The notes under the pieces: generated by a model
The model's input: the letters and a program-made list of their open reading frames with translations, nothing else
The model's database searches: none
What the model was told of the DNA's origin: nothing
Part shown: piece by piece, positions 1 to 64,000 of the stretch
How positions within the stretch are numbered: position 1 is the stretch's first letter
Layout: each line of letters begins with the position of its first letter
Made by a program: the position numbers and the translations under genes
Origin: Verrucomicrobiia bacterium
GTDB taxonomy: Bacteria; Verrucomicrobiota; Verrucomicrobiia; Limisphaerales; UBA1319
Direction: 5' to 3'
NCBI GenBank assembly: GCA_963664225.1
Contig: OY760937.1
Location: 2,560,001 to 2,624,000 of the forward strand
DNA length: 64,000 nucleotides

Positions 1-296
1 CAGGTGCGTGGATCGCCGCCTGCGGCACAAACGCGGCGCAGCTCACCGATGCTGACGACATCGAAACCGCTGCCTTCGTTGGCCAGGGCGCGAAGAACCG
101 AGGCGTTGGAGTTGGCCTTGACCGCATAGCAGATCAGACGGGGAAGCGCCGAGAGGGCCTTGTCGAGCTGTTGGTAACGGCGAATGATCGTTCCCTGTGA
201 ATAGACGTACAGGGGTGTTCCTTCCTGTTTGGCCAGCGTCTCCAGCGAAACATTCTCGCAATTTAATTTTCCATTTAAATACTTAAATTCGTGCAT
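1..296 (-). CDS. lysA: Diaminopimelate decarboxylase, 5' part (runs off window start)
   Basis: Manual translation from ATG at 296: MHEFKYLNGKLNCENVSLETLAKQEGTPLYVYS...ICYAVKANSN...GSGFDVVSIGEL. Contains the PLP-lysine motif YAVKAN and the GTPLYVY motif. Not in the ORF track. Confidence 0.93.
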   Translation of the reverse strand, partial: MHEFKYLNGKLNCENVSLETLAKQEGTPLYVYSQGTIIRRYQQLDKALSALPRLICYAVKANSNASVLRALANEGSGFDVVSIGELRRVCAAGGDPRT

Positions 297-516
297 ATTC
301 TTCTTAAACTACAGCAATACTTTAGTTGCTGCCACTTCGCAAGGGATTCACAAAAGTGATCCATCCCATACTAAAAATCAATCCTCTTTCTGACGGAAAT
401 TAGCGGGATTTGTTCATCGTTGCATGAATTATTTCAAAATAAAATATGGCACGATGGGCAGTGTGTCCTACACTGAGACAGTTTTGCCTTGATGCGAGGC
501 ACGCTTGATTCAACCG

Positions 517-1623
517 CTATGCCGGGGTGGGGTCCCCGTTCTTGAGGACCTCGTCCAAGTGCTGGGTGCCGCGCATGTTCAGGTACACCGCACCGCCTAT
601 GAGGCTCCAGATCAGGAATCCCGCGTACGCGAGCAGCGAAAGCGCCAGCGCCTTGGTCGGCTCCACTGAAAGGGGGGCCACGGCCAGCATTTGCACGTAT
701 AAATTTTCCCGGAGTCCGAGTCCGCTGATACTTAACGGCAGGGACGAGATGCAAATGATCATGGGCACGATCAGGAAGAGCGCTTCAGGCGGGATTCGCA
801 GCTTGAGTCCGTAAGCCAGAACGATGACTTGAAGCACGCAAAAGGCATTCAGGACCATGGAGACGCCAAAAGCTTTGGTCAGGAAGGCCGGCTGTTTTCC
901 AAAGCCACGGCAAGCCTCCAGCGATCGCTCGAGCACCTCGCCCTTGGGCAGCTTGCGCAACCACGCACGCGCCCGGGGAAATCCGCGGGATACGCCGCCC
1001 CAGAAAGCCAGCACGACGACAACCGCACATGCCAGCGTCATGGCCGCCACAACCACGGCCACCCCGGCCAGGCTGCGGTGATCTGCCAGCAGCGCCCAAT
1101 TCCACGGCATCATCAGGCAGGCGAACACGAGCATGGCAAACAGGCCGATCAACCGGTCCACAAATACCGTGACCACGGCTTCGGTTTTTTGATGGCACGT
1201 CTCCCGCGCGGCATAGTAGGCCTTGAGAAGATCGCCGCCGGTGGATCCCAGAAGAAAGGAATTGAAGCATTGGGCAACCATGGAAATGGACGTGGCCCGG
1301 CCCAACGGGAGCGGCAATCCCACGGCCTTCAAAGCCATGCGCCAGCGGATGACACCCAAAAAGATCGTCATCCCCATCAGCGGCAGGGACAGGGCAAAAG
1401 CGCCCGGGCTGACCATACCAAGGGTTTTTAACAGGTTTGGAGGGCCAAGCGTCCAGCCGATCCTCCACATTTCCAACCGGCTCAAGGTGTCCCAAGGCTG
1501 TCCATTGCTGCGATAGGTCTCGCGGCCCTCGTTGACGAAGATGCAGTGGAAAACCCAGAGCAGCAGCAGCCCGCATAATCCCAGCCGCAGCAGCGGAGAC
1601 CAGTTGGGTTTTCCCAGTTTCAC
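517..1623 (-). CDS. Lysylphosphatidylglycerol synthase TM-region / UPF0104 flippase-like membrane protein
   Basis: Multiple TM helices; motifs RW, FN..L...GGD, DR..GL and P.S.SGLG.RE typical of this family. Confidence 0.8.
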   Translation of the reverse strand: MKLGKPNWSPLLRLGLCGLLLLWVFHCIFVNEGRETYRSNGQPWDTLSRLEMWRIGWTLGPPNLLKTLGMVSPGAFALSLPLMGMTIFLGVIRWRMALKAVGLPLPLGRATSISMVAQCFNSFLLGSTGGDLLKAYYAARETCHQKTEAVVTVFVDRLIGLFAMLVFACLMMPWNWALLADHRSLAGVAVVVAAMTLACAVVVVLAFWGGVSRGFPRARAWLRKLPKGEVLERSLEACRGFGKQPAFLTKAFGVSMVLNAFCVLQVIVLAYGLKLRIPPEALFLIVPMIICISSLPLSISGLGLRENLYVQMLAVAPLSVEPTKALALSLLAYAGFLIWSLIGGAVYLNMRGTQHLDEVLKNGDPTPA

Positions 1624-1624
1624 G

Positions 1625-2539
1625 TTACTCGGCGCCCCAGATGGCCCGGATATGCTCGAAGCCGGCTCGGACCGCTTCGCTCGGCAGGCCTGGATTGAGC
1701 TCGAGCACCTTGATGTGCCCGGGTTTTACAAATTGCTTTAGCGCAGCAAAATCGATAATCCCCTGCCCCGGCGGCATGTGATCGGTGCCTGGAAACTTCA
1801 CATCGTGAACATGGAAACCGACCAGACGGTCCGCCATGTTTTCCAAGTGCATGATGTGGTTTAGGAAACCGATGTTTTCCTTGATCTGGGCATGTCCCGT
1901 GTCATGCCAGTATCCGATGCAGGGTTCTGGAAAATCCTTCAGGAAAAACGGAAACTCGTCGTCAAAGGGGATTTCCTCCACTGCCTCCCGGTTTTCAATG
2001 CCCAGGAGCAATCCCCGTGATGCGGCCTCGGGAGCCAGACGGCGCAGCATTTCGGAGGCATACTGCATGTGTTTGGTCTTGTATTTGGCCCGTTTCTCAC
2101 AGGCTTCGAGACACAATTTCTCAAATTTTGGCGTTTCCTTGAGCCCGTTTTCGGCCATTTCCAGCAAACGGTCCGTGTAATCCTTCATGTCGATGGCGCC
2201 CATATGGAGCACCACCAAACGGGCCTTGAGGCGCTCAGCGGTTTCAAGGGTTTTGAGGGAATAACGCCAGGCGTTCTCGCGTTCGCGCTCTTCCAACGCG
2301 GTGAATTTGAAGATGTTGGGAGCGGCATGAGTCACGCCGATGGGCAGCGGACAGAAGTTATGAAGCGTTGAGATTTTGATTTCGCCGGCCTGCACCGCCT
2401 CGAAGATCCCGGGCAGGAGACTGATGCGAATGCCATGGCTTAATTCGGCATATTCAAAACCCAAGTCACGGATTTCGCGCAGCATGGCGCGACCATCCGT
2501 GTGACGACTGGAATTCCAGCACGAGGACAAGGAGTACAT
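1625..2539 (-). CDS. Sugar phosphate isomerase/epimerase family TIM-barrel protein (AP endonuclease 2-like)
   Basis: Metal-binding motifs GIEN, HDTGH, HVHD and DH.PPG.G.IDF. Confidence 0.8.
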   Translation of the reverse strand: MYSLSSCWNSSRHTDGRAMLREIRDLGFEYAELSHGIRISLLPGIFEAVQAGEIKISTLHNFCPLPIGVTHAAPNIFKFTALEERERENAWRYSLKTLETAERLKARLVVLHMGAIDMKDYTDRLLEMAENGLKETPKFEKLCLEACEKRAKYKTKHMQYASEMLRRLAPEAASRGLLLGIENREAVEEIPFDDEFPFFLKDFPEPCIGYWHDTGHAQIKENIGFLNHIMHLENMADRLVGFHVHDVKFPGTDHMPPGQGIIDFAALKQFVKPGHIKVLELNPGLPSEAVRAGFEHIRAIWGAE

Positions 2540-2586
2540 AAAAATAAAAAAACCGGGCGCCTCGGAGTGAGCGAACAGCGCCCGGC
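2540..2586 (-). terminator. Intrinsic terminator after rpsU
   Basis: Minus strand gccgggcgc...gcgcccggt stem followed by a T-rich tract. Confidence 0.65.
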
Positions 2587-2612
2587 TGAAATGCCAACTG
2601 ACGCAGAACCTT

Positions 2613-2810
2613 TTAGAGGTCAGCGTAACGAGCGCTCAACATGGCCGAAAACCGGGCAACCTTCATCTTACGACGACGGCGCTCGCTCGGTTTCTCATAA
2701 TAACGATGCCCGCGGACATCTTTCAACGTCCCTTCGCGGTCAATCTTCTTCTTCATGCGGCGCAACGCTTTTTCCAGCGACTCGCCTTTTTTCAGTTTAA
2801 TCTCTGTCAA
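2613..2810 (-). CDS. rpsU: 30S ribosomal protein S21
   Basis: TTG start at 2810 with GGAGAGGAG upstream. 65 aa: MTEIKLKKGESLEKALRRMKKK...YYEKPSERRRRK. Confidence 0.95.
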   Translation of the reverse strand: MTEIKLKKGESLEKALRRMKKKIDREGTLKDVRGHRYYEKPSERRRRKMKVARFSAMLSARYADL

Positions 2811-2885
2811 TTTAGTTTCACTCCTCTCCGCGACCTGACCTTCCGCCGCGCAAGGCGCCGGACCAGTCTTCAAGTCAGGCGGTCA

Positions 2886-2914
2886 AAGCTAAAGTGACCC
2901 GAACCCAGTGTCAA
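2886..2914 (-). promoter_or_regulatory. sigma70-type promoter of rpsU
   Basis: TTGACA-17 nt-TAGCTT on the minus strand, about 75 nt upstream of the start. Confidence 0.65.
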
Positions 2915-3097
2915 CGGGCTTTTTTTGGGGCTTTTTTGGATATTTGAACAATTTCGGCCTTTATTTCGAATAGGAGGGGGTCAGGGATGGGGTGCGAGTG
3001 GCACGGTTCATGATGCAAAGAGGGGCGGCGACTCATGGCGATGGAGCGATTCCTGGCACCACGTTGACTGCTGCAATGCTTTGATTATCAGTGTATT

Positions 3098-5512
3098 ATG
3101 AATTTGGTTTCAGTGAGAACCACCGGGAAAGGTGGGCGCGCGTCGCGCCTGTCGATCCTTTTGGCGATGGCGGTTGTGTGGCTCGGATGGGTGTGGGTGG
3201 CGGAGGCGCAACATCTTTATGATGTTGGGCAGAAGAATGTTACGTCGGAACAGGTGGCTGCATTGCAGGCCCGCCAGACACGCCAGAGCCGGCTGGAACC
3301 GCTGGGTGTTCCAGCGTTCAACCGGTTGACTGTTGGGTTGACTGCGATTGGTTCGGTTGACGTGTCCATCCTCCTGAGAAACGAGGAGTCCGGGCAAAGC
3401 GTCGTTCTCTCGGGATTCGCGCCCGGGTCTCGGGAGGTGGAGCTGCCGCCGTTGTTGCTGGCGGAACTCAAGGCGGGCGCTTTGGGCGAAGCCACCCGGT
3501 ACCGTTACGCGGTGATGGAAACCGGCAGTAACGGGACGACGAAGGTGAAAAGCCAGGCGGTCTTTGCGATGGCAAGGCAGGCACTCAAGCTGCCGGTTTT
3601 TAGCTACGGTCCCGCCAATGCGGTTAAATCGACGTCCGTCGGCGAGCGCAAGGTGGTGGGAGTGGCGAAGGCGAGGCCTCACGTGCTCATCGCGGATCAC
3701 ACCGATCCGGCCCTGCTGGAGAAAGCGGTCCGCATGGAGGAGGCGGCCGCGTATTACGTCTATACGTATCAACTGCCCGATGGTTCGCTCACCACCTACG
3801 ACGAGCAGCTTCAAACGGTGGGGATTCTGGGGACTGTCACGGGGAGTCTGACGTTCCAGATTTCTGCGACGGGTTCCACCGCCGCGCAGGATGCCGCGGA
3901 TACGTACGTGGCCGGCTTGTGGGGGACGCAGCTTTCCGGGCCGGTGCCGGTGACTGTCTCGATCACTTTTTCAGATTTCGGCGTCGGGAATGAGAAAGTG
4001 ATCGGACAGTCTCTTGAGCCCGCTGTTTACAAAAACGGAGGCATTTATTATCCGTCCGCCCTGCGCAATCAGAAGCTCGGTTATGATGTTAATAAACAGA
4101 TGGCCGACATTCGCCTGGAGTTTAACACGCATTATTCCTTTTACTATGGGACGGACGGCAATTGTCCCTCCGGCCAGATCGATTATCCGTCGGTGCTATT
4201 GCATGAGATGTGCCACGGTCTTGGATTCTACTCTTCCATCAATCCCACGACCGGCCAGTATGGGAGCAGTCCCTCGACGCCCTTGATTTTCGATACCTTC
4301 CTTTACTACAACGGAGCCCGGCTGACGGCGTCCTCCGCGACAACGCGCGCGGCGGCGCTGACCAGTAACGCGCTGTATTATGATGGCCCCAATGCGGTGG
4401 CGGCCAATGGGGGCAGCCGGATTAAAATCTACGCGCCAACGACCTATGCCTCAGGATCGAGCGGGTCGCACTGGGACGAGAGCATCACGTTTCCGACCTT
4501 CATGAAGTATGCGTATCATCAGGTCGTGCACACCTTCAATACCCGCAAGTTGGGGGTGATGAAGGACCTGGGCTGGACTCTGGCGTCCGAGGCCGTCGCG
4601 CCCGCGGCGCCCGCAAACGTCGTCGCGTCCGATGGCCTGACGGATCGGGTGCATGTGACGTGGAATGTTTCCACCAATGCCACTTCGTATAAAATCTATC
4701 GCTACACGACCAACGCCAGCGGGAGCGCCAGCCAGATTGGCACCGCTTCGACCACGAGTTTCGATGACACGAATGCCGTGCCCGGGATCACTTACTATTA
4801 TTGGTTGAAGGCTGCCAACGCGACGGGAGCGAGCGGTTTTAGTTCATCGGATACTGGAACACGCATCAGCCCGGCACCCCCGCTGCCGGTGGCACTCGAC
4901 GCGACGGAACTTACCTGGATGACCGGCGAAAACGTCCAATGGTTCTCGCAGTCGGCCATCACCCACGACGGGGTGGCGGCCGCGCAGAGCGGAGCGATTA
5001 CGAACAGTCAGGAATCCTCGCTTGAGACGACGGTGACTGGTCCGGGCACTGTTGACTTCTGGTGGAAAGTGTCCTGTGAGAATGGAGCCACCAATGATTT
5101 GGACTATCTCCAGTTTTCCGTGGATGGCGTGGAGCAGGCGCGCATCAGCGGGGAGGTGGACTGGCAGGAGGCGGGCTTTACCGTTGGAACCGGCACGCAT
5201 CAGTTGAGCTGGGTTTACCACAAGGATTCGTCAGGCAGCGCCGGTGCGGACGCCGGGTGGGTGGACGAGGTAAGTTATGCGCCGCTCGAGGTGTTTGGTT
5301 TTGAAGTCCAGGGCGGATTGTTGACGGCGACCAACGGCCTGTTGCAGATGACGGTGGTTGGGACAACGGACGCAACGGTGGTTTGGGAATCGTCCAGTAA
5401 CCTGCTGCAGTGGGCGCCCTGGGGGACCAATACGCTGACTAATGGTGTGCTGGACATGCGGATACCGATTGGCACGAACGATCAACAGTTCTTTCGTCTG
5501 CGGATGCCGTGA
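3098..5512 (+). CDS. Secreted zinc metallopeptidase-like protein with FN3-like and beta-sandwich domains and C-terminal FFRLRMP tail
   Basis: Signal peptide; VLLHEMCHGLGF (HExxH) plus SHWD; PAAPANV...YYYWLKA FN3-like segment. Confidence 0.7.
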   Translation: MNLVSVRTTGKGGRASRLSILLAMAVVWLGWVWVAEAQHLYDVGQKNVTSEQVAALQARQTRQSRLEPLGVPAFNRLTVGLTAIGSVDVSILLRNEESGQSVVLSGFAPGSREVELPPLLLAELKAGALGEATRYRYAVMETGSNGTTKVKSQAVFAMARQALKLPVFSYGPANAVKSTSVGERKVVGVAKARPHVLIADHTDPALLEKAVRMEEAAAYYVYTYQLPDGSLTTYDEQLQTVGILGTVTGSLTFQISATGSTAAQDAADTYVAGLWGTQLSGPVPVTVSITFSDFGVGNEKVIGQSLEPAVYKNGGIYYPSALRNQKLGYDVNKQMADIRLEFNTHYSFYYGTDGNCPSGQIDYPSVLLHEMCHGLGFYSSINPTTGQYGSSPSTPLIFDTFLYYNGARLTASSATTRAAALTSNALYYDGPNAVAANGGSRIKIYAPTTYASGSSGSHWDESITFPTFMKYAYHQVVHTFNTRKLGVMKDLGWTLASEAVAPAAPANVVASDGLTDRVHVTWNVSTNATSYKIYRYTTNASGSASQIGTASTTSFDDTNAVPGITYYYWLKAANATGASGFSSSDTGTRISPAPPLPVALDATELTWMTGENVQWFSQSAITHDGVAAAQSGAITNSQESSLETTVTGPGTVDFWWKVSCENGATNDLDYLQFSVDGVEQARISGEVDWQEAGFTVGTGTHQLSWVYHKDSSGSAGADAGWVDEVSYAPLEVFGFEVQGGLLTATNGLLQMTVVGTTDATVVWESSSNLLQWAPWGTNTLTNGVLDMRIPIGTNDQQFFRLRMP

Positions 5513-5792
5513 GGGGAGAGAATTATTTAACCGCAGAGAACGCATAAAACACATAGAAGGAGGGGGCGAAGACGCTGTGGGCCGCGGTAATAGCGCGGCA
5601 ACATTGTCATTGAATCAAATTGCCGCCCGCGTAGGGTTGGGGTGTTCCATGAGCGCCAATGGCATGTGATCCCGTTGGGAGAAAGTGAATGTGGGAAAGG
5701 ATCTGGGACCGGCGGGCATTGCCAAAGAGGCTGGCTTGTGAACAAAACAAAAGACGCATAACGCACCAGACGATGGGTAATCCATTTATAAA

Positions 5793-6284
5793 ATGTTACT
5801 ATTTCCGCACAAAATCCTCGGTAATGCGGCCAAGTTAGCAGCCTATTATTTTGCGAGAGTGCAAAACACGCCATCCTATGATGGAATTACGATCTCGGCG
5901 TTTCCAAAATATAATCAGGAGGAATATTACCAAGCAGTTGCCAAGTCCTTAAAGTTGATCGAAGTCATATCTCCCGTTAGCTATAATAGAGTCAAAAAGC
6001 ATATCGACATCATTTTCCTTTGCGATCTAAGGAAAGGCCAATCCAACTACTATTATAATCACAAATGCATTTGCATATCGATAGATAATATAACAAATAC
6101 TTTTTCTCCAAATAAAGTAATAGTTCAAATGATCGCATATTGGTTGATATACTCATCCGCTTCCGGAGTATTTAGGGCGAAGGGCTTAGGTTATTCGAAT
6201 AAAATGGTCGAACGAATCAGCAAATGCTGCGACAAAACTGGTCGGAGATTCATGGATCGGGTAAGAAATAGAATGGATGGTTAG
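5793..6284 (+). CDS. Low-GC hypothetical protein
   Basis: 163-aa ORF, visibly AT-rich relative to flanks; no family recognised. Confidence 0.55.
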   Translation: MLLFPHKILGNAAKLAAYYFARVQNTPSYDGITISAFPKYNQEEYYQAVAKSLKLIEVISPVSYNRVKKHIDIIFLCDLRKGQSNYYYNHKCICISIDNITNTFSPNKVIVQMIAYWLIYSSASGVFRAKGLGYSNKMVERISKCCDKTGRRFMDRVRNRMDG

Positions 6285-6403
6285 GGGTCAGAGCAAAACG
6301 TTACACTTTTGGCTGCGGGATCATTGGTTTCCACATTCGGGGATTGGAGTGGGTTTGACGTGGAATTTGCCTTCTGGATTTAAAGTGGCAGCGAGTTGCG
6401 GGT

Positions 6404-8485
6404 TGAATTGGGTGGTTTGGAAGGTGGACGAACATGCCGCTCCGCTGGAGCTTGAATTTCGTGGTTGTCGGATTTCTATAAACATGGCGCCCCTACGGAG
6501 CTTCTATTTGTGACCCATCGGGTGGAGAGGCACGCGTTCATTGGAATGGGTCTGCGACCCCTGCCGGGATCGTGTTGGCTGGGGTGCGTGTCCGGGGGTG
6601 TCAGTCGCGGACGACCTCGACCCCCGGCTAATCGCTGGCATCCCTGCTGGGATGCTTGGATTTCGTGGTAGTTGGATTTCTATAAACATGGCGCTCCTAC
6701 GGAGCTTCTATTTGCGATCCACCGGGTGGAGTGGCACGCGTTCATTGGAAAGGGTCTGCGATCCCTGCCGGGATCGTGTTGGCTGGGGTGCGTGTCCGGG
6801 GGTGTCAGTCGCGGACGACCTCGACCCCCGGCTAATCGCTGGCATCCCTGCCGGGATGCTTGAATTTCGTGGGTGTTCCGTTTTAAGAACATGCCGCTCC
6901 GCTGGAGCTTGGATTTCGTGGTAGTTGGATTTCTATAAACATGGCGCTCCTATGAAGCTTCTATTTGCGATCCACCGGGTGGAGAGGCACGCGTTCATTG
7001 GAAAGGGTCCGCGACCCCTGCCGGGATCGTGTTCGCTGGGGTGCGTGTCCGGGGGTGTCAGTCGAGGACGACCTCGACCCCCGGCTAATCGCTGGCATCC
7101 CTGCCGGGATGCTTGAATTTCGTGGTTGTTGGATTTCTATAAACATGGCGCTCCTACGGAGCTTCTATTTGCCATCCACCGGGTGGAAAGGCACGCGTTC
7201 ATTGGAAAGGGTCTGCGATCCCTGCCGGGATTGTATTGGTTGGGGTGCGTGTCCGGGGGTGTCAGTCGCGGACGACCTCGACCCCCGGCTAATCGCTGGC
7301 ATCCCTGCCGGGATGCTCGAATTTCGTTGTTGTCGGATTTCTATAAACATGGCGCTCCTACGGAGCTTCTATTTGCGATCCACCGGGTGGAGAGGCACGC
7401 GTTCATTGGAATGGGTCTGCAATCCCTGCCGGGATCGTGTTGGCTGGGGTGCGTGTCCGGGGGTGTCAGTCGCGGACGACCTCGACCCCCGGCTAATCGC
7501 TGGCATCCCTGCCGGGATGCTTGAATTTCGTGGTTGTTGCATTTCTATAAACATGGCGCTCCTATGGAGCTTCTATTTGCGATCCACCGGGTGGAGAGGC
7601 ACGGGTTACAAAGGGACGCCATGTGGGGTTGGTTGAGGGAAGAATGGAGGATGGATAGTCGAAAGTGGTCGCGGAATGAATTGGGTGGTTTGGAAGGTGG
7701 ATAAACATGCCGCTCCGCTGGAGCTTGAATTTCGTTGTTGTTTGATTTCTATAAACATGTCGCTCCTACGGAGCTTCAATTTGAGACCCATCGGGTGGAG
7801 AGGCACGCGTTCATTGGAATGGGTCTGCAATCCCTGCCGGGATCGTGTTGGCTGGGGTGCGTGTCCGGGGGTGTCAGTCGCGGACGACCTCGACCCCCGG
7901 CTAATCGCTGGCATCCCTGCCGGGATGCTTGAATTTCGTGGTTGTTGCATTTCTATAAACATGGCGCTCCTACGGAGCTTCTATTTGCGATCCACCGGGT
8001 GGAGAGGCACGCGTTCATTGGAATGGGTCTGCGATCCCTGCCGGGATCGTGTTGGCTGGGGTGCGTGTCCGGGGGTGTCAGTCGCGGACGACCTCGACCC
8101 CCGGCTAATCGCTGGCATCCCTGCCGGGATGCTTGAATTTCGTTGTTGTCGGATTTCTATAAACATGGCGCTCCTACGGAGCTTCTATTTGCGATCTACC
8201 GGGTGGAGAGGCACGCGTTCATTGGAAAGGGTCTGCGATCCCTGCCGGGATTGTATTGGTTGGGGTGCGTGTCCGGGGGTGTCAGTCGCGGACGACCTCG
8301 ACCCCCGGCTAATCGCTGGCATCCCTGCCGGGATGCTTGAATTTCGTTGTTGTCGGATTTCTATAAACATGGCGCTTCTACGGAGCTTCTATTTGCGATC
8401 CACCGGGTGGAGAGGCACGCGTTCATTGGAATGGGTCCGCGACCCCTGCCGGGATCGTGTTGGCTGAGGTGCGTGTCCGGGGGTG
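6404..8485 (+). repeat. Tandem array of 204-bp composite REP-like units (8 full, 2 partial) in two blocks
   Basis: Unit marker tttctataaacat at 6473, 6677, 6930, 7134, 7338, 7542, 7746, 7950, 8154, 8358. Hairpins GCTCC-TAC-GGAGC, CCGGGGGT...ACCCCCGG and CATCCC-TGCC-GGGATG in each full unit. Confidence 0.95.
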
Positions 8486-8756
8486 TATGGAGGGAATCGT
8501 TTGAATGGGAAATAGAATGATCGTGGGCGTTACGAATTGGCGCAGGCAATCGGATTATCGAGAGGGTTGCAAATATTCAAGCTCCCCTTGATTCGAATGC
8601 TGCGCCGTCTGAAGACGGGACTCCATACAAAACCCTCGGACGCCGGGCGCCAGTAGGTATGGAGTGGAATATGTGTTCCGATTCAGGGCTGGTTGAGTCT
8701 CCAATGGCGTTTTATTGTATTTCCGCGGACCGGAGGATGCAGTTTTGCGCCCTGTG

Positions 8757-8923
8757 AGTTTGAGACGGTTGGCGGATTGGAAATCCGCGATACGGCAGGA
8801 TGTCTGCGCTACGGGTGGTGAAGCGCAATTTCGCTCCAGTCTGTGGAGTCCGCTGCCGACTTACATTCCATGGAGCGTCTGATAGTTCGCTCGATTGCAG
8901 GTTGGAAACCTGCGAAACGGCAG
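8757..8923 (+). repeat. REP-like units of the ...TCTGCGCTAC family; the last is split by IS110 copy 1 and resumes at 10121
   Basis: Same 129-bp unit as at 17833-18158 and 19356-19502. Confidence 0.85.
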
Positions 8924-8931
8924 CAACGGTG

Positions 8932-9870
8932 TCATGGAGCAACACAGAATCTGGGATCTTTTAGGGCATGATTCATCAATACGATGAGTTTCCGCATCAC
9001 TGCTGTCAGCGCCACTTTGGGCTTCTTGCCCGCCGCCCGCAGCCTCTTATAAAAGGCCTTGAGGATGGAATTGCAGCGCACCGCTGCCACGGAGGCCATG
9101 TAGAGGGCGCGGCGCACCCCGGTCCGGCCGCCACCAATGTGACGCTGGCCTTCCCAAGGGCCGCTCTGGCGCACCCACGGGGCCAGCCCCGCCAGGGCTG
9201 CCGCCTGGCCCCGGTTGAGGGTTCCCAGTTCGGGCATCTGCGCCACTACCGTCACGGCCGTCAGCATCCCCACGCCGGGAATTTCCGCCAGGCGGGTGAC
9301 TTGTTTTTGCTCGACGGCGTGGCGGGCCAGGGCGGCGGTTAATTCGGCCAGCACTGCGGCCAAACGGCTTTCCAGATGCCGTATCAGCTTGGCGTGTTCG
9401 GTGCGGACGAAGGGTGAGTCGTGGTGTTCGGCCTGATTTTTGGCGATGGTCAGGAGATCTTTGAGTTGTTCGCGCCAGGTCACCAGGGCGGTGAGCTCAG
9501 TGTGGGCTGGCGTCGGGGCGGTGGTGGCAGCGGGCTCCAGGGCCTTGCCGAAGGCGCTCAGGCTGGCAGCATCGATCGGATCGCTCTTGGCCCGCTGGCC
9601 GGTGGCGCGGGCGAAGGCACGGGTCTGGGCCGGGTTGACCACGCTGACGGGTAAACCGGCCGTGTGAAGTGCCGCCACGACGGCACGCTCATAGCCGCCA
9701 GTGGCTTCGAGGATCACGTGGGCACCGGGCACAGCACCCAGACATTGGACCAGTTGTGTGTGCCCCGCCGCATCGTTGGTCACGTCCAGGAGCCGTCCGG
9801 GAAGGTGAAGTTGGAGAGTGGCCTTGGCGACGTCCAGACCGACATGGACAGGGGCGGATTTTTCAGTCAT
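8932..9870 (-). CDS. IS110 DEDD recombinase/transposase (312 aa from MTEKS)
   Basis: GLDVAK, LEATGGY and KSDPID (DEDD); IPGVG, RQSG (catalytic Ser region), GGR..VR.ALYM and A.MRKL. Confidence 0.96.
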   Translation of the reverse strand: MTEKSAPVHVGLDVAKATLQLHLPGRLLDVTNDAAGHTQLVQCLGAVPGAHVILEATGGYERAVVAALHTAGLPVSVVNPAQTRAFARATGQRAKSDPIDAASLSAFGKALEPAATTAPTPAHTELTALVTWREQLKDLLTIAKNQAEHHDSPFVRTEHAKLIRHLESRLAAVLAELTAALARHAVEQKQVTRLAEIPGVGMLTAVTVVAQMPELGTLNRGQAAALAGLAPWVRQSGPWEGQRHIGGGRTGVRRALYMASVAAVRCNSILKAFYKRLRAAGKKPKVALTAVMRKLIVLMNHALKDPRFCVAP

Positions 9871-10105
9871 AATATTAAAGTTGTTCGGACTCATTCTTGC
9901 AAATACGAGCTGGCGTTGTAACACGCCGCTCTGGTAACGGTTCGAGTTTCGGACAAAGGCGAGCGCGATTCATGCTGCCGTACGGTCTGGCTTTCACCAG
10001 ACCAAGATTGGAACGAACACGCGTCCGCCGTCCCTTCCCCGCCTGCAGGCGGGGAAGGGACACCACTTCTTTCTTGTTCAACGCGAACCAACAAACAAGT
10101 GGCAA
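9871..10105 (-). ncRNA. Predicted IS110 bridge RNA, copy 1 (ends approximate)
   Basis: 5' hairpin (perfect 32-bp palindrome 10030-10061). Target loop: TTCCAATCT (10013-10005), stem GGTCTGG/CCAGACC, ACGGCAG (9981-9975). Donor loop: ACCGTTAC (9941-9934), stem, TGCAAG (9901-9896). Confidence 0.85.
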
Positions 10106-10191
10106 ATTCAAACATACAAGACTGGAAGTCTGCGCTACGGGTGGCGCGGGGGTGGGGACACCCCGGCCTTCAGGGTCGTGGGTTTATTCGA

Positions 10192-12597
10192 CTAGTGCAT
10201 CAGGGCCTGGCGGACTTTGTCGGCCAGGACTTCCCTGGTGAAAGGTTTTTGGAGGAAGTGAATGCCTTCCTCCAGAATGCCGTTGTGGGCGATGATGTCG
10301 GCGGTGTAGCCGGACATGAAGAGGCGCTTGAGGCCCGGGTGGAGCGAGAGCAGGCATTTGGCGAGGTCCTGTCCGTTCATTTCGGGCATGATCACGTCGG
10401 TGATCAAGAGGTGGATTTCTCCGGCGTGCCCGCTGGCCAGGCGGACGGCTTCGCCCGGGGTGCCGGCGGTGAGGACGGTGTAGCCCAGGCTTTCGAGGAC
10501 GCGCCTGCCGATAATCAAGATGGACGGTTCGTCCTCGACCAGGAGGATGGTCTCGAGACCGCGCACCGTCGGCACGGCTGGGCCTTCCCTGTGAATCGGC
10601 GGGGCTTCTTCGGCATGGCGCGGCACATGCAATTTGAAGGTTGTGCCGCAGCCCGGTTTGCTTTCGACATTAATGAATGCGTGATTTTGTTTTACGATGC
10701 CGTAAACGGTGGCCAACCCGAGACCCGTGCCTTTGCCAACGTCCTTGGTGGTGAAAAACGGCTCAAAGAGGTGCGTCAGCACTTCTTTATCCATGCCGCA
10801 ACCGTCATCGCTGAATGCGAGTGTCACATAATCGCCAGGGACAATGTCGGTGTGGGTTTGGCAATAGGCCTGGTCGATGGTGACGTTTTCTGTCTTGAGG
10901 GTGATTTTGCCCACGCCGCCGATGGCGTCCCGGGCGTTGAGGCAGAGGTTGGCGAGCACCTGGCCAACCTGGCCGGGATCGGCCTTGATCGGCCAGAGGC
11001 CCGTGGCGGGGTGCCACTCCAGGTCGATGTCCCCGCCGATGATCCCCCGCAGCATCTTGAGCATGGATTCCAGAGTCTCGTTGAGGTCCAGGATCTTGGG
11101 CGAGGCGATTTGTTTGCGGGCGAAGGCCAGAAGCTGGCGGGTGAGGTCCGCCGAGCGCCGGGCGCATTTTTCGATTTCCGCGAGGTTCTCACGATGCGGG
11201 CTGTCCGGCGGGAGGTCCTCGATGACCATGGCCGCGTTTCCCTGGATGACGGTGAGCATGCTGTTAAAATCGTGGGCCACACCGCCTGCCAGACGTCCGA
11301 CGGATTCCATTTTCTGCGCCTGGGTCAACTTCTCCTGGAGTTTCTCACGCTCTTCCTGCGAGTGTTTGATGTCTTGAATGTCCGTGCAGGTGCCAAACCA
11401 TTTAAGGATGCCTCCCTTTTCATCCAAAACAGGGACGCCGCGAATCAGCCACCAGCGATAAACGCCGTCCCGCCGGCGTAATCTGCATTCGAGCGAGTAG
11501 GTGGCATTGTTTGTGACTGCGTTCTGCCAGGCATCCCAGGCGCGTTGCTGGTCGTCGGGGTGGAAAGGTATGTTCCAGCCATGACCGTGGCTTTCTTCGG
11601 GTGTGAGTCCTGTGTATTCGAACCACTGTCGGTTGAAATAAATGTTCCAGCCATCGGCCCGGGTCGCCCAGACAATCTGGGGCATGGCCTCGGCCAGCAA
11701 ATGAAACTCCTTTTCGCTGGAAGCCAGCGCCTCCCCGGCCTGGACGCGTTCCGTGATGTCCTGGATGGTGCCGATCATGGCAACGATTTTTCCATCCGCG
11801 TCGAAACTGGTCTCTCCCAATCCATTGACCCACCGGACTTCGCCGTCGGACTTGCGGAGGATGCGGTATTCTTTATTGAATGGCCTGCGTTTCGCGATGA
11901 CTTCCTCTTTCAAGTAGCGGTCCATCATCTCCCGGTCATCCGGATGGGTGATGTCCAGCCAGCCGGGAACGCTCCTGACGTAGTTCTTGTCGATGCCGAA
12001 TATCTGGTCGAGGACTTCGGACGATTCCCAAAAACCCGCGACAAAGTCGGTTTTATAGGAACCAATAAATGCGACACGCTGCGATTCCTTGAAGAAGAAC
12101 TCGCTGTCCCGCAGGGCCTTCTCGGCCTGACTGCGCGAGGCCAGCTCCTCTTCCAGCTTCCGGGTGCGTTCGGCCACGAGCGCGGCGAGTTGGTCTTTCT
12201 CGAGGCGCTGCAGGCGATTTGCGGCCTTGATCCTGGCCATGACCCGAAGCTGGGCGAGCAATTCCACCTCATCCAGGGGCTTGGGGAGAAAGCCTTCGGC
12301 ACCGGCGTCCAAGGCCTGGATGCGGCTATCACGGTCGGTTATCAGGCCGGTGAGAAACACCACGGGAATGGACTGGAGGCGGTCGTCCTCCTTGAGTTCG
12401 CGGCAAACAGAAAACCCGTCCATGCCTGGCATCAGGATATCGAGCAGGACGACGTCTGGGTCCTCGGCGCGGGCCAGGGCGACTCCCTCGGGGCCACTCA
12501 AAGCGGTCAGGATTTCGGTCCCGGGCAACGCACCCCCCACGGCAGCCTTCAACATGATCAGGTCATTCGGGCTGTCGTCAATGGCGAGTATCTTCAT
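10192..12597 (-). CDS. Cytoplasmic hybrid sensor kinase (REC-PAS-PAS-HisKA-HATPase-REC)
   Basis: N-terminal REC (DILMPGMDG); two PAS_3-like domains; H-box AGGVAHDFNS; FEPFFTTK..GKGTGLGL; C-terminal REC. Confidence 0.93.
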   Translation of the reverse strand: MKILAIDDSPNDLIMLKAAVGGALPGTEILTALSGPEGVALARAEDPDVVLLDILMPGMDGFSVCRELKEDDRLQSIPVVFLTGLITDRDSRIQALDAGAEGFLPKPLDEVELLAQLRVMARIKAANRLQRLEKDQLAALVAERTRKLEEELASRSQAEKALRDSEFFFKESQRVAFIGSYKTDFVAGFWESSEVLDQIFGIDKNYVRSVPGWLDITHPDDREMMDRYLKEEVIAKRRPFNKEYRILRKSDGEVRWVNGLGETSFDADGKIVAMIGTIQDITERVQAGEALASSEKEFHLLAEAMPQIVWATRADGWNIYFNRQWFEYTGLTPEESHGHGWNIPFHPDDQQRAWDAWQNAVTNNATYSLECRLRRRDGVYRWWLIRGVPVLDEKGGILKWFGTCTDIQDIKHSQEEREKLQEKLTQAQKMESVGRLAGGVAHDFNSMLTVIQGNAAMVIEDLPPDSPHRENLAEIEKCARRSADLTRQLLAFARKQIASPKILDLNETLESMLKMLRGIIGGDIDLEWHPATGLWPIKADPGQVGQVLANLCLNARDAIGGVGKITLKTENVTIDQAYCQTHTDIVPGDYVTLAFSDDGCGMDKEVLTHLFEPFFTTKDVGKGTGLGLATVYGIVKQNHAFINVESKPGCGTTFKLHVPRHAEEAPPIHREGPAVPTVRGLETILLVEDEPSILIIGRRVLESLGYTVLTAGTPGEAVRLASGHAGEIHLLITDVIMPEMNGQDLAKCLLSLHPGLKRLFMSGYTADIIAHNGILEEGIHFLQKPFTREVLADKVRQALMH

Positions 12598-12897
12598 GGG
12601 ATTATTGACCAGGGATTACGGCGATACGACCATGGATGGGGCTGAGACGACGGAGGAAAGGAATTGCAGGGATGGCTGGAAAAAGCGGACACAGGATTGG
12701 AGGGACTTCATTGGTCAGATTGGTCAGCCAATTCTGGAATTGAATCATCCTCCGGGCATGGATATTGCGTTTCATCATGCTGTGATAGATGGCGACATCT
12801 TGACTTAAAACGGGGGTGGATGCAAGACAATGCGATGTGAATCGAGGAATTTCCACATATCAGGCAAGGCTGCAAAATCGATACCCATGGTCCGCGC

Positions 12898-14349
12898 TTG
12901 ACGTTCGTGCTCTTCGAAATATGCTCGCAGATATTACGCCTGATGCATTTACGATCCAGACCCATTACGCAAGGAATCTCATTGAACATCCCGTTTTTAC
13001 CATGCCTGCTGGCCGCCCTCTGCGAGCTGTGTGTTTTCGCCGCGCAGCCTTCGCTGCCCGCGCCCAAGATGACGTTCCTGGATAATGGCGAGGTGCGCAT
13101 CGGCATGGACCTGGCGCTCGGCGGCGCGGTGACTTTCATTTCGAGCAAGGACCATCCGGGCAATATCATCAATAGCGCCGATCTGGGGCGACAGATCCAG
13201 ATGTCCCATTACTCGGGGCCCTGGCCTTATGTAGTGGGGGACAAAAAGCCGTATCCGGCGTGGGCGGGCCTGGGCTGGAATCCGATCCAGACCGGGGATT
13301 GTTACTTGAATCCATCGCGGGTGGTGGAGCACCGCAACGACGGCCGGGAACTCTATATCAAATGTATTCCCATGCAGTGGCCGCTCGAGAATGTGCCCGG
13401 CGAATGCGTTTTCGAGACCTGGACGACGCTGGATGGTCCGGTCATTCACATGCGTTACCGCTGCACCAACCAGCGCCCGGATAAGACCGTGTACCGCCCC
13501 TGCCCGCAGGAATTGCCCGCCGTTTATACCATCTCCAAGTTGTGGCGCCTGATGTCCTATACGGGCGACAAACCGTTTACCGGGGACGCGCTGACGCATG
13601 TCACAAACGATTGGCATCAGCCCTGGCCGTGGAAGCGATTCATGGGGACCGAACGCTGGGCCGCGCTGGTGGATGACCGTGATTGGGGCCTGGGTGTGTT
13701 CAAGGACGATGGCGGGGAGTTCCATGGGGGCATCCATGGGGACGGACGTTCGGACGATCCCAAGCACGGTTCCACGGCGTATGTGGCCCCGATTCATGTG
13801 GAAATGTTCGACCACAATATCGTGTATGAGCACCGCACGGAATATGTGGTGGGAACGCTCGCCGACATCCGCAAACGTTTCAACGAGATGGCCACGAAAG
13901 CCGCACCGGCCTGGCGTTTTGATAAAGACCGGCAGCACTGGACGCTGGTGAACGCCAGCGATCAGGGGTTTCCGCTGAAGGGTGAATGGCGGATCAAGTT
14001 CGACGCCAACAAGGCCGGTCTGCCGCGCCTGCAAAGCGCCCCGCGAAGCTGGCGTGCCGAGAGCGCGCCGGGCATGGATCTGGAGATGGCCTGCACCGGG
14101 GAGACCAAAGCGGTGCGGATATTCTGGAAACGTCTTGGCGACGATAATTTCGATAAGACGAAAAGCCTCACATTGAACCTGAATGCGGATGGCAAGTTCC
14201 ACAACTACCATATCTACCATATCGACCTGGCGTCATCGACCGAGTACCGCGGCCTCATTCTAGGAGTGGCGATCGAGCCAGTGGACCAACCGCGGGCGGG
14301 GGACGAGTTGGTCATCAAATCGATTAAGATGTCAGCCACGCGAAAGTAA
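12898..14349 (+). CDS. Secreted hypothetical protein, possibly carbohydrate-active (start uncertain, maybe 12943)
   Basis: Long ORF with a hydrophobic signal-like segment; Trp/Gly-rich beta character; abuts the next gene. Confidence 0.6.
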   Translation: MTFVLFEICSQILRLMHLRSRPITQGISLNIPFLPCLLAALCELCVFAAQPSLPAPKMTFLDNGEVRIGMDLALGGAVTFISSKDHPGNIINSADLGRQIQMSHYSGPWPYVVGDKKPYPAWAGLGWNPIQTGDCYLNPSRVVEHRNDGRELYIKCIPMQWPLENVPGECVFETWTTLDGPVIHMRYRCTNQRPDKTVYRPCPQELPAVYTISKLWRLMSYTGDKPFTGDALTHVTNDWHQPWPWKRFMGTERWAALVDDRDWGLGVFKDDGGEFHGGIHGDGRSDDPKHGSTAYVAPIHVEMFDHNIVYEHRTEYVVGTLADIRKRFNEMATKAAPAWRFDKDRQHWTLVNASDQGFPLKGEWRIKFDANKAGLPRLQSAPRSWRAESAPGMDLEMACTGETKAVRIFWKRLGDDNFDKTKSLTLNLNADGKFHNYHIYHIDLASSTEYRGLILGVAIEPVDQPRAGDELVIKSIKMSATRK

Positions 14350-15732
14350 ATGGCTCATCTCCCAAACAAGTTCATGAAAAAGCATCATACCGATTGGCGG
14401 CGGTCCGCGCTGGGTTCCTTTTTGGGCGCCTTGTTTATTGCCATGGCGGCCCAGACCACGAATGCTGTAAATGCCGCACAACCTGCCGAGGATTATGCGA
14501 ATTTCACCGCGGACGGGGGCTGGTGCTGGTTTTCCGATCCGCGCGCTGTCACGCGGGACGGAAAATCCTATGCGGGTTGGGTGACGGAGAATGGCTCGGT
14601 CCAGGCGGGCGTGCTCGATCCTCGAAGCGGGAGAGTCACGACTGTGAACCTGCATTCGCAATACGAACGGGACGATCACGACGCCCCGTCGTTTCTCTTC
14701 CTACCGGATGGGCGGCTCATGGCGTTTTATTCAAAACACGGCGGGCCGGAAATGAACGCCCGGGTGACCGTGCGCCCCGGGGATATGAGCGAGTGGGAGG
14801 CGGAACGTGTTCTGGACATCAGCGCCAGGCCGCGTCCACGCCAGACCATCACCTATTCGAACCCGATGATGCTCTCCGATGAAAGCAACGCCATTTATCT
14901 CTTCTGGCGTGGAGACACCTGGAAACCGACCTTCAGCAAATCCATGGACAGCGGCCAGACCTGGACCCCGGGACAAGTCGTCACCGCGCGGCCGGGCGCG
15001 GGCGGCAACAATCGTCCCTATGCGAAGTATGCGTCCAATGGCAAAGACCGGATTCACATCATCTTTACCGATGGGCATCCCCGGGATGAAGCGCAGAACA
15101 GTGTCTATTACGCGTGTTATCGCAACGGCGCATTTTATAAGGCTGACGGCACGCGGATTGCCGGGATGGACCAACTGCCGTTCACCCCTGAACAGGCGGA
15201 CTGTGTGTATGACGCGAAGAAGGCGGGAATACGCGCCTGGGTCTATGACGTGGCGGCGGACAAGGATAATCGTCCGGTGATTGCCTACACGCGTCTGCCC
15301 GCTGAGACTGATCATCGGTATCACTACGCGCGCTGGGACGGAACGAAGTGGCTGGACAAGGAAATGTGTTCGGGCGGCAGGTGGTTTCCGCAGACAACGC
15401 CCGGAAAGGTTGAATCCGAACCGCACTACTCCGGCGGGTTGGCGCTGGATCCTGCCAACCCTTCCGTGGTGTATTTGTCGCGTCCGGTTTCAGGCGTGCG
15501 CGAGATTGAAAAGTGGGTAACCCGTGACGACGGCACCACGTGGCAAACCAATGCCGTCACCACACACTCGAAGTTCGACAACATCCGTCCGGTGGTCGTG
15601 CGCAACGCCGCCCCCGATGGCCCGACCGTGCTTTGGCTCAATATCGACGGGCGCTATCGGCATTACACCGATTATCAGGTGGCGGTGAAAATGGATCGTC
15701 CGGCGAAAGTGGTCAGCGAACCAGCCCGGTAA
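14350..15732 (+). CDS. BNR-4 repeat-family secreted beta-propeller protein
   Basis: GGWCWFSDPRA, DDHDAP, TYSNP, Asp-box S.DSGQTW, TDGHPR and TRDDGTTW. Confidence 0.8.
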   Translation: MAHLPNKFMKKHHTDWRRSALGSFLGALFIAMAAQTTNAVNAAQPAEDYANFTADGGWCWFSDPRAVTRDGKSYAGWVTENGSVQAGVLDPRSGRVTTVNLHSQYERDDHDAPSFLFLPDGRLMAFYSKHGGPEMNARVTVRPGDMSEWEAERVLDISARPRPRQTITYSNPMMLSDESNAIYLFWRGDTWKPTFSKSMDSGQTWTPGQVVTARPGAGGNNRPYAKYASNGKDRIHIIFTDGHPRDEAQNSVYYACYRNGAFYKADGTRIAGMDQLPFTPEQADCVYDAKKAGIRAWVYDVAADKDNRPVIAYTRLPAETDHRYHYARWDGTKWLDKEMCSGGRWFPQTTPGKVESEPHYSGGLALDPANPSVVYLSRPVSGVREIEKWVTRDDGTTWQTNAVTTHSKFDNIRPVVVRNAAPDGPTVLWLNIDGRYRHYTDYQVAVKMDRPAKVVSEPAR

Positions 15733-15746
15733 ACAGATTTTGCGGC

Positions 15747-16364
15747 CTACTTCTGACCCGGAGAGATGGCCTCGACCTTTTTGTTGGCTTCCTTGAGGAA
15801 GTCGGCGAACTGCGGCAGGCCATCGGCGAGGTTGGTTGTGAGGAACACATCCACGGCCTCCCTGGCCATCCAATCTCCCCAGATCATGGAGCCCATGCAG
15901 AGGGCGTTGGCGTTGTTGATCGCCCGACACATTTTGGCGGCAAAAACCGATTCGACCACCGCGGCGGTGACTCCTTTGAAGCGGTTTGCAACGATCGACA
16001 TGCCCATGCCTGTGCCGCACATGAGAATGGCACGGTCCGCTTTTCCCGCCTGCAGAGCTTTGCTGGCGGTGACACCGCACTCGAAATACGGAATCTCTTT
16101 TTCAGCCGTCGATCCGAGATCGATGATTTCGTGTCCCTTTTCCTTCAGGTATTCGGCGACGGCTTTTTTCAAGGACATTGCAAACGGGTCGGCGGCGATA
16201 ATCACTTTCATTGTATTCTTCTTCTGTTGATCGGTTGAGGACTGGTTTTCTGCGGCCTGGACGCCAGAGGTGGCTTCATGGAATCCCCATGCGCCCAATG
16301 CGGCCCCGGCGGTCAGCAGGGTTCCGGCTTCCTTGAGGAACACGCGTCGATTGGTCGGTTTCAT
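15747..16364 (-). CDS. RpiB/LacA/LacB-family sugar-phosphate isomerase with N-terminal Tat-like signal
   Basis: CGTGMGMSIVANRFKGV and A...RAINNANALCMG; N-terminus TNRRVFLK plus hydrophobic helix; internal Met at 16211. Confidence 0.85.
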   Translation of the reverse strand: MKPTNRRVFLKEAGTLLTAGAALGAWGFHEATSGVQAAENQSSTDQQKKNTMKVIIAADPFAMSLKKAVAEYLKEKGHEIIDLGSTAEKEIPYFECGVTASKALQAGKADRAILMCGTGMGMSIVANRFKGVTAAVVESVFAAKMCRAINNANALCMGSMIWGDWMAREAVDVFLTTNLADGLPQFADFLKEANKKVEAISPGQK

Positions 16365-16652
16365 GATGTTATAATTATGTGCAACGGTCAGAGGCTATCC
16401 CTTGCGCATGGATCGTCAAGGACTCAAACGGGGTGGCGCGGACGGCGTTGGGGTAAGAGAAAACGCCGGGTCAGGGGACCCGGCCTACAGGGCTGGAACG
16501 ATGGGATACGCCCGCACGTCGAGATTGTCGAAGAACCCGCTTGCCACACGGCGCGGGCGGATGGAAATTAGCCGCCAATGAAAGCCACGAAAATTCCATG
16601 CCCGGCCCATCGCGGAACATTCAAAAACAGCTTTTTGCTCAGGGCATTGAGC

Positions 16653-17744
16653 ATGCACCTGACGACTCTCCTCCTCGCCGTGTTGGTGTGTGTGGGCGCG
16701 GTTACGGTCCGGTCTGAACCGGCGCCGGTGCGCTATGCCATCGTGGGATTGGTTCACGATCATGCGCGCGGGTTCATCCCGGCGGCCAGCACGCGGCAGG
16801 ATATTCAGTTGGTTGCCATCGTGGAACCGGACAGGGAACTCGCGGCGCGTTACGCCAAAGAATACAAGCTAAACACCAATATTTTCTACACCACAATCGA
16901 GGAGATGCTGGACAAAGCCAATGTGCAGGCGGTGGCCACATTTACGAGCACGTTCGATCACAAGCGCGTGGTGGAGGCCTGCGCCGCGCGCGGGATTCAT
17001 GTCATGATGGAAAAGCCGCTGGCGGTGAGCATGAAGCACGCGCGCGCCATCGAAGCCGCCGCGAAGAAGGGCGGCATCCAAGTGGTGGTGAATTACGAGA
17101 CCACCTGGTACCCGGCCAACCATGCGGCGTATGCGCTGGTTCAGGACCCGGGCCAGATCGGCGATCTGCGAAAGATCGTTGTTCATGATGGGCATCAGGG
17201 GCCGAAGGAGATTGGATGTTCGGCGGCATTTTTAAATTGGCTCACCGATCCCGTGCTCAATGGCGGCGGCGCTCTCATGGATTTTGGCTGTTACGGCGCG
17301 GATCTGATCACCTGGTTGATGCAGGGACAGCGCCCCACGTCGGTCTTCGCAGTCACGCAGCAAATCAAACCGCAGGTGTATCCCAAGGTGGACGACGAGG
17401 CGACCATTGTGGTGACCTATCCGCACGCCCAGGGGATCATCCAGGCCTCGTGGAACTGGCCGTATAACCGGAAGGATATGGAGATCTATGGCGCGACCGG
17501 CTGCCTGATGATTCCCGAGAAGAACACTCTGCGGATGCGCAAAGGCAATGCCGCGGAAAAAGAGTCGCCGGTGTCGCCGCTCGCAGGACCGAACGCTGAT
17601 CCGCTCTCCTACCTCGCGGCGGTCGTGCGTGGCGAGATTAAACCTTCAGGCCTGTCCTCGCTGGAAGTGAACATGGTGGCCACGGAAATTCTGGAAGCCG
17701 CCCGCAAGTCCGCACAAACCGGCAAGCGCGTGATGTTTCATTGA
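16653..17744 (+). CDS. Gfo/Idh/MocA oxidoreductase with signal peptide
   Basis: MMEKPLA and GGGALMDFGCYG; ATG at 16653 precedes a signal-like segment (track start 16578). Confidence 0.88.
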   Translation: MHLTTLLLAVLVCVGAVTVRSEPAPVRYAIVGLVHDHARGFIPAASTRQDIQLVAIVEPDRELAARYAKEYKLNTNIFYTTIEEMLDKANVQAVATFTSTFDHKRVVEACAARGIHVMMEKPLAVSMKHARAIEAAAKKGGIQVVVNYETTWYPANHAAYALVQDPGQIGDLRKIVVHDGHQGPKEIGCSAAFLNWLTDPVLNGGGALMDFGCYGADLITWLMQGQRPTSVFAVTQQIKPQVYPKVDDEATIVVTYPHAQGIIQASWNWPYNRKDMEIYGATGCLMIPEKNTLRMRKGNAAEKESPVSPLAGPNADPLSYLAAVVRGEIKPSGLSSLEVNMVATEILEAARKSAQTGKRVMFH

Positions 17745-17750
17745 GAAGAC

Positions 17751-18158
17751 TGGAAGTTAGCCGGGATGTATCTGACGATTGACTTGAAAGGTCTTAATGG
17801 CGCGTGGCGCAGGTTCTCAACATTCCGGATCGCCGACTCACAGTCAATGGGGCGCCTGATAGTTCGCTCGATTGCAGGTTGGAAACCTGCGAAACGGCAG
17901 ACTGGAAGTCTGCGCTACGGGTTGTGAAGCGCAATTTCGCTCCAGTCTGTGGAGTCCGCTGCCGACTCACAGTCAATGGGGCGCCTGATAGTTCGCTCGA
18001 TTGCAGGTTGGAAACCTGCGAAACGGCAGACTGGAAGTCTGCGCTACGGGTGGTGAAGCGCAATTTCGCTCCAGTCTGTGGAGTTCGCTGCCGACTTACA
18101 TTCCATGGAGCGTCTGATATTTCGCTCGATTGCAGGTTGGAAACCTGCGAAACGGCAG
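17751..18158 (+). repeat. Leader plus tandem 129-bp REP-like units (empty IS110 targets at 17899 and 18028; occupied at 18157)
   Basis: gcaggttggaaacctgcgaaacggcagactggaagtctgcgctac recurs at a 129-bp period. Confidence 0.92.
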
Positions 18159-18166
18159 CAACGGTG

Positions 18167-19105
18167 TCATGGAGCAACACAGAATCTGGGATCTTTTAGG
18201 GCATGATTCATCAATACGATGAGTTTCCGCATCACTGCTGTCAGCGCCACTTTGGGCTTCTTGCCCGCCGCCCGCAGCCTCTTATAAAAGGCCTTGAGGA
18301 TGGAATTGCAGCGCACCGCTGCCACGGAGGCCATGTAGAGGGCGCGGCGCACCCCGGTCCGGCCGCCACCAATGTGACGCTGGCCTTCCCAAGGGCCGCT
18401 CTGGCGCACCCACGGGGCCAGCCCCGCCAGGGCTGCCGCCTGGCCCCGGTTGAGGGTTCCCAGTTCGGGCATCTGCGCCACTACCGTCACGGCCGTCAGC
18501 ATCCCCACGCCGGGAATTTCCGCCAGGCGGGTGACTTGTTTTTGCTCGACGGCGTGGCGGGCCAGGGCGGCGGTTAATTCGGCCAGCACTGCGGCCAAAC
18601 GGCTTTCCAGATGCCGTATCAGCTTGGCGTGTTCGGTGCGGACGAAGGGTGAGTCGTGGTGTTCGGCCTGATTTTTGGCGATGGTCAGGAGATCTTTGAG
18701 TTGTTCGCGCCAGGTCACCAGGGCGGTGAGCTCAGTGTGGGCTGGCGTCGGGGCGGTGGTGGCAGCGGGCTCCAGGGCCTTGCCGAAGGCGCTCAGGCTG
18801 GCAGCATCGATCGGATCGCTCTTGGCCCGCTGGCCGGTGGCGCGGGCGAAGGCACGGGTCTGGGCCGGGTTGACCACGCTGACGGGTAAACCGGCCGTGT
18901 GAAGTGCCGCCACGACGGCACGCTCATAGCCGCCAGTGGCTTCGAGGATCACGTGGGCACCGGGCACAGCACCCAGACATTGGACCAGTTGTGTGTGCCC
19001 CGCCGCATCGTTGGTCACGTCCAGGAGCCGTCCGGGAAGGTGAAGTTGGAGAGTGGCCTTGGCGACGTCCAGACCGACATGGACAGGGGCGGATTTTTCA
19101 GTCAT
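18167..19105 (-). CDS. IS110 DEDD recombinase/transposase, copy 2
   Basis: Protein identical to copy 1. Confidence 0.96.
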   Translation of the reverse strand: MTEKSAPVHVGLDVAKATLQLHLPGRLLDVTNDAAGHTQLVQCLGAVPGAHVILEATGGYERAVVAALHTAGLPVSVVNPAQTRAFARATGQRAKSDPIDAASLSAFGKALEPAATTAPTPAHTELTALVTWREQLKDLLTIAKNQAEHHDSPFVRTEHAKLIRHLESRLAAVLAELTAALARHAVEQKQVTRLAEIPGVGMLTAVTVVAQMPELGTLNRGQAAALAGLAPWVRQSGPWEGQRHIGGGRTGVRRALYMASVAAVRCNSILKAFYKRLRAAGKKPKVALTAVMRKLIVLMNHALKDPRFCVAP

Positions 19106-19340
19106 AATATTAAAGTTGTTCGGACTCATTCTTGCAAATACGAGCTGGCGTTGTAACACGCCGCTCTGGTAACGGTTCGAGTTTCGGACAAAGGCGAGCG
19201 CGATTCATGCTGCCGTACGGTCTGGCTTTCACCAGACCAAGATTGGAACGAACACGCGTCCGCCGTCCCTTCCCCGCCTGCAGGCGGGGAAGGGACACCA
19301 CTTCTTTCTTGTTCAACGCGAACCAACAAACAAGTGGCAA
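19106..19340 (-). ncRNA. Predicted IS110 bridge RNA, copy 2 (ends approximate)
   Basis: Sequence reads identical to 9871-10105. Confidence 0.85.
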
Positions 19341-19355
19341 ATTCAAACATACAAG

Positions 19356-19870
19356 ACTGGAAGTCTGCGCTACGGGTGGTGAAGCGCAATTTCGTTCCAG
19401 TCTGTGGAGTCCGCTGCCGACTCACAGTCAATGGGGCGTTTGATAGTTCGCTCGATTGCAGGTTGGAAACCTGCGAAACGGCAGACTGGAAGTCTGCGCT
19501 ACATGGAAAAGGTTTTGCGATTCCTGCCGGGACTGTAAGTTTGAGACGGTTCGCAGATTGGCAATCTGCGATACAGCAGCTTAGGCAAGCTGCGCTACGA
19601 ACTGCGGTGACGGCGCGCAGAGGACTGCACGCCCTACCACGAGCGAAACGGCGGTCGCGAACCGGAGAAGTTTGTTCGGTGCATTGAAAATTTGAAAAGG
19701 CCGGAAGTTAGCGGGGCTGTTTCTGACGATTGACTTGAAAGGTCTTAATGGCGCGTGGCGCAGGTTCTCAACATTCCGGACTGCCGACTCACAGTCAATG
19801 GGGCGCCTGATAGTTCGCTCGATTGCAGGTTGGAAACCTGCGAGACGGCGGACTGGAAGTCTGCGCTACG
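19356..19870 (+). repeat. Continuation of REP cluster (empty target at 19483; variant at about 19850 with AG core changed to GG; copy of the 17751 leader at 19703)
   Basis: Direct sequence comparison with 17751-18158. Confidence 0.88.
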
Positions 19871-19937
19871 TATTTTAGTTCCATAGCGCGGCCAGATTTT
19901 TCTCGAAACGTTTTGCGCCTGGCGTAGGGTGTCTCGC

Positions 19938-22130
19938 ATGACCACGCGATTCCATGCCACAGCCGTATGCTCCCTTGTCCTTATTGCATTCAGCTTGCTC
20001 ACCCATGCGGAAGGGCCGCGCGTTTTGCCCGCAGGCCAGGTTCCCAACGATGTCCGGTTGAAACCGCTGAAGGATCTCGATGGCTATTTCCCTTTCACGC
20101 CGCCCACATCGAAGACCGATTGGGCCCAGCGCAGCGAGCGGGTGCGGCGGCAGATACTCGTGGCGGAAGGTCTCTGGCCGATGCCGACCAAGACGCCGCT
20201 GAATGCCGTCATTCACGGCAAAATCGATTGCGGCGATTACTCGGTGGAGAAGGTTTATTTCGAAAGCGCGCCGGGGTTTTTCGTTACGGGCAGTCTGTAT
20301 CGACCCGCAAAAATCACCGGCAAGGCGCCGGGCGTGCTCTTCGCCCACGGACATTGGAAGGACGCGCGGTTTTCGGAATCCGACGACGCGGAGCTGCTCG
20401 GTGAAATTGCGACGGGCGCGGAACGCTTCGTGGAAGGCGGACGCAGCCGGTTTCAATCGATGTGCGTTCAACTGGCACGCATGGGGTGCATCGTGTGGCA
20501 GTGGGACATGTTGAGCGATTCGGATTCCCAGCAGTTCTCGGAGCAATTGGTCCATCGCTTCGCGCAACAACGGCCCGGGATGAACACCACGGAGAACTGG
20601 GGCCTCTACAGCCCGCAGGCCGAGGCGCACCTGCAGAGCATCATGGGTCTGCAAACGCTCAACGCCATTCGCTCGCTCGATTTTCTGCTGAGCCTGCCCG
20701 AGGTGGATCCCGAACGCGTTGCGATGACCGGCGCGAGCGGCGGCGGCACCCAGACCTTCATCCTCAGCGCCATCGATCCGCGCGTGAAACTTTCTTTTCC
20801 GGCGGTGATGGTCAGCACGGCGATGCAGGGAGGCTGCACCTGCGAGAACGCCAGCCTGCTGCGCGTGAACACCGGCAATGTGGAGTTCGCCGGGCTCTTC
20901 GCGCCGAAGCCACTCGGGATGACCACGGCGAACGATTGGACCAAGGAGATGTCCACAAAAGGATTTCCCGAGCTGCAGCAACTTTACGCGTTTCTGGGCG
21001 CGCCGAACAATGTGATGTTGCATCGCGGCGAACATTTCCCGCACAACTACAATGCCGTTTCGCGGTCGGCCTTCTACACCTGGCTGAACAAACATTTCAA
21101 ACTCGGATTTACGGAACCGGTGATCGAACGCGATTACAAACCACTCACGCGCGAACAACTCACGGTGTGGGACGCGCAGCATCCCGCGCCCAAGGAGTCG
21201 GGTGACGGCTTCGAACGCAAACTACTCCGCTGGCTACACGAAGACGCGCAAAAGCAACTCGCCGATGCCGCAAAATCTCCAGAGCGTTTGCACGATATGG
21301 CGGGCAAGGCGCTGGAGGTCGTTATTGGCCGAACCTTTGCGGAAGCGGGGGATATCGAATGGAAAATGAACAGCAAGGACGAATCCGATTTATGGTCCGA
21401 GACATGCGGAATCATTCGCAATAAGACCTATGGCGAGGAACTGCCTGCGGTGTTCCTTATTCCAAAACAATGGAATGGCACCACGACAATTTGGATCAGC
21501 GGCGGCGGGAAGGCGGACTTGTTTGCGGCGGACGGCTCCCTTTCTCCGGCTGCGCAAAAGTTGATCACCGCTGGCACCACGGTGCTGGGAGTGGATTTGC
21601 TTTACCAGGGCGAGTTTCTCGAGAACGGACAGAAGTTCACGACCACGCCGCGTGTGAAGAATCCGCGTGAAGCGGCGGGCTACACCTTTGGCTACAACTC
21701 GGCCGTGTTCGCCCAGCGTGTGCATGACGTGTTGAGCGCGGTGAAGTTCGTCAAGACCGGCGAACATCCCGGCAAGCGCATCGACGTGGTCGGACTCAAC
21801 GGCGGCGGTGCGTGGGTTGCGGCGGCGCGCGCGTTATGCGGCTCCGCGGTGGACCGCTGGGTGATCGACACGCAGGGCTTTCGGTTCGGCAAAGTGCTCG
21901 ATCTTCGCAGCCCGGACTTCCTGCCCGGCGGCGCGAAATATGGCGACCTGCCCGGGATGCTTGCCGCCGGTGAACCGGGAACCTTGTGGCTCGCGGGTGA
22001 GGAGGACGATAACGCTTTATTGAAGTCGCGCCACACGAATCCGGATTCGCGCCTCACGCTGGTCAACAAGAGCGGAGCCGACGTTGCCGCTGCAGCCGTG
22101 GAATTTTTAAACGCAACCAGGCAAAACTGA
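19938..22130 (+). CDS. Secreted alpha/beta hydrolase (acetylxylan esterase-like)
   Basis: Signal peptide; PGVLFAHGH, nucleophile elbow TGASGGGTQT, GGCTCEN and HNY. Confidence 0.82.
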   Translation: MTTRFHATAVCSLVLIAFSLLTHAEGPRVLPAGQVPNDVRLKPLKDLDGYFPFTPPTSKTDWAQRSERVRRQILVAEGLWPMPTKTPLNAVIHGKIDCGDYSVEKVYFESAPGFFVTGSLYRPAKITGKAPGVLFAHGHWKDARFSESDDAELLGEIATGAERFVEGGRSRFQSMCVQLARMGCIVWQWDMLSDSDSQQFSEQLVHRFAQQRPGMNTTENWGLYSPQAEAHLQSIMGLQTLNAIRSLDFLLSLPEVDPERVAMTGASGGGTQTFILSAIDPRVKLSFPAVMVSTAMQGGCTCENASLLRVNTGNVEFAGLFAPKPLGMTTANDWTKEMSTKGFPELQQLYAFLGAPNNVMLHRGEHFPHNYNAVSRSAFYTWLNKHFKLGFTEPVIERDYKPLTREQLTVWDAQHPAPKESGDGFERKLLRWLHEDAQKQLADAAKSPERLHDMAGKALEVVIGRTFAEAGDIEWKMNSKDESDLWSETCGIIRNKTYGEELPAVFLIPKQWNGTTTIWISGGGKADLFAADGSLSPAAQKLITAGTTVLGVDLLYQGEFLENGQKFTTTPRVKNPREAAGYTFGYNSAVFAQRVHDVLSAVKFVKTGEHPGKRIDVVGLNGGGAWVAAARALCGSAVDRWVIDTQGFRFGKVLDLRSPDFLPGGAKYGDLPGMLAAGEPGTLWLAGEEDDNALLKSRHTNPDSRLTLVNKSGADVAAAAVEFLNATRQN

Positions 22131-22170
22131 ATACACCTCACAAACCACCCGTCCTAATTGCTGAAACTCT

Positions 22171-23493
22171 ATGATGAAACGCAGAACCTTCCTTCGGACC
22201 ACCGCCACATTGGCGCTGGGTTTTCAGATTGTTCCCCGCCACGTGTTGGGCCAGGGCCAGACGCCGCCAAGTGAGAAACTCAACATCGCCGGCATTGGCG
22301 TTGGCGGACAGGGCGGTGGCGATCTCAACGAGATGAAGAGCGAGAACATTGTGGCGCTCTGCGATGTGGATTGGAACAAGGCGGCGGGCACGTTCAAGGC
22401 CTTCCCGAAAGCGGAACTGTTCAAGGACTACCGCGTGATGCTCGAAAAGCGTCAGGACATCGAGGCGGTGATGATCGCCACGCCCGACCACATGCATGCG
22501 CCCATCACGCTGGCGGCCTTGCGCGCGGGCAAGCATGTCTATGTGGAGAAGCCGATGGCCCACACGATCGAGGAGGCGCGGGTGATGACAAAGGTGGCCA
22601 AAGAAACCGGCCTCGTCACGCAGATGGGCAACAATGGTCACGCGGGCGAAGGCCTGCGGCTGACGCGCGAATGGATTCAGGCGGGGGCCATTGGTGAAAT
22701 CCGCGAAGTGCACGGCTGGAGCGATCGTCCCGGTAATTGGTGGAAACAACCCGCGGTGCGTCCCACTGAAACCATGCCCGTCCCACCGGACCTGGATTGG
22801 AACCTCTGGCTGGGCGCTGCCCCGGAGCGTCCCTATCACAAGGCCTATCATCCGTTCGCCTGGCGCGGTTGGTTCGACTTTGGCACCGGCGCGCTGGGTG
22901 ACATGGCGGTGCATAACCTGGACCCCGCCTTCTACGCCCTTGATTTGCCCACGCCCATCGCCGCGGAATGCCAGAGCAGTCCGCTCGAGAAGGAATCCTA
23001 TCCCGCGTGGCAGATCCTCACTTTCGAGTTCGCTCCCATGAAAGGCCGAGCCGCGCTGAAAGTCCGCTGGTACGATGGCGGGAAAATGCCGCCCGTCCCC
23101 GCCGATATCGCGGGCGAAGTTGACCTGGCCGACAACGGCATTTATTTCATTGGCGAGAAAGGCACGATGGTCTGTGGCGGCTGGTCCGGCGCGCCCCGGT
23201 TGTTCCCGGCAAAACGCCGCGAGGAGTTTCAACTCCCACCCAAATCGATACCGCGCTCCGCCGGTCATCGCCTCGAATGGATCCAGGCCTGCAAGGCGAA
23301 AAAGCCCGAGGATGCCAGGGCCGGCTTTGCCTATTCGGGGCCGTTTACCGAATCGTTGTTGATTGGCAATCTCGCCACACGCCTGCAAAAACGCATCGAG
23401 TGGGATTCGGGAAACATGCGGGCCAAAAATGCGCCCGAGGCCGAGGCGCTCATCAAGAAACACTATCGTGCCGGATTCGGCATTGCCGGATAA
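22171..23493 (+). CDS. Tat-exported Gfo/Idh/MocA oxidoreductase
   Basis: KRRTFL signal; IGVGGQG, ATPDHMH, YVEKP and GALGDMAVH. Confidence 0.92.
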   Translation: MMKRRTFLRTTATLALGFQIVPRHVLGQGQTPPSEKLNIAGIGVGGQGGGDLNEMKSENIVALCDVDWNKAAGTFKAFPKAELFKDYRVMLEKRQDIEAVMIATPDHMHAPITLAALRAGKHVYVEKPMAHTIEEARVMTKVAKETGLVTQMGNNGHAGEGLRLTREWIQAGAIGEIREVHGWSDRPGNWWKQPAVRPTETMPVPPDLDWNLWLGAAPERPYHKAYHPFAWRGWFDFGTGALGDMAVHNLDPAFYALDLPTPIAAECQSSPLEKESYPAWQILTFEFAPMKGRAALKVRWYDGGKMPPVPADIAGEVDLADNGIYFIGEKGTMVCGGWSGAPRLFPAKRREEFQLPPKSIPRSAGHRLEWIQACKAKKPEDARAGFAYSGPFTESLLIGNLATRLQKRIEWDSGNMRAKNAPEAEALIKKHYRAGFGIAG

Positions 23494-23512
23494 AAACCAA
23501 ACCTCCGGGAAC

Positions 23513-24232
23513 ATGTCCTTCAGAAGCAGGGGCCAATCCGTTCTGTTCATCCTGAGCGGATTGGTTCCGTTGCTTCGACTCTGCCAGCGGCCCGCAGATA
23601 CCGCGCTGCTGATTTATACCTGCTTTGTGGCGGCGTGGTATGGGCGGCCCTGGCTGGCGCGTGCGATGGATTCGTTGCGGGGTTCGGTAGCCTTGAAGTT
23701 GGTGGGGCTGTTTATCATCTCCGGTACCCTGACAGAAACCTTCGCGTGGGGATCGAACTACCTGAAGGCCGCACCTGAGCCCGCGCTATTCCATCCACAA
23801 TTGCTCATCGACCTCTGGCTCGGGATCGGTTTCTACGGAGCGTGGGCCGTGGCGTGGTTGCTGGCCGGGCATTGGTTTCGTTATTCGCTGCGGGAAATGT
23901 TCTTCGTCACGGGTTTGCAGGGAATCGTCTTTGAACAGCTTGGCGCGGTGTTTCTCGCGATGGTTCGTGTGGTCACGACCAATCCCCTGCTGGCTGTGCT
24001 GATGGGAGTTTATGTCCTCGCAGTGCATGGCTCGGCGGCGGGTCTGGCGCTGGGACCCGTGGCGCACCATTTTGATTCGCCCGCAAAGTCCCATCACTGG
24101 ATTCGGTTCCCCGTGGTGATGGTATTGATGGTGGGACTCGCCTTCCTGGGCACCTGGCTGGCAGCAGCGGTGTGGTTGCCGTTTGGCGGTCTGCCGCCCA
24201 AACAATCCATAGTCACACACCCATTGTGGTGA
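23513..24232 (+). CDS. Hypothetical multi-pass membrane protein
   Basis: About 7 hydrophobic segments; ATG at 23513 lies just after the previous stop. Confidence 0.7.
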   Translation: MSFRSRGQSVLFILSGLVPLLRLCQRPADTALLIYTCFVAAWYGRPWLARAMDSLRGSVALKLVGLFIISGTLTETFAWGSNYLKAAPEPALFHPQLLIDLWLGIGFYGAWAVAWLLAGHWFRYSLREMFFVTGLQGIVFEQLGAVFLAMVRVVTTNPLLAVLMGVYVLAVHGSAAGLALGPVAHHFDSPAKSHHWIRFPVVMVLMVGLAFLGTWLAAAVWLPFGGLPPKQSIVTHPLW

Positions 24233-24337
24233 GGAGCGTCGGCCCGATTTGTTTGGATACGTGACAAAACTCAGGAGTGTGGAAAACGGCTATGGCGGTG
24301 CAGTGATTTTAAATAGGTTTTGCGGCAACGGCAGAAC

Positions 24338-25016
24338 CAGCGGGCGGAGCTTGGGGCGGATTTGGAACCGTTGGATTTAAAAACGTCGTAAGCCAGTCAG
24401 GAGACCGGCGCTCCGGGGACACCAGCGGGCGGAGCTTGGGACGGATTTGGAACCGTTGGATTTAAAAACGTCGTAAGCCGGTCAGGAGACCGGCGCTCCG
24501 GGGACAGCAGCGGGCGGAGCTTGGGACGGATTTGGAACCGTTGGATTTAAAAACGTCGTAAGCCAGTCAGGAGACCGGCGCTCAGGGACAACAGCGGGCG
24601 GAGCTTGGGGCGGATTTGGAACCGTTGGATTTAAAAACGTCGTAAGCCGGTCAGGAGACCGGCGCTCAAGGACAACAGCGGGCGGAGCTTGGGGCGGATT
24701 TGGAACCGTTGGATTTAAAAACGTCGTAAGCCAGTCAGGAGACCGGCGCTCAGGGACAACAGCGGGCGGAGCTTGGGGCGGATTTGGAACCGTTGGATTT
24801 AAAAACGTCGTAAGCCAGTCAGGAGACCGGCGCTCCGGGGACAGCAGCGGGCGGAGCTTGGGGCGGATTTGGAACCGTTGGATTTAAAAACGTCGTAAGC
24901 CAGTCAGGAGACCGGCGCTCCGGGGACAGCAGCGGGCGGAGCTTGGGGCGGATTTGGAACCGTTGGATTTAAAAACGTCGTAAGCCGGTCAGGAGACCGG
25001 CGCTCCGGGGACAGCA
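24338..25016 (+). repeat. Eight tandem 84/85-bp units, each with REP-like GCC(A/G)GTCAGGAGACCGGCGCTC
   Basis: Unit starts at 24338, 24423, 24508, 24592, 24676, 24760, 24845, 24930. Confidence 0.96.
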
Positions 25017-25108
25017 AATGTATTGCCAGCAAACAGGCGTTGTGTCATTTCAATGGCACACATTACCGAACCAATAAACACGCTGACGCGACGCGACCTG
25101 GAATGATT

Positions 25109-25636
25109 ATGCAAACCAACATGAACCGACGCACTTTTATCCTGCCTCTCCTGCTTGCGGGTTTTGCCCGTTTTGGCGTCCCTCTCGCTTCCGCCGTGAG
25201 CGAACCCCAGGCGGCATCGGCTCCGGCCCAGGATTTTTCTGCGACAGCGGACCAGGCTTTACTGGCCATGAACAAACGCGCGGAGGAACTCCACATCAAA
25301 GGCGCCGCCGTGGTGGCCTGTTTCGAAGGCGAGAGCATCACCGCCTGGTCCTCGAAAATGAAGGTGGTCGGTTCGATGAAAAACGCCCCATCCGGGAATG
25401 ATCATGGCTCGAACCTGCTCGCCATTGCCTATGCCAAGGCAACCGAAATGGCCGAGACCCTGAAGAATAGCGGCCACGCGGGGCGGCCGCCCATGACCGG
25501 AGAACTCGGCTGGGAGGGCGGATTGATCGCCAAGGGCAAAACCGGTTATTTGATCGCGGCCTTCAGCGGCGGACCTTCCGAGGACGACCTGCGCGTCTCC
25601 CGCACGGGCCTGGATATCCTGACAAAAGCCCTGTAG
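25109..25636 (+). CDS. Exported hypothetical protein, possibly GlcG/HbpS-like
   Basis: NRRTFIL Tat-like signal; IAYAKA...GG.....AFSGGPSEDD resembles the GlcG/HbpS pattern. Confidence 0.55.
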   Translation: MQTNMNRRTFILPLLLAGFARFGVPLASAVSEPQAASAPAQDFSATADQALLAMNKRAEELHIKGAAVVACFEGESITAWSSKMKVVGSMKNAPSGNDHGSNLLAIAYAKATEMAETLKNSGHAGRPPMTGELGWEGGLIAKGKTGYLIAAFSGGPSEDDLRVSRTGLDILTKAL

Positions 25637-25690
25637 CTCAGACGGCGCGCAAGAGAGTGGCGCAACTCTATGGGGCCTTCTGAACATAAA

Positions 25691-25751
25691 TTATCGATTA
25701 ACGATAATTTTATTTGACGACTATCAATAATAGTTTACTGTTTATCAATAA
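25691..25751. promoter_or_regulatory. Three palindromic operator boxes (TTATCG-N5-CGATAA-like)
   Basis: ttatcg-attaa-cgataa (25691), ttgacg-actat-caataa (25714), ttactg-tttat-caataa (25735). Confidence 0.7.
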
Positions 25752-25779
25752 ATATTGAAAACCTAAAACTGATACCGTC

Positions 25780-26499
25780 ATGAAATCCAATACGCGTTTG
25801 CCCCGGTTCCTGTGTCGCCTGTTTCTTTTTCTGGAGGTTGCCACCTTGATCGGTGGCATTCTGGGATGTGTTTCCTTGTTTTTCACGTCCAAGCCCGGAA
25901 CGATGTCGATTACGATCTCGTCCATCAGGGAAATGAACCGGGTGGGATTGGCGCCTGAATCGGGTGCTTTGGTTGTGCAGACCGACGATCCGCAGCCCCA
26001 ATCGATCAAGCTGACCAAGCTGCAAGGGATTGTGGATGGCAGCGGCGTGAGTGGAGGAGCCGCGGTTGCGGTATGGAACAAATGGTTCATGGTGGCCCTG
26101 GTCGTGGGCGATGTCCTCTTCGCGGTGGTTCTAATCGACCTGTTGCGCCGGTTATTTCGAAATGTCGCACGGGGCGAGAGTTTTACGCCGCGGAACATCC
26201 GTTTGCTGCATTGGATGGGGATGGCCATCATCGTATTCACCCTCGTTTCCTCCTTCTCGGAAGCCTGGAGCAATCACAGGGTCACCGCATACCTCCAGCA
26301 GCACGCGACGATTCAGGGTCCAAAAATGGGATTTACGCCGCCGCCGCTGGTTTCCGACCCCCTGTTTTCATATGAAGCCGGCAATTATAGATTCCAGATT
26401 GGGTGGACGGGGATTCTATCCGGACTGTTGATCCTGGCGCTGGGCGAGGTCTTTCGCCAGGCGGCGGTGATCAAGGAAGAAAACGCGCTGACCATTTAA
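25780..26499 (+). CDS. DUF2975-family membrane protein
   Basis: LFRNVARGESFT..N...L, and C-terminal EVFRQA..IKEENALTI. Confidence 0.88.
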   Translation: MKSNTRLPRFLCRLFLFLEVATLIGGILGCVSLFFTSKPGTMSITISSIREMNRVGLAPESGALVVQTDDPQPQSIKLTKLQGIVDGSGVSGGAAVAVWNKWFMVALVVGDVLFAVVLIDLLRRLFRNVARGESFTPRNIRLLHWMGMAIIVFTLVSSFSEAWSNHRVTAYLQQHATIQGPKMGFTPPPLVSDPLFSYEAGNYRFQIGWTGILSGLLILALGEVFRQAAVIKEENALTI

Positions 26500-26510
26500 C
26501 CTGTTAAATT

Positions 26511-26738
26511 ATGCCCATCAGGTTGAATTTGGACCGGGTCATGCTGGAGCGGCGGATGAGTCTGACAGAACTGGCCGAGCGGGTTGGAATCACGCTGGCG
26601 AATCTTTCGATTCTCAAGACCAACAAGGCGCGCGCGATACGGTTTGGCACGCTGGAGGCCCTGTGCCGCGAACTGAAATGCCAGCCGGGCGATCTGCTCG
26701 AATTTCAGGAAGGGAGCGATGCGGAGGAAAACGAATAG
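26511..26738 (+). CDS. Cro/C1-type HTH regulator (YozG-like)
   Basis: MSLTELAERVGIT.ANLSILKTNKARAIRF.TLEALC..L.CQPGDLL. Confidence 0.93.
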   Translation: MPIRLNLDRVMLERRMSLTELAERVGITLANLSILKTNKARAIRFGTLEALCRELKCQPGDLLEFQEGSDAEENE

Positions 26739-26793
26739 GCAATGCGAACGGCCCATCAGGAGTCGAGCGCAGCCATCGGCGGGTCGATCAGGA

Positions 26794-29073
26794 CTACAGT
26801 TTTCCCGCGGGTTGCCTGACTACCATCGCCTTGCGAAGCGCTTCACGAAGCTCGGTGGATTGATAGGGCTTGCCCAGGAAGGCCTGGGGCCATTCGGCAT
26901 GTTCACCGGCCATCACCTGGGCCTGATCGTAACCGCTGGCGAGGATGACGGGAATGCCGGGCGATATTTTGCGCAGAGCGGTCAAAGTGGCCCAGCCGTC
27001 CATGCGCGGCATGGTGAGGTCGCAAAGCACGCAGCGAATGGCCTGCCTGTGCTGCTGGAACACTTCCAGGGCCTCAATGCCGTCTCTTGCTTCGAGCGCG
27101 GCATGCCCCAGGCGCGCCAGCACGACTCTGGCCACTTTGCGCACCGCGTCGTCGTCCTCGACCACCAACACTGTGCCAGCTTCTCCAAATTCCGGGGGGG
27201 TGACCGTTTCTTCCGGCAATCGGGGAACCACTGCCGCCGAGAGAGGGAAAAAGACTCGAAAGACGCTCCCATGGCCCTCTTTACTCTCCACTGTGATGCC
27301 CCCGAGGTGTGACCTGACCACGCCCAGAACGACCGGCAGGCCCAGTCCACGACCGGTGAACTTGCTGGAAAAGAAGGGGTCGAAGAGTTTGTCGAAATCT
27401 TTTTCGGCGATCCCGCCGCCCGTGTCGGCCACTTCCAGGCAGGCATAGAGGTTGTCCTCCGGTTGCCAGTCCAAAGGAAAACGATGTGTGGTGGAGATTT
27501 CGGTTTTGGAAACCGTTTTGACCGCCAGATGGACGACGCCCCCGCCTTCACCGAGGGACTCCCAGGCGTTGGTTGCGAGGTTGTTGAGGACTTTGTGGAT
27601 CTGGTGGGCATTGGCCATGACCATCAGCCCGGCTGGCGGCAGATCCGCCTTCAAAACCACCTTTTCGGGCATGGCGGTCTGGAGCTGGGACAGGCTTTTG
27701 CGGCAGGCTTCGGATAAATCCAGGGGTTCCAGTTTGCCGGGCACCATTCCGAGGTAGGTGAGCATCAGGCTGCTGACTTCCGCCGCCCGACGCGACGCTT
27801 TCATGGCCTCGGTGAGGTTCTCGTCAACGTTCGATCCCCGGGGCAGGTCGTCCAAGGCGATCTCCAGGTTACCCAACACGACTCCGAGCAGGTTGTTATA
27901 GTGGTGGGCAATGGCCCCGGCCATGCGGCCCAGGCTTTCAGCCTTTTGAAGCTGCCTGTTTTGGGCCTCGAGTTTTTCCTTTTCCACCTCCGCCCGTTTG
28001 CGGTCGCTGATGTCGGCGATGAAACCCTCCACCGCCAGGAGATCCCCTTTTTCAGAAAAAACGCCGCCACCCTGTTCCCAGACCCATTTCTCGACGCCAG
28101 CGGCCGTGACGATGCGATAGGAAATCTGGAATGGCTGGCGAGACTTCAACGCCTTCTGCACATTGTCCCAGACCATCTTCCAATCATCGGGATGAATGAC
28201 CTGGGTATAAGAAACTCCAGACGAGCCTGTCAATTCCTCGGGGGTGTAGCCGGTGAGGGCCAGCGCGCCCTGGCTGACGAAGTCCATCGTCCAATCCTTG
28301 TCGTTGCGGCAGCGATAGGCCATGCCGGGGAGATTGCTCATGAGCGCGAGCAAGGCGCGGCGACTTTCCCGCAGGGCCTCCTCGGCGCTCTTGCGGCCCT
28401 CGATGTCGCTCTCCAAAGCGCCCACCAGGCGGCGGTTGAGCATCAGGGAAAGGCTGAACGTTAGCGCGATAAACAGCATCTGGTAGGCCAGGATGGCGAG
28501 CACATCGTAGAGGCCGAGCTTGAAAATCTCGGCGTCCGGGGGCGTCGCCAGGTTAATGAACACCCGCGTCAGGCTGAAGAGGCTTATGGCGCAGAAAACG
28601 AAGCCCGTCATCCTTGTCACGGGCTGCATTTCCGCGCTGACCCGGCGCAGCAGGAGCCACGCGCACTGGCAACATAGGACCAGCAAACCCAGGGAGAAGT
28701 TGATGGTCCGCCACAACATGCTCGGCTGGACGAAGGTGAAATAAAGGTGAACACCGATGTTCACGGCCAGAAGCAGATAATTGAATCGCTGCGGACTGGT
28801 CCTGCCGGTGAAGCGTTCAAGCCCCAGGTAGAGCAAAAAGGTTCCCGCAATGATCAGGGGGCAGGCCAGGACGATCGACACGGAGGCGGGCACAACACCC
28901 CGCAAGGCGAGCAGCATTATCGCCACGAACTGAATGAAATAGTCTGCCGCCCATAATCCCAGCCCGTCGGAGCGCCGACGGTTTATCAACCAAAGGGCTG
29001 TCATGACCCCCGCGCAGATGGCGTTGCTCACGACATTGCCGAGCAGGACGGTTCTCATGTCGAGGAGGTTCAT
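26794..29073 (-). CDS. Membrane hybrid sensor kinase (7TM-PAS-HisKA-HATPase-REC)
   Basis: Seven N-terminal TM segments; PAS; AGAIAHHYNN; FDPFFSSKF.GRGLGL; C-terminal REC. Confidence 0.92.
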   Translation of the reverse strand: MNLLDMRTVLLGNVVSNAICAGVMTALWLINRRRSDGLGLWAADYFIQFVAIMLLALRGVVPASVSIVLACPLIIAGTFLLYLGLERFTGRTSPQRFNYLLLAVNIGVHLYFTFVQPSMLWRTINFSLGLLVLCCQCAWLLLRRVSAEMQPVTRMTGFVFCAISLFSLTRVFINLATPPDAEIFKLGLYDVLAILAYQMLFIALTFSLSLMLNRRLVGALESDIEGRKSAEEALRESRRALLALMSNLPGMAYRCRNDKDWTMDFVSQGALALTGYTPEELTGSSGVSYTQVIHPDDWKMVWDNVQKALKSRQPFQISYRIVTAAGVEKWVWEQGGGVFSEKGDLLAVEGFIADISDRKRAEVEKEKLEAQNRQLQKAESLGRMAGAIAHHYNNLLGVVLGNLEIALDDLPRGSNVDENLTEAMKASRRAAEVSSLMLTYLGMVPGKLEPLDLSEACRKSLSQLQTAMPEKVVLKADLPPAGLMVMANAHQIHKVLNNLATNAWESLGEGGGVVHLAVKTVSKTEISTTHRFPLDWQPEDNLYACLEVADTGGGIAEKDFDKLFDPFFSSKFTGRGLGLPVVLGVVRSHLGGITVESKEGHGSVFRVFFPLSAAVVPRLPEETVTPPEFGEAGTVLVVEDDDAVRKVARVVLARLGHAALEARDGIEALEVFQQHRQAIRCVLCDLTMPRMDGWATLTALRKISPGIPVILASGYDQAQVMAGEHAEWPQAFLGKPYQSTELREALRKAMVVRQPAGKL

Positions 29074-29547
29074 GCGGGATGACCTCCGCGCATCCTGAGT
29101 CCGCCATTAGGCCACCTGACGACATGGACACACTTCAAATCAAAAAGCTTTCCCTCCTTCATTGAATTTAGCTTCATGCGATCAGCTGGTTGACCGCCCC
29201 ATTTAACCCCCACCACCGCCCCTTTGGCAAACTTAATTGGAGCAAAAATGGGTGGCACGCGCATCCTTGAGGCACCCCTTCACCCCCCCAGGAAAAAGGG
29301 AGGGGAGAGGATTTAATCCCAAAGAGATCAAAGTGGAATTTTTAGCCACGGATTGCACGGATGACACGGATGGGGAAAGGGAAGAATGAATGATGGACAA
29401 TTTTAGAAATGGCGTGCTGGCTGGGTTCGTACGGTTCGGGCTTTTACCAGCTTTCTGAGTTTTGTCCTGCGCCCAAGGGACGATTCGGGGGTGGAAGGCT
29501 TCTGAAAATTTGCATAATCGCGCTTTCTGGCTAAAATAGCAGGGCGC

Positions 29548-30147
29548 ATGCGTGCGAATTCCAAAATTCACAAGGGCAGCCCTCCGAGTGCGGCGGCGCC
29601 GGAGCGGCGTCGTTTTTTGACGAAGCTTCTGGCGCTTGTATTTGGATCGGTGGCGGGGCTGGTTCCCGTGGGCGCGGGCTTGCGGGTGTTCACCAGTCCT
29701 CTGGCGAAGGCTGGCACTGGTGGCCTTGGTGGCAATGCGGCCCAAAACAACAACGCCGTTCATGTGGCCAATCTGGATCTGCTGCCCGAGGACGGCGTGC
29801 CGCGCAAATTCCCCGTGGTGGCGGATCGCCGGGACGCTTTCAGTGTTTATCCGCATGTCCCCGTGGGGGCGGTTTATTTGCGGCGCGGGAAGGATCAAAC
29901 CGTGACGGCGCTGAATGTGGCGTGTCCGCATGCGGGATGTTTTGTGGATTTTGTGCCGGGGAATGGGCGCTATTTTTGCCCGTGCCACGGGAGCACTTTT
30001 GAATTGAGCGGCGCGATTCACGATGCCGCCAGCCCCAGTCCCCGGGGCATGGACACCCTGGAAGTGGAGGTGCGGAATAATTCAGAGGTGTGGGTGAAAT
30101 TCCAGAATTTCGTGGCGGGGCACAAAGGGAAGATACCGGTGGCATGA
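29548..30147 (+). CDS. Rieske 2Fe-2S subunit of a Rieske/cytochrome b complex
   Basis: RRRFL Tat anchor; CPHAGC and CPCHGS boxes. Confidence 0.93.
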   Translation: MRANSKIHKGSPPSAAAPERRRFLTKLLALVFGSVAGLVPVGAGLRVFTSPLAKAGTGGLGGNAAQNNNAVHVANLDLLPEDGVPRKFPVVADRRDAFSVYPHVPVGAVYLRRGKDQTVTALNVACPHAGCFVDFVPGNGRYFCPCHGSTFELSGAIHDAASPSPRGMDTLEVEVRNNSEVWVKFQNFVAGHKGKIPVA

Positions 30148-31958
30148 ATGCTTTGCTGCGCTGGCTGGACGCGCGGACGGGTTACCAGCAGATCCTCCAT
30201 TATCTACTCGACGAATCGATCCCGGGGGGATCGCGGTGGCGCTATGTCTGGGGCAGCGCGCTGATGTTCACGGTGGCCATGCAGGTGATCACGGGGATTT
30301 TTCTGGCGATGGCCTACAGCCCGAACACGCAGTCGGCCTGGGCCAGTGTTTATTACATCCAATACCAGATGCCGGGAGGGGCGCTTCTGCGGGGGCTGCA
30401 CCATTTCTTCGCGCAGCTCATGATCCTGCTTCTGGGCGTGCATATGCTCCAGACGGTCTGGGACCGGGCCTACACGGCCCCGCGCGAGATTAATTTCTGG
30501 TTTGGACTGGCACTGATGCAACTCACGCTGGCCATATCGCTGACGGGGTATTTGCTGCCGTGGGATCAAAAGGGATTCTGGGCGACGAAGGTGGCCACGA
30601 ATATTTTTGGGACGGCGCCCGTTTTTGGGCCGGCGATTCAAAAACTGCTGATGGGCGGATCGGATTACGGCCACCATACATTGACCCGCTTCTACGCGCT
30701 GCATGCGGGCGTTCTGCCGATGATGTTATTTGCGGCCGTGGGCGCCCATATCTATTTGTTTCGCCGCCATGGCATCAAGGCCAAAAGACCGTTCCGCACC
30801 ACGGACCAGACGTTCTGGCCCGACCAGGTGCTCAAGGATGCCGTGGCCGCCTGCGCGGTGCTGGCCACGGTGCTGGTGCTGATTTACCGCAACAACCTTT
30901 TTCACGGGGGTGGCATGGCTGGCGCGGAGTTGGGCGCGCCTGCCGATCCCACGGAACCGTATTCGGCGGCGCGTCCGGAATGGTATTTCCTGTTCATGTT
31001 CCAGTTTCTAAAGCTCTTCCCGGGCGGCACTGAAGTGTGGGGGGCGATCATCATTCCAAACCTGGTGCTGGTGACGTTGTTGCTCATGCCTTTCATTGCG
31101 ATCTGGAGGTTCGGTCACAAACTGAATCTGGCCTTGCTGGGATGTCTGGTTTTGGGAATCGGAGTGCTGACATGGACGGCGATGGAGCAGGACCGCAAGG
31201 ACCCGGAGTTTCAACGCGCCGTGGCCGACGCGCAGAGGGCGGCGGAACGCGCGGTTCTTTTGGCGCAGACCGCAGGCGGTATTCCGGCGGAAGGGGGACT
31301 GGCGATGCTGCAGGCGGATCCCCTGACGCAGGGTCCCCGGTTATTCGCCAGGAATTGCGCCAGTTGTCACCGCTATGACGGCCACGACGGAATGGGGAGG
31401 AAGATCGAGGAACCGCCCACCGCTTCCGATTTGAAGGATTTCGGCAGCCGTAAATGGATCACGGGATTGCTCGATCCAAAACAAGTTTCCGAGCCGCATT
31501 ACTTTGGCGGCACCAAGTTCAAGAATGGCAAAATGGCCAAATTCGTGAAACTGAAGATCGCCAAGCTCACCGATGAGGACAAAACGAACCTGACCTGTGT
31601 TGTGGCGGCCATTTCCGCAGAGGCGGGACTTAAGGCACAGCGCGCGGCGGATGCGGACACCGCCTTGATTGAGAGCGGGCGGGACCTGTTTAAAAACAAA
31701 CTCGGCTGCTCGGATTGCCACAAATTCCGGGATGCGGACACGGAAGGCACGGCGCCCACGCTGACAGGTTACGGATCGCGTGAGTGGATCATGAGCATGA
31801 TGCATAATCCGGCGCATGAGCGGTTTTACGGGAAGAACAACGATCGCATGCCCGCTTTTGGCGCCCAGGAAATTCTCGATGCCAGGGCGATGGGCGTGAT
31901 TGCCGACTGGTTGCGCGGCGATTGGGTGGAACCAAAACCCGCCCCGTTAAAAAAATAA
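30144..31958 (+). CDS. Cytochrome b plus subunit IV fused to a diheme cytochrome c
   Basis: ATGA overlap with the Rieske gene; four heme-b His residues, TGYLLPWDQ, PEWY; CASCH and CSDCH. Confidence 0.92.
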   Translation: MNALLRWLDARTGYQQILHYLLDESIPGGSRWRYVWGSALMFTVAMQVITGIFLAMAYSPNTQSAWASVYYIQYQMPGGALLRGLHHFFAQLMILLLGVHMLQTVWDRAYTAPREINFWFGLALMQLTLAISLTGYLLPWDQKGFWATKVATNIFGTAPVFGPAIQKLLMGGSDYGHHTLTRFYALHAGVLPMMLFAAVGAHIYLFRRHGIKAKRPFRTTDQTFWPDQVLKDAVAACAVLATVLVLIYRNNLFHGGGMAGAELGAPADPTEPYSAARPEWYFLFMFQFLKLFPGGTEVWGAIIIPNLVLVTLLLMPFIAIWRFGHKLNLALLGCLVLGIGVLTWTAMEQDRKDPEFQRAVADAQRAAERAVLLAQTAGGIPAEGGLAMLQADPLTQGPRLFARNCASCHRYDGHDGMGRKIEEPPTASDLKDFGSRKWITGLLDPKQVSEPHYFGGTKFKNGKMAKFVKLKIAKLTDEDKTNLTCVVAAISAEAGLKAQRAADADTALIESGRDLFKNKLGCSDCHKFRDADTEGTAPTLTGYGSREWIMSMMHNPAHERFYGKNNDRMPAFGAQEILDARAMGVIADWLRGDWVEPKPAPLKK

Positions 31959-31988
31959 ATAATCCGACGATTATTCTTGCCTTAGCCG

Positions 31989-32417
31989 ATGAATAGAAGA
32001 GTAATACTGAGCAACAACACAGCGACCATGGCTCAACCCAGGCTTGATTTTAGGACGGCTTATTGCCGCATGCACCAATGCTCCGCAGAGGAGTTCTCCA
32101 TGGCTGTTTTTCGGCAGTCCCTGCATCTGCGCGCCCGTCCGTTTGCGGGGCTGCTCGCCTGGCTCTACCCGCGTTTTTTCCGCAACGACCTGATGCTCAT
32201 CGACGAAGTGGCCCTGGCCACCAGGCGCAATGAATGCCTGGTTGCCCTGCTGGGTTACCGGCAGGATTGCCACATGACCGGCGGCTTTTTGCATAATCAA
32301 TGCCGGATGCGTGTTTCGGGAAAGCGCCTCCTGAATGTGTTCGACGCAACGCTTCATCGCGCGGGTGTCGAATCGCCGAAAGAGGATGAACCCATTCTCC
32401 CGCCGGATGTGGAGTAG
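31989..32417 (+). CDS. Hypothetical protein
   Basis: 142-aa ORF co-directional with the bc genes; family not recognised. Confidence 0.55.
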   Translation: MNRRVILSNNTATMAQPRLDFRTAYCRMHQCSAEEFSMAVFRQSLHLRARPFAGLLAWLYPRFFRNDLMLIDEVALATRRNECLVALLGYRQDCHMTGGFLHNQCRMRVSGKRLLNVFDATLHRAGVESPKEDEPILPPDVE

Positions 32418-32588
32418 TTCTAACGGGCCATTGAAGACTGGGGTGGGGAAAGTGGGGTCTGGAGGTGTTTCATCCAGACCTCACCTATCCTCAAATCCCG
32501 TGAATGGGGGGGGCGCCGCACGCCATTCAAACATTCGCAAACATTCGCAGACATTCGCCATGAGAGCCGCGTCATGGGATTGGGTGCA

Positions 32589-32751
32589 TGACAAAACTCA
32601 GGAGTGTGGAAAACAGCCATGGCGGTGCGCTGATTTTAAGTCGGCATTGAGGCAACGACAGAACCAGTGTGCGGGGTTCGAGGGGCATTTGAAAACGATG
32701 GATTAAAGAGCGCTTTAAGCCGGTCTGGAGACCGGCGCTCCGAAGACAGCA
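32589..32751 (+). repeat. Single diverged copy of the ~165-bp element whose 3' half is amplified at 24338-25016
   Basis: tgacaaaactcaggagtgtggaaaac...gccggtctggagaccggcgctcc matches 24262-24420. Confidence 0.85.
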
Positions 32752-32913
32752 GTCACCCTATTTACTCCACTGGCATTTTTTGGCCTTCTTCTGCTGGCAA
32801 TAGAATTTTGTCCTGGGCGTCATGGCATTCCAAGTCCAATTCGGGCGTTGCGTCGGGACCTCATTTCGGCTACTCGTGTGTTCGTTAAGACAATGATAAA
32901 CGCAGATCGAGAT

Positions 32914-33714
32914 ATGACGACGAAAGATAGTCCGGCCCGCGGCTTGAGCCTCCGGGGCTTTTGCAAGGCGTCCTTGTTGCTGACGGCGCTGCTGTGGACT
33001 GCCGGGGCGGGCGCGGCTGAACCCGCCGATGTTCTGAAGGCGGCGGTGGAAAAGCTCGCCAAGGGCAGCAATTACACGTGGACGACGACTTTCAAATTTC
33101 CAGACGCGCCAATCCATCCCGGCCCCATTAACGGCCAGATCGACGCCAGCGGCTATACCCTGTTGAGCCAGCATATTGGCAACGCTGACTTCGAAGCGGT
33201 GATCAAAGAGGGACTTGGGGTTCTCAAGCTGCCCGTTGGCTGGCTCAGCGCGAGCGAGATCATCGAGGGCAACCCGCAAGGGGCCGTGGGACCTGCAATG
33301 CTGATGTCGCGCGTCCTGTTCAATGTGCGCAAACCGGATATCGAAGCTGCGGAATTGTTGAAAATGGGCGTTGTCTTCACCCAGGACGATAAGGGTGTGA
33401 TCACGGAGCAACTGAGCGAAAACGCCGCTTTGACCTTGATCCGCAACGGCATCACCGGACGCCCCAATCCCACAGCCCCACCGCTGAAGCAAGCCAGGGG
33501 CAACGTCAAGTACTGGGTCAATGGCGGATCGATCGAGAAATATGAAATCAATCTGCAGGCGCAAATGATGCCCAGCGCCCACAATAACGCCGTCGATTTC
33601 AAGCCCACCACCATTGTCGAAATCACCAATGTGGGCACCACCAAAGTCCAGCCGCCCCAAGCCGCGCTCGACAAACTGGCGGCGTTGACGGCTCCGCCTG
33701 CGGCCGCGAAGTAA
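32914..33714 (+). CDS. Secreted hypothetical protein
   Basis: Signal peptide ending AGA-AE; no family recognised. Confidence 0.65.
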   Translation: MTTKDSPARGLSLRGFCKASLLLTALLWTAGAGAAEPADVLKAAVEKLAKGSNYTWTTTFKFPDAPIHPGPINGQIDASGYTLLSQHIGNADFEAVIKEGLGVLKLPVGWLSASEIIEGNPQGAVGPAMLMSRVLFNVRKPDIEAAELLKMGVVFTQDDKGVITEQLSENAALTLIRNGITGRPNPTAPPLKQARGNVKYWVNGGSIEKYEINLQAQMMPSAHNNAVDFKPTTIVEITNVGTTKVQPPQAALDKLAALTAPPAAAK

Positions 33715-33729
33715 TCCAGCGCGCGGGAA

Positions 33730-35154
33730 TCAGCCGCGGAAAAACAGCAGCCACACGAGGATCAGCATCGGGACCATGAACGGCAGCGTGTACTTGAAAA
33801 TGTAGCCCAGAAAGGTCGGCACATTGGGCACGCGGCTTTGCTCAGCGATGGCCTTGACCATGAAATTGGGGCCGTTGCCGATATAAGTGTTCGCCCCGAA
33901 AAACACCGCGCCGACGCTGATGGCCACAATGAAGTGGTTGTAGGCCACGTTGCCCAACAGAAACGCCGTTTCAATCTGGCTCTTCGTGACCGTTCCCGAG
34001 GCTATTTCGCCGCCATGATACTTTTGCAGCGCGGCCAGCGTTTGGCGAATATGCTCCGCCTCGGAACCTGTCAGCGAGGAAGCGCCCGAGGCCAATGCGG
34101 TTTGGACCCCGGCGATGACTTCAGGTTTGATGAACGCTCCAAAAGCCGCGCTCAGAAAGCTCAGGTAGGTCGGGGCGTTATCCAACACGCTCGAGAGTGT
34201 GCCGCTGGCCCAATAGAATAGCGCGGCGGTGGGCTTGAACAACCCGGCGGCGTGGCCCTGCAGGTAATCCAGCGCGGGCATCATGGTGGCGAAGATTCCG
34301 GCAAACAGGATCACCACTTCCATCACCGGATGGAAATTGAATGCGTTGGCGTGATGAATCGTTTTTTTCGTTGTGTAGTAAGAACCGACCGCCGCGCCCA
34401 CCATCAGGAGTTCCCGTAACATCACCGGTTTTTGGATGAACACCGCCGCCAGGATGACGCCCAGAAAAAACACATTCGACAGCCCGGTGCAGCTCCAGCG
34501 ATTGACCGGCTCCGCCAATTGTTCGCGCACCTGTTTGGGCGCCTTGAGGTAATTGCGCGTGTCCACGGCGTAAAACATCGCCAGGAGCGAGCCCACTCCC
34601 ACGGCCCAAATCGGCCAGCAATGCTCCGCCACCCACCAGAATGGAATGCCCTGCAGATAACCCAGGAACAACGGCGGGTCGCCAATCGGGGTGAGGCATC
34701 CGCCCACATTGGACACGATGAATATGAAGAAGACGACATGATGGCCGGTCACCCGGTATTTATTCATGCGAATCCACGGACGGATCAGCAGCATGGAGGC
34801 GCCCGTGGTGCCCAGCAGATTGGCAATCACCGCGCCGAAAAACAGAAACTTCACATTCTCCCACGGCGTCGCCTCGCCATTGATCTGGATGTGAATGCCA
34901 CCGGCAACCACGTAGAGCGAACCGATCAGGGCGATAAAGCTGACATATTCCATCGCGGTATCCGCGGCGCGCGGCCAGGCGTGCAGTCCCGCCAGATAGT
35001 AAATCACCGTCACTGCGCCCAGGCCCAGGGCGACCAAGGGATAATGCCTGCCCCACCAGCCCGGGAAAAACAACGGAGCCAGCGCAATGGCCGCCAGCAG
35101 CAGCACAAACGGCAGGATCATCCAGGTGTTTGGCTCAATGATCGCGTGCGACAT
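33730..35154 (-). CDS. Putative sodium:proton antiporter (ion transporter superfamily)
   Basis: GTTGASMLLIRP, NVGGCLTPIGDPPLFLG, LDNAPTY and TYIGNGPNFMVK. Confidence 0.85.
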   Translation of the reverse strand: MSHAIIEPNTWMILPFVLLLAAIALAPLFFPGWWGRHYPLVALGLGAVTVIYYLAGLHAWPRAADTAMEYVSFIALIGSLYVVAGGIHIQINGEATPWENVKFLFFGAVIANLLGTTGASMLLIRPWIRMNKYRVTGHHVVFFIFIVSNVGGCLTPIGDPPLFLGYLQGIPFWWVAEHCWPIWAVGVGSLLAMFYAVDTRNYLKAPKQVREQLAEPVNRWSCTGLSNVFFLGVILAAVFIQKPVMLRELLMVGAAVGSYYTTKKTIHHANAFNFHPVMEVVILFAGIFATMMPALDYLQGHAAGLFKPTAALFYWASGTLSSVLDNAPTYLSFLSAAFGAFIKPEVIAGVQTALASGASSLTGSEAEHIRQTLAALQKYHGGEIASGTVTKSQIETAFLLGNVAYNHFIVAISVGAVFFGANTYIGNGPNFMVKAIAEQSRVPNVPTFLGYIFKYTLPFMVPMLILVWLLFFRG

Positions 35155-35160
35155 ATATAA

Positions 35161-36732
35161 TTATGGGGCGGACGGTGCGGAAGGGATGTTCGTGCTGGTG
35201 TTACCAGCGGCTGCCAACTTGCTGGGAAACTGGGCCGTCCCGAGTTTCATGCGCTCATGGCGATACTGCCGCAGACCGGCCCCGGTGGTTTCGATGGCCA
35301 GCGGCGGTCCGCTAAAATCCACCACGCCCGACATGGACGCGGCCAGGACAGGCGGCATGGCCACGGATTGACTGGCGTCCCAAACGGCCAGGCACCGCGC
35401 AAAAGGCCGTGCCAGCGTCGGTTCAATAAAGCCCGGACAAAACACCGGCAGTCCGGGCACTTGCAGCCGGACGTTGCCCGCGATCCAGAAATTCTCGGCG
35501 GCGGCGAATCCGATCTGGCCGGAACGCGCGGCGATGCTCCGGGTCAGTTTATCGAAAGGAGCGTTGAGCAATTCGTGGCGGTGCATCGTTTCCGCCAGCC
35601 AGATGCGGCCCGGAATGGCGATGCAGATCAAGGCGCCCAGCACCAGTGCAATGCGCATCAAACGCAATGTGGGCAGCGGCCTGGACCAGGCGTCGAAGGC
35701 CGTCACAAAAAGCACCGGCGTCAGGATCATCAGCGGCTCGAACCACCGTTCCTTGAAATGCGTGGCGTGAAAAACCAGGGCCAGCACCGCAATGACCAGC
35801 ACGGGCAGGCCAATGGCCGTGAGAATTAAATTTCGCGTGCCAATGGTTTTTTCCGAGGTGCGTCCCGGTTTTCCCCAGGTGACCAGCATCCAAAAGACCA
35901 GGGCGGGCGCGGGCACGGCAAGAACCGCCAGCACCAGCGAGGAAAGGCCCATCCAGGCTGCGCGCAGGGCCGTGATATTGGTCTGGGTGTCGAATTTGTT
36001 CACGCTGACCAGCACCAGGTCGCGATGGTTTAAAACCCAGTTCAGATGCGGGGCCACCAATGCCGCCGCCAGGGCCAGCGCCAGCAACATGCGCGCATCC
36101 AGCACGGTGCGGCGATAGGCTTTGCAAACCGCGCCCGCGCAAACCAGCCCCAGTCCGACAAAGGCGTAATTATAATTTGAGAGCGTTCCCAAACCGAGGC
36201 ACGCCCCCAGCAGCAGGTATTTCCACAGGCGCGGCCGTTCATGCAGCACCAGCAATACATTCAGCGTGACGATGGCCATGGTCGCCGCCAGGACCGTGTG
36301 CGTGAGGTCGCGCTGCGATTCCCACACGATGTGCGGAAACAGAAACAGCAGCAGCGCCGCGGTGACCCCGGCCCGGTGCTCGCCCGCGATCCGGCGCGCG
36401 CTGTCATAGGTGAAATAATACGCGCCGAACAGAAGCAGGTTCTTCAGCAGCGCCAGCGAGAACACGGAAACGCCGAACGCCTGGAAAAACACCGTTTGCA
36501 GCCAGGTGTATAAAGGCGGTTGCGGCCCGTATCCCCATTGAAAAATCTGCGTGAAAACCAGTTGCTCGCTCTCGTCCAGATCGGCCGTGGGCGAAGTGAC
36601 GATCCGCAATACTATTTGAATGCCGAAATACAGCGCCACCAACCGCAGGAACCGGCTGGGTGTGCTGATCAACCGCGACAACGCCGTTGACGCCGCTGGT
36701 TTGGTGGTGGATGCGCCCTGAACAGATTCCAT
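35161..36732 (-). CDS. GT-C membrane glycosyltransferase (ArnT / RgtA-D-like)
   Basis: LDESEQ...WGYGPQPPLYTWLQ; many TM helices; PHL.W. Confidence 0.8.
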   Translation of the reverse strand: MESVQGASTTKPAASTALSRLISTPSRFLRLVALYFGIQIVLRIVTSPTADLDESEQLVFTQIFQWGYGPQPPLYTWLQTVFFQAFGVSVFSLALLKNLLLFGAYYFTYDSARRIAGEHRAGVTAALLLFLFPHIVWESQRDLTHTVLAATMAIVTLNVLLVLHERPRLWKYLLLGACLGLGTLSNYNYAFVGLGLVCAGAVCKAYRRTVLDARMLLALALAAALVAPHLNWVLNHRDLVLVSVNKFDTQTNITALRAAWMGLSSLVLAVLAVPAPALVFWMLVTWGKPGRTSEKTIGTRNLILTAIGLPVLVIAVLALVFHATHFKERWFEPLMILTPVLFVTAFDAWSRPLPTLRLMRIALVLGALICIAIPGRIWLAETMHRHELLNAPFDKLTRSIAARSGQIGFAAAENFWIAGNVRLQVPGLPVFCPGFIEPTLARPFARCLAVWDASQSVAMPPVLAASMSGVVDFSGPPLAIETTGAGLRQYRHERMKLGTAQFPSKLAAAGNTSTNIPSAPSAP

Positions 36733-36737
36733 GAGTA

Positions 36738-37826
36738 TTAACTACCCTTTGGCAGGGGTCTGGACAATTGAAAATGATCGAGCGCCTGCAACACTTCGTC
36801 CGGCCTGATATCCGCCAGACACCGCGCGTGCGGCGCGTTGCGGCAGGTCGGCTCCTTCAATCCCGCGCATCGACACGCCACGACCCGGTGCAGATGGTTC
36901 TCCCCGCGCGGCAGCCATTCCTTCAAGCCGGCATATTCCCGGAAAATCGAAAACGTGGGAATGCCCAGCGCACAGGCCAGGTGGATCACCCCGGAATCCG
37001 GCCCCACGTGCAGTCGGCACCGCGTCAGAACCCCCGCCAGTTGCGCCAGGCTCAGGTCGGTCAAAACACGCACACGCACATCGCCCGCCTCTTCGGCGAT
37101 CTGCCGCAACCGTGTCTGTTCCCGCGTCCGGGAACTGCCGGTGACGATGACGTTGAGCAGCGGATTCTTCGCCAGCAACCCCTTGACCAACGCGATGGAA
37201 TGTTCCAGAGGCCATTCCTTGAGATGCGTGCTCGCGTTTGGCGAAATATGCACCGAACCGGCGGGCACGCGTTCTTCCGCCCAGTCCAGGGCCAGCGGAG
37301 GCACTTTCAAGTTGAATTGCGCCGGGGCCAATGTGAATCCGCATGCGGTCAGCACCTGCCGCCGTTGTTCGAACACCGGCAGCGTTCGGTCCTGCTCAGG
37401 CACCACGCAGTGCATCAGCCAGGGAGTCCAGAAATGTTTCCGGGCCGCCTCATGCGTCATGCGCAATCGCGCGCCGCTGAGTGCTGTGAGAAAGATTGTC
37501 CGATCCGCCCCGCTGAAGTTATACGCCACGTTGAAATGCTCGCGCCGCAGTTTTTTGATGATGTCCCAATGTTTCCAGAAGGGCGGGCTGGGCGGTCCCA
37601 ATGGAAAGGCCCAGGCCTTATCGACACACGACACCAATTGCAGCACTTCGGCCCCCAGGGGCGAGGTGAGAACATGAATGGCCGCGCGCGGATGATGCCG
37701 CCGCAGCTCCCACAACGCGGGGATGAGATGAATCGAATCGCCCAGAAAGCCCAGATCGATGACCAGAATTTTCCCCGCCTTCTGGCACTCCTTCTGGCTC
37801 ATCGAATAAAATTGATCCGGATTCAT
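36738..37826 (-). CDS. GT9 LPS heptosyltransferase-like glycosyltransferase
   Basis: ILVIDLGFLGD, KEWP and GPDSGVIHLACALG.P. Confidence 0.9.
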   Translation of the reverse strand: MNPDQFYSMSQKECQKAGKILVIDLGFLGDSIHLIPALWELRRHHPRAAIHVLTSPLGAEVLQLVSCVDKAWAFPLGPPSPPFWKHWDIIKKLRREHFNVAYNFSGADRTIFLTALSGARLRMTHEAARKHFWTPWLMHCVVPEQDRTLPVFEQRRQVLTACGFTLAPAQFNLKVPPLALDWAEERVPAGSVHISPNASTHLKEWPLEHSIALVKGLLAKNPLLNVIVTGSSRTREQTRLRQIAEEAGDVRVRVLTDLSLAQLAGVLTRCRLHVGPDSGVIHLACALGIPTFSIFREYAGLKEWLPRGENHLHRVVACRCAGLKEPTCRNAPHARCLADIRPDEVLQALDHFQLSRPLPKGS

Positions 37827-37980
37827 GTTCGTTTTAATTCAAGAGCGCGTGCCCCATCCCGATAATGTGGCGACTACTTTTTCTTCTGAAATTTCTGCAT
37901 GACGGACACCCTGACGCCGCGTGAGGGCACGCGGCCTACAATATAAACAGGCGCACCTGCTTGCAGGCCCGGTGTCCTGT

Positions 37981-40251
37981 TCATTTGTTCTTCTGTGATT
38001 TCTGCAAGGCTTCCGTAAACCAATCCGTTGTCGGCGGTTTGCTGGCGGGTACCGGACGCGCCCCGCGCATCGGGGCATTGCTCGATCCCGAACGCGCCGT
38101 TGCCGGTCCAATCTGAGGCGCGCTGCGCAGCGACAAGGCAATGCGTTTGCGCGGCAGGTCCACTTCCGTGACCGTGGCCATGACCTTCTGGCCGACCTTG
38201 ACCACTTCCGCCGGATTCTTCACAAACCGGTCCGCCAACTGGCTCACATGGACGAGCCCGTCCTGGTGCACCCCGATATCGACGAACGCCCCAAACGCCG
38301 TCACGTTGGTTACCAGGCCCGGCAGTTTCATGCCCGGCTTGAGGTCCTCCATTTTTTCCACGCCTTCCTTGAACGCGAAGGCTTCGAATTTCTCGCGCGG
38401 ATCGCGGCCCGGCTTGGCCAGTTCCGCCATGATGTCCGTGAGCGTGGGCAGACCCACCTGCTCGGTGACGTATTTTTTAAGATCGATCTTCTGGCGCAAT
38501 GCCGCGTCGCGCATCAAGTCCTGCACGGTGCATTTCAAGTCCTTGGTCATGGCATCGACCACCTCATAACGCTCCGGATGCACCGCGCTCGCATCGAGCG
38601 GATTGCCAGCCCCGCGGATGCGCAGAAAGCCCGCCGCCTGCTCGAACGCCTTGGGTCCCAAGCGCGTCACTTTCTTTAATTCATTGCGTGTCTTGAACGG
38701 CCCGTTTTCGTTGCGATAGGCCACGATGTTCGCCGCGATCTGCGCGCCAATTCCCGAGACATAACCCAGCAACTGGCGGCTTGCAGTGTTCACTTCCACG
38801 CCCACGCCGTTGACGCAACTCACCACCACGTCGTCCAGACCGCGCTTGAGCGCCGCCTGGTCCACGTCATGTTGATACTGACCCACGCCGATGGATTTCG
38901 CATCCAGCTTGACCAACTCAGCCAGCGGATCCATGAGACGGCGTCCGATGGAGACCGCACCGCGCACGGTGATGTCCTGGTCGGGAAATTCCTCGCGCGC
39001 GGCCTCGGAAGCCGAGTAAATCGACGCGCCGCTTTCGTTGACCATGACAATGGCAATCGAGGCCGGCAGTTTCAACGAGCGTATAAACGTCTCCGTTTCG
39101 CGGCCTGCGGTGCCGTTGCCAATGGCAATCGCCTCAATCGCAAACTTCTGGCAGAGCACCCGGATTTTATTCTCAGCCTCGGACACCCGCGCGTCGGATT
39201 GCGAGGGAAAAATCACGTCGTGGAAAAGCAGTTTCCCCTGGCGGTCCAGGCAGACGATCTTGCATCCCGTGCGAAATCCCGGATCGATGCCCAGCACGTT
39301 TTTCTGGCCCAGGGCCGGAGCCAGCAGCAACTCCCGCAGGTTCTCCGCGAACACCCGGATGGCCTCCGCGTCCGCCTTCTTTTTGTATTCGATGCGCGTC
39401 TCCGCCTCGATGGCCATTCCCAGCAGCCGCTTGTAGCTGTCCTGAACCGCCAGCCGCACCTGCGCCGCCGCCAATCCGCGTCCAGTGACAAATAGCGGCT
39501 CCAGCAACATCAGCGCCTCTTCCTCGGGAGGCGTGATCCGCAGGATCAGAAATGACTCCTCCTCACCGCGCCGGATTGCCAGCATGCGATGGGACGGAAT
39601 CGTGGCCACCGGTTCGCTCCAGTCGAAATAATCTTTGAATTTCGCCCCTTCCTCCTCCTTGCCCGTGATGATCTTGGAACGGACCACCGCGCTGCGCACA
39701 TAAAGCTCGCGCAGCTTCGCGCGGGCATTCGGGTCGTCGGCCACGCGCTCGGCCAGGATATCCCGCGCGCCCGCCAGCGCCGCTTCTTCCGTGGCCACGC
39801 CCTTCTCGGCATTTACGAACGCTTTGGCGGCGGCGGAGGGATCCGTGGTGTCCTGCCCGTTGAAGAGCAAATCGGTCAGCGGTTCCAGGCCCAGCTCGCG
39901 CGCAATGGTGGCGCGGGTCCGGCGCTTGGGCCGGTAGGGTTGGAAAATATCCTCCAGCGTCGTGAGCGTCTCCGCCGCGCCAATGGACACCTTCAACTCG
40001 TCGGTCAACAGGTTGCGCTCCTCCAGCGATTTGAGGATCGCCTCGCGCCTGCGGTCCAATTCCCCCAACTGCTCCAGGCGGTCCCGGATGCTCGTAATGG
40101 CCACTTCATCGAGCAACCCCGTCGCCTCTTTGCGATAGCGCGCAATGAAAGGCACCGTGGCGCCCTCGCCCAGCAACAACGCCGTGGCCGCCACCTGCGC
40201 GGGCTTGACCTTCAACTCACCAGAAATCTTGAATATGTGTGTTTCGTTCAT
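37981..40251 (-). CDS. tex: Tex/YhgF RNA-binding transcription accessory protein
   Basis: ATVPFIARYRKEATG, GIDPGFRTGCK, IGVGQYQHD and an S1 domain; likely ATG at 40251. Confidence 0.96.
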   Translation of the reverse strand: MNETHIFKISGELKVKPAQVAATALLLGEGATVPFIARYRKEATGLLDEVAITSIRDRLEQLGELDRRREAILKSLEERNLLTDELKVSIGAAETLTTLEDIFQPYRPKRRTRATIARELGLEPLTDLLFNGQDTTDPSAAAKAFVNAEKGVATEEAALAGARDILAERVADDPNARAKLRELYVRSAVVRSKIITGKEEEGAKFKDYFDWSEPVATIPSHRMLAIRRGEEESFLILRITPPEEEALMLLEPLFVTGRGLAAAQVRLAVQDSYKRLLGMAIEAETRIEYKKKADAEAIRVFAENLRELLLAPALGQKNVLGIDPGFRTGCKIVCLDRQGKLLFHDVIFPSQSDARVSEAENKIRVLCQKFAIEAIAIGNGTAGRETETFIRSLKLPASIAIVMVNESGASIYSASEAAREEFPDQDITVRGAVSIGRRLMDPLAELVKLDAKSIGVGQYQHDVDQAALKRGLDDVVVSCVNGVGVEVNTASRQLLGYVSGIGAQIAANIVAYRNENGPFKTRNELKKVTRLGPKAFEQAAGFLRIRGAGNPLDASAVHPERYEVVDAMTKDLKCTVQDLMRDAALRQKIDLKKYVTEQVGLPTLTDIMAELAKPGRDPREKFEAFAFKEGVEKMEDLKPGMKLPGLVTNVTAFGAFVDIGVHQDGLVHVSQLADRFVKNPAEVVKVGQKVMATVTEVDLPRKRIALSLRSAPQIGPATARSGSSNAPMRGARPVPASKPPTTDWFTEALQKSQKNK

Positions 40252-40561
40252 GATCACCAACTGCGGGAATTTGTACCCCACCGTCCCCGGGATGTAAAAC
40301 ATTGCGTTGGCGGCACGCGGACCCTGGCCCGGTCGAATCTCCTATTGCCAACGCGGTTTTTGCAGCGCAGGGTGAATTCGTCCTTGACGACATCATTGCC
40401 ATGACCACGCTCAATTCATACGATAGGGTCAATCGGTTGTTCTCGATCAGTTTGCCTCTGACCGGCGCTGGCGAATTGCCATTAAGTTTTGACGGAGCAC
40501 ATAACGGGGCCAGTCAGCACGCTCAGGCGAGGCTCGCGAAGTTGGGCTGCAAACAAATCAG

Positions 40562-41047
40562 ATGATGAAAAGTCGACCATCCTATGGTTTCACTCCTATG
40601 CGTATTATCCTGATCACGACAATTATTATTTTGCTCGTTTGTGCAGGATTGTATTTTCCACAAGGTAATGCCCACGCACGCGGTCATGCATTAGTCGATC
40701 AACGCACAAAATTGGTGCATACATTTGAGGGATTGCAGATGCTAGTCATGGAGGACCCAGATGTTTTGAAACGAATCGATACAAACGGAGTTGTCATTTT
40801 AGAGTCCCAAATGATGGAAATCATTCGCACAAGCAAACGAGGCGATGACTTGATGAAGTGGATGAACCTGGGAAGTTACAACTGCTTTATGGATGTTTGG
40901 AAACACCCACTACGGTTTAGATTTGAAAGAGTCGATACGCTTTCTGGTAAAGCCGAAGTAATGGTCTGGAGCATAGGCCCGAATGGCATTGATGAGAACG
41001 GAAAAGGCGATGACCTTGTGATATCAGGCGAGGTGTTTAAGCCATAG
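40562..41047 (+). CDS. Lower-GC membrane-anchored protein with a GspG-C-terminal-like motif
   Basis: One N-terminal TM; DVWKHPL...VWSIGPNGIDENGKGDDL. Confidence 0.6.
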   Translation: MMKSRPSYGFTPMRIILITTIIILLVCAGLYFPQGNAHARGHALVDQRTKLVHTFEGLQMLVMEDPDVLKRIDTNGVVILESQMMEIIRTSKRGDDLMKWMNLGSYNCFMDVWKHPLRFRFERVDTLSGKAEVMVWSIGPNGIDENGKGDDLVISGEVFKP

Positions 41048-41123
41048 CGCGAGAGCAACACGACACCCTCGCTGTGAACGGGTCAGTCCTATAATCTTTG
41101 CATCAGGTAGCTGCAGCCGCACT

Positions 41124-41798
41124 CTACCGCCTCGCCGCAATTTCAATCTGCGCCTTGTTTTTGGCCATGTGGCCGGACGGAAGAATCCCGCGCCAGTTCG
41201 TATTCGGATAAACCACGGAATTGCGACCGATGATCGTGCCCGGATTCAGCACCGCGTTGCATCCGATGTCCGTGTGGTCCCCGAGCAGCGCGCCGAATTT
41301 GCGCAAGCCCGTGTCGTATTTCTGCCCCTCCCACTCCAGGATCACATTGCCCGGCACCAGCTTGACATTGGAGATTTTCACGCCCGCGCCGCAATGGGCC
41401 TTGTAGCCGAAAATCGAATCGCCCACGTAATTGAAATGCGGCACCTGGCATTTGTTGAAAAGCAGCGCGTTCTTGAACTCGCAGGAATTGCCGATCACGC
41501 AGCCGTCGCCGATGATGACCTGCTCGCGGATATAGGCATTGTGGCGAATCTCGCAGTTGCGTCCAATGATCGCCGGCCCCTTGATCATCACCCCCGGTTC
41601 GACCACCGTGCCCTCGCCGATGAACACATCCGGCCCAATAAAGCAGGGGCCGATCTCGCGATGAAAGCGCCCCGGTTTCAGATTCGCGGCGATGTATTCC
41701 TTGATCCGCTTCAACGCATCCCAGGCATGCGTGCATCCGTCGAAAATGTCGGCATGTTCCGTTTGCGATAAATCAAAAAGGTCCGTCGGTCCAAGCAT
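41124..41798 (-). CDS. Hexapeptide-repeat acyltransferase, GlmU C-terminal-like
   Basis: Left-handed beta-helix repeats; PHFNYVGDS and RKFGALLGD...GCNAVLNPG. Confidence 0.85.
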   Translation of the reverse strand: MLGPTDLFDLSQTEHADIFDGCTHAWDALKRIKEYIAANLKPGRFHREIGPCFIGPDVFIGEGTVVEPGVMIKGPAIIGRNCEIRHNAYIREQVIIGDGCVIGNSCEFKNALLFNKCQVPHFNYVGDSIFGYKAHCGAGVKISNVKLVPGNVILEWEGQKYDTGLRKFGALLGDHTDIGCNAVLNPGTIIGRNSVVYPNTNWRGILPSGHMAKNKAQIEIAARR

Positions 41799-41985
41799 GC
41801 GCGCAGTTTAGAATGCCCGCCCCGGACCGCAACGCAAAAGCGCGAGAGTTCTTCCCGCCTTACAGAAGAATTTTATCGTGCGCACGTGCTGGTCTATGAC
41901 CGGCTTCGCGTGTTGCCAGCCATACCAACCCCATCCCATCGAGTATTCAGGTGCGATTTGCGATATGGTTTGGTAGAACGTCGCC

Positions 41986-43746
41986 ATGAAATCTGAAAAT
42001 GCAACCAAACCCGGCATTCTCCTTTGTGCCGCCCTGGCACTGGCCACCGCCGCGCAGGCTGGGACACTCGTCGTCAATCCCGCTCTGGCGGGCGCGAACG
42101 ATGCCAATCCGGGATCGGACACGCAGCCTCTGCGCAGCATCAGTCGCGCGGCGGCGCTGGTTCAGCCGGGCGATGTGGTGACGATTTACTCCGGCGTTTA
42201 CCGGGAGCAGGTGGCCATCAAGCAATCCGGGACACAGGACCAGCCGATTCGTTTTGAAGCGGCGCCGGGCGCGAAGGTGGTGGTCACGGGCGCCGATGTT
42301 CTCACGGGCTGGATCAAGGACCAGGCCAGCGATCACTCCTACAGCATTGACTGGCCGCACCAGCTTTTCCAGGGGGACGACCATAATCCGCGCGGTACGG
42401 AGCAGGTGTTCGTGAACCGCCAGTTGTATGTGAAGGTCCCGAGTCTTGCGGCCATGACGAACGGAACGTTCTTCGTCGATCTGGCCGCCAAGCGCCTCCA
42501 TCTGTTCGCCACGCGCAATCCGGACGAAGACCCGGCCCTGCAACCGGTGGAGGGTTCCACGCGGGCGGCGATCTGGACCGTCACCGGCTCCGATGTTCAC
42601 ACGCGGGGTTTGTGCTTCCGTTATTCCGCCAGCCGCGCCCAGCAGGGAATGGCCCAATTCAAGGGTGCGCGGGATGTGGTGGAGGACTGCGTTTTCGAAT
42701 GGGCCAACAGCACGGGGGCCACACTCAGCGCCCCGGACATCACGATGCGGCGCTGCATTTTCCAGGACAACGGCCAGCAGGGTTTTTCCGGCAGCCGGAA
42801 CGATCGTTTGCTCCTGGACGGCTGCACCGCGCAGCGGAACAACAACAAGGAATTTCCCAGGGGCTGGGAGGCGGGCGGCAACAAGATGTGCTTTAGCCGG
42901 GATGTGGTTTACGAGAATTGCCGTTTCATCAATAACCACGGCTGCGGCGTGTGGTTCGACATCAGCAACGTGGACGCGACCATCCGCAACTGTCTCATTG
43001 CCGACAACGAGGACGCGGGGATTTTCTACGAGATCAGCTACGGTTTGCACGCTTATGACAACGTGATTGTCGGCAACGGCATGCGCCCGAGCCAGGGTTC
43101 CTGGGGCGCGAACGGCGGCGTGTGCATCTCGAGTTCGCCCGGCTGCGTGATCGAGCGCAACCTGATCATCGGCAACGGGCAGGGCTTTTGCTTCCGCGAG
43201 CAGAATCGCACCACACCCCCCATCGATGGCGCCAAAGGTCCCGAAGTGGCGGTGTGGAATCACGACGAAGTGGTTCGCAACAATCTCCTCGTCAACAACC
43301 ACAGCGCCGAGGTTCAGGGATGGTTCGACATCGACACGGAACGCCACTGGCCCAAGGCGATGCAGACGGGCAAGGGGGACGCAAAGAAGGCCAGGGAAGA
43401 TGTGGCCGCCGGTTACCAGGCGAAAACGGATGGCGTCCCGGCCGGTCTCAGCCTCGAGGATTTGAAGATCACCTTTCAGGACAACGTGTATGCGCACACG
43501 GCGAACCAGCCGTTCTTCATCTGGGGCGTCGATTGGAAACCCAGGAAAATGTTCAAGGACGTTCCCAGCCTGATTGCCGCGCTCGGTTTTGAGACGCAAT
43601 CCAGCCAGATGCTCTCTTCATTCCTGGTGGACGTTGCAAAGCGCGATTTCCGCCTGCCGAAGGAGTTTCTTGAGATCGTCAAACAGGCTTATCCCCAAGG
43701 GAAGGTGCCGGATTGCGCGATGGGAATTGCCCCGGGCAAAGAATAG
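41986..43746 (+). CDS. Secreted right-handed parallel beta-helix protein
   Basis: D.NPGS...PLRSI..AA...QPGD.V....GVYRE; GVWFD and GIFYEIS repeats. Confidence 0.85.
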   Translation: MKSENATKPGILLCAALALATAAQAGTLVVNPALAGANDANPGSDTQPLRSISRAAALVQPGDVVTIYSGVYREQVAIKQSGTQDQPIRFEAAPGAKVVVTGADVLTGWIKDQASDHSYSIDWPHQLFQGDDHNPRGTEQVFVNRQLYVKVPSLAAMTNGTFFVDLAAKRLHLFATRNPDEDPALQPVEGSTRAAIWTVTGSDVHTRGLCFRYSASRAQQGMAQFKGARDVVEDCVFEWANSTGATLSAPDITMRRCIFQDNGQQGFSGSRNDRLLLDGCTAQRNNNKEFPRGWEAGGNKMCFSRDVVYENCRFINNHGCGVWFDISNVDATIRNCLIADNEDAGIFYEISYGLHAYDNVIVGNGMRPSQGSWGANGGVCISSSPGCVIERNLIIGNGQGFCFREQNRTTPPIDGAKGPEVAVWNHDEVVRNNLLVNNHSAEVQGWFDIDTERHWPKAMQTGKGDAKKAREDVAAGYQAKTDGVPAGLSLEDLKITFQDNVYAHTANQPFFIWGVDWKPRKMFKDVPSLIAALGFETQSSQMLSSFLVDVAKRDFRLPKEFLEIVKQAYPQGKVPDCAMGIAPGKE

Positions 43747-43791
43747 TGAATTTGGTGTAAAGCCCGGAAATGCCCATGAAACACGGGCATG

Positions 43792-43821
43792 AAAAAAGGC
43801 GCCTGAAAACCAGGCGCCTTT
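43792..43821. terminator. Terminator between convergent genes
   Basis: aaaaaaggcgcctg-aaaac-caggcgccttt. Confidence 0.8.
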
Positions 43822-43847
43822 GTGTTAAAGGGAAACTTCAGTGAGAC

Positions 43848-45659
43848 CTACTTGGCCAGGCGGGCGCGCAGGTTGGTCAACTGATCGTTCATTGCGGGGG
43901 GCAGAGTGGCGCCGAACTTCGCATAGTTGGTTGCAATGTCCTCGACCTCGTTCTTCCAGCCCTGGATATCCACGGCGAGCAGTTGCTTGATGTCATCGGC
44001 GGTGACCGTCGAGTTCGACAGATCCAGCGCGCCGGGGGCGGGCAGGAAGCCGATCGGGGTTTCCACGGCCTTGCCGGTTCCGTCGATGCGCTCGCAAATC
44101 CATTTGAGGACGCGGCTGTTATCACCGAAGCCGGGCCAGAGCCATTTGCCTTCGGGGCTCTTGCGGAACCAGTTGACGAAGTAAATCTTCGGCAGCTTGG
44201 CGCGATCCGTGCGTTTGGCGAAGGAGAGCCAGTGAGCGAAGTAGTCGCCCATGTTGTAGCCGCAGAAAGGCAGCATGGCGAAGGGATCGCGGCGCAGGAC
44301 GCCGGCTTTGCCCAGGGCGGCGGCGGTCGTTTCCGAACCGGCCGCGGAACCCATGAACACACCGTGTTCCCAACTGACGGACTCGTTGACCAGGGGGATG
44401 GTGCTCGGACGGCGGCCACCGAACAGAATCGCGGAAATAGGAACACCAGCGGGATTTTCCCATTCGGGATCGATCACCGGGCACTGGGCGGCGGGGGCAG
44501 TGAAACGGGAGTTGCCATGAGCGGCCTTGCGCCCGCAGTCCGGAGTCCATTCCTTGCCTTCCCAGTCGATCGCCTTGGCGGGGGCGGGAACACCCATGTC
44601 CTCCCACCAGACATCGCCTTCGGGCGTGAGGGCCACGTTGGTGAAGATCGTGTTTTTGGCGACCGTCAACATTGCGTTGGGGTTGGAATTCATCGAGGTG
44701 CCCGGCGCCACGCCGAAGAAACCCTTCTCGGGATTGACGGCGTAGAGGCGGCCATCCGCTCCGATGCGAATCCAGGCGATGTCGTCGCCCAGGGTGCGGA
44801 CTGTCCAGCCCGGCAGGGAGGGGAGCATCATGGCCAGGTTGGTCTTGCCGCAAGCGCTGGGGAAGGCGGCGCAGACATACTTGGTTTTGCCCTCGGGAGA
44901 GGTCAGCGCGAGGATGAGCATGTGCTCGGCCATCCAGCCTTCATCGTGAGCAATGACGGAGGCGATGCGCAGCGCGAGACATTTCTTGCCCAGCAAGGCG
45001 TTGCCGCCGTAGCCCGAACCGAACGACCAGATGGCGCGGTCCTCGGGGAAATGCACAATGTACTTCTTGGCGGGATCCGGCTCGCAGGGCCAGGGCACAT
45101 CTTTTTGGCCGGGCTGGAGCGGGGCGCCCACGGAATGGACGCAGGGAATGAAGTCCCCGTTGCCCAGGGCGTTCATGGCTTCGGTGCCCATGCGGGTCAT
45201 CGTGCGCATGTTGACGACGACGTAAGGGGAGTCGGACAGTTCGATGCCGATTTTCGCCACAGGTGAACCGATCGGGCCCATCGAGAAGGGGATCACGTAC
45301 ATCGTGCGGCCCTTCATGCAACCCTTGAAGAGGGTCTGCAAAGTCTTTTTGGCCTCAACGGGATCCGCCCAGTTATTGGTGGGACCGGCATCCTCTTTTT
45401 TGCGCGAGCAGATGAAAGTGCGGTCCTCGACACGGGCGACATCGCTGGCGTGGGAACGGGCCAGATAGCAGCCGGGACGGAGTTTTTCGTTGAGCTTGGT
45501 GAAAGTGCCGCTTGCGACCATCAGATCGCACAAATTTTGATTTTCCTTCTCCGAGCCATCGCACCAATAAATGCGGTCAGGCTGACACAAAGCGGCGATG
45601 TCGTTGACCCAGGAGATGAGTTTTGTGTTTTTGGTATTACAATTTCCGAGTGTTGCCAT
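43848..45659 (-). CDS. pckG: Phosphoenolpyruvate carboxykinase (GTP)
   Basis: [41 protein letters not shown] and [12 protein letters not shown]. Confidence 0.97.
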
Positions 45660-46337
45660 AGATATTATCGATAATCATTGCTGCACACGCTGCGTTTTGC
45701 GTGCAAACGCGCTACCGCCGCCGCGTGCAAGAACCCCCTGCTTTTTGAACTGCAAGCATGCCAGGAGCCATCGCGAACGCGCGGCCTCTTAATTGGCGGC
45801 GGAGAGTAGCGCCAGCGAGAACTGAATGCAAGCCTCAAATAAAATAAATGAACTTTCCGGGGCGCTTCGAGTGAGGTTCGAGCAAACTGCGGATCAGGAC
45901 ATGAGGGGCGCAACCATTTCTTCACGAGGCTCATGGCCGGGTTGCAGCCCAATCATGAGCCTTGAATGCGGCCCTGGCGCGATGATCGGGGGTTCCGCAG
46001 AGACCCCGCAGGACGGGAGCGCTTTTCGGCGGAACAAATGTGACCCGAGCACGGTTTCATTGTTTTTTCGCAAGGCGCAGGGCAAACATCGCTCTCCGGC
46101 TCGAAAGGCGGGCGGGGATTTTGGAGATCTTTTCATGATGACGAATTCGCTTGTCTGGCGCTTTGGCGATGGCAGAGTATGCGCCCGATGGATCGCGGCC
46201 CTTGGGGGCGCATGCCGACCTTTTTGGCTTGGACGGCGCTTTAGGGTTGATCTTTCGCGCCGCCAGTGTCAGATTCTGGCGTCGATTCGGCGGGTGGCCT
46301 GCTGCAGGCGGGCTGAAAACCCTGTCGATTCAAGTTT

Positions 46338-46413
<76 letters not shown>

Positions 46414-46639
46414 CTTTTTTCAAATTCACTCCCCTCAAAAAAGCTGATGATTGTTTTAATCGCATTTACCTTTATCGATGGGATCTCGATCCCGGTTCAA
46501 TCGCTGGCTTTCCATCCAGAACACGATATCGTGCATTTTATCTTGTCTTATCAATGAGAGCTTGTTACTATGACGCCATAAGCTGGATTAAAGCCATGGA
46601 ATAACGACCGATTCAACTGGGCTGAGGAAAATCATTAAG

Positions 46640-48022
46640 ATGAGATTCATCAAAACATTTTCTGCAATTGTGGCGGCATTTGCGGGTTTTTTCCTTTGCG
46701 CGTCCGCACAAGCCCAATTCGATTACACGACCAATAACGGCACCATCACCATCACCAAATACACTGGCCAAGGCGGTGCAGTGACCATTCCTGACACAAT
46801 CAGTGGTCTGCCGGTCGCCACCATTGGAACCAATGCGTTTTATCGCTGTGATAGCCTGACCAACATTACGATAGGCACCAGTGTCACCAGCATTGAAAAC
46901 TCGGCTTTCTCTAGCTGCCACAGTTTGATAAACGTCACGATTCCAAATAGCCTTTGCAGCATTGGGATTTATGCGTTCTTTTGGTGCAGCAGCCTGACCA
47001 ATATGACTATCCCAAACGGCGTTACTAACATCGGAAGCGGTGCGTTTAGTCAATGTTCCAACCTGTCCAAAATCACGATCCCCAACAGCGTTATCAGCAT
47101 CGGGAACAATGCTTTTTCCTTTTGTTCCAGCCTGGCCAGCATCACGATCCCCAATAGTGTCGTCAGCATTGGAAGCTGTGCGTTTGCGCCCTGTCCCAAT
47201 TTGGAAGCAATCGCCGTGAATGAAAACAACTCCACCTATAGCAGCCTGGCTGGTGTATTGTTCGACAAGAGTCAGGCCACGCTGATTCAATATCCGGGGA
47301 GCCAATCCAGAATCTATACGGTCCCCAACAGTGTTACCCGCATCGGGGATTCCGCGTTCTCTGACTGCTATAGCCTGGCCAGCGTCACAATCCCCAACAG
47401 CGTTACTAACATCGGGGACGGAACGTTCCATAGGTGTTGCAGTCTGACCAATGTCACGCTTCCCAACAATCTCACCAATATCGGTGATGGAATGTTCTTT
47501 GCCTGTATTAGGCTGAATAGTGTCACAATCCCCAACAGCGTCACCAGAATCGGTGGTTCTGCGTTCTACTACTGTGAAAATTTAACCAACGTTACGATCC
47601 CTAATACCGTCACCACTTTAGGTGATGCTGCGTTCCTTGACTGTATCAGCCTGACTCACATCTATTTTCAAGGTGACGCCCCCAGCCTTGAAAGACATTT
47701 GTGCTTCAATGGCTCCAATGCGACCATCTATTATCTACCGGGCACCACCGGCTGGGGCACTACCTACGGCAGTCGTCCGACTGCATTGTGGACACCGCTG
47801 GTACAAACCACCGATGCCACCTTTGGCGTGAGGAGCAATCAATTCGGTTTTAACATCAACTGGGCCAGTGGACAAACCGTCGTGGTGGAAGCCTGCACAA
47901 ATCCGGTCAATCCCACATGGTCTGCCCTGCAAACCAAAACCCTTACCGATGACTCCTTCTATTTCAGCGATCCCGAGTGGACGAATTATCCCACACGCAT
48001 CTACCGTCTGCGAGTTCCGTAG
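46640..48022 (+). CDS. BspA-type (LRR_5) leucine-rich repeat surface protein
   Basis: Signal peptide; 23-aa repeats (TIPNSVTxIGxxAFxxCxxL); conserved C-terminal domain. Confidence 0.92.
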   Translation: MRFIKTFSAIVAAFAGFFLCASAQAQFDYTTNNGTITITKYTGQGGAVTIPDTISGLPVATIGTNAFYRCDSLTNITIGTSVTSIENSAFSSCHSLINVTIPNSLCSIGIYAFFWCSSLTNMTIPNGVTNIGSGAFSQCSNLSKITIPNSVISIGNNAFSFCSSLASITIPNSVVSIGSCAFAPCPNLEAIAVNENNSTYSSLAGVLFDKSQATLIQYPGSQSRIYTVPNSVTRIGDSAFSDCYSLASVTIPNSVTNIGDGTFHRCCSLTNVTLPNNLTNIGDGMFFACIRLNSVTIPNSVTRIGGSAFYYCENLTNVTIPNTVTTLGDAAFLDCISLTHIYFQGDAPSLERHLCFNGSNATIYYLPGTTGWGTTYGSRPTALWTPLVQTTDATFGVRSNQFGFNINWASGQTVVVEACTNPVNPTWSALQTKTLTDDSFYFSDPEWTNYPTRIYRLRVP

Positions 48023-48041
48023 GGATGGAGACGTTTTCACC

Positions 48042-48081
48042 GGTTTCCGGTTCAAGTCCGGACCGAGGCACCACTTTTTTC
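48042..48081 (+). repeat. 40-bp direct repeat of the tRNA-Lys 3' end (attR-like; partner 46382-46421)
   Basis: ggtttccggttcaagtccggaccgaggcaccacttttttc is present at both sites. Confidence 0.95.
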
Positions 48082-48231
48082 TCCGCATTCTCCCCTTCGC
48101 ATTCGAACGTTTTTCAGAATTACCAACGGTGGATCCATTGCCACCGGATGCGGCGGATTATTTCTCCCGGGTGGTGGGGCGCGTGATTATTCTTGTCAGG
48201 TTTCTCCATTGGCGGCTGTTTATTGATTGAG

Positions 48232-49650
48232 ATGCAGACGAATTCAGACGCCCAGTTGCTCCGTGAATACACCGAAAATGGTGGTGAGGCGGCTTTCACC
48301 GAAATCGTCTCCCGGCACATGGATCTGGTGTATTCGGCGGCGCTGAGGCAGGTGGCATCGCCTGATCTTGCCCGCGATGTGGCCCAAAGCGTTTTTATCG
48401 ATCTTGCCCGCAAAGCACCGTCTCTGGTGCGTAAGCAAGACTCTGGCACCTGGTTGATTGGATGGCTTTACCGCAGCACGCGGTTTGCGGCACTGACGTT
48501 GGTGCGCGGCGAGCGTCGCCGCGAGGCGCGCGAAATTCAAGCCATGCAAGACTCCAATCCTGATTCTGAAGTATCACCTGACTGGGACCACGTTCGGCCC
48601 AATTTGGACGAAGCGATGGCGAGCCTGAGCGCTGCGGATCGGGATGCGTTGCTGATGCGGTTCTTCAAAAACCAGGATTATCGAGCGGTCGGCGCGGCCA
48701 TCGGGGTCAGCGAAAACACGGCGCAGCAGCGTGTATTGCGCGCGCTCGAGAAGCTCCGCAAGAGCCTGGCGCGCCAGGGAATCACAACCTCCACCGCCGC
48801 GCTTTCCATGGCCCTTTCCGCCAATGCCGTTCAGGCCGCGCCTGTCGGACTGGCCGCGACCATTTCCGCACTGGCCGTGATGGCCGGTCCCGCCCTATCC
48901 ACCACAACCGCAATCGCCGCCGTAAAAACCATTGCCATGACCACTCTACAAAAGACGTTGATCACCGCGACCCTCGCCGCCGCTGTGGGAACAGGAATCT
49001 ATGAAGCCCGCCAGGCTTCCAGTTTGCGATGCCGTGTCCAGACCCTCGAACAAGAGCAAGCGCCACTGATGGCGCAAATTCAGAAGTTACAGCAGGAACG
49101 CAACGACGCCACGAACCAGTTGGCGCTGATGTCCGAGGCCACGTCCCGCGCCAATAGCAATACGATCGAACTGCTCCGGCTTCGCAGCGCCGTGGGAACG
49201 CTGCGCCAGCGCACCAACGAGCTGGGCAAACTGTTGCAGGACACGGTGGCGGCGAATCAAACATCGCAGGGGTCACTTGGACAGACCAACTTCCCGAGGG
49301 ATTCCTGGACTTTCGCCGGGTTTGCCACGCCCGAGGATGCGATTCAATCCTTTATGTGGGCCAAGAGCCGCGGCGAGGTGAAAACGGCTTTAAGCTCGGC
49401 CACACCGGAGCTGAAGCAGGAATTAATGGTTCGCTATTTCAAAGACAAAACGGACGAGGAGATCTCGGCGGCGTTGATTGATTCGGCAAAGGATCAAACG
49501 GGAATTCAAGTTCTAAAGAAGATGGCAGCGGCGGAAGATCAAGTCGTTTATCAAATCCACATTGATGGAACGCCCGATGCTTCCTACTCGCTGTTGACGA
49601 TGAAGAAAATTGATGGCGAATGGAAAGTCTCCGGCAACGAGGATCGCTAA
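48232..49650 (+). CDS. ECF sigma-70 factor with long C-terminal extension
   Basis: Region 2 (AFTEIV.RH..LVYSAALR, DVAQSVF..LARKA, GWLYR) and region 4; then an Ala-rich hydrophobic stretch, a coiled coil and a globular tail. Confidence 0.9.
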   Translation: MQTNSDAQLLREYTENGGEAAFTEIVSRHMDLVYSAALRQVASPDLARDVAQSVFIDLARKAPSLVRKQDSGTWLIGWLYRSTRFAALTLVRGERRREAREIQAMQDSNPDSEVSPDWDHVRPNLDEAMASLSAADRDALLMRFFKNQDYRAVGAAIGVSENTAQQRVLRALEKLRKSLARQGITTSTAALSMALSANAVQAAPVGLAATISALAVMAGPALSTTTAIAAVKTIAMTTLQKTLITATLAAAVGTGIYEARQASSLRCRVQTLEQEQAPLMAQIQKLQQERNDATNQLALMSEATSRANSNTIELLRLRSAVGTLRQRTNELGKLLQDTVAANQTSQGSLGQTNFPRDSWTFAGFATPEDAIQSFMWAKSRGEVKTALSSATPELKQELMVRYFKDKTDEEISAALIDSAKDQTGIQVLKKMAAAEDQVVYQIHIDGTPDASYSLLTMKKIDGEWKVSGNEDR

Positions 49651-49844
49651 AATGGAAGTGAGACTGCAACGGCAGTAGAATCTCTAACGGGCTTCGCTAT
49701 TTTCCACCGCCTGAATATTGTCCTGCGCCTGCTGCATCTGGAGATTCAAAAGCGCGATGGTCAGAGGCGGGCAAAGCCACTACATTTGGGCATTGCCTGT
49801 CACCTGTGAGAATGATTTTCAGATTGTGACCGTGCGCTTATAAA

Positions 49845-50915
49845 ATGAAAACAGACTTTTTCCGCCTTCTCTTTGGAACGATGCAGGCGTGGGTTGCGAT
49901 GGCGGGGGTGGCTCTGCCGCTTGGGGCCGCTGAATTCAAGCCGGGCGAGGTCTGGCTGGACACCGAGGGCAAGCCGATCCAGGCGCATGGCGGCGGGATA
50001 CTGGTTCAGGAGGGCGCCTACTATTGGTATGGCGAGGATAAAACGCTCGGGAACATGAACAAGACGGGCATCTCGTGCTACTCCTCCACGAATCTTTACG
50101 ACTGGAAGCATGTGGGAGTCGTATTGCCCAAGGAAGCCATGCCGCCGCAATTTCAGGATCGCGGAGTCGTGGAGCGGCCCAAAGTCCTCTACAATGCGCG
50201 GACCCGAAAATACGTGATGTGGATGCATCTGGACGATCGGGGTTATCACGCGGCCAGCGCGGGCATTGCCACAGCGGATTCCCCTGCCGGACCTTTTGTG
50301 TTCCTGCATAAAATGCGGCCCATTCAATTCGACGTCGGTTATAAGGAGACCGATCCGGATCACCAAAAAGAGCTTGGCGGGACGTATCGCGACATGAACC
50401 TGTTCCTGGACAGCGACGGCAAGGCGTATGCGTTTTATGCGTCGGAGGGAAACGCCACGCTGTATGTGGTGCGATTAAACGAGGACTTCACCGGACCGCA
50501 AACTCCGGCGGAACAAGGCAAGACCTGGGCCCGGGTACGGGTGGGCGAGTTTCAAGAAGCTCCCGCGCCATTCAAGCATGGGAACCGCTACTATTTGATC
50601 ACATCGCATTGCACCGGTTGGGCTCCAAATCCCGCCAGCTACGCGGTGGCCGACAACATACTTGGACCCTGGGTGGTCAAGGGCAATCCGTGCGTGGGCG
50701 CTGAAGCGGAAACCACGTTTCGTTCTCAAAGCACCTTTGTCCTGCCGGTGGCCGGTAAACCCGGATGCTTTATTTTCATGGCGGATCGGTGGTTGAGCAA
50801 AACCCTGCAAGACTCCCGATATATCTGGCTGCCGCTCATTCTCAAGCCGGACGGTTCGTTTACATTGGAGTGGCGGGATCAATGGGATTTGTCGGTGCTT
50901 GACAGCACAAAGTAG
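49845..50915 (+). CDS. Glycoside hydrolase family 43 (subfamily 24-like)
   Basis: IQAHGGGI, YYWYGE, ERPKV.YN, RDMNLF, EAPA.FK and SQSTF. Confidence 0.88.
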   Translation: MKTDFFRLLFGTMQAWVAMAGVALPLGAAEFKPGEVWLDTEGKPIQAHGGGILVQEGAYYWYGEDKTLGNMNKTGISCYSSTNLYDWKHVGVVLPKEAMPPQFQDRGVVERPKVLYNARTRKYVMWMHLDDRGYHAASAGIATADSPAGPFVFLHKMRPIQFDVGYKETDPDHQKELGGTYRDMNLFLDSDGKAYAFYASEGNATLYVVRLNEDFTGPQTPAEQGKTWARVRVGEFQEAPAPFKHGNRYYLITSHCTGWAPNPASYAVADNILGPWVVKGNPCVGAEAETTFRSQSTFVLPVAGKPGCFIFMADRWLSKTLQDSRYIWLPLILKPDGSFTLEWRDQWDLSVLDSTK

Positions 50916-51041
50916 CATGGCCTCGATATCAGAATCCATGGGTGGATTCCGGTTCTGGAGCCAACGCGTCAATGTTGGATTCAAGTGTGCTGGCTGATTA
51001 TTTGTTTGACATAACGGACCGTTTTCGTTACACACGTAATC

Positions 51042-53297
51042 ATGGACCAAAAACAAGTGTCTCCATGTTTTGCAAGAACCGTCCGTCCTAATACAACACC
51101 TGTGCTTTTAAGAACCGCCGATGCCAGGACGTTGCTGCCGACTCTCCTGGTTCTATTACTGGTGTTTGCGTTGCCCGCTGCGCTCCAGGCGCAATTCCAT
51201 TACTCAACTAATTTCGGAAGCATCACCATAACGAGTTACACCGGGTCCGGGGATGTAGTCAGCATTCCGGATGTCATTGAGGGTTTGCCAGTCACAAGCA
51301 TAGGCGACAACGCATTTTATTACTGCAGAAACCTTAGAAGCATCACGATCCCCAACAGCGTCACCATCATAGGAACCAGAGCTTTCCAAAACTGCTTCAA
51401 ACTGGCGGACATTACGATCCCCGATGGTGTCACCACGATCAGGGATGGAGCGTTCTACAATTGCGGTAGCCTGACGAGCATCACGATCCCCGACAGTGTC
51501 ACCAATCTCGGGGATTTCGTTTTCTTTAGCTGCGGCCTGACGAATATCACGATTGGCAAAGGCGTCACCAGCTTGGGATACGATTTATTCGATTATTGCT
51601 TCGGGCTGAAAAGCATTACGATACACGACAACATCACCAGTATCGGGGACGATACATTCCGTTATTGCACTAATTTGACGGACGTCACGATCCCCGAAAG
51701 CGTCACCAGTCTCGGGCATGAGGTTTTCAATGAATGCACGAGCCTGACGAATGTCACGATTGGCAAAGGTGTCACCAACCTCTCGATCAGCGTGTTCAAC
51801 GATTGCACGAGTTTGAAATCAATTACAGCAGATGAGCTCAATCCTTCCTATCGGAGCATAGATGGGGTTTTGTTCAACAAAGATCAAACCACGCTCATTC
51901 GATTCCCGCTAAATAAGACCGGAAGTTATACCCTCTCCGATGGCGTCACCCTCATTGGGGACGGTGCGTTCTCCGCATGCACTGGCCTGACAAACATCAC
52001 AATAGGAAAGGGCATCAGCAATATTGGGGATAATCAATTCAATGGCTGCAGCAATCTGAAAAGCATCACGATTCCCAATAGCGTCGCAAACATCGGAAAT
52101 GGAGCTTTTATTAACTGCGTCAGTCTGACAGACATCTCTATTCCCAATAGCGTCGCAAACATTGGCGATTATGGGTTCGCGAATTGCGCCAGCCTGGCAA
52201 ACATCACGATCCCCAGCGGCGTCTATACCTTGGGAGCTTATGCGTTCACCAAATGCACCAATCTGACAAACGTTACGATCCTCAACGGTATTGCCACCAT
52301 CAGGGATTGGACGTTCGATAACTGCCTCAACCTTCAAACGGTGACAATTCCTGAAAGTGTCGCCAGTATCGGAGCTCGGGTGTTCAATAACTGCACGAGC
52401 CTGACTGATATTACTATTCCAGACAGGGCTCGCAGTATTGGTGAATATACGTTCAATAACTGCACGAGTCTGGAATACGTTACGATACCTAATAGTGTCA
52501 TAACCATTAAAACGTGCGCGTTCTTTAACTGCACCAGTCTGACAAACATCACAATCCCCGACAGTGTCACCAGCATCGAAAGCTACACGTTTTACAATTG
52601 CACGAGCCTGAAAGGCATTACGATAGGCAAAGGTCTCAGCAGCATGGGCTGGCGTGCATTGTCCGGTTGCACGAGTTTGTCCGGAATCACGGTGGATGAA
52701 CACAATTCCTACTACTCGAGTTTTGCCGGTTCACTTTTTAATAAGAAGAAGACCGAACTTATTCAATTTCCAATAATGCAGACTGGAAATTATGCGATTC
52801 CCAATACCGTCACCACTATTGCGGGCTTTGCGTTTTCTTCTGCAAGATTGGGCCTCATCACCATTCCCAATAGTGTCACCAACATTGCATTCAGCACGTT
52901 CTCCTACTGCTCAAGCCTGACCAACGTCTATTTTCAAGGTAACGCTCCCGGCATTGACTCGTATGTGTTCGATGGCGCCAACAACGCAACCGTCTATTAC
53001 CTGCCGGGGACCACAGGCTGGGCTGCATCCTTCGGCGGTCGGCCGACAGCTCCGTGGGTTCTTCCGAACCCGCTGATCTTAAATTACGGTTCCGGCTTTG
53101 GCGCGAATACCAACGGCTTCGGTTTCGTCATCTCCTGGGCCACGAACGCGACCGTCGTCGTGGAAGCGTGTGACGACCTCACCAATTCCGGCTGGTCACC
53201 GCTTCAAACCAACGCCCTCGTCAACGGCTCATCCTATTTCAGCGATTCCGAGTGGGTCAATTATCCCGGACGGCTCTACCGCCTGCGCATGCCATAA
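51042..53297 (+). CDS. BspA-type LRR surface protein
   Basis: LRR_5 repeats; conserved C-terminal domain ending YRLRMP. Confidence 0.92.
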   Translation: MDQKQVSPCFARTVRPNTTPVLLRTADARTLLPTLLVLLLVFALPAALQAQFHYSTNFGSITITSYTGSGDVVSIPDVIEGLPVTSIGDNAFYYCRNLRSITIPNSVTIIGTRAFQNCFKLADITIPDGVTTIRDGAFYNCGSLTSITIPDSVTNLGDFVFFSCGLTNITIGKGVTSLGYDLFDYCFGLKSITIHDNITSIGDDTFRYCTNLTDVTIPESVTSLGHEVFNECTSLTNVTIGKGVTNLSISVFNDCTSLKSITADELNPSYRSIDGVLFNKDQTTLIRFPLNKTGSYTLSDGVTLIGDGAFSACTGLTNITIGKGISNIGDNQFNGCSNLKSITIPNSVANIGNGAFINCVSLTDISIPNSVANIGDYGFANCASLANITIPSGVYTLGAYAFTKCTNLTNVTILNGIATIRDWTFDNCLNLQTVTIPESVASIGARVFNNCTSLTDITIPDRARSIGEYTFNNCTSLEYVTIPNSVITIKTCAFFNCTSLTNITIPDSVTSIESYTFYNCTSLKGITIGKGLSSMGWRALSGCTSLSGITVDEHNSYYSSFAGSLFNKKKTELIQFPIMQTGNYAIPNTVTTIAGFAFSSARLGLITIPNSVTNIAFSTFSYCSSLTNVYFQGNAPGIDSYVFDGANNATVYYLPGTTGWAASFGGRPTAPWVLPNPLILNYGSGFGANTNGFGFVISWATNATVVVEACDDLTNSGWSPLQTNALVNGSSYFSDSEWVNYPGRLYRLRMP

Positions 53298-53532
53298 GGC
53301 ACCAAGGCACGGACGTGCTCCAGCAGAAATTGAAAATGGAATGGCGCGGCAAATGGGGCCGGCGCGTCTTAGAGGGAACAAGGTTTTAAGCAAAAGCTTT
53401 TTTGGTGGATTTTATAATTGGATGCAGGTTCTGGAGCCTTCCACAGTTGTGAAACAGAGACCAATTTCGAGGTTCGCCGGATGTCTGTGGATTTCTTGAT
53501 ATATCAGCCCGCGCATGGCATCCTGAATCAAG

Positions 53533-55227
53533 GTGTTCATAAGAAAATTACAAGGTCCCGTCTGTTTTACGAGAACCGCCAATGCCACGAGGTTGATGCT
53601 CATTGTCCTATTGCTGGCATTACCCGCCGCGCTGCTGGCCCAATTCGATTACACGACGAATGACGGCGCGATCACGATCACGAATTATACCGGCGGCGAA
53701 GGCGCGGTCACCGTCCCGGATGTGATCGACGGCCTGCCGGTCACCAGAATCGCCAACAATGCGTTTCTTTCCTGCTACGGGCTGACCAACATCATGATTG
53801 GCGGCAGCGTGACCAACATCGGGGCCGCGGCGTTCAATGGCTGCACGAATCTGGGGGCCATCACCATGGACGACCTCAATCCTGTTTATGCGAGTCTGGC
53901 CGGGGTTTTGTTCGATAAGAATCTGACCGCGCTCATTCAATATCCGGTTGGCCACGGTGCAGACTATACGATCCCCGGCAGTGTCACCCGCATCGGGGCC
54001 GCGGCATTCTACAATTGCACCGGTCTGACCAACATCCTGATCGGCGACAGCGTCACCCGCATCGGTAATAGCGCGTTCTACAACTGCAGCGGTCTGACCC
54101 AGCTCACGCTTCCCAACAGCGTCACCAACATCGGGGCCGGGGCGTTCTCAAGCTGCGCCAGTCTGACTGACATCGCGATTCCCGACAGTGTGATCGAACT
54201 CCAGGATGGGACGTTCGACAATTGCTCCAGTCTGACCAACGTGACGATCCCCGATGGCGTTGCCAACATTGGGAATTATGCGCTCTCCGGGTGCGCGAGC
54301 CTGACCGCCGTGGAGCTCCCCAACGGAGTCACCAACATCGGGGTTGGAGCCTTTTCCAACTGCTCGAGCCTGACCAATATCGCGGTTCCCAACGGCGTTA
54401 CCAACATCGGGGCGGCGGCGTTTGCGAACTGCTACAACCTCACCAACATCACGCTGCCCGGCAGCGTTGCCAGCATCGGGTGGAACGCGTTCGGGAATTG
54501 CACCAACCTGGCGAGCATGACGATCCCCGACTGCGTCACCACCATCAACAACGAAACTTTCCGATGTTGTTACAACATGACCAATGTCACATTTTTAGGG
54601 AGTAACATTACCAGCATCGGATCCGGGGCCTTTGGGGATTGCACCTTGCTGAGCGGCGTCGCGATCCCCAACGGCGTCATCAGCATCGGGGATGGCGCGT
54701 TCTCCTGGTGTCGGAGTCTGACCAACGTCACGATACCCGAGAGCCTGACCAGCATTGGGACCGAATCGTTCAATTATTGCACCAGCCTGACCAACCTCAC
54801 GATACCAAACAGCGTCACCCGCATTGGAGATGGCGCGTTCGCCGGATGCAGCGGCCTGACCGGCATTTTTTTCGAAGGCAACTCCCCCAGCGTGGGTTCC
54901 TCTCCATTCGTTTATGCCGAACGTGTGACCGTCTATTACCTGCCGGGAACCACGGGCTGGGAGGCGACCTTTGGGGGGCGTCCGACCGCATTGTGGAATC
55001 CGGAGCCGCTTACCATCGATGCGAGCCTTGGCCGACCGACCAATTACTTCGGATTCAACATCACCGGTGCCAGCAACCTGGTTGTCGTTGTGGAAGGCTG
55101 CACCAATCTGACCAGTCCCACCTGGTTCCCGCTCCAAACCAACACGCTCACCGACGGTATTTTCTATTTCAGCGATCCTGAGTGGACCAATTATTCCGGA
55201 CGGTTCTATCGGTTGCGCGTGCCGTGA
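53533..55227 (+). CDS. BspA-type LRR surface protein (start uncertain)
   Basis: LRR_5 repeats; ends FYRLRVP. Confidence 0.92.
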   Translation: MFIRKLQGPVCFTRTANATRLMLIVLLLALPAALLAQFDYTTNDGAITITNYTGGEGAVTVPDVIDGLPVTRIANNAFLSCYGLTNIMIGGSVTNIGAAAFNGCTNLGAITMDDLNPVYASLAGVLFDKNLTALIQYPVGHGADYTIPGSVTRIGAAAFYNCTGLTNILIGDSVTRIGNSAFYNCSGLTQLTLPNSVTNIGAGAFSSCASLTDIAIPDSVIELQDGTFDNCSSLTNVTIPDGVANIGNYALSGCASLTAVELPNGVTNIGVGAFSNCSSLTNIAVPNGVTNIGAAAFANCYNLTNITLPGSVASIGWNAFGNCTNLASMTIPDCVTTINNETFRCCYNMTNVTFLGSNITSIGSGAFGDCTLLSGVAIPNGVISIGDGAFSWCRSLTNVTIPESLTSIGTESFNYCTSLTNLTIPNSVTRIGDGAFAGCSGLTGIFFEGNSPSVGSSPFVYAERVTVYYLPGTTGWEATFGGRPTALWNPEPLTIDASLGRPTNYFGFNITGASNLVVVVEGCTNLTSPTWFPLQTNTLTDGIFYFSDPEWTNYSGRFYRLRVP

Positions 55228-55379
55228 GATGGAGGGAAACTACCCACGTATTGAAAGGGAGAAGCGACAAAGCCGCAATGCGCCCCGTGACAATCTTTTA
55301 GCGCAATTCGATTTGACAGCGGGATACGCTTCTGAAACTCTGCAGTTTCGCTGGTCTGTTGTTCTTGTCGGAATAATAA

Positions 55380-57605
55380 GTGGAGGAACATTACGTGTCG
55401 CACAATAAAAAAACGAAGTGTGCTTTTGCCTGGAAATTGGTTGCACTGCTGGCGTTTCTGCTTGTCTGCCAACCTGGCCAGACTCTCGGCCAGACTTATG
55501 ATTACTTCAAATACTCGGTCAGTGGCAGCAACGTGACAATTACAGGGTACTTCGGCCTTGGTGGCGCGGTCACAATACCCGACTCAATACCGGAAGTGGG
55601 AACAGTCACCTCCATCGAAAAGAACGCGTTCTTGAATTGCACCAGCCTGACCTACATCACCATTCCCAGCAGCGTCATCACCATAGGAGACGCAGCGTTC
55701 GCCAGATGCACTGGTCTGACCGGCGTCACCATCCCCAGCAGCGCCGCCTCTATCGGAGATCGGGCGTTCGCCTTCTGCAGCAGCCTAATTGCCATTAATG
55801 TAGATTCAAACAACGCTTCCTATAGCAGTCAAAACGGTGTGCTTTTCAACAAGAGCCAGACAGTGCTCGTTCAGTATCCTGGAGGAATTAAAGGGACATA
55901 CACCATCCCCAACAGCGTCACATCCATCGGAGTTGCGGCGTTCCTCGCCACTGGCCTGACCGGCATCTCAATCCCCAACAGTGTCACCTCCATCGGAACC
56001 TACGCGTTCAACTGGTGCATCGATCTGACCGACATCACCATCCCTAACAGTGTCACCACAATTGGAAACGGAGCGTTCGGAGGCTGCACCAGTCTGATCA
56101 GCGTCACCATCCCTAACAGTGTCACCTCCATCGGAGACTACGCGTTCTCCGGTTGTTTCAGCCTGACAAACATCACCATCCCTAACGGAGTCACCTCTAT
56201 TGGAAACTACGCGTTTGGAGACTGTATCGGTCTGACCAGCATCATCATTCCAAATAGCGTAACCTCCCTGGGTGGCGGGGCATTCCAAAAATGTGCCGGT
56301 CTGACCAGTATCACCCTCCCTAACAGCGTCACATACATCGGAGACTGGACGTTCTATGGCTGCACCGACCTGACCAGCGTTACCATCCCCAGCAGCGTCA
56401 CCTCCATCGGAGGCAGTGCATTCGAAACCTGCACCGGCCTGACCAGCATTACCATACCAAACAGCGTCATCTCCATAGGTGATGCGGCGTTCGCCAACTG
56501 CGCCGGCCTGACCAACATCACCTTCCTGAACAGCGTGACATCCATTGGAGCGTTCGCGTTCAACAATTGCACGGGTTTGACCAACATCACCATCCCCAGT
56601 AGCGTTACCTCCATAAAATACGAGGCATTCGGCAGATGCACCGGCCTAATTGCCTTTAATGTTGATTCAAACAACGCTTCCTATAGTAGTCAAAACGGTG
56701 TGCTTTTCAACAAAAGCCAGACAGCGCTCCTTCAGTATCCTCAAGGGATTAACGGAACATACACGATTTCCAACAGCGTCACCTCCATCGGAGTGATGGC
56801 GTTCGAAAACTGCACCGGCCTGACCGGCATTACCATACCAAACAGCGTCACCAACATAGATGCGGGGGCATTCTTTAGCTGCAGCGGTCTGACAAACATC
56901 ACGATCCCCAACAGTGTCACCTCCATTGGTGGCGGGGCATTCGAAAGCTGTACCGGTCTGACCAGTATCACCATCCCCAACAGTGTCGGCTCCATCGGAG
57001 ACTACGCATTCTTCAGTTGCACGGGCCTGACCCACATCACCGCCCTCAGTGGCGTCACCAACATCGGAGACAGCGCATTCTACAGTTGCACAGGTCTGAC
57101 AAACATAACGATCCCCAACAGCGTCACCTCCGTCGGAGAGCTGGCGTTCGCATGGTGCACCAGCCTGACCAGCGTCACCATCCCCAATAGTGTCACCTCC
57201 ATCGGAGGCTGGGCGTTCGAACGGTGCGCCAACCTGACCAGTGTCTATTTCCAGGGTAACGCTCCCAGTCTTGGAGGGTATGTTTTTGACGGCAGCCAGT
57301 ATACGACCGTCTATTACTTGCCCGGCACCACAGGATGGAGCACGGATTTTGGTGGTCTTCCGACGACATTATGGAATCCAATGCCTCTGGCTGGGGACAG
57401 CCGCTTTGGCGTGCGCACAAATCAGTTTGGATTTCAGATCACTGGTGCCAGCGGCATCATGGTCGTTGTGGAAACAGCCAGCACTCTGACCAATCCCATT
57501 TGGATACCTGTGCAAACAAACATCCTGGCCGGGGGAATAGCCGATTTTAGCGATCCCCAGTGGACGAATTATACCAGCAGGTTTTATCGTTTTCGCATGC
57601 CGTGA
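55380..57605 (+). CDS. BspA-type LRR surface protein (start uncertain)
   Basis: LRR_5 repeats; ends FYRFRMP. Confidence 0.92.
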
Positions 57606-57617
57606 GGTGGAACGCGG

Positions 57618-59498
57618 TTATTTTGAGTTTAAACGAGTCCGCAGCTTTGTGGCGTTCCCGTTGTAGAGTTTTTTCAGAATGTCGTCGTTGAGGCCGAGGC
57701 CGTTCAAAGACCAGTGATAGGTGGAGAAATTCCAATCGTAGAAATGCTCGTCCTCGGTTTCCAGAATCCGAAACGTGGTGCGATACATTTCAGGATCGGT
57801 GCCCATGTCCGTGCCGTAAAACAGACGGTCCTGGTAACGGTTGAAGAAACGGGAGGCGTTGTGCGGGATGGGGGCGATTTCCGCCATGCGCGCGCCGATA
57901 TCCGCGTAAAGATTCGGATGGCGATCCAGCAGCGCAGCCAGCTTTGAGAGGTCATAACAGCAGTTGGCAAAGTGACAGGCGATGAAGATTGTGCGGGGAT
58001 GCTTTTTGACGGTCCGGTCGAGGGTGGCAATGACTTCGTCGTGTTCGAGAATGCCGGGTTTGCGAACGATCCGCCATGTGAAGGCGTTCATCAGGCCGTC
58101 GTTGGTCGCATCCATCGGCTCATACATCCAGCGGTCTTCGCCCACATGAATGTTCACGGGCAAGCCCAAGTCCGCGCATTTTTCGAGGATCGCGTCCATG
58201 CGCGCGTCATCCATGTGCATGCCGCCGGAGTTGCCGACCAACCCGCCTCCCTTATCGCTGAGTTCGCCGACGCCCACGGCGCCGGCCTTGCGACAGCGTT
58301 CCAATTCGGCAATGGCTGCGGGACCGAATCCCGGCTGGTCATAGCCGGTGAAATCAATGCCACACCAGACTTCGAATCGGTCCGGGTGTTTCATAAATCG
58401 GGCTGCAGCGTCGTCAAACGATTTGCCGGTGGTCCCCAGCATCACCACGGTTTTTTCAAGCCCCACGGCATCCATGTTTTTAATCCACTGCTCCACATTG
58501 GGCTCCGTCTTCGCATAGGCATGGGAGTGCATGTCGATGACCGGAAAACGGGCCTTCTCCACACGCGTCTGAGGAATCTTATAAATGGAATGGGGGCGAT
58601 ATTGCTCCAGCAGCAGCTTGTCCGGCGAAATGGGGGTTTGCGCGCAAGCGGTGGCAGCGGCCAGACCAAGACAGGCCGCGAGGCTCAGCGTGCGCTTCCA
58701 GAAGAAATTGAGCACGGAATGTCTGGCGGCGGTCTGGTGATGCGCAATGGCCTGGGTGATGAATTCCTTGGCGTGGGCGACGGCCTTTGCCAGTTGCATT
58801 CGGCGCGCGCAGCAGGCGGTGATGGCGGCGGAATAGGTGCAACCGGTGCCGTGGGTGGAAACGCCCTTGATGAACGGGGCCTCCAGGAACCATTCCCCGC
58901 CCTGCCCGTGAAAGAAATCGATGGCCTGTTTGGAGTCGCGCAGGTGGCCGCCTTTGACGAGCGCCGCGCAGCCGTAGAGTTCATGAATTTCCCGGGCGGC
59001 GGCACGGGCGGCATCGATGGAAGCGATTTTGCGGCCGATCAGGATTTCGGCCTCGTCGATATTCGGCGTGACCAGGGTGGCCAGAGGAAGGAGTTCGCGC
59101 TTGAGGGTGGCGATGGCCCCGGGTTTGAGGAGAGGCGCGCCGCTGGTGGCGACCATGACGGGATCGACGATGAGGGGCAGGCCGCGCGGAGCGAGAGTTT
59201 TCAGGGAGGCGGCGACCGCGCGAATGATTTCCTCGGAGTAAAGCATCCCGGTTTTGACGGCGGCCGGGGGCAGCTCCGCAAAGACGGCTTCGATTTGCAG
59301 GCGAACCATGGCGCTGGCGCAGGGATGAATGCCCAGGACGGCTTTGGGGTTCTGCGCGGTCAGGCAGGTGATGGCGCTGGTGCCGTGGGTTCCCAGGGCG
59401 GCAAAGGTCTTTAAATCGGCTTGAATGCCGGCGCCGCCGCCGCTGTCCGAGCCGGCAATGGTCAGGGCGATGGGAATGGAACCTTGAGAGCGTTTCAT
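57618..59498 (-). CDS. thiD: HMP/HMP-P kinase fused in frame to an amidohydrolase_2-family domain
   Basis: aa 1-267: TIAGSDSGGGAGIQADLK, KGGH, THGTGC. Remainder: IDMHSH, GVGE, IACHFAN, YGTD. Confidence 0.88.
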   Translation of the reverse strand: MKRSQGSIPIALTIAGSDSGGGAGIQADLKTFAALGTHGTSAITCLTAQNPKAVLGIHPCASAMVRLQIEAVFAELPPAAVKTGMLYSEEIIRAVAASLKTLAPRGLPLIVDPVMVATSGAPLLKPGAIATLKRELLPLATLVTPNIDEAEILIGRKIASIDAARAAAREIHELYGCAALVKGGHLRDSKQAIDFFHGQGGEWFLEAPFIKGVSTHGTGCTYSAAITACCARRMQLAKAVAHAKEFITQAIAHHQTAARHSVLNFFWKRTLSLAACLGLAAATACAQTPISPDKLLLEQYRPHSIYKIPQTRVEKARFPVIDMHSHAYAKTEPNVEQWIKNMDAVGLEKTVVMLGTTGKSFDDAAARFMKHPDRFEVWCGIDFTGYDQPGFGPAAIAELERCRKAGAVGVGELSDKGGGLVGNSGGMHMDDARMDAILEKCADLGLPVNIHVGEDRWMYEPMDATNDGLMNAFTWRIVRKPGILEHDEVIATLDRTVKKHPRTIFIACHFANCCYDLSKLAALLDRHPNLYADIGARMAEIAPIPHNASRFFNRYQDRLFYGTDMGTDPEMYRTTFRILETEDEHFYDWNFSTYHWSLNGLGLNDDILKKLYNGNATKLRTRLNSK

Positions 59499-59639
59499 GA
59501 TCGAAAGATGGATGGTTCCAGACGCCGAATCAATACCGCATTATTCGGCCTGGGCGATGGATATTTGGACGGCTGGCGGGATTGAAGAGATTTCGACTGG
59601 GATATTGATGGCGGACGATGGGGCGCGTAAATTGAGGGC

Positions 59640-60728
59640 ATGAAAACCATCCCACTTCAGCGGGCGCTTTGCAGCCTGCTTTCAGCATGGATCATTACCA
59701 CGGCATGTCTTGGGGCCGATCCCGGAGGCACCGCCAATCCCAACGCCTCCCCGGACGCCCGGGCGGTTTTGAAATATTTTCAGGATATTTCCAAACGCAC
59801 GAATAAACGGGTCATTTCGGGGCAATTCACGGATTTTGGCACCGGTGCCAGCCTTCGACTGATGGAGGATATTCACACGAAGACCGGGCACTGGCCGGGT
59901 CTGCTGGGGGCGGATTATGCGGATTTTGGAAAGGGAGGTTTGCTTTGCGACAAGGCGAACGCGGCGGCCATCGCCTACTGGAGAGAAGGCGGATTGGTGA
60001 CGCTCAGCGCGCACCTGTATAATCCGGCGAATCCCAAGGGGGGCGGGTTGAGGGACAAAGGGGTGGACCTGGCCACGCTGCTGGAGCCTGGGGAAACGCA
60101 TGATCGCTGGATGCGCCAGTTGGACCAGTTGGCGGGAGGGTTGCAGGAGTTGAAAGAGGCGGGCGTGGTGGTGCTGTGGCGGCCATTTCACGAGATGAAC
60201 GGTGACTGGTTCTGGTGGGGTCGCCAGGATCCCGCCACGTTCATCAAGGTATGGCGGCATATGTTCGATTACTTTTCCACGACCAAAAAACTCGATCATT
60301 TGCTGTGGGTTTATGGTCCCAATCACGGGGAGAAAACGGCGGCTTACTATGCCGGCGACGCTTATGTGGACCTGACGGGTCTGGATGCCTACACGGACTT
60401 CATCGATCCGCAGCACATCAAGGGGTATGCCGAAGTGGCGGCGTTGGGCAAGCCGTTCGGCTTTACGGAATACGGTCCCCATGGCCCCCAGGATCCACCG
60501 GGCGATTACGATTACCGGCGGTTTATTGCGGGCATTGAGAAGGATTTCCCGGCGACCTGCTTTTTCATGAGCTGGAATGGGAAATGGAGCCTGGCACGGA
60601 ATACCAACGAGAAAGAACTGCTGGAGAACCGGTTAATCATCAATCGCGAGGATTTGCCAAAGGATCTGTGGACCACGGCCGCTCCGGCCAAATCGACGGA
60701 AGAGAAGCCGACGGAAGAGAAGAAATAG
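59640..60728 (+). CDS. Glycoside hydrolase family 26 (beta-mannanase-like)
   Basis: WRPFHEMNGDWFWWG, GLDAY and KPFGFTEYG; signal peptide. Confidence 0.92.
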   Translation: MKTIPLQRALCSLLSAWIITTACLGADPGGTANPNASPDARAVLKYFQDISKRTNKRVISGQFTDFGTGASLRLMEDIHTKTGHWPGLLGADYADFGKGGLLCDKANAAAIAYWREGGLVTLSAHLYNPANPKGGGLRDKGVDLATLLEPGETHDRWMRQLDQLAGGLQELKEAGVVVLWRPFHEMNGDWFWWGRQDPATFIKVWRHMFDYFSTTKKLDHLLWVYGPNHGEKTAAYYAGDAYVDLTGLDAYTDFIDPQHIKGYAEVAALGKPFGFTEYGPHGPQDPPGDYDYRRFIAGIEKDFPATCFFMSWNGKWSLARNTNEKELLENRLIINREDLPKDLWTTAAPAKSTEEKPTEEKK

Positions 60729-60757
60729 GCTTCAAGTGGGCCATGTCCCGTGTTCAT

Positions 60758-60794
60758 AAAAAAGCCGGGCGGAAATGAATCCGTCCGGCTTTTT
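60758..60794. terminator. Bidirectional intrinsic terminator
   Basis: aaaaaagccgggcgga-aatgaa-tccgtccggcttttt between convergent genes. Confidence 0.85.
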
Positions 60795-60822
60795 CGCTGA
60801 AAAGGAAACCTGAAACAGGCGG

Positions 60823-62328
60823 CTATTTCTTAATGGTGACGCTGATCTGGTGGCGCTCGAGCGTGGAGCCTTCCGCCAGCGACAGAGTGGCCAGGGCCTT
60901 ATTATAGGAGGCCAGGGCGGAGATCTCGTTGGATTCGGCAGCGGTCAGGTCCCGTTGAATCTGGAGGACTTCGTAGCTGGTGCTCTTGCCGTTCTCGTAG
61001 AGCTTCTGTTGAGCATCGAGGGCGGCCTCGGCATAGACGCGGGCATCGCGGGTGGAAGTCACGCTATCCAGCGAGGTTTGGGCATCCTTGACGGCGTTGT
61101 CGATGTTGACCAAGACTCTCTGCTCCAACTGCTTGAGTTGCAGCAATATTTGCTGTTTTTGCGCCTTCGAAGTTTTGTAACTGTAGCGGGCCCTTTTGTT
61201 GGTCAAAGGGAAGCTCAAGACCGCGCCATAGGAATAGCTGGGGCTGCTTCCCTCTTCCATCTGGCCGAGCACGCCACCGTAATCCCGCATGATGCCATTG
61301 GCTCCGCTATGGCCGTAGCTTCCGGTAAGGTCCAGCTCTGGAAATAATTGATTGCGGCTGAAACGCAGCTCGATGTCCTTGCTCTCGACATCCAACCGGG
61401 CCTGCTGGAGGTCGGGGCGCATGGTCATGCCTTTGTGCCAGCTATCCTGAAGGCTAAAGGCTTGGGGAATGGCCTCAAGTTTGGCGGCCGGCTCCACATC
61501 GATGGACGACCATTGGGAATAATTGTCGTGGATCAACTGTTTGAGGACATTTTGCTGAACCTGGACCTGCTGGCGGGCCTTGAGCAAAGCGGACTTGGTG
61601 GTGGCCATCTGGGATTCGGCCTGTTTTTCCGAGAGGGGGGCCAATGCGCCCAATTCGACGCGCTTTTTGTTTTCCTGGTAGAGCTTTGTGGCCAGTTCGA
61701 GCGCCTTTTCCTGAACTTTCACCATTTCACGGGCGCTGATCAGGTCGTAGTACCCGTTTTCAACGCTGGTGATGGTGTTCATGATGACGTAGCCCACATT
61801 GATGTCGGACTTCTCCAACGCCTTTTTGCTGACCGCGATGGTGTAGCGGGCATTGTCGATCCAAAAATTTTTCAAGAGCGGCTGAGTCAGCGAAATATTG
61901 GCGCCGCCCGAAGAACTCTCATAAGGCAAGGTGCCGCGAGAACCGTAGCTTTCATTGATATTCCCATTCAACGAATAGGTGGTGCCGCTGGGCAAAAGGC
62001 CACCCAGAGAAGTCTGGTAGTAGTTGGCATCGTTTACTCCGCCCGGGATGTTGAGTCGCGTGGTGCGGTCAATGCTGCTGGGCGACATGTTGAAGGCGTG
62101 GTTGCCGCTGACGCTGAAATTGGGGTCGTACGCCGCATAGCCCATGCTGACGGCATAACGGGCAATTCCGGGATTCAGCCGCTCGATCTGCACGTCCAGG
62201 TTGTGTTCCAGGGCGGACTTCACACAGTCGTCCATGGACATGGTGCGCACTTTGGGCGCTTCGGCGTCAGCCGCCATGCAGGCGGCCACTCCGGCCCATA
62301 AGCCAAGAATAATAGACTGAACTCGCAT
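60823..62328 (-). CDS. TolC-family outer membrane efflux protein
   Basis: Likely ATG at 62328 (MRVQSIILGLW signal); ALEHNLD, LTQPLL and RPDL; two OEP repeats. Confidence 0.9.
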   Translation of the reverse strand: MRVQSIILGLWAGVAACMAADAEAPKVRTMSMDDCVKSALEHNLDVQIERLNPGIARYAVSMGYAAYDPNFSVSGNHAFNMSPSSIDRTTRLNIPGGVNDANYYQTSLGGLLPSGTTYSLNGNINESYGSRGTLPYESSSGGANISLTQPLLKNFWIDNARYTIAVSKKALEKSDINVGYVIMNTITSVENGYYDLISAREMVKVQEKALELATKLYQENKKRVELGALAPLSEKQAESQMATTKSALLKARQQVQVQQNVLKQLIHDNYSQWSSIDVEPAAKLEAIPQAFSLQDSWHKGMTMRPDLQQARLDVESKDIELRFSRNQLFPELDLTGSYGHSGANGIMRDYGGVLGQMEEGSSPSYSYGAVLSFPLTNKRARYSYKTSKAQKQQILLQLKQLEQRVLVNIDNAVKDAQTSLDSVTSTRDARVYAEAALDAQQKLYENGKSTSYEVLQIQRDLTAAESNEISALASYNKALATLSLAEGSTLERHQISVTIKK

Positions 62329-62624
62329 GAGTTGCACAGAATGATATATTTTGCCAAATTCGTCAATAAAGCATGCGGGCGCATTCCGCGTTGCGCCGCC
62401 GGGAACGGATCTCAGGTTTATAGACACCGCACACAGGCCCAAGGTTTCAATTATTTCCAAATTTTGAAAACCGCCCAAATCCCTGGTGCCATGCGGGGGA
62501 AGCGGCAGGGCGAGAAGGCTCGGCGGGAGCCTCGCCCTACCAAGCCTCGCCTTACCAATACGACTGGCTGCGCACATTCTCTTTGCCGCGGACGAAGTTC
62601 CCGGCGACAGTCGACCTGAAATTG

Positions 62625-63596
62625 ATGAAGACACATCGATTGCTGGTTCTCAGCGACATACATTATTCGAGCCCGGGCGAAACGGAACGGGGGCACCCGG
62701 AGAATGCAGTGATCCGCAACCCGCTGCTGCGGATTTCCGCGCGTATGTTCCGCCATTTCATATGGTTGCGCGATCCGCATGGCCACAATTCGCTGCTGGA
62801 TGCCTTCATGGCCGAGGCCGGGGAACCGGATATCGTGGTGGCGGTGGGGGATTACTCGATCGATTCGGCCTTCATCGGGGTCAGCGACGACGCGGCCTGC
62901 GCAAGCGTGCGGGGGTGTCTGGACAAGTTGCGCGGGCGGTTTGGATCGCGCTTTCTCGCGGTGCCCGGCGATCATGAGTTGGGCAAAATGAGTTTGTTTG
63001 GCGGGGCGGGCGGGCCGCGGCTGGCGAGTTGGGAGCGGATGCGGGGTGAATTGGGGCTTCGTCCTTTCTGGCAGCATGACCTGGATGCGCATCGTCTGGT
63101 GGGGGTGACGTCCACGCTGGTTTCCCTGCCGGTTTTCGAACCGGAAATCCTGCCTGAAGAATGGCCCGCGTGGGAGGCCTTGCGGGAGATGCACATGGAA
63201 GACATCCGGAAGGCGTTCGACACGCTGGAGCCTGGGCGGCGCATAATTCTTTTTTGCCACGATCCAACCGCCCTGCCCTTTTTGTGGCTTGAGGAATCGG
63301 TGCGCCGCCGGGCGGCGCAGATCGATCTGACGATGATCGGCCATTTGCACTCGAACCTGATTTTCTGGAAAAGCCGGGTTCTGGCGGGAATGCCCGCGAT
63401 CCCATTTTTGGGCAATTCCATCCGGCGGATGAGCGGGGCCTTGAACCGGGCGAAGGATTGGCAGCCATTCAAACCGGTGCTCTGCCCCTCGCTGGCGGGC
63501 ATCGAGATGCTCAAGGACGGAGGGTATTACGAGCTGGAGCTGGATCCCTCGGCGCAAACGGGGCCGCGGCTGCATTTGATGCCGCTAAAACGCTAG
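62625..63596 (+). CDS. Calcineurin-like metallophosphoesterase
   Basis: SDIH, GD, PGDHE, CHDP and GHLH. Confidence 0.85.
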   Translation: MKTHRLLVLSDIHYSSPGETERGHPENAVIRNPLLRISARMFRHFIWLRDPHGHNSLLDAFMAEAGEPDIVVAVGDYSIDSAFIGVSDDAACASVRGCLDKLRGRFGSRFLAVPGDHELGKMSLFGGAGGPRLASWERMRGELGLRPFWQHDLDAHRLVGVTSTLVSLPVFEPEILPEEWPAWEALREMHMEDIRKAFDTLEPGRRIILFCHDPTALPFLWLEESVRRRAAQIDLTMIGHLHSNLIFWKSRVLAGMPAIPFLGNSIRRMSGALNRAKDWQPFKPVLCPSLAGIEMLKDGGYYELELDPSAQTGPRLHLMPLKR

Positions 63597-63611
63597 AAAC
63601 GGATTAGTTGA

Positions 63612-64000
63612 TTATTTGAGGCCGTCGTAAATCTGGACCATGTCACGCGCCATGCGGTCGATGTCGAAGATTTCGCGCCCGGTTTTCAGGGCGGCTTCGC
63701 GCAGCCCCATGTAACGCTGCGGATGAAGCAGCAGGGACTCGATGGTGTCGGCCAGGGCGTTGGGTTTTTTGGTTTCGCAGAGCACGCCGGCGCGAGTGGC
63801 TTCGATCAATTCCGGGAAGGATCCCTGGCGGGGCAGGACGACTGGCACGCCTGAGGCCATGGCTTCGGGCACGTACAACCCGAAGGCCTCGGGATGCTTG
63901 GTGGGCATGCAAAGCAGGGAAAGGGAACGGTAAAAGTCCTGTTTGGCGGCGCGATCCGGATTGGGAAAAAAGCGGGTATCCTGCATGGCGGTGGCGCGAC
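63612..64000 (-). CDS. GT4 glycosyltransferase, C-terminal part (start outside window)
   Basis: EAFGL...EAMASGVPVV motif. Confidence 0.85.
   Translation of the reverse strand, partial: RATAMQDTRFFPNPDRAAKQDFYRSLSLLCMPTKHPEAFGLYVPEAMASGVPVVLPRQGSFPELIEATRAGVLCETKKPNALADTIESLLLHPQRYMGLREAALKTGREIFDIDRMARDMVQIYDGLK

Follow-up and report, generated by a model that had tools for sequence, protein, structure and literature searches.

The window analysed here, a stretch of 64,000 nt from contig OY760937.1 of a Verrucomicrobiia bacterium (GCA_963664225.1; positions 2,560,001-2,624,000 of the forward strand), contained an intact IS110 element on the minus strand at window positions 8922-10120 (1199 nt counting both cores). 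The features of the element and its surroundings, in window coordinates, were as follows.

8890..8921, minus strand: right flank, with the right target and the second hairpin of the target repeat
8922..8930, minus strand: left donor (7 nt) and right CT core, from copy comparison; with one further base these make up the whole right end
8932..9870, minus strand: IS110 recombinase gene (312 aa; PF01548 and PF02371; NF033542 over cut-off)
8937..8942, minus strand: predicted −35 box, in the last recombinase codons (T-T-G at 81, 75 and 73% of 73 joined ends)
9889..9947, minus strand: donor-binding loop, with left donor guide (LDG) 9941-9934, a stem with a bulged A, right donor guide (RDG) 9904-9896 and handshake bases 9895-9894; layout after PMC11208158
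9954..10029, minus strand: target-binding loop, with an outer stem, left target guide (LTG) 10013-10005, inner stem-loop 10003-9984, right target guide (RTG) 9981-9975 and handshake bases 9974-9973; stem, guide-site and handshake covariation
10030..10061, no strand: perfect 32-nt palindrome, spacer-less, directly 5' of the target-binding loop; possible arm for RNA-RNA pairing
10062..10103, minus strand: first 5' hairpin, irregular and bulged, from folding; directly after the predicted start
10111..10116, minus strand: predicted −10 box, from column conservation in 73 joined ends; missed by a promoter scan of the linear form
10119..10120, minus strand: left CT core, opening the left end; boundary common to five of five genomic copies
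10121..10140, minus strand: left flank, made up of the target repeat's GTAG tag, hairpin arm and loop and ending with the left target
17880..18050, minus strand: two empty copies of the target repeat
18157..19355, minus strand: second, identical copy of the element, within a 129-bp repeat array

The cores, at 10120-10119 and 8923-8922, were set by comparing five genomic copies (two of them inside the window), which were 99-100% alike and had a single common boundary. Removal of 1197 nt restored an empty site in all five, with a short core at both ends and no duplication beyond it. The recombinase could be aligned to the structures of IS621 (8WT6, E 7e-34) and ISCro4 (E 8e-33). Its residues D13, E55, D97, D100 and S236 were intact and invariant in nine of nine aligned rows; the presence of these catalytic residues agrees with an earlier note on this DNA, which had proposed an intact RNA-guided recombinase. 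Judged from sequence, the element would be catalytically competent and reprogrammable. In the contig sets of four public runs no circle junction was found, and the joints that were found skip the element and represent empty repeat copies; since contigs drop rare forms, this is not evidence of absence.

The same genome held five more copies of two related IS110 types, approximately 55% alike, which share the donor of the window element and carry different guides that, by copy comparison, fit their own sites. Type B1 was located at host positions G000:C1:771338 and 2701933, and type B2 at 1738663, 1794881 and 3172978; one B2 copy apparently has an in-frame stop and another a short deletion. Both types have one palindrome in common, unlike that of the window element. 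A decayed left-end fragment of 76 nt (G000:C1:3572930-3573005, 93% alike), the remnant of a sixth insertion, was found behind a TTCCAAC left target.

Read position by position, the left end consists of a 9-nt LTG, an inner stem, a GU linker, a 7-nt RTG and two handshake bases, followed by an 8-nt LDG, a stem with a bulged A, a GU linker and a discontinuous RDG. The earlier note had described an IS621-type bridge RNA of LTG-RTG-LDG-RDG architecture with a CT core. The architecture and its covariation with the insertion sites are borne out by sequence comparison: all segments named there occur on the minus strand in the given order (LTG, stem, RTG, LDG and RDG, as listed above), and the target TTCCAGT-CT-GCCGT and donor ACCGTTG-CT-TGTA are correct for both window copies. 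Two details were revised. The right donor guide is present, but rather than a continuous 6-mer it is better described as an IS621-like discontinuous 9-nt guide with two flipped U, which fits the donor. Instead of a single 5' hairpin there are two, and the second is the perfect palindrome.

When the non-coding end was shuffled 20,000 times with its dinucleotides preserved, no shuffle contained the four guides in order. The LDG matches the donor at seven of eight positions and fails only at donor position 7, which the IS621 papers describe as tolerant (PMC11208158, PMC11208160). Both target-loop handshake bases pair with donor positions 6-7, a setting that favours insertion (PMC13626964), and the donor-loop handshake pair fits one base in three of five sites. 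The LDG also tracks the donor across clades, a circular comparison in that right ends had been located with the LDG. The non-coding end folded with z = −7.0. A further revision concerns the fold: at minimum energy the LTG was partly paired within the loop, and support for the internal-loop model comes from the stems on either side, which covary. An Rfam search of the left end gave no matching family (best E 0.18).

The predicted −35 and −10 boxes are spaced by 17 nt only when the ends are joined, and the pattern TTG ... TAnnnT was conserved in the sequences of the 73 joined ends. Joined ends would form a junction promoter expressing a predicted RNA of approximately 230 nt. By analogy, the first 5' hairpin is likely the counterpart of the IS621 5' stem-loop. 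On the plus strand, a promoter-like site (10 of 12 positions) lies over the recombinase start codon at window 9845-9873, antisense into the bridge RNA; one such site was found against 0.4 expected.

For the comparison of relatives, 193 loci with a recombinase hit were collected from GTDB genomes (80), the host class (30; 29 of 301 genomes matched), the genome itself (3) and metagenomes (80 of 521). We dropped 99 loci, lacking a donor-loop anchor (49), a left end (31) or a right end (19). The remaining 94 gave 79 distinct target loops, with three mis-parsed rows kept in, the window element's own included. As the earlier note had expected of homologous elements, guides and targets covaried: guides agreed with their cognate sites at 13.5 of 16 positions and with non-cognate sites at 9.9, a difference reached by none of 20,000 permutations, although the relatives are not independent and the p-values therefore overstate. 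The cognate site was ranked first in only 57 of the 79 rows. In the stems flanking the loops, 92% of cells were paired and 19 of 29 pairs had changed on both sides (38 aligned ends), which none of 500 shuffles equalled; slid controls gave 28-43%. The first handshake base pairs with donor position 7 in 66 of 70 rows, two A-T switches among them. The closest relative (L010, 70%) is inserted in the same repeat family and has a near-identical guide. In a variant from run X9 (97-98% alike), a change at LTG position 7 produces an exact match to TTCCAAC sites and also repairs a stem mismatch.

The window element targets a GTAG-tagged double-hairpin repeat, specifically its first hairpin; the repeat forms 129-bp arrays within the window. 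REP sequences consist of a GTAG tag and then a short hairpin. The target repeat looks like a REP in having the tag and short hairpin, many copies and arrays; a single pattern retrieved 28 empty tagged copies. The inserted window copy lies 71 nt past the stop codon of a kinase gene, and three of the five restored sites are within stop-free frames of more than 200 aa, so that not every site may be extragenic. The left targets were TTCCAGT (two sites, both window copies), TTCCAAC (two) and ATCCTGT (one), and the right target was identical in all five. The proposal that the guide is programmed against a host REP repeat stands with some reservations. The GTAG hairpin repeat was hit in five of five copies, but no site in the genome matches the guide at 14 of 14 positions, and none of the nine PF01797 (Y1 transposase) hits that could represent a RAYT partner had the repeat hairpin within 1.5 kb.

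In each of the five filled sites the match to the 7-base right guide is complete, and in one of them the left guide is matched at only 6 of 9 positions. Among sites with at least 8 of 9 left matches (wobble allowed), 4 filled and 16 empty sites match the right guide at 7 of 7, compared with 0 filled and 579 empty sites where the right match is less; 26 perfect 11-base sites are all empty. The contrast between filled sites with a complete right match and empty 11-base sites indicates that the long right guide is apparently used. By sequence, the left guide is intermediate between the arm variants of the repeat. Hairpin shape may add to site choice, by analogy with ISPpu10, in which a target stem-loop raises efficiency (10.64898/2026.03.19.712850). 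A rival explanation holds that the match between left end and flanks arose by chance or hitch-hiking and that sites are picked by hairpin shape or by the protein alone. It would accommodate the five hairpin insertions out of five and the site with the 6/9 left match. We consider it highly improbable, as it is contradicted by the permutation test, the shuffle test and a single genome in which three sets of guides go with three classes of site.

The comparisons with IS621 rest on its published descriptions. With IS621 (PMC11208160, PMC11208158, PMC13626964) and ISCro4/IS622 (10.1101/2025.05.14.653916) the window element shares the RuvC-like DEDD and Tnp serine residues, the CT core, an LTG-RTG-LDG-RDG RNA in the left end, GU linkers and a bulged A in the donor loop, a discontinuous right donor guide, handshake bases, a promoter predicted across the joined ends and insertion in REP-like repeats. 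It differs from them in being distant in protein, in its own target and left donor, and in a right end of only about 8 nt. The right target guide is naturally 7 bases long, whereas IS621 uses 4, extended by engineering; longer natural right guides are mentioned in PMC11208160. The left end is approximately 45-50 nt longer than that of short-end relatives and has a second 5' hairpin, in contrast to the single 5' stem-loop of the published consensus. ISPpu10 and ISPpu9 of Pseudomonas putida (10.64898/2026.03.19.712850; PMC12288879) likewise insert into repeated hairpins, with the left target within a stem-loop and a stricter right guide; the published text examined does not mention a palindrome in their RNA. 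Further sources drawn on were 10.1101/2025.10.25.684509, 10.64898/2026.04.29.721476, 10.64898/2026.10.21.760802 and 10.64898/2026.08.31.748434. Earlier papers already describe the bridge class, its targeting of REP sequences, handshake pairing and right guides that are naturally longer. As a bridge system the element adds an orthologue whose right guide naturally has 7 bases, whose target-loop handshake is fully paired and whose right end is very short. In our view more weight falls on the palindrome, which went unnoticed in the earlier note and is the greater surprise. A description of such a palindrome, or of a dimer arm in a bridge RNA, was not found in the accessible IS110 and bridge-RNA literature (subscription papers and bioRxiv supplements lay outside the search), and a motif search of seven supplement files of PMC11208160, one of them truncated, retrieved no member of the palindrome clade. 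The 72 tested orthologues and 86 cluster models with deviating structures in bioRxiv supplements may include it.

The 32-nt palindrome sits between the first 5' hairpin and the target loop. Of the 136 distinct upstream regions compared, 44 of the 75 at 46% or more protein identity and 8 of the 61 below carried palindromes with arms of at least 12 bp. Downstream controls had 0 of 53 and 1 of 45, respectively, and coding DNA none. Arms were 16 bp in 33 of the 52 palindromes, which comprised 44 distinct sequences with TGCA (34), GGCC (11), CATG (6) or TTAA (1) at the centre; the centre varies yet remains self-complementary. GGCC centres require six changes on a quick tree of 125 proteins, at least five of them forced by well-supported branches. 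In 56 rows examined of a 60-row clade taken whole, an apex palindrome of at least 6 nt occurred in 48, versus 8, 2 and 4 for the other three hairpins. Pair counts for the palindrome from alignment A2 were left unused, because its rows had been picked for carrying a palindrome. Symmetry is lost in some long-end relatives (for example L094, L145, L178 and L044), and short-end alphaproteobacterial relatives lack the palindrome hairpin. In the host genome, 10 of 13 spacer-less palindromes of this size belong to these elements. Sequence comparison establishes the architecture, the covariation of guides with sites and of the handshake bases, and the conserved symmetry of the palindrome, and the element is very probably an intact IS621-type IS110 bridge element with a conserved symmetric module.

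Three other accounts of the palindrome were set aside. It is not an assembly artefact: 10 of 10 copies of the three types in one contig carry it, 44 versions occupy one position, and decayed forms exist. As an intrinsic terminator it has no U-tract and is absent from the terminator scan. An operator for a dimeric protein is unlikely in view of the three to four pair types at distal arm positions, though the centre is more conserved.

The roles proposed below for the palindrome are suggested by sequence. The symmetric centre is accounted for if two bridge RNAs of one element are joined through it by a 32-bp, three-turn duplex, an element-specific dimerisation arm built into the bridge RNAs of the clade. 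This is our leading reading, and we hold it tentatively. In folding predictions the full-length homodimer gained 16.5 kcal/mol with both loops still folded, and the gain over the 44 palindromes was 16.9 kcal/mol, versus 4.6 kcal/mol with asymmetric centres. The two palindrome types of the host were predicted to pair with themselves at −16.5 kcal/mol and with each other at 0.0. Two bridge RNAs per synaptic complex have been inferred, and dimers of complexes reported, for IS621 (PMC11208158). Self-complementary hairpin apices through which two copies can form a kissing or an extended duplex are known from HIV-1 DIS, MoMuLV PAL and the hatchet ribozyme (PMC7357161). The likeness is an analogy: here the whole hairpin is palindromic, dimerisation is a computed result, and the palindrome lacks purines like those that flank and open the HIV-1 kissing loop (PMC7357161), which counts against an RNA dimer. 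So do the short-end relatives and the published IS621 model, which have no palindrome, and the in vitro function of separated IS621 target and donor loops (PMC11208158).

Nor does a dimerisation arm predict the scarcity of G-U pairs, which made up 0.8% (5 of 599) of pairs in the palindrome versus 12-13% in neighbouring stems. Template switching during replication could explain both Watson-Crick-only arms and paired changes without intermediates. The palindrome would then be retained for its size as an ordinary hairpin that stabilises or spaces. Its perfection, that of the centre too, would be a by-product of the template switching, and the symmetric centre would have no function. There is support from proteobacteria for the correction of imperfect inverted repeats (PMC5941160). 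This explanation appears unlikely to us: the neighbouring long hairpin at the same end retains 12.5% G-U pairs and is unpolished, and only 3 of 57 perfect inverted repeats (arms of at least 12 bp) in the genome outside these elements are spacer-less. Moreover, a subclade of 16 rows with imperfect arms keeps a self-complementary GCGC or TGCA apex and an extra A in 15 of them, although this reflects one origin.

A role as DNA does predict Watson-Crick-only arms, since a G-T on one strand is an A-C on the other. The palindrome could act as a both-strand hairpin or cruciform approximately 72 bp from the crossover, in excision, in a single-stranded circle or in second-strand synthesis. The distance from DNA core to dyad centre was 72 nt in 18 of 33 rows and 70-72 nt in 28 of 33. 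The distance from dyad centre to guide was 32 nt in 25 of 33; both being about equally fixed, the distances do not decide between RNA and DNA. Cruciforms are not known to require a self-complementary loop, and a DNA role leaves the symmetric centre unexplained; in the alignment, too, no linker separates the palindrome from the target-loop stem. Single-stranded circles have been reported for IS621 and CazIS110-1. On balance we regard a DNA role as doubtful. If true, the palindrome would be an unrecognised cis element of IS110 transposition.

The fixed length of the palindrome and its place directly 5' of the target loop would also suit a site for double-stranded RNA processing or dosage control of the RNase III type. 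Cleavage of the hairpin, or of a 32-bp dimer whose formation would depend on concentration, might mature the 5' end of the RNA or limit expression at rising copy number; the recombinase start codon lies approximately 20 nt past the donor loop. RNase III is not known to require either a symmetric centre or Watson-Crick-only pairs. We judge a site of this type improbable.

For the element as a whole, a sequence of events can be proposed. Joining of the ends would create the donor site together with the promoter, composed of the −35 box in the last codons of the gene and the −10 box in the left end. The RNA would then comprise the 5' hairpin, the palindrome, a loop that binds the target and another that binds the donor. 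Left of the CT core the target loop would pair with the bottom strand, and right of the core, over 7 bases, with the top strand; it would thereby select the first hairpin of the GTAG repeat family while tolerating its arm variants. The donor loop would read the element's own junction, with the handshake bases favouring insertion. If the palindrome is a dimerisation arm, pairing of two same-element RNAs through it would keep the target loop of the first RNA close to the donor loop of its partner, assembling the two in advance, and the RNAs of co-resident elements with other palindromes would not mix. Donor-donor complexes are reported to cause off-target insertion, and co-expressed bridge RNAs to cross-react. 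If the proposal is correct, the arm, in its 44 distinct versions, would show how some elements organise a two-RNA complex. It would be a natural answer to both the two-RNA synaptic complex and cross-reactivity, and could be grafted onto engineered bridge RNAs.

The subclade with imperfect arms is well supported (L013, L124-L126, L130, L132, L136, L139, L145, L150, L151, L155, L163, L171, L182 and L185). Its apex is of the GCGCAA type, its right donor guide differs, and the standard left-end motif is missing from the usual distance; in the rows viewed, the right target guide was mostly common to them. More distant relatives (L058, L059, L068 and copies) have an AT core and GGCC-centred palindromes of up to 36 nt, and the guides of L058 and L059 still match their flanks. 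Two loci labelled as a Klebsiella bin (L020, L079) carry an element that groups with relatives from Verrucomicrobiota and Planctomycetota, and contamination of the bin is possible.

Other repeats were observed in the window. Approximately ten tandem 204-bp units, 89-94% alike in most copies, lie just past the right flank of the element (6431-8615). Units of 85 bp occur at 24253-25094 and 32580-32752, as two groups of three and a distant copy. Several genes at 46700-57600 contain 69-bp (23-codon) repeats, which from their period we take to be leucine-rich-repeat-like, and share a common 3' block.

Follow-up and report, generated by a model that had tools for sequence, protein, structure and literature searches.

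The locus is occupied by an IS110-group insertion sequence, of which the window (the whole 64-kb stretch of DNA analysed) carries two copies, A and B, both read from the minus strand (Table 1). In a base-by-base comparison of the two copies we found 14 differences over 1281 compared positions, every one of them in the flanks. Copy A comprises 1197 bp between two copies of a CT core (minus strand). At the left end, where the core lies at 10120-10119, the sequence runs ...TTCCAGT-CT-TGTATG (in a longer reading, ...GCAGACTTCCAGT-CT-TGTATGTTTG), and at the right end, where it lies at 8923-8922, it runs ...ACCGTTG-CT-GCCGT (...TGACACCGTTG-CT-GCCGTTTCGCAGG). Excision of the element together with one CT restores TTCCAGT-CT-GCCGT (TTCCAGTCTGCCGT) at both copies, and this 14-nt site is found unoccupied three times in the window; joining of the element ends, in turn, gives the donor ACCGTTG-CT-TGTAT. 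The earlier note had read the same target from the empty sites and the donor from the joined ends, and both readings are correct, as follows from the element ends and from the three exact empty sites. The two ends are very unequal, the left one having 249 nt of non-coding DNA vs 8 nt plus the core on the right, and inspection by eye noticed no inverted repeat at the termini. The identity of the copies over 1199 nt, while their flanks differ, indicates recent movement. Judging from the sequence, this IS110-group insertion sequence is probably intact and was probably active recently.

Table 1. Features of the insertion sequence and of its target in the window (positions are those of the window)
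Feature	Position	Strand	Basis or remark
IS110-group insertion sequence, copy A	8922..10120	minus	Ends set by comparison with empty sites; equal to copy B throughout
Insertion sequence, copy B	18157..19355	minus	100% identical to copy A; occupies an equal 14-nt site in another repeat unit
Recombinase (transposase) gene, 312 aa	8932..9870	minus	Sole long reading frame of the element; Pfam and PDB matches
Non-coding left end, predicted bridge RNA	9871..10118	minus	Fold z-score, orthologue alignment, covariation, covariance model
-10-like hexamer TATGTT	10111..10116	minus	Left end; half of putative circle-junction promoter
5' hairpin 1	10063..10105	minus	Helices 1-3; 81-93% of cells paired; both-side changes in 7 of 15 pairs
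5' hairpin 2, 14-bp G+C-rich stem	10030..10061	minus	Helix 4; 94% paired; 8 of 14 pairs compensatory
Predicted target-binding stem-loop: base stem, internal loop, top stem 10003-9984	9958..10029	minus	Helices 5-7; covariance model
Left target guide (LTG) TTCCAATCT	10005..10013	minus	5' side of first loop; sense of left target + core TTCCAGTCT (TTCCAGT-CT), 8/9
Stem GGTCTGG/CCAGACC	10003-9997 + 9990-9984	minus	Read from sequence
Right target guide (RTG) ACGGCAG	9975..9981	minus	3' side of first loop; exact reverse complement of CT-GCCGT, 7/7
Candidate handshake guide CA, target loop	9973..9974	minus	Complements donor positions 7 and 6 (G, T), not the cognate target
Predicted donor-binding stem-loop: base stems UGU/ACA + ACUC/GAGU, internal loop, top stem 9931-9907	9882..9955	minus	Helices 8-10
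Left donor guide (LDG) AACCGTTACC	9933..9942	minus	5' side of second loop; against donor left end + core CACCGTTGCT (CACCGTTG-CT), 7/10
ACCGTTAC	within 9941-9934	minus	Left donor motif of the earlier note
Stem GAGC-GGCGT/ACGCC-GCTC	9931-9923 + 9916-9907	minus	Read from sequence
Right donor guide (RDG) ATTTGCAAG	9896..9904	minus	3' side of second loop; sequence reading and RNAalifold
TGCAAG	9901-9896	minus	Right donor motif of the earlier note
Candidate handshake guide AA, donor loop	9894..9895	minus	First A complements target position 7 (T)
-35-like hexamer TTGCTC	8937..8942	minus	End of recombinase gene; right-end half of putative circle-junction promoter
Empty target site TTCCAGTCTGCCGT	17894..17907	minus	Exact; core CT in 3' arm of 7-bp hairpin of repeat
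Empty target site TTCCAGTCTGCCGT	18023..18036	minus	Exact
Empty target site TTCCAGTCTGCCGT	19478..19491	minus	Exact

Both copies are inserted in the 14-nt site within a palindromic REP-like repeat. The window holds six matches to the target site in total, vs 0.43 expected; one of them, at 19845-19858, has a single mismatch which turns the core CT into CC, and two matches elsewhere in the window, each with two mismatches, are probably due to chance. The repeat itself, beginning with CCGTAGCGCAGAC, occurs seven times in the 64-kb window with no more than two mismatches (0.02 expected). Folded as single-stranded DNA, the empty site forms two 7-bp hairpins, GCAGACT-TCC-AGTCTGC and GCAGGTT-TCC-AACCTGC (z = -3.9), and the core CT is located in the 3' arm of the first of them. 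The target had been described as a host REP repeat, and "REP-like palindromic repeat" is indeed a fair label; however, the repeat is partly arranged as tandem units of ~129 bp, unlike the classical enterobacterial REP.

The recombinase possesses both domains of the family according to Pfam, PF01548 (DEDD_Tnp_IS110, 9.1e-18) and PF02371 (8.3e-18), both exceeding the curated cut-offs, and among the PDB structures it matches IS621 (8wt6, E 7.5e-34) and ISCro4 (9t56, E 9.8e-33). Its motifs GLD, LEATG, SDPIDA, and QSG align opposite the catalytic motifs of IS621 in 8wt6, so that the IS621 set D11, E60, D102, D105, and S241 corresponds to D13, E55, D97, D100, and S236 of the window protein, whose reading frame is intact. 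Translation from an ATG located upstream, at 9894, would yield 320 aa, the form listed in the protein database; this start is not kept in most orthologues. The query used for the searches started three residues inside the protein, without effect on these results. Among 8000 scored candidates, 4964 protein relatives had E <= 1e-3, and the best of them other than the protein itself is 84% identical. We aligned 21 protein relatives, and a scan of genome contigs gave 36 loci (designated below by L numbers). A tblastn search of plasmids matched 2501 records; the 12 matches listed (best 45.5% identical) are annotated as "IS110 family transposase" or not at all, and no named IS is among these 12.

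The non-coding left end is predicted to fold into a stable RNA, with a z-score of -5.96 vs 200 shuffles. Its structure was studied in an alignment of the window left end with eight close orthologues (nine sequences). RNAalifold predicted 69 pairs in these nine, 28 of which are compensatory. In the structure which we propose, consisting of two 5' hairpins followed by a target and a donor stem-loop, 91.1% of cells are paired and 30 of the 63 pairs are changed on both sides, a count reached by none of 500 shuffles; when the partners were slid by 1-3 columns, 8-11 such pairs were found. The weakest element is helix 8, the outermost 3-bp base of the donor stem-loop, with 63% of cells paired. Thus the stems that flank the guide segments covary, in agreement with the placement of the guides in internal loops, on which the earlier reading of this region depended. 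The same reading had included one 5' hairpin; a hairpin is there, but in fact there are two of them (10105-10063 and 10061-10030). L002 is a natural variant in which both are missing. The predicted bridge RNA is probably ~226 nt long, with its ends placed by inference at ~10104 and ~9878. The RNAalifold prediction also has the RDG segment paired with the nine terminal bases of the left end (columns 250-258 with 1-9), with compensatory changes in L004 and L001, which amounts to an independent detection of the complementarity between the RDG and the donor. The 3' base stem of the donor loop adjoins the recombinase start and in several orthologues contains GGAG ~10 nt before the ATG. Given this position of GGAG in the donor-loop base stem, a role in the control of translation is possible alongside the guide role.

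With a covariance model of both stem-loops (152 positions, 34 pairs) we obtained a total of 30 matches. Each of the two window copies, and 26 of the 36 loci, has a full-length match situated upstream of the recombinase gene, the match in copy B (19113-19264) having the same score as that in copy A; the others are one extra match on the opposite strand of L024 and one weak partial match in L026. Of the ten loci where no match to the RNA was found, eight either lack upstream sequence or contain a C-terminal fragment only, while L020 and L030 have upstream DNA. A search of Rfam 15 over 8700-10400 (E <= 1) returned two unrelated weak matches (E 0.23 and 0.95), and the whole window searched at the gathering thresholds returned one tRNA only. 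As Rfam may include no bridge-RNA family, this null result is not evidence against a bridge RNA.

All sequence motifs listed in the earlier note were located on the minus strand, in the order given there, from 10013 to 9896. The resulting succession of LTG, RTG, LDG, and RDG, together with the CT core, agrees with the published description of the IS621-type architecture (PMC11208160), as the earlier note had maintained. The RTG is complementary to its half of the target without exception, and against the bottom strand the LTG shows a single mismatch, A-C, which is common to all five sites in the window; natural IS110 guides are reported to have commonly 0-2 mismatches (PMC11208160). The left donor guide had been given as a 7/8 match to the donor left, and this calls for a correction: the motif is present and its ACCGTT run is exact, but the LDG is mismatched at donor position 7 and at the core T, and consequently fails to pair with the whole core. 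In IS621 a mismatch at donor position 7 is tolerated (PMC11208160) and pairing of the core is strongly preferred. As to the RDG, its pairing with the donor top strand CTTGTAT is discontiguous, with two bulged U and one G-T wobble; in IS621 nine RNA bases of the RDG likewise face seven donor bases (PMC11208160). Taken in order, the four guide-like segments match the target and donor at 27 of 31 positions. None of 5000 dinucleotide shuffles of the left end reached 27 ordered matches, the maximum being 25. The combination of TTCCAATCT with ACGGCAG at a distance of 15-45 nt occurs twice in the 64 kb, once per IS copy, whereas 0.01 occurrences are expected from shuffles.

The element ends are readable in most of the orthologue loci, the right end being always ..C(C/G/A)G(T/C)(T/A)(G/T)-CT and the left end CT-(T/A)G(T/C)A(T/C), and this allowed us to compare guides and insertion sites throughout the set. 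The score of the left guide was its best match without gaps, sought in the 5' loop strand with the 9 nt formed by left target plus core; that of the right guide was obtained likewise in the 3' loop strand, with core plus right target taken as reverse complement. This best-match-within-loop measure, which leaves equal freedom to the controls, replaced a fixed-column comparison that mis-registered L023, L025, and L032 owing to inserted columns; the duplicate window copy was excluded from the counts. For the LTG, cognate pairs had a mean of 6.86 matches of 9 (n = 22) vs 4.44 in 430 non-cognate pairs, and for the RTG 7.29 of 9 (n = 21) vs 4.41 in 388 non-cognate pairs. In either case the observed value was reached by 0 of 20000 permutations, counts which overstate independence, as the orthologue loci are interrelated, and are not strict probabilities. 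Individual guides and their sites illustrate the point: the window and L001 combine the guide ACGGCAG with the site CTGCCGT, L006 combines CGAGGAG with CTCCTCG, L004 TTGGGGAG with CTCCCCAA, L008 TTCCGAAG with CTTCGGAA, L011 GCGGCTCAG with CTGAGCCGC, L013 and L016 GCACCTCAG with CTGAGGTGC, and L023 ACACAGAG with CTCTGTGT. As far as sequences can tell, guide and site plainly compensate each other's changes, over distinct target classes and in orthologues of several phyla, and the proposal that guides covary with insertion sites in homologues is borne out. The poor fits are L005 (LTG 6/9), L024 (5/9 for both guides), and L032 (RTG 5/9). At L024 the left flank consists of the right end of a further IS110 element.

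For IS621 it was reported that, once the strands have been exchanged, the two bases located 3' of each right guide pair with the opposite DNA at positions 6-7, and that they must not do so with the cognate DNA (PMC11208158). Candidate bases of this kind are present in both loops of the window element (Table 1). Those of the target loop pair 2/2 with donor positions 7 and 6, those of the donor loop 1/2, with position 7 alone, and in neither case does the base pair with the cognate position 7. Across the loci, position 7 is paired in 22 of 23 cases for the target loop and in 12 of 22 for the donor loop.

In the integrated copy we detected no consensus promoter for the RNA, the sole site found being on the opposite (+) strand. 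The circle junction of IS621 is reported to rebuild a sigma-70-like promoter (PMC11208160), and a comparable arrangement may be proposed here, as TTGCTC comes to lie 17 nt upstream of TATGTT only once the ends of the element are joined in a circle. The computed window junction TTGCTC-17-TATGTT is weak (7/12), and an unbiased scan ranks another candidate first. In the register TTGnnn-17-TAtgtt, the -35 TTG is found in 12 of 21 elements, whereas the integrated flanks match at 0-3 of 6 positions. We infer from this a junction promoter and a 5' end of the RNA near 10104.

In all features of the IS110 group which were tested at the sequence level, and in most of those of an IS621-type bridge RNA, the window element agrees with the known systems. 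A close counterpart is IS621 of Escherichia coli (PMC11208160, PMC11208158, PDB 8wt6), with which it has in common both protein domains and the D/E/D/D/S set, the CT core and a left end beginning with CT-TGTAT, and an RNA encoded in the long left end, while the right end is very short. The likeness extends to the order of the RNA parts (a 5' stem-loop, a target loop with the LTG in the same sense and the RTG as the reverse complement, and a donor loop with LDG and RDG), to the predicted discontiguous pairing of the RDG, with nine RNA bases facing seven donor bases, to the candidate handshake-type bases after each right guide, and to the palindromic repeat as the target. The protein of IS621 is nevertheless distant from that of the window (120 bits over ~295 aligned residues). 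There are also differences in the RNA. The window clade has two covarying 5' hairpins vs one in the published consensus, as compared with the text of the paper (PMC11208160) rather than through an RNA alignment; the predicted window RNA is longer (~226 nt vs 177 nt in IS621); the RTG has 7 nt in the window and up to 9 nt in relatives, vs a published range of 4-7 nt; and in most members of the window clade the LDG is without whole-core pairing, unlike in IS621. To judge by the labels of the nearest relatives, the host of the window element appears to be of the Verrucomicrobiota type.

ISCro4 (IS622) of Citrobacter rodentium (bioRxiv 10.1101/2025.05.14.653916; PDB 9t56) is a bridge recombinase of the same family; being reported as 88% identical to IS621, it stands at the same distance from the window protein. 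ISCro4 is described as working in human cells. Within the IS1111 and IS110 groups, the seekRNA elements (Siddiquee et al., 2024, PMC11187229) likewise have a DEDD transposase and a target-selecting RNA from the non-coding region; the IS1111 group, according to PMC11208160, has subterminal inverted repeats and carries the RNA in the right end, whereas the predicted RNA of the window element is encoded at the left. ISPpu9 and ISPpu10 of Pseudomonas putida (PMC12288879; bioRxiv 10.64898/2026.03.19.712850) are IS110-family elements which insert into multi-copy repeated extragenic palindromic sequences; the likeness to the window element is one of description, and their hosts and repeats are different. 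A literature search on IS110, Verrucomicrobia, and bridge RNA found no paper. As to orthologues in general, thousands of bridge RNAs have already been predicted computationally: the analysis of Durrant et al. (2024, PMC11208160) covers 5,511 target-RNA pairs and assigns a predicted bridge RNA to 85.7% of the IS110-group elements of ISfinder, and a later preprint reports a screen of 72 orthologues.

We consider it highly probable that the two identical copies represent an intact bridge-RNA insertion sequence of the IS110 group, probably recently active. The earlier claim of an intact RNA-guided recombinase with its own target and donor specificity is supported, at the sequence level, by the catalytic residues, the covarying structure, and the guide-site covariation. 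By analogy with IS621, the following course of events may be supposed. The element would excise as a circle, and the joining of its right and left ends would bring the -35-like hexamer beside the -10-like one, whereupon a bridge RNA of ~226 nt would be transcribed and held by recombinase tetramers. Of the two loops of this RNA, the first would pair with both strands of the target within the 3' arm of the REP-like hairpin, whereas the circle junction would be bound by the second; cleavage beside the CT cores would fall to Ser236, and strand exchange would be aided by the handshake bases CA and AA. The outcome would be scarless insertion of the element.

A less favourable view of the same observations is that the element is a bridge-RNA insertion sequence by origin, which has become an inactive, fixed relic through guide mismatches and a weak promoter. 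One could take in this sense the single LTG mismatch to every site of the window, the failure of the LDG to match position 7 and the core T, and a junction promoter of just 7/12. However, guides with 0-2 mismatches are reported as frequent in natural IS110 elements and the donor position 7 as tolerant in IS621 (PMC11208160), the reading frame is unbroken and none of the five catalytic residues is lost, and the identity of the copies over 1199 nt between differing flanks speaks for recent movement, so we regard a relic as improbable. We assign an even lower probability to the view that the left end is a 5' untranslated leader or protein-binding DNA, that the recombinase alone reads the target, and that the similarity to the target reflects sites at the DNA level. 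It could draw on the closeness of the 3' base stem of the donor loop to the recombinase start, with GGAG at the distance from the ATG mentioned above; yet the stems covary with many changes from G-U to G-C, which fits RNA over duplex DNA, the guides shift with the target over several target classes while keeping fixed positions in the loops, and recombination by IS621 in vitro is reported to require RNA (PMC11208160).

The least probable explanation, with hardly any weight left to it, is that the matches of the guide-like segments arose by chance in a structured spacer rich in G+C. Single motifs are short indeed (6-9 nt), but the total of ordered matches was reached by 0 of 5000 dinucleotide shuffles, the paired motif is confined to the two IS copies where 0.01 were expected, and the guides covary with their sites over the orthologues. 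On these shuffle, window-occurrence, and orthologue-covariation controls chance similarity was rejected. A bridge-RNA insertion sequence, probably active, remains our preferred reading of the locus.

That the class is a known one had been acknowledged in the earlier note itself. Bridge recombinases have been known since 2024, when bridge RNAs were described, and the window element is an ordinary further example of the class, although a well supported one. We are rather doubtful that the mainly verrucomicrobial clade to which it belongs is a distinct subtype of bridge systems. The marks of such a subtype could be the extra covarying 5' stem-loop, the right target guides of 7-9 nt, an LDG not reading the whole core, and the donor-loop base stem abutting the recombinase start. 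If these marks alter specificity or couple the folding of the RNA to translation of the recombinase, genome engineering might gain from the clade a recombinase that is orthogonal and possibly of higher specificity; if the subtype is real, it would also allow a natural test of the extent of core pairing that the mechanism requires. Otherwise the practical gain consists of one candidate orthologue and a small clade for recombinase engineering, and no new question is opened. The value of the locus lies rather in the fact that target, donor, guides, empty sites, and a second identical copy are all readable in a single 64-kb window, from a lineage remote from the enterobacterial elements that have been studied to date, and the orthologue set, with its several target classes and matching guide changes, provides independent support for the bridge-RNA model outside E. 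coli.

One copy of the palindromic repeat into which the insertion sequence (IS) inserts carries the target with the core CT changed to CC (TTCCAGTCCGCCGT) and is unoccupied, as would be expected if pairing at the core is needed. Other variants of the repeat family (e.g., GCAGACATCCTGCCGT) do not contain the 14-nt target at all, and show that the IS reads a single sub-type of the repeat.

The nearest genome-derived orthologue (70% identity) was found in a Binatia metagenome-assembled genome (locus L001), where the insertion site, GTAGCGCAGATTTGCAAT-CT-GCCGTATCGCAG, belongs to the same palindromic repeat family as the sites in the window; thus, the repeat family and its IS are present in more than one phylum-level lineage. 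Loci L010 and L029, whose contigs bear the label of a metagenome-assembled genome of Klebsiella pneumoniae, both harbor an IS of the verrucomicrobial type (59-71% identity), and the CCCC-rich right flank of the L029 copy resembles the CCCTCTCCCC-type sites of verrucomicrobial loci; these contigs are probably mis-binned.

Locus L002 contains a natural left-end deletion variant, in which both 5' hairpins of the predicted bridge RNA are absent while the guides are still well matched (LTG 9/9, RTG 8/9). This variant suggests that the element can do without the 5' hairpins, or else that this copy is in decay. At locus L024, the element is flanked on its left by the right end (ACAGTAT-CT) of another IS110-type element, and a second, diverged bridge-RNA-like match lies downstream on the opposite strand. 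These features resemble nested or adjacent IS110 insertions. In the window itself, a promoter-like site, TGGACA-17-CATAAT (score 10/12), is directed outward from the start of the recombinase gene and antisense into the bridge-RNA region, and could drive an antisense transcript.

Features of the window and of loci with related recombinases
Feature	Location	Strand
Array of 204-bp units	window 6431-8615	
Repeat variants without the target	window 8798-8814; 19560-19600	
Promoter-like site	window 9845-9873	+
CC-core target copy	window 19845-19858	
85-bp periodicity family	window 24253-25094; 32580-32752	
tRNA-Lys (CTT) gene	window 46338-46413	
69-bp periodic repeats	window 46800-57350	
40-nt exact repeat	window 48042-48081	
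Insertion site	L001:420-440; 1650-1700	
Left-end deletion variant	L002:1359-1520	
Left flank of element	L024:1280-1300	
Second bridge-RNA-like match	L024:3487-3639	-

Several other repeats were observed in the window. IS copy A is adjoined by an array of about 10 tandem 204-bp units (61-94% identity to the reference copy), inside which short ORFs recur with the unit. Another family, with an 85-bp periodicity, forms two clusters and one distant copy, and dozens of 69-bp periodic repeats, occurring in several stretches, are probably genes for proteins composed of 23-residue repeats. The last ~32 nt of the tRNA-Lys gene, together with a few bases past its 3' end, recur as a 40-nt exact repeat 1660 bp downstream, an arrangement resembling the two attachment sites that flank a small integrated element or what is left of one.
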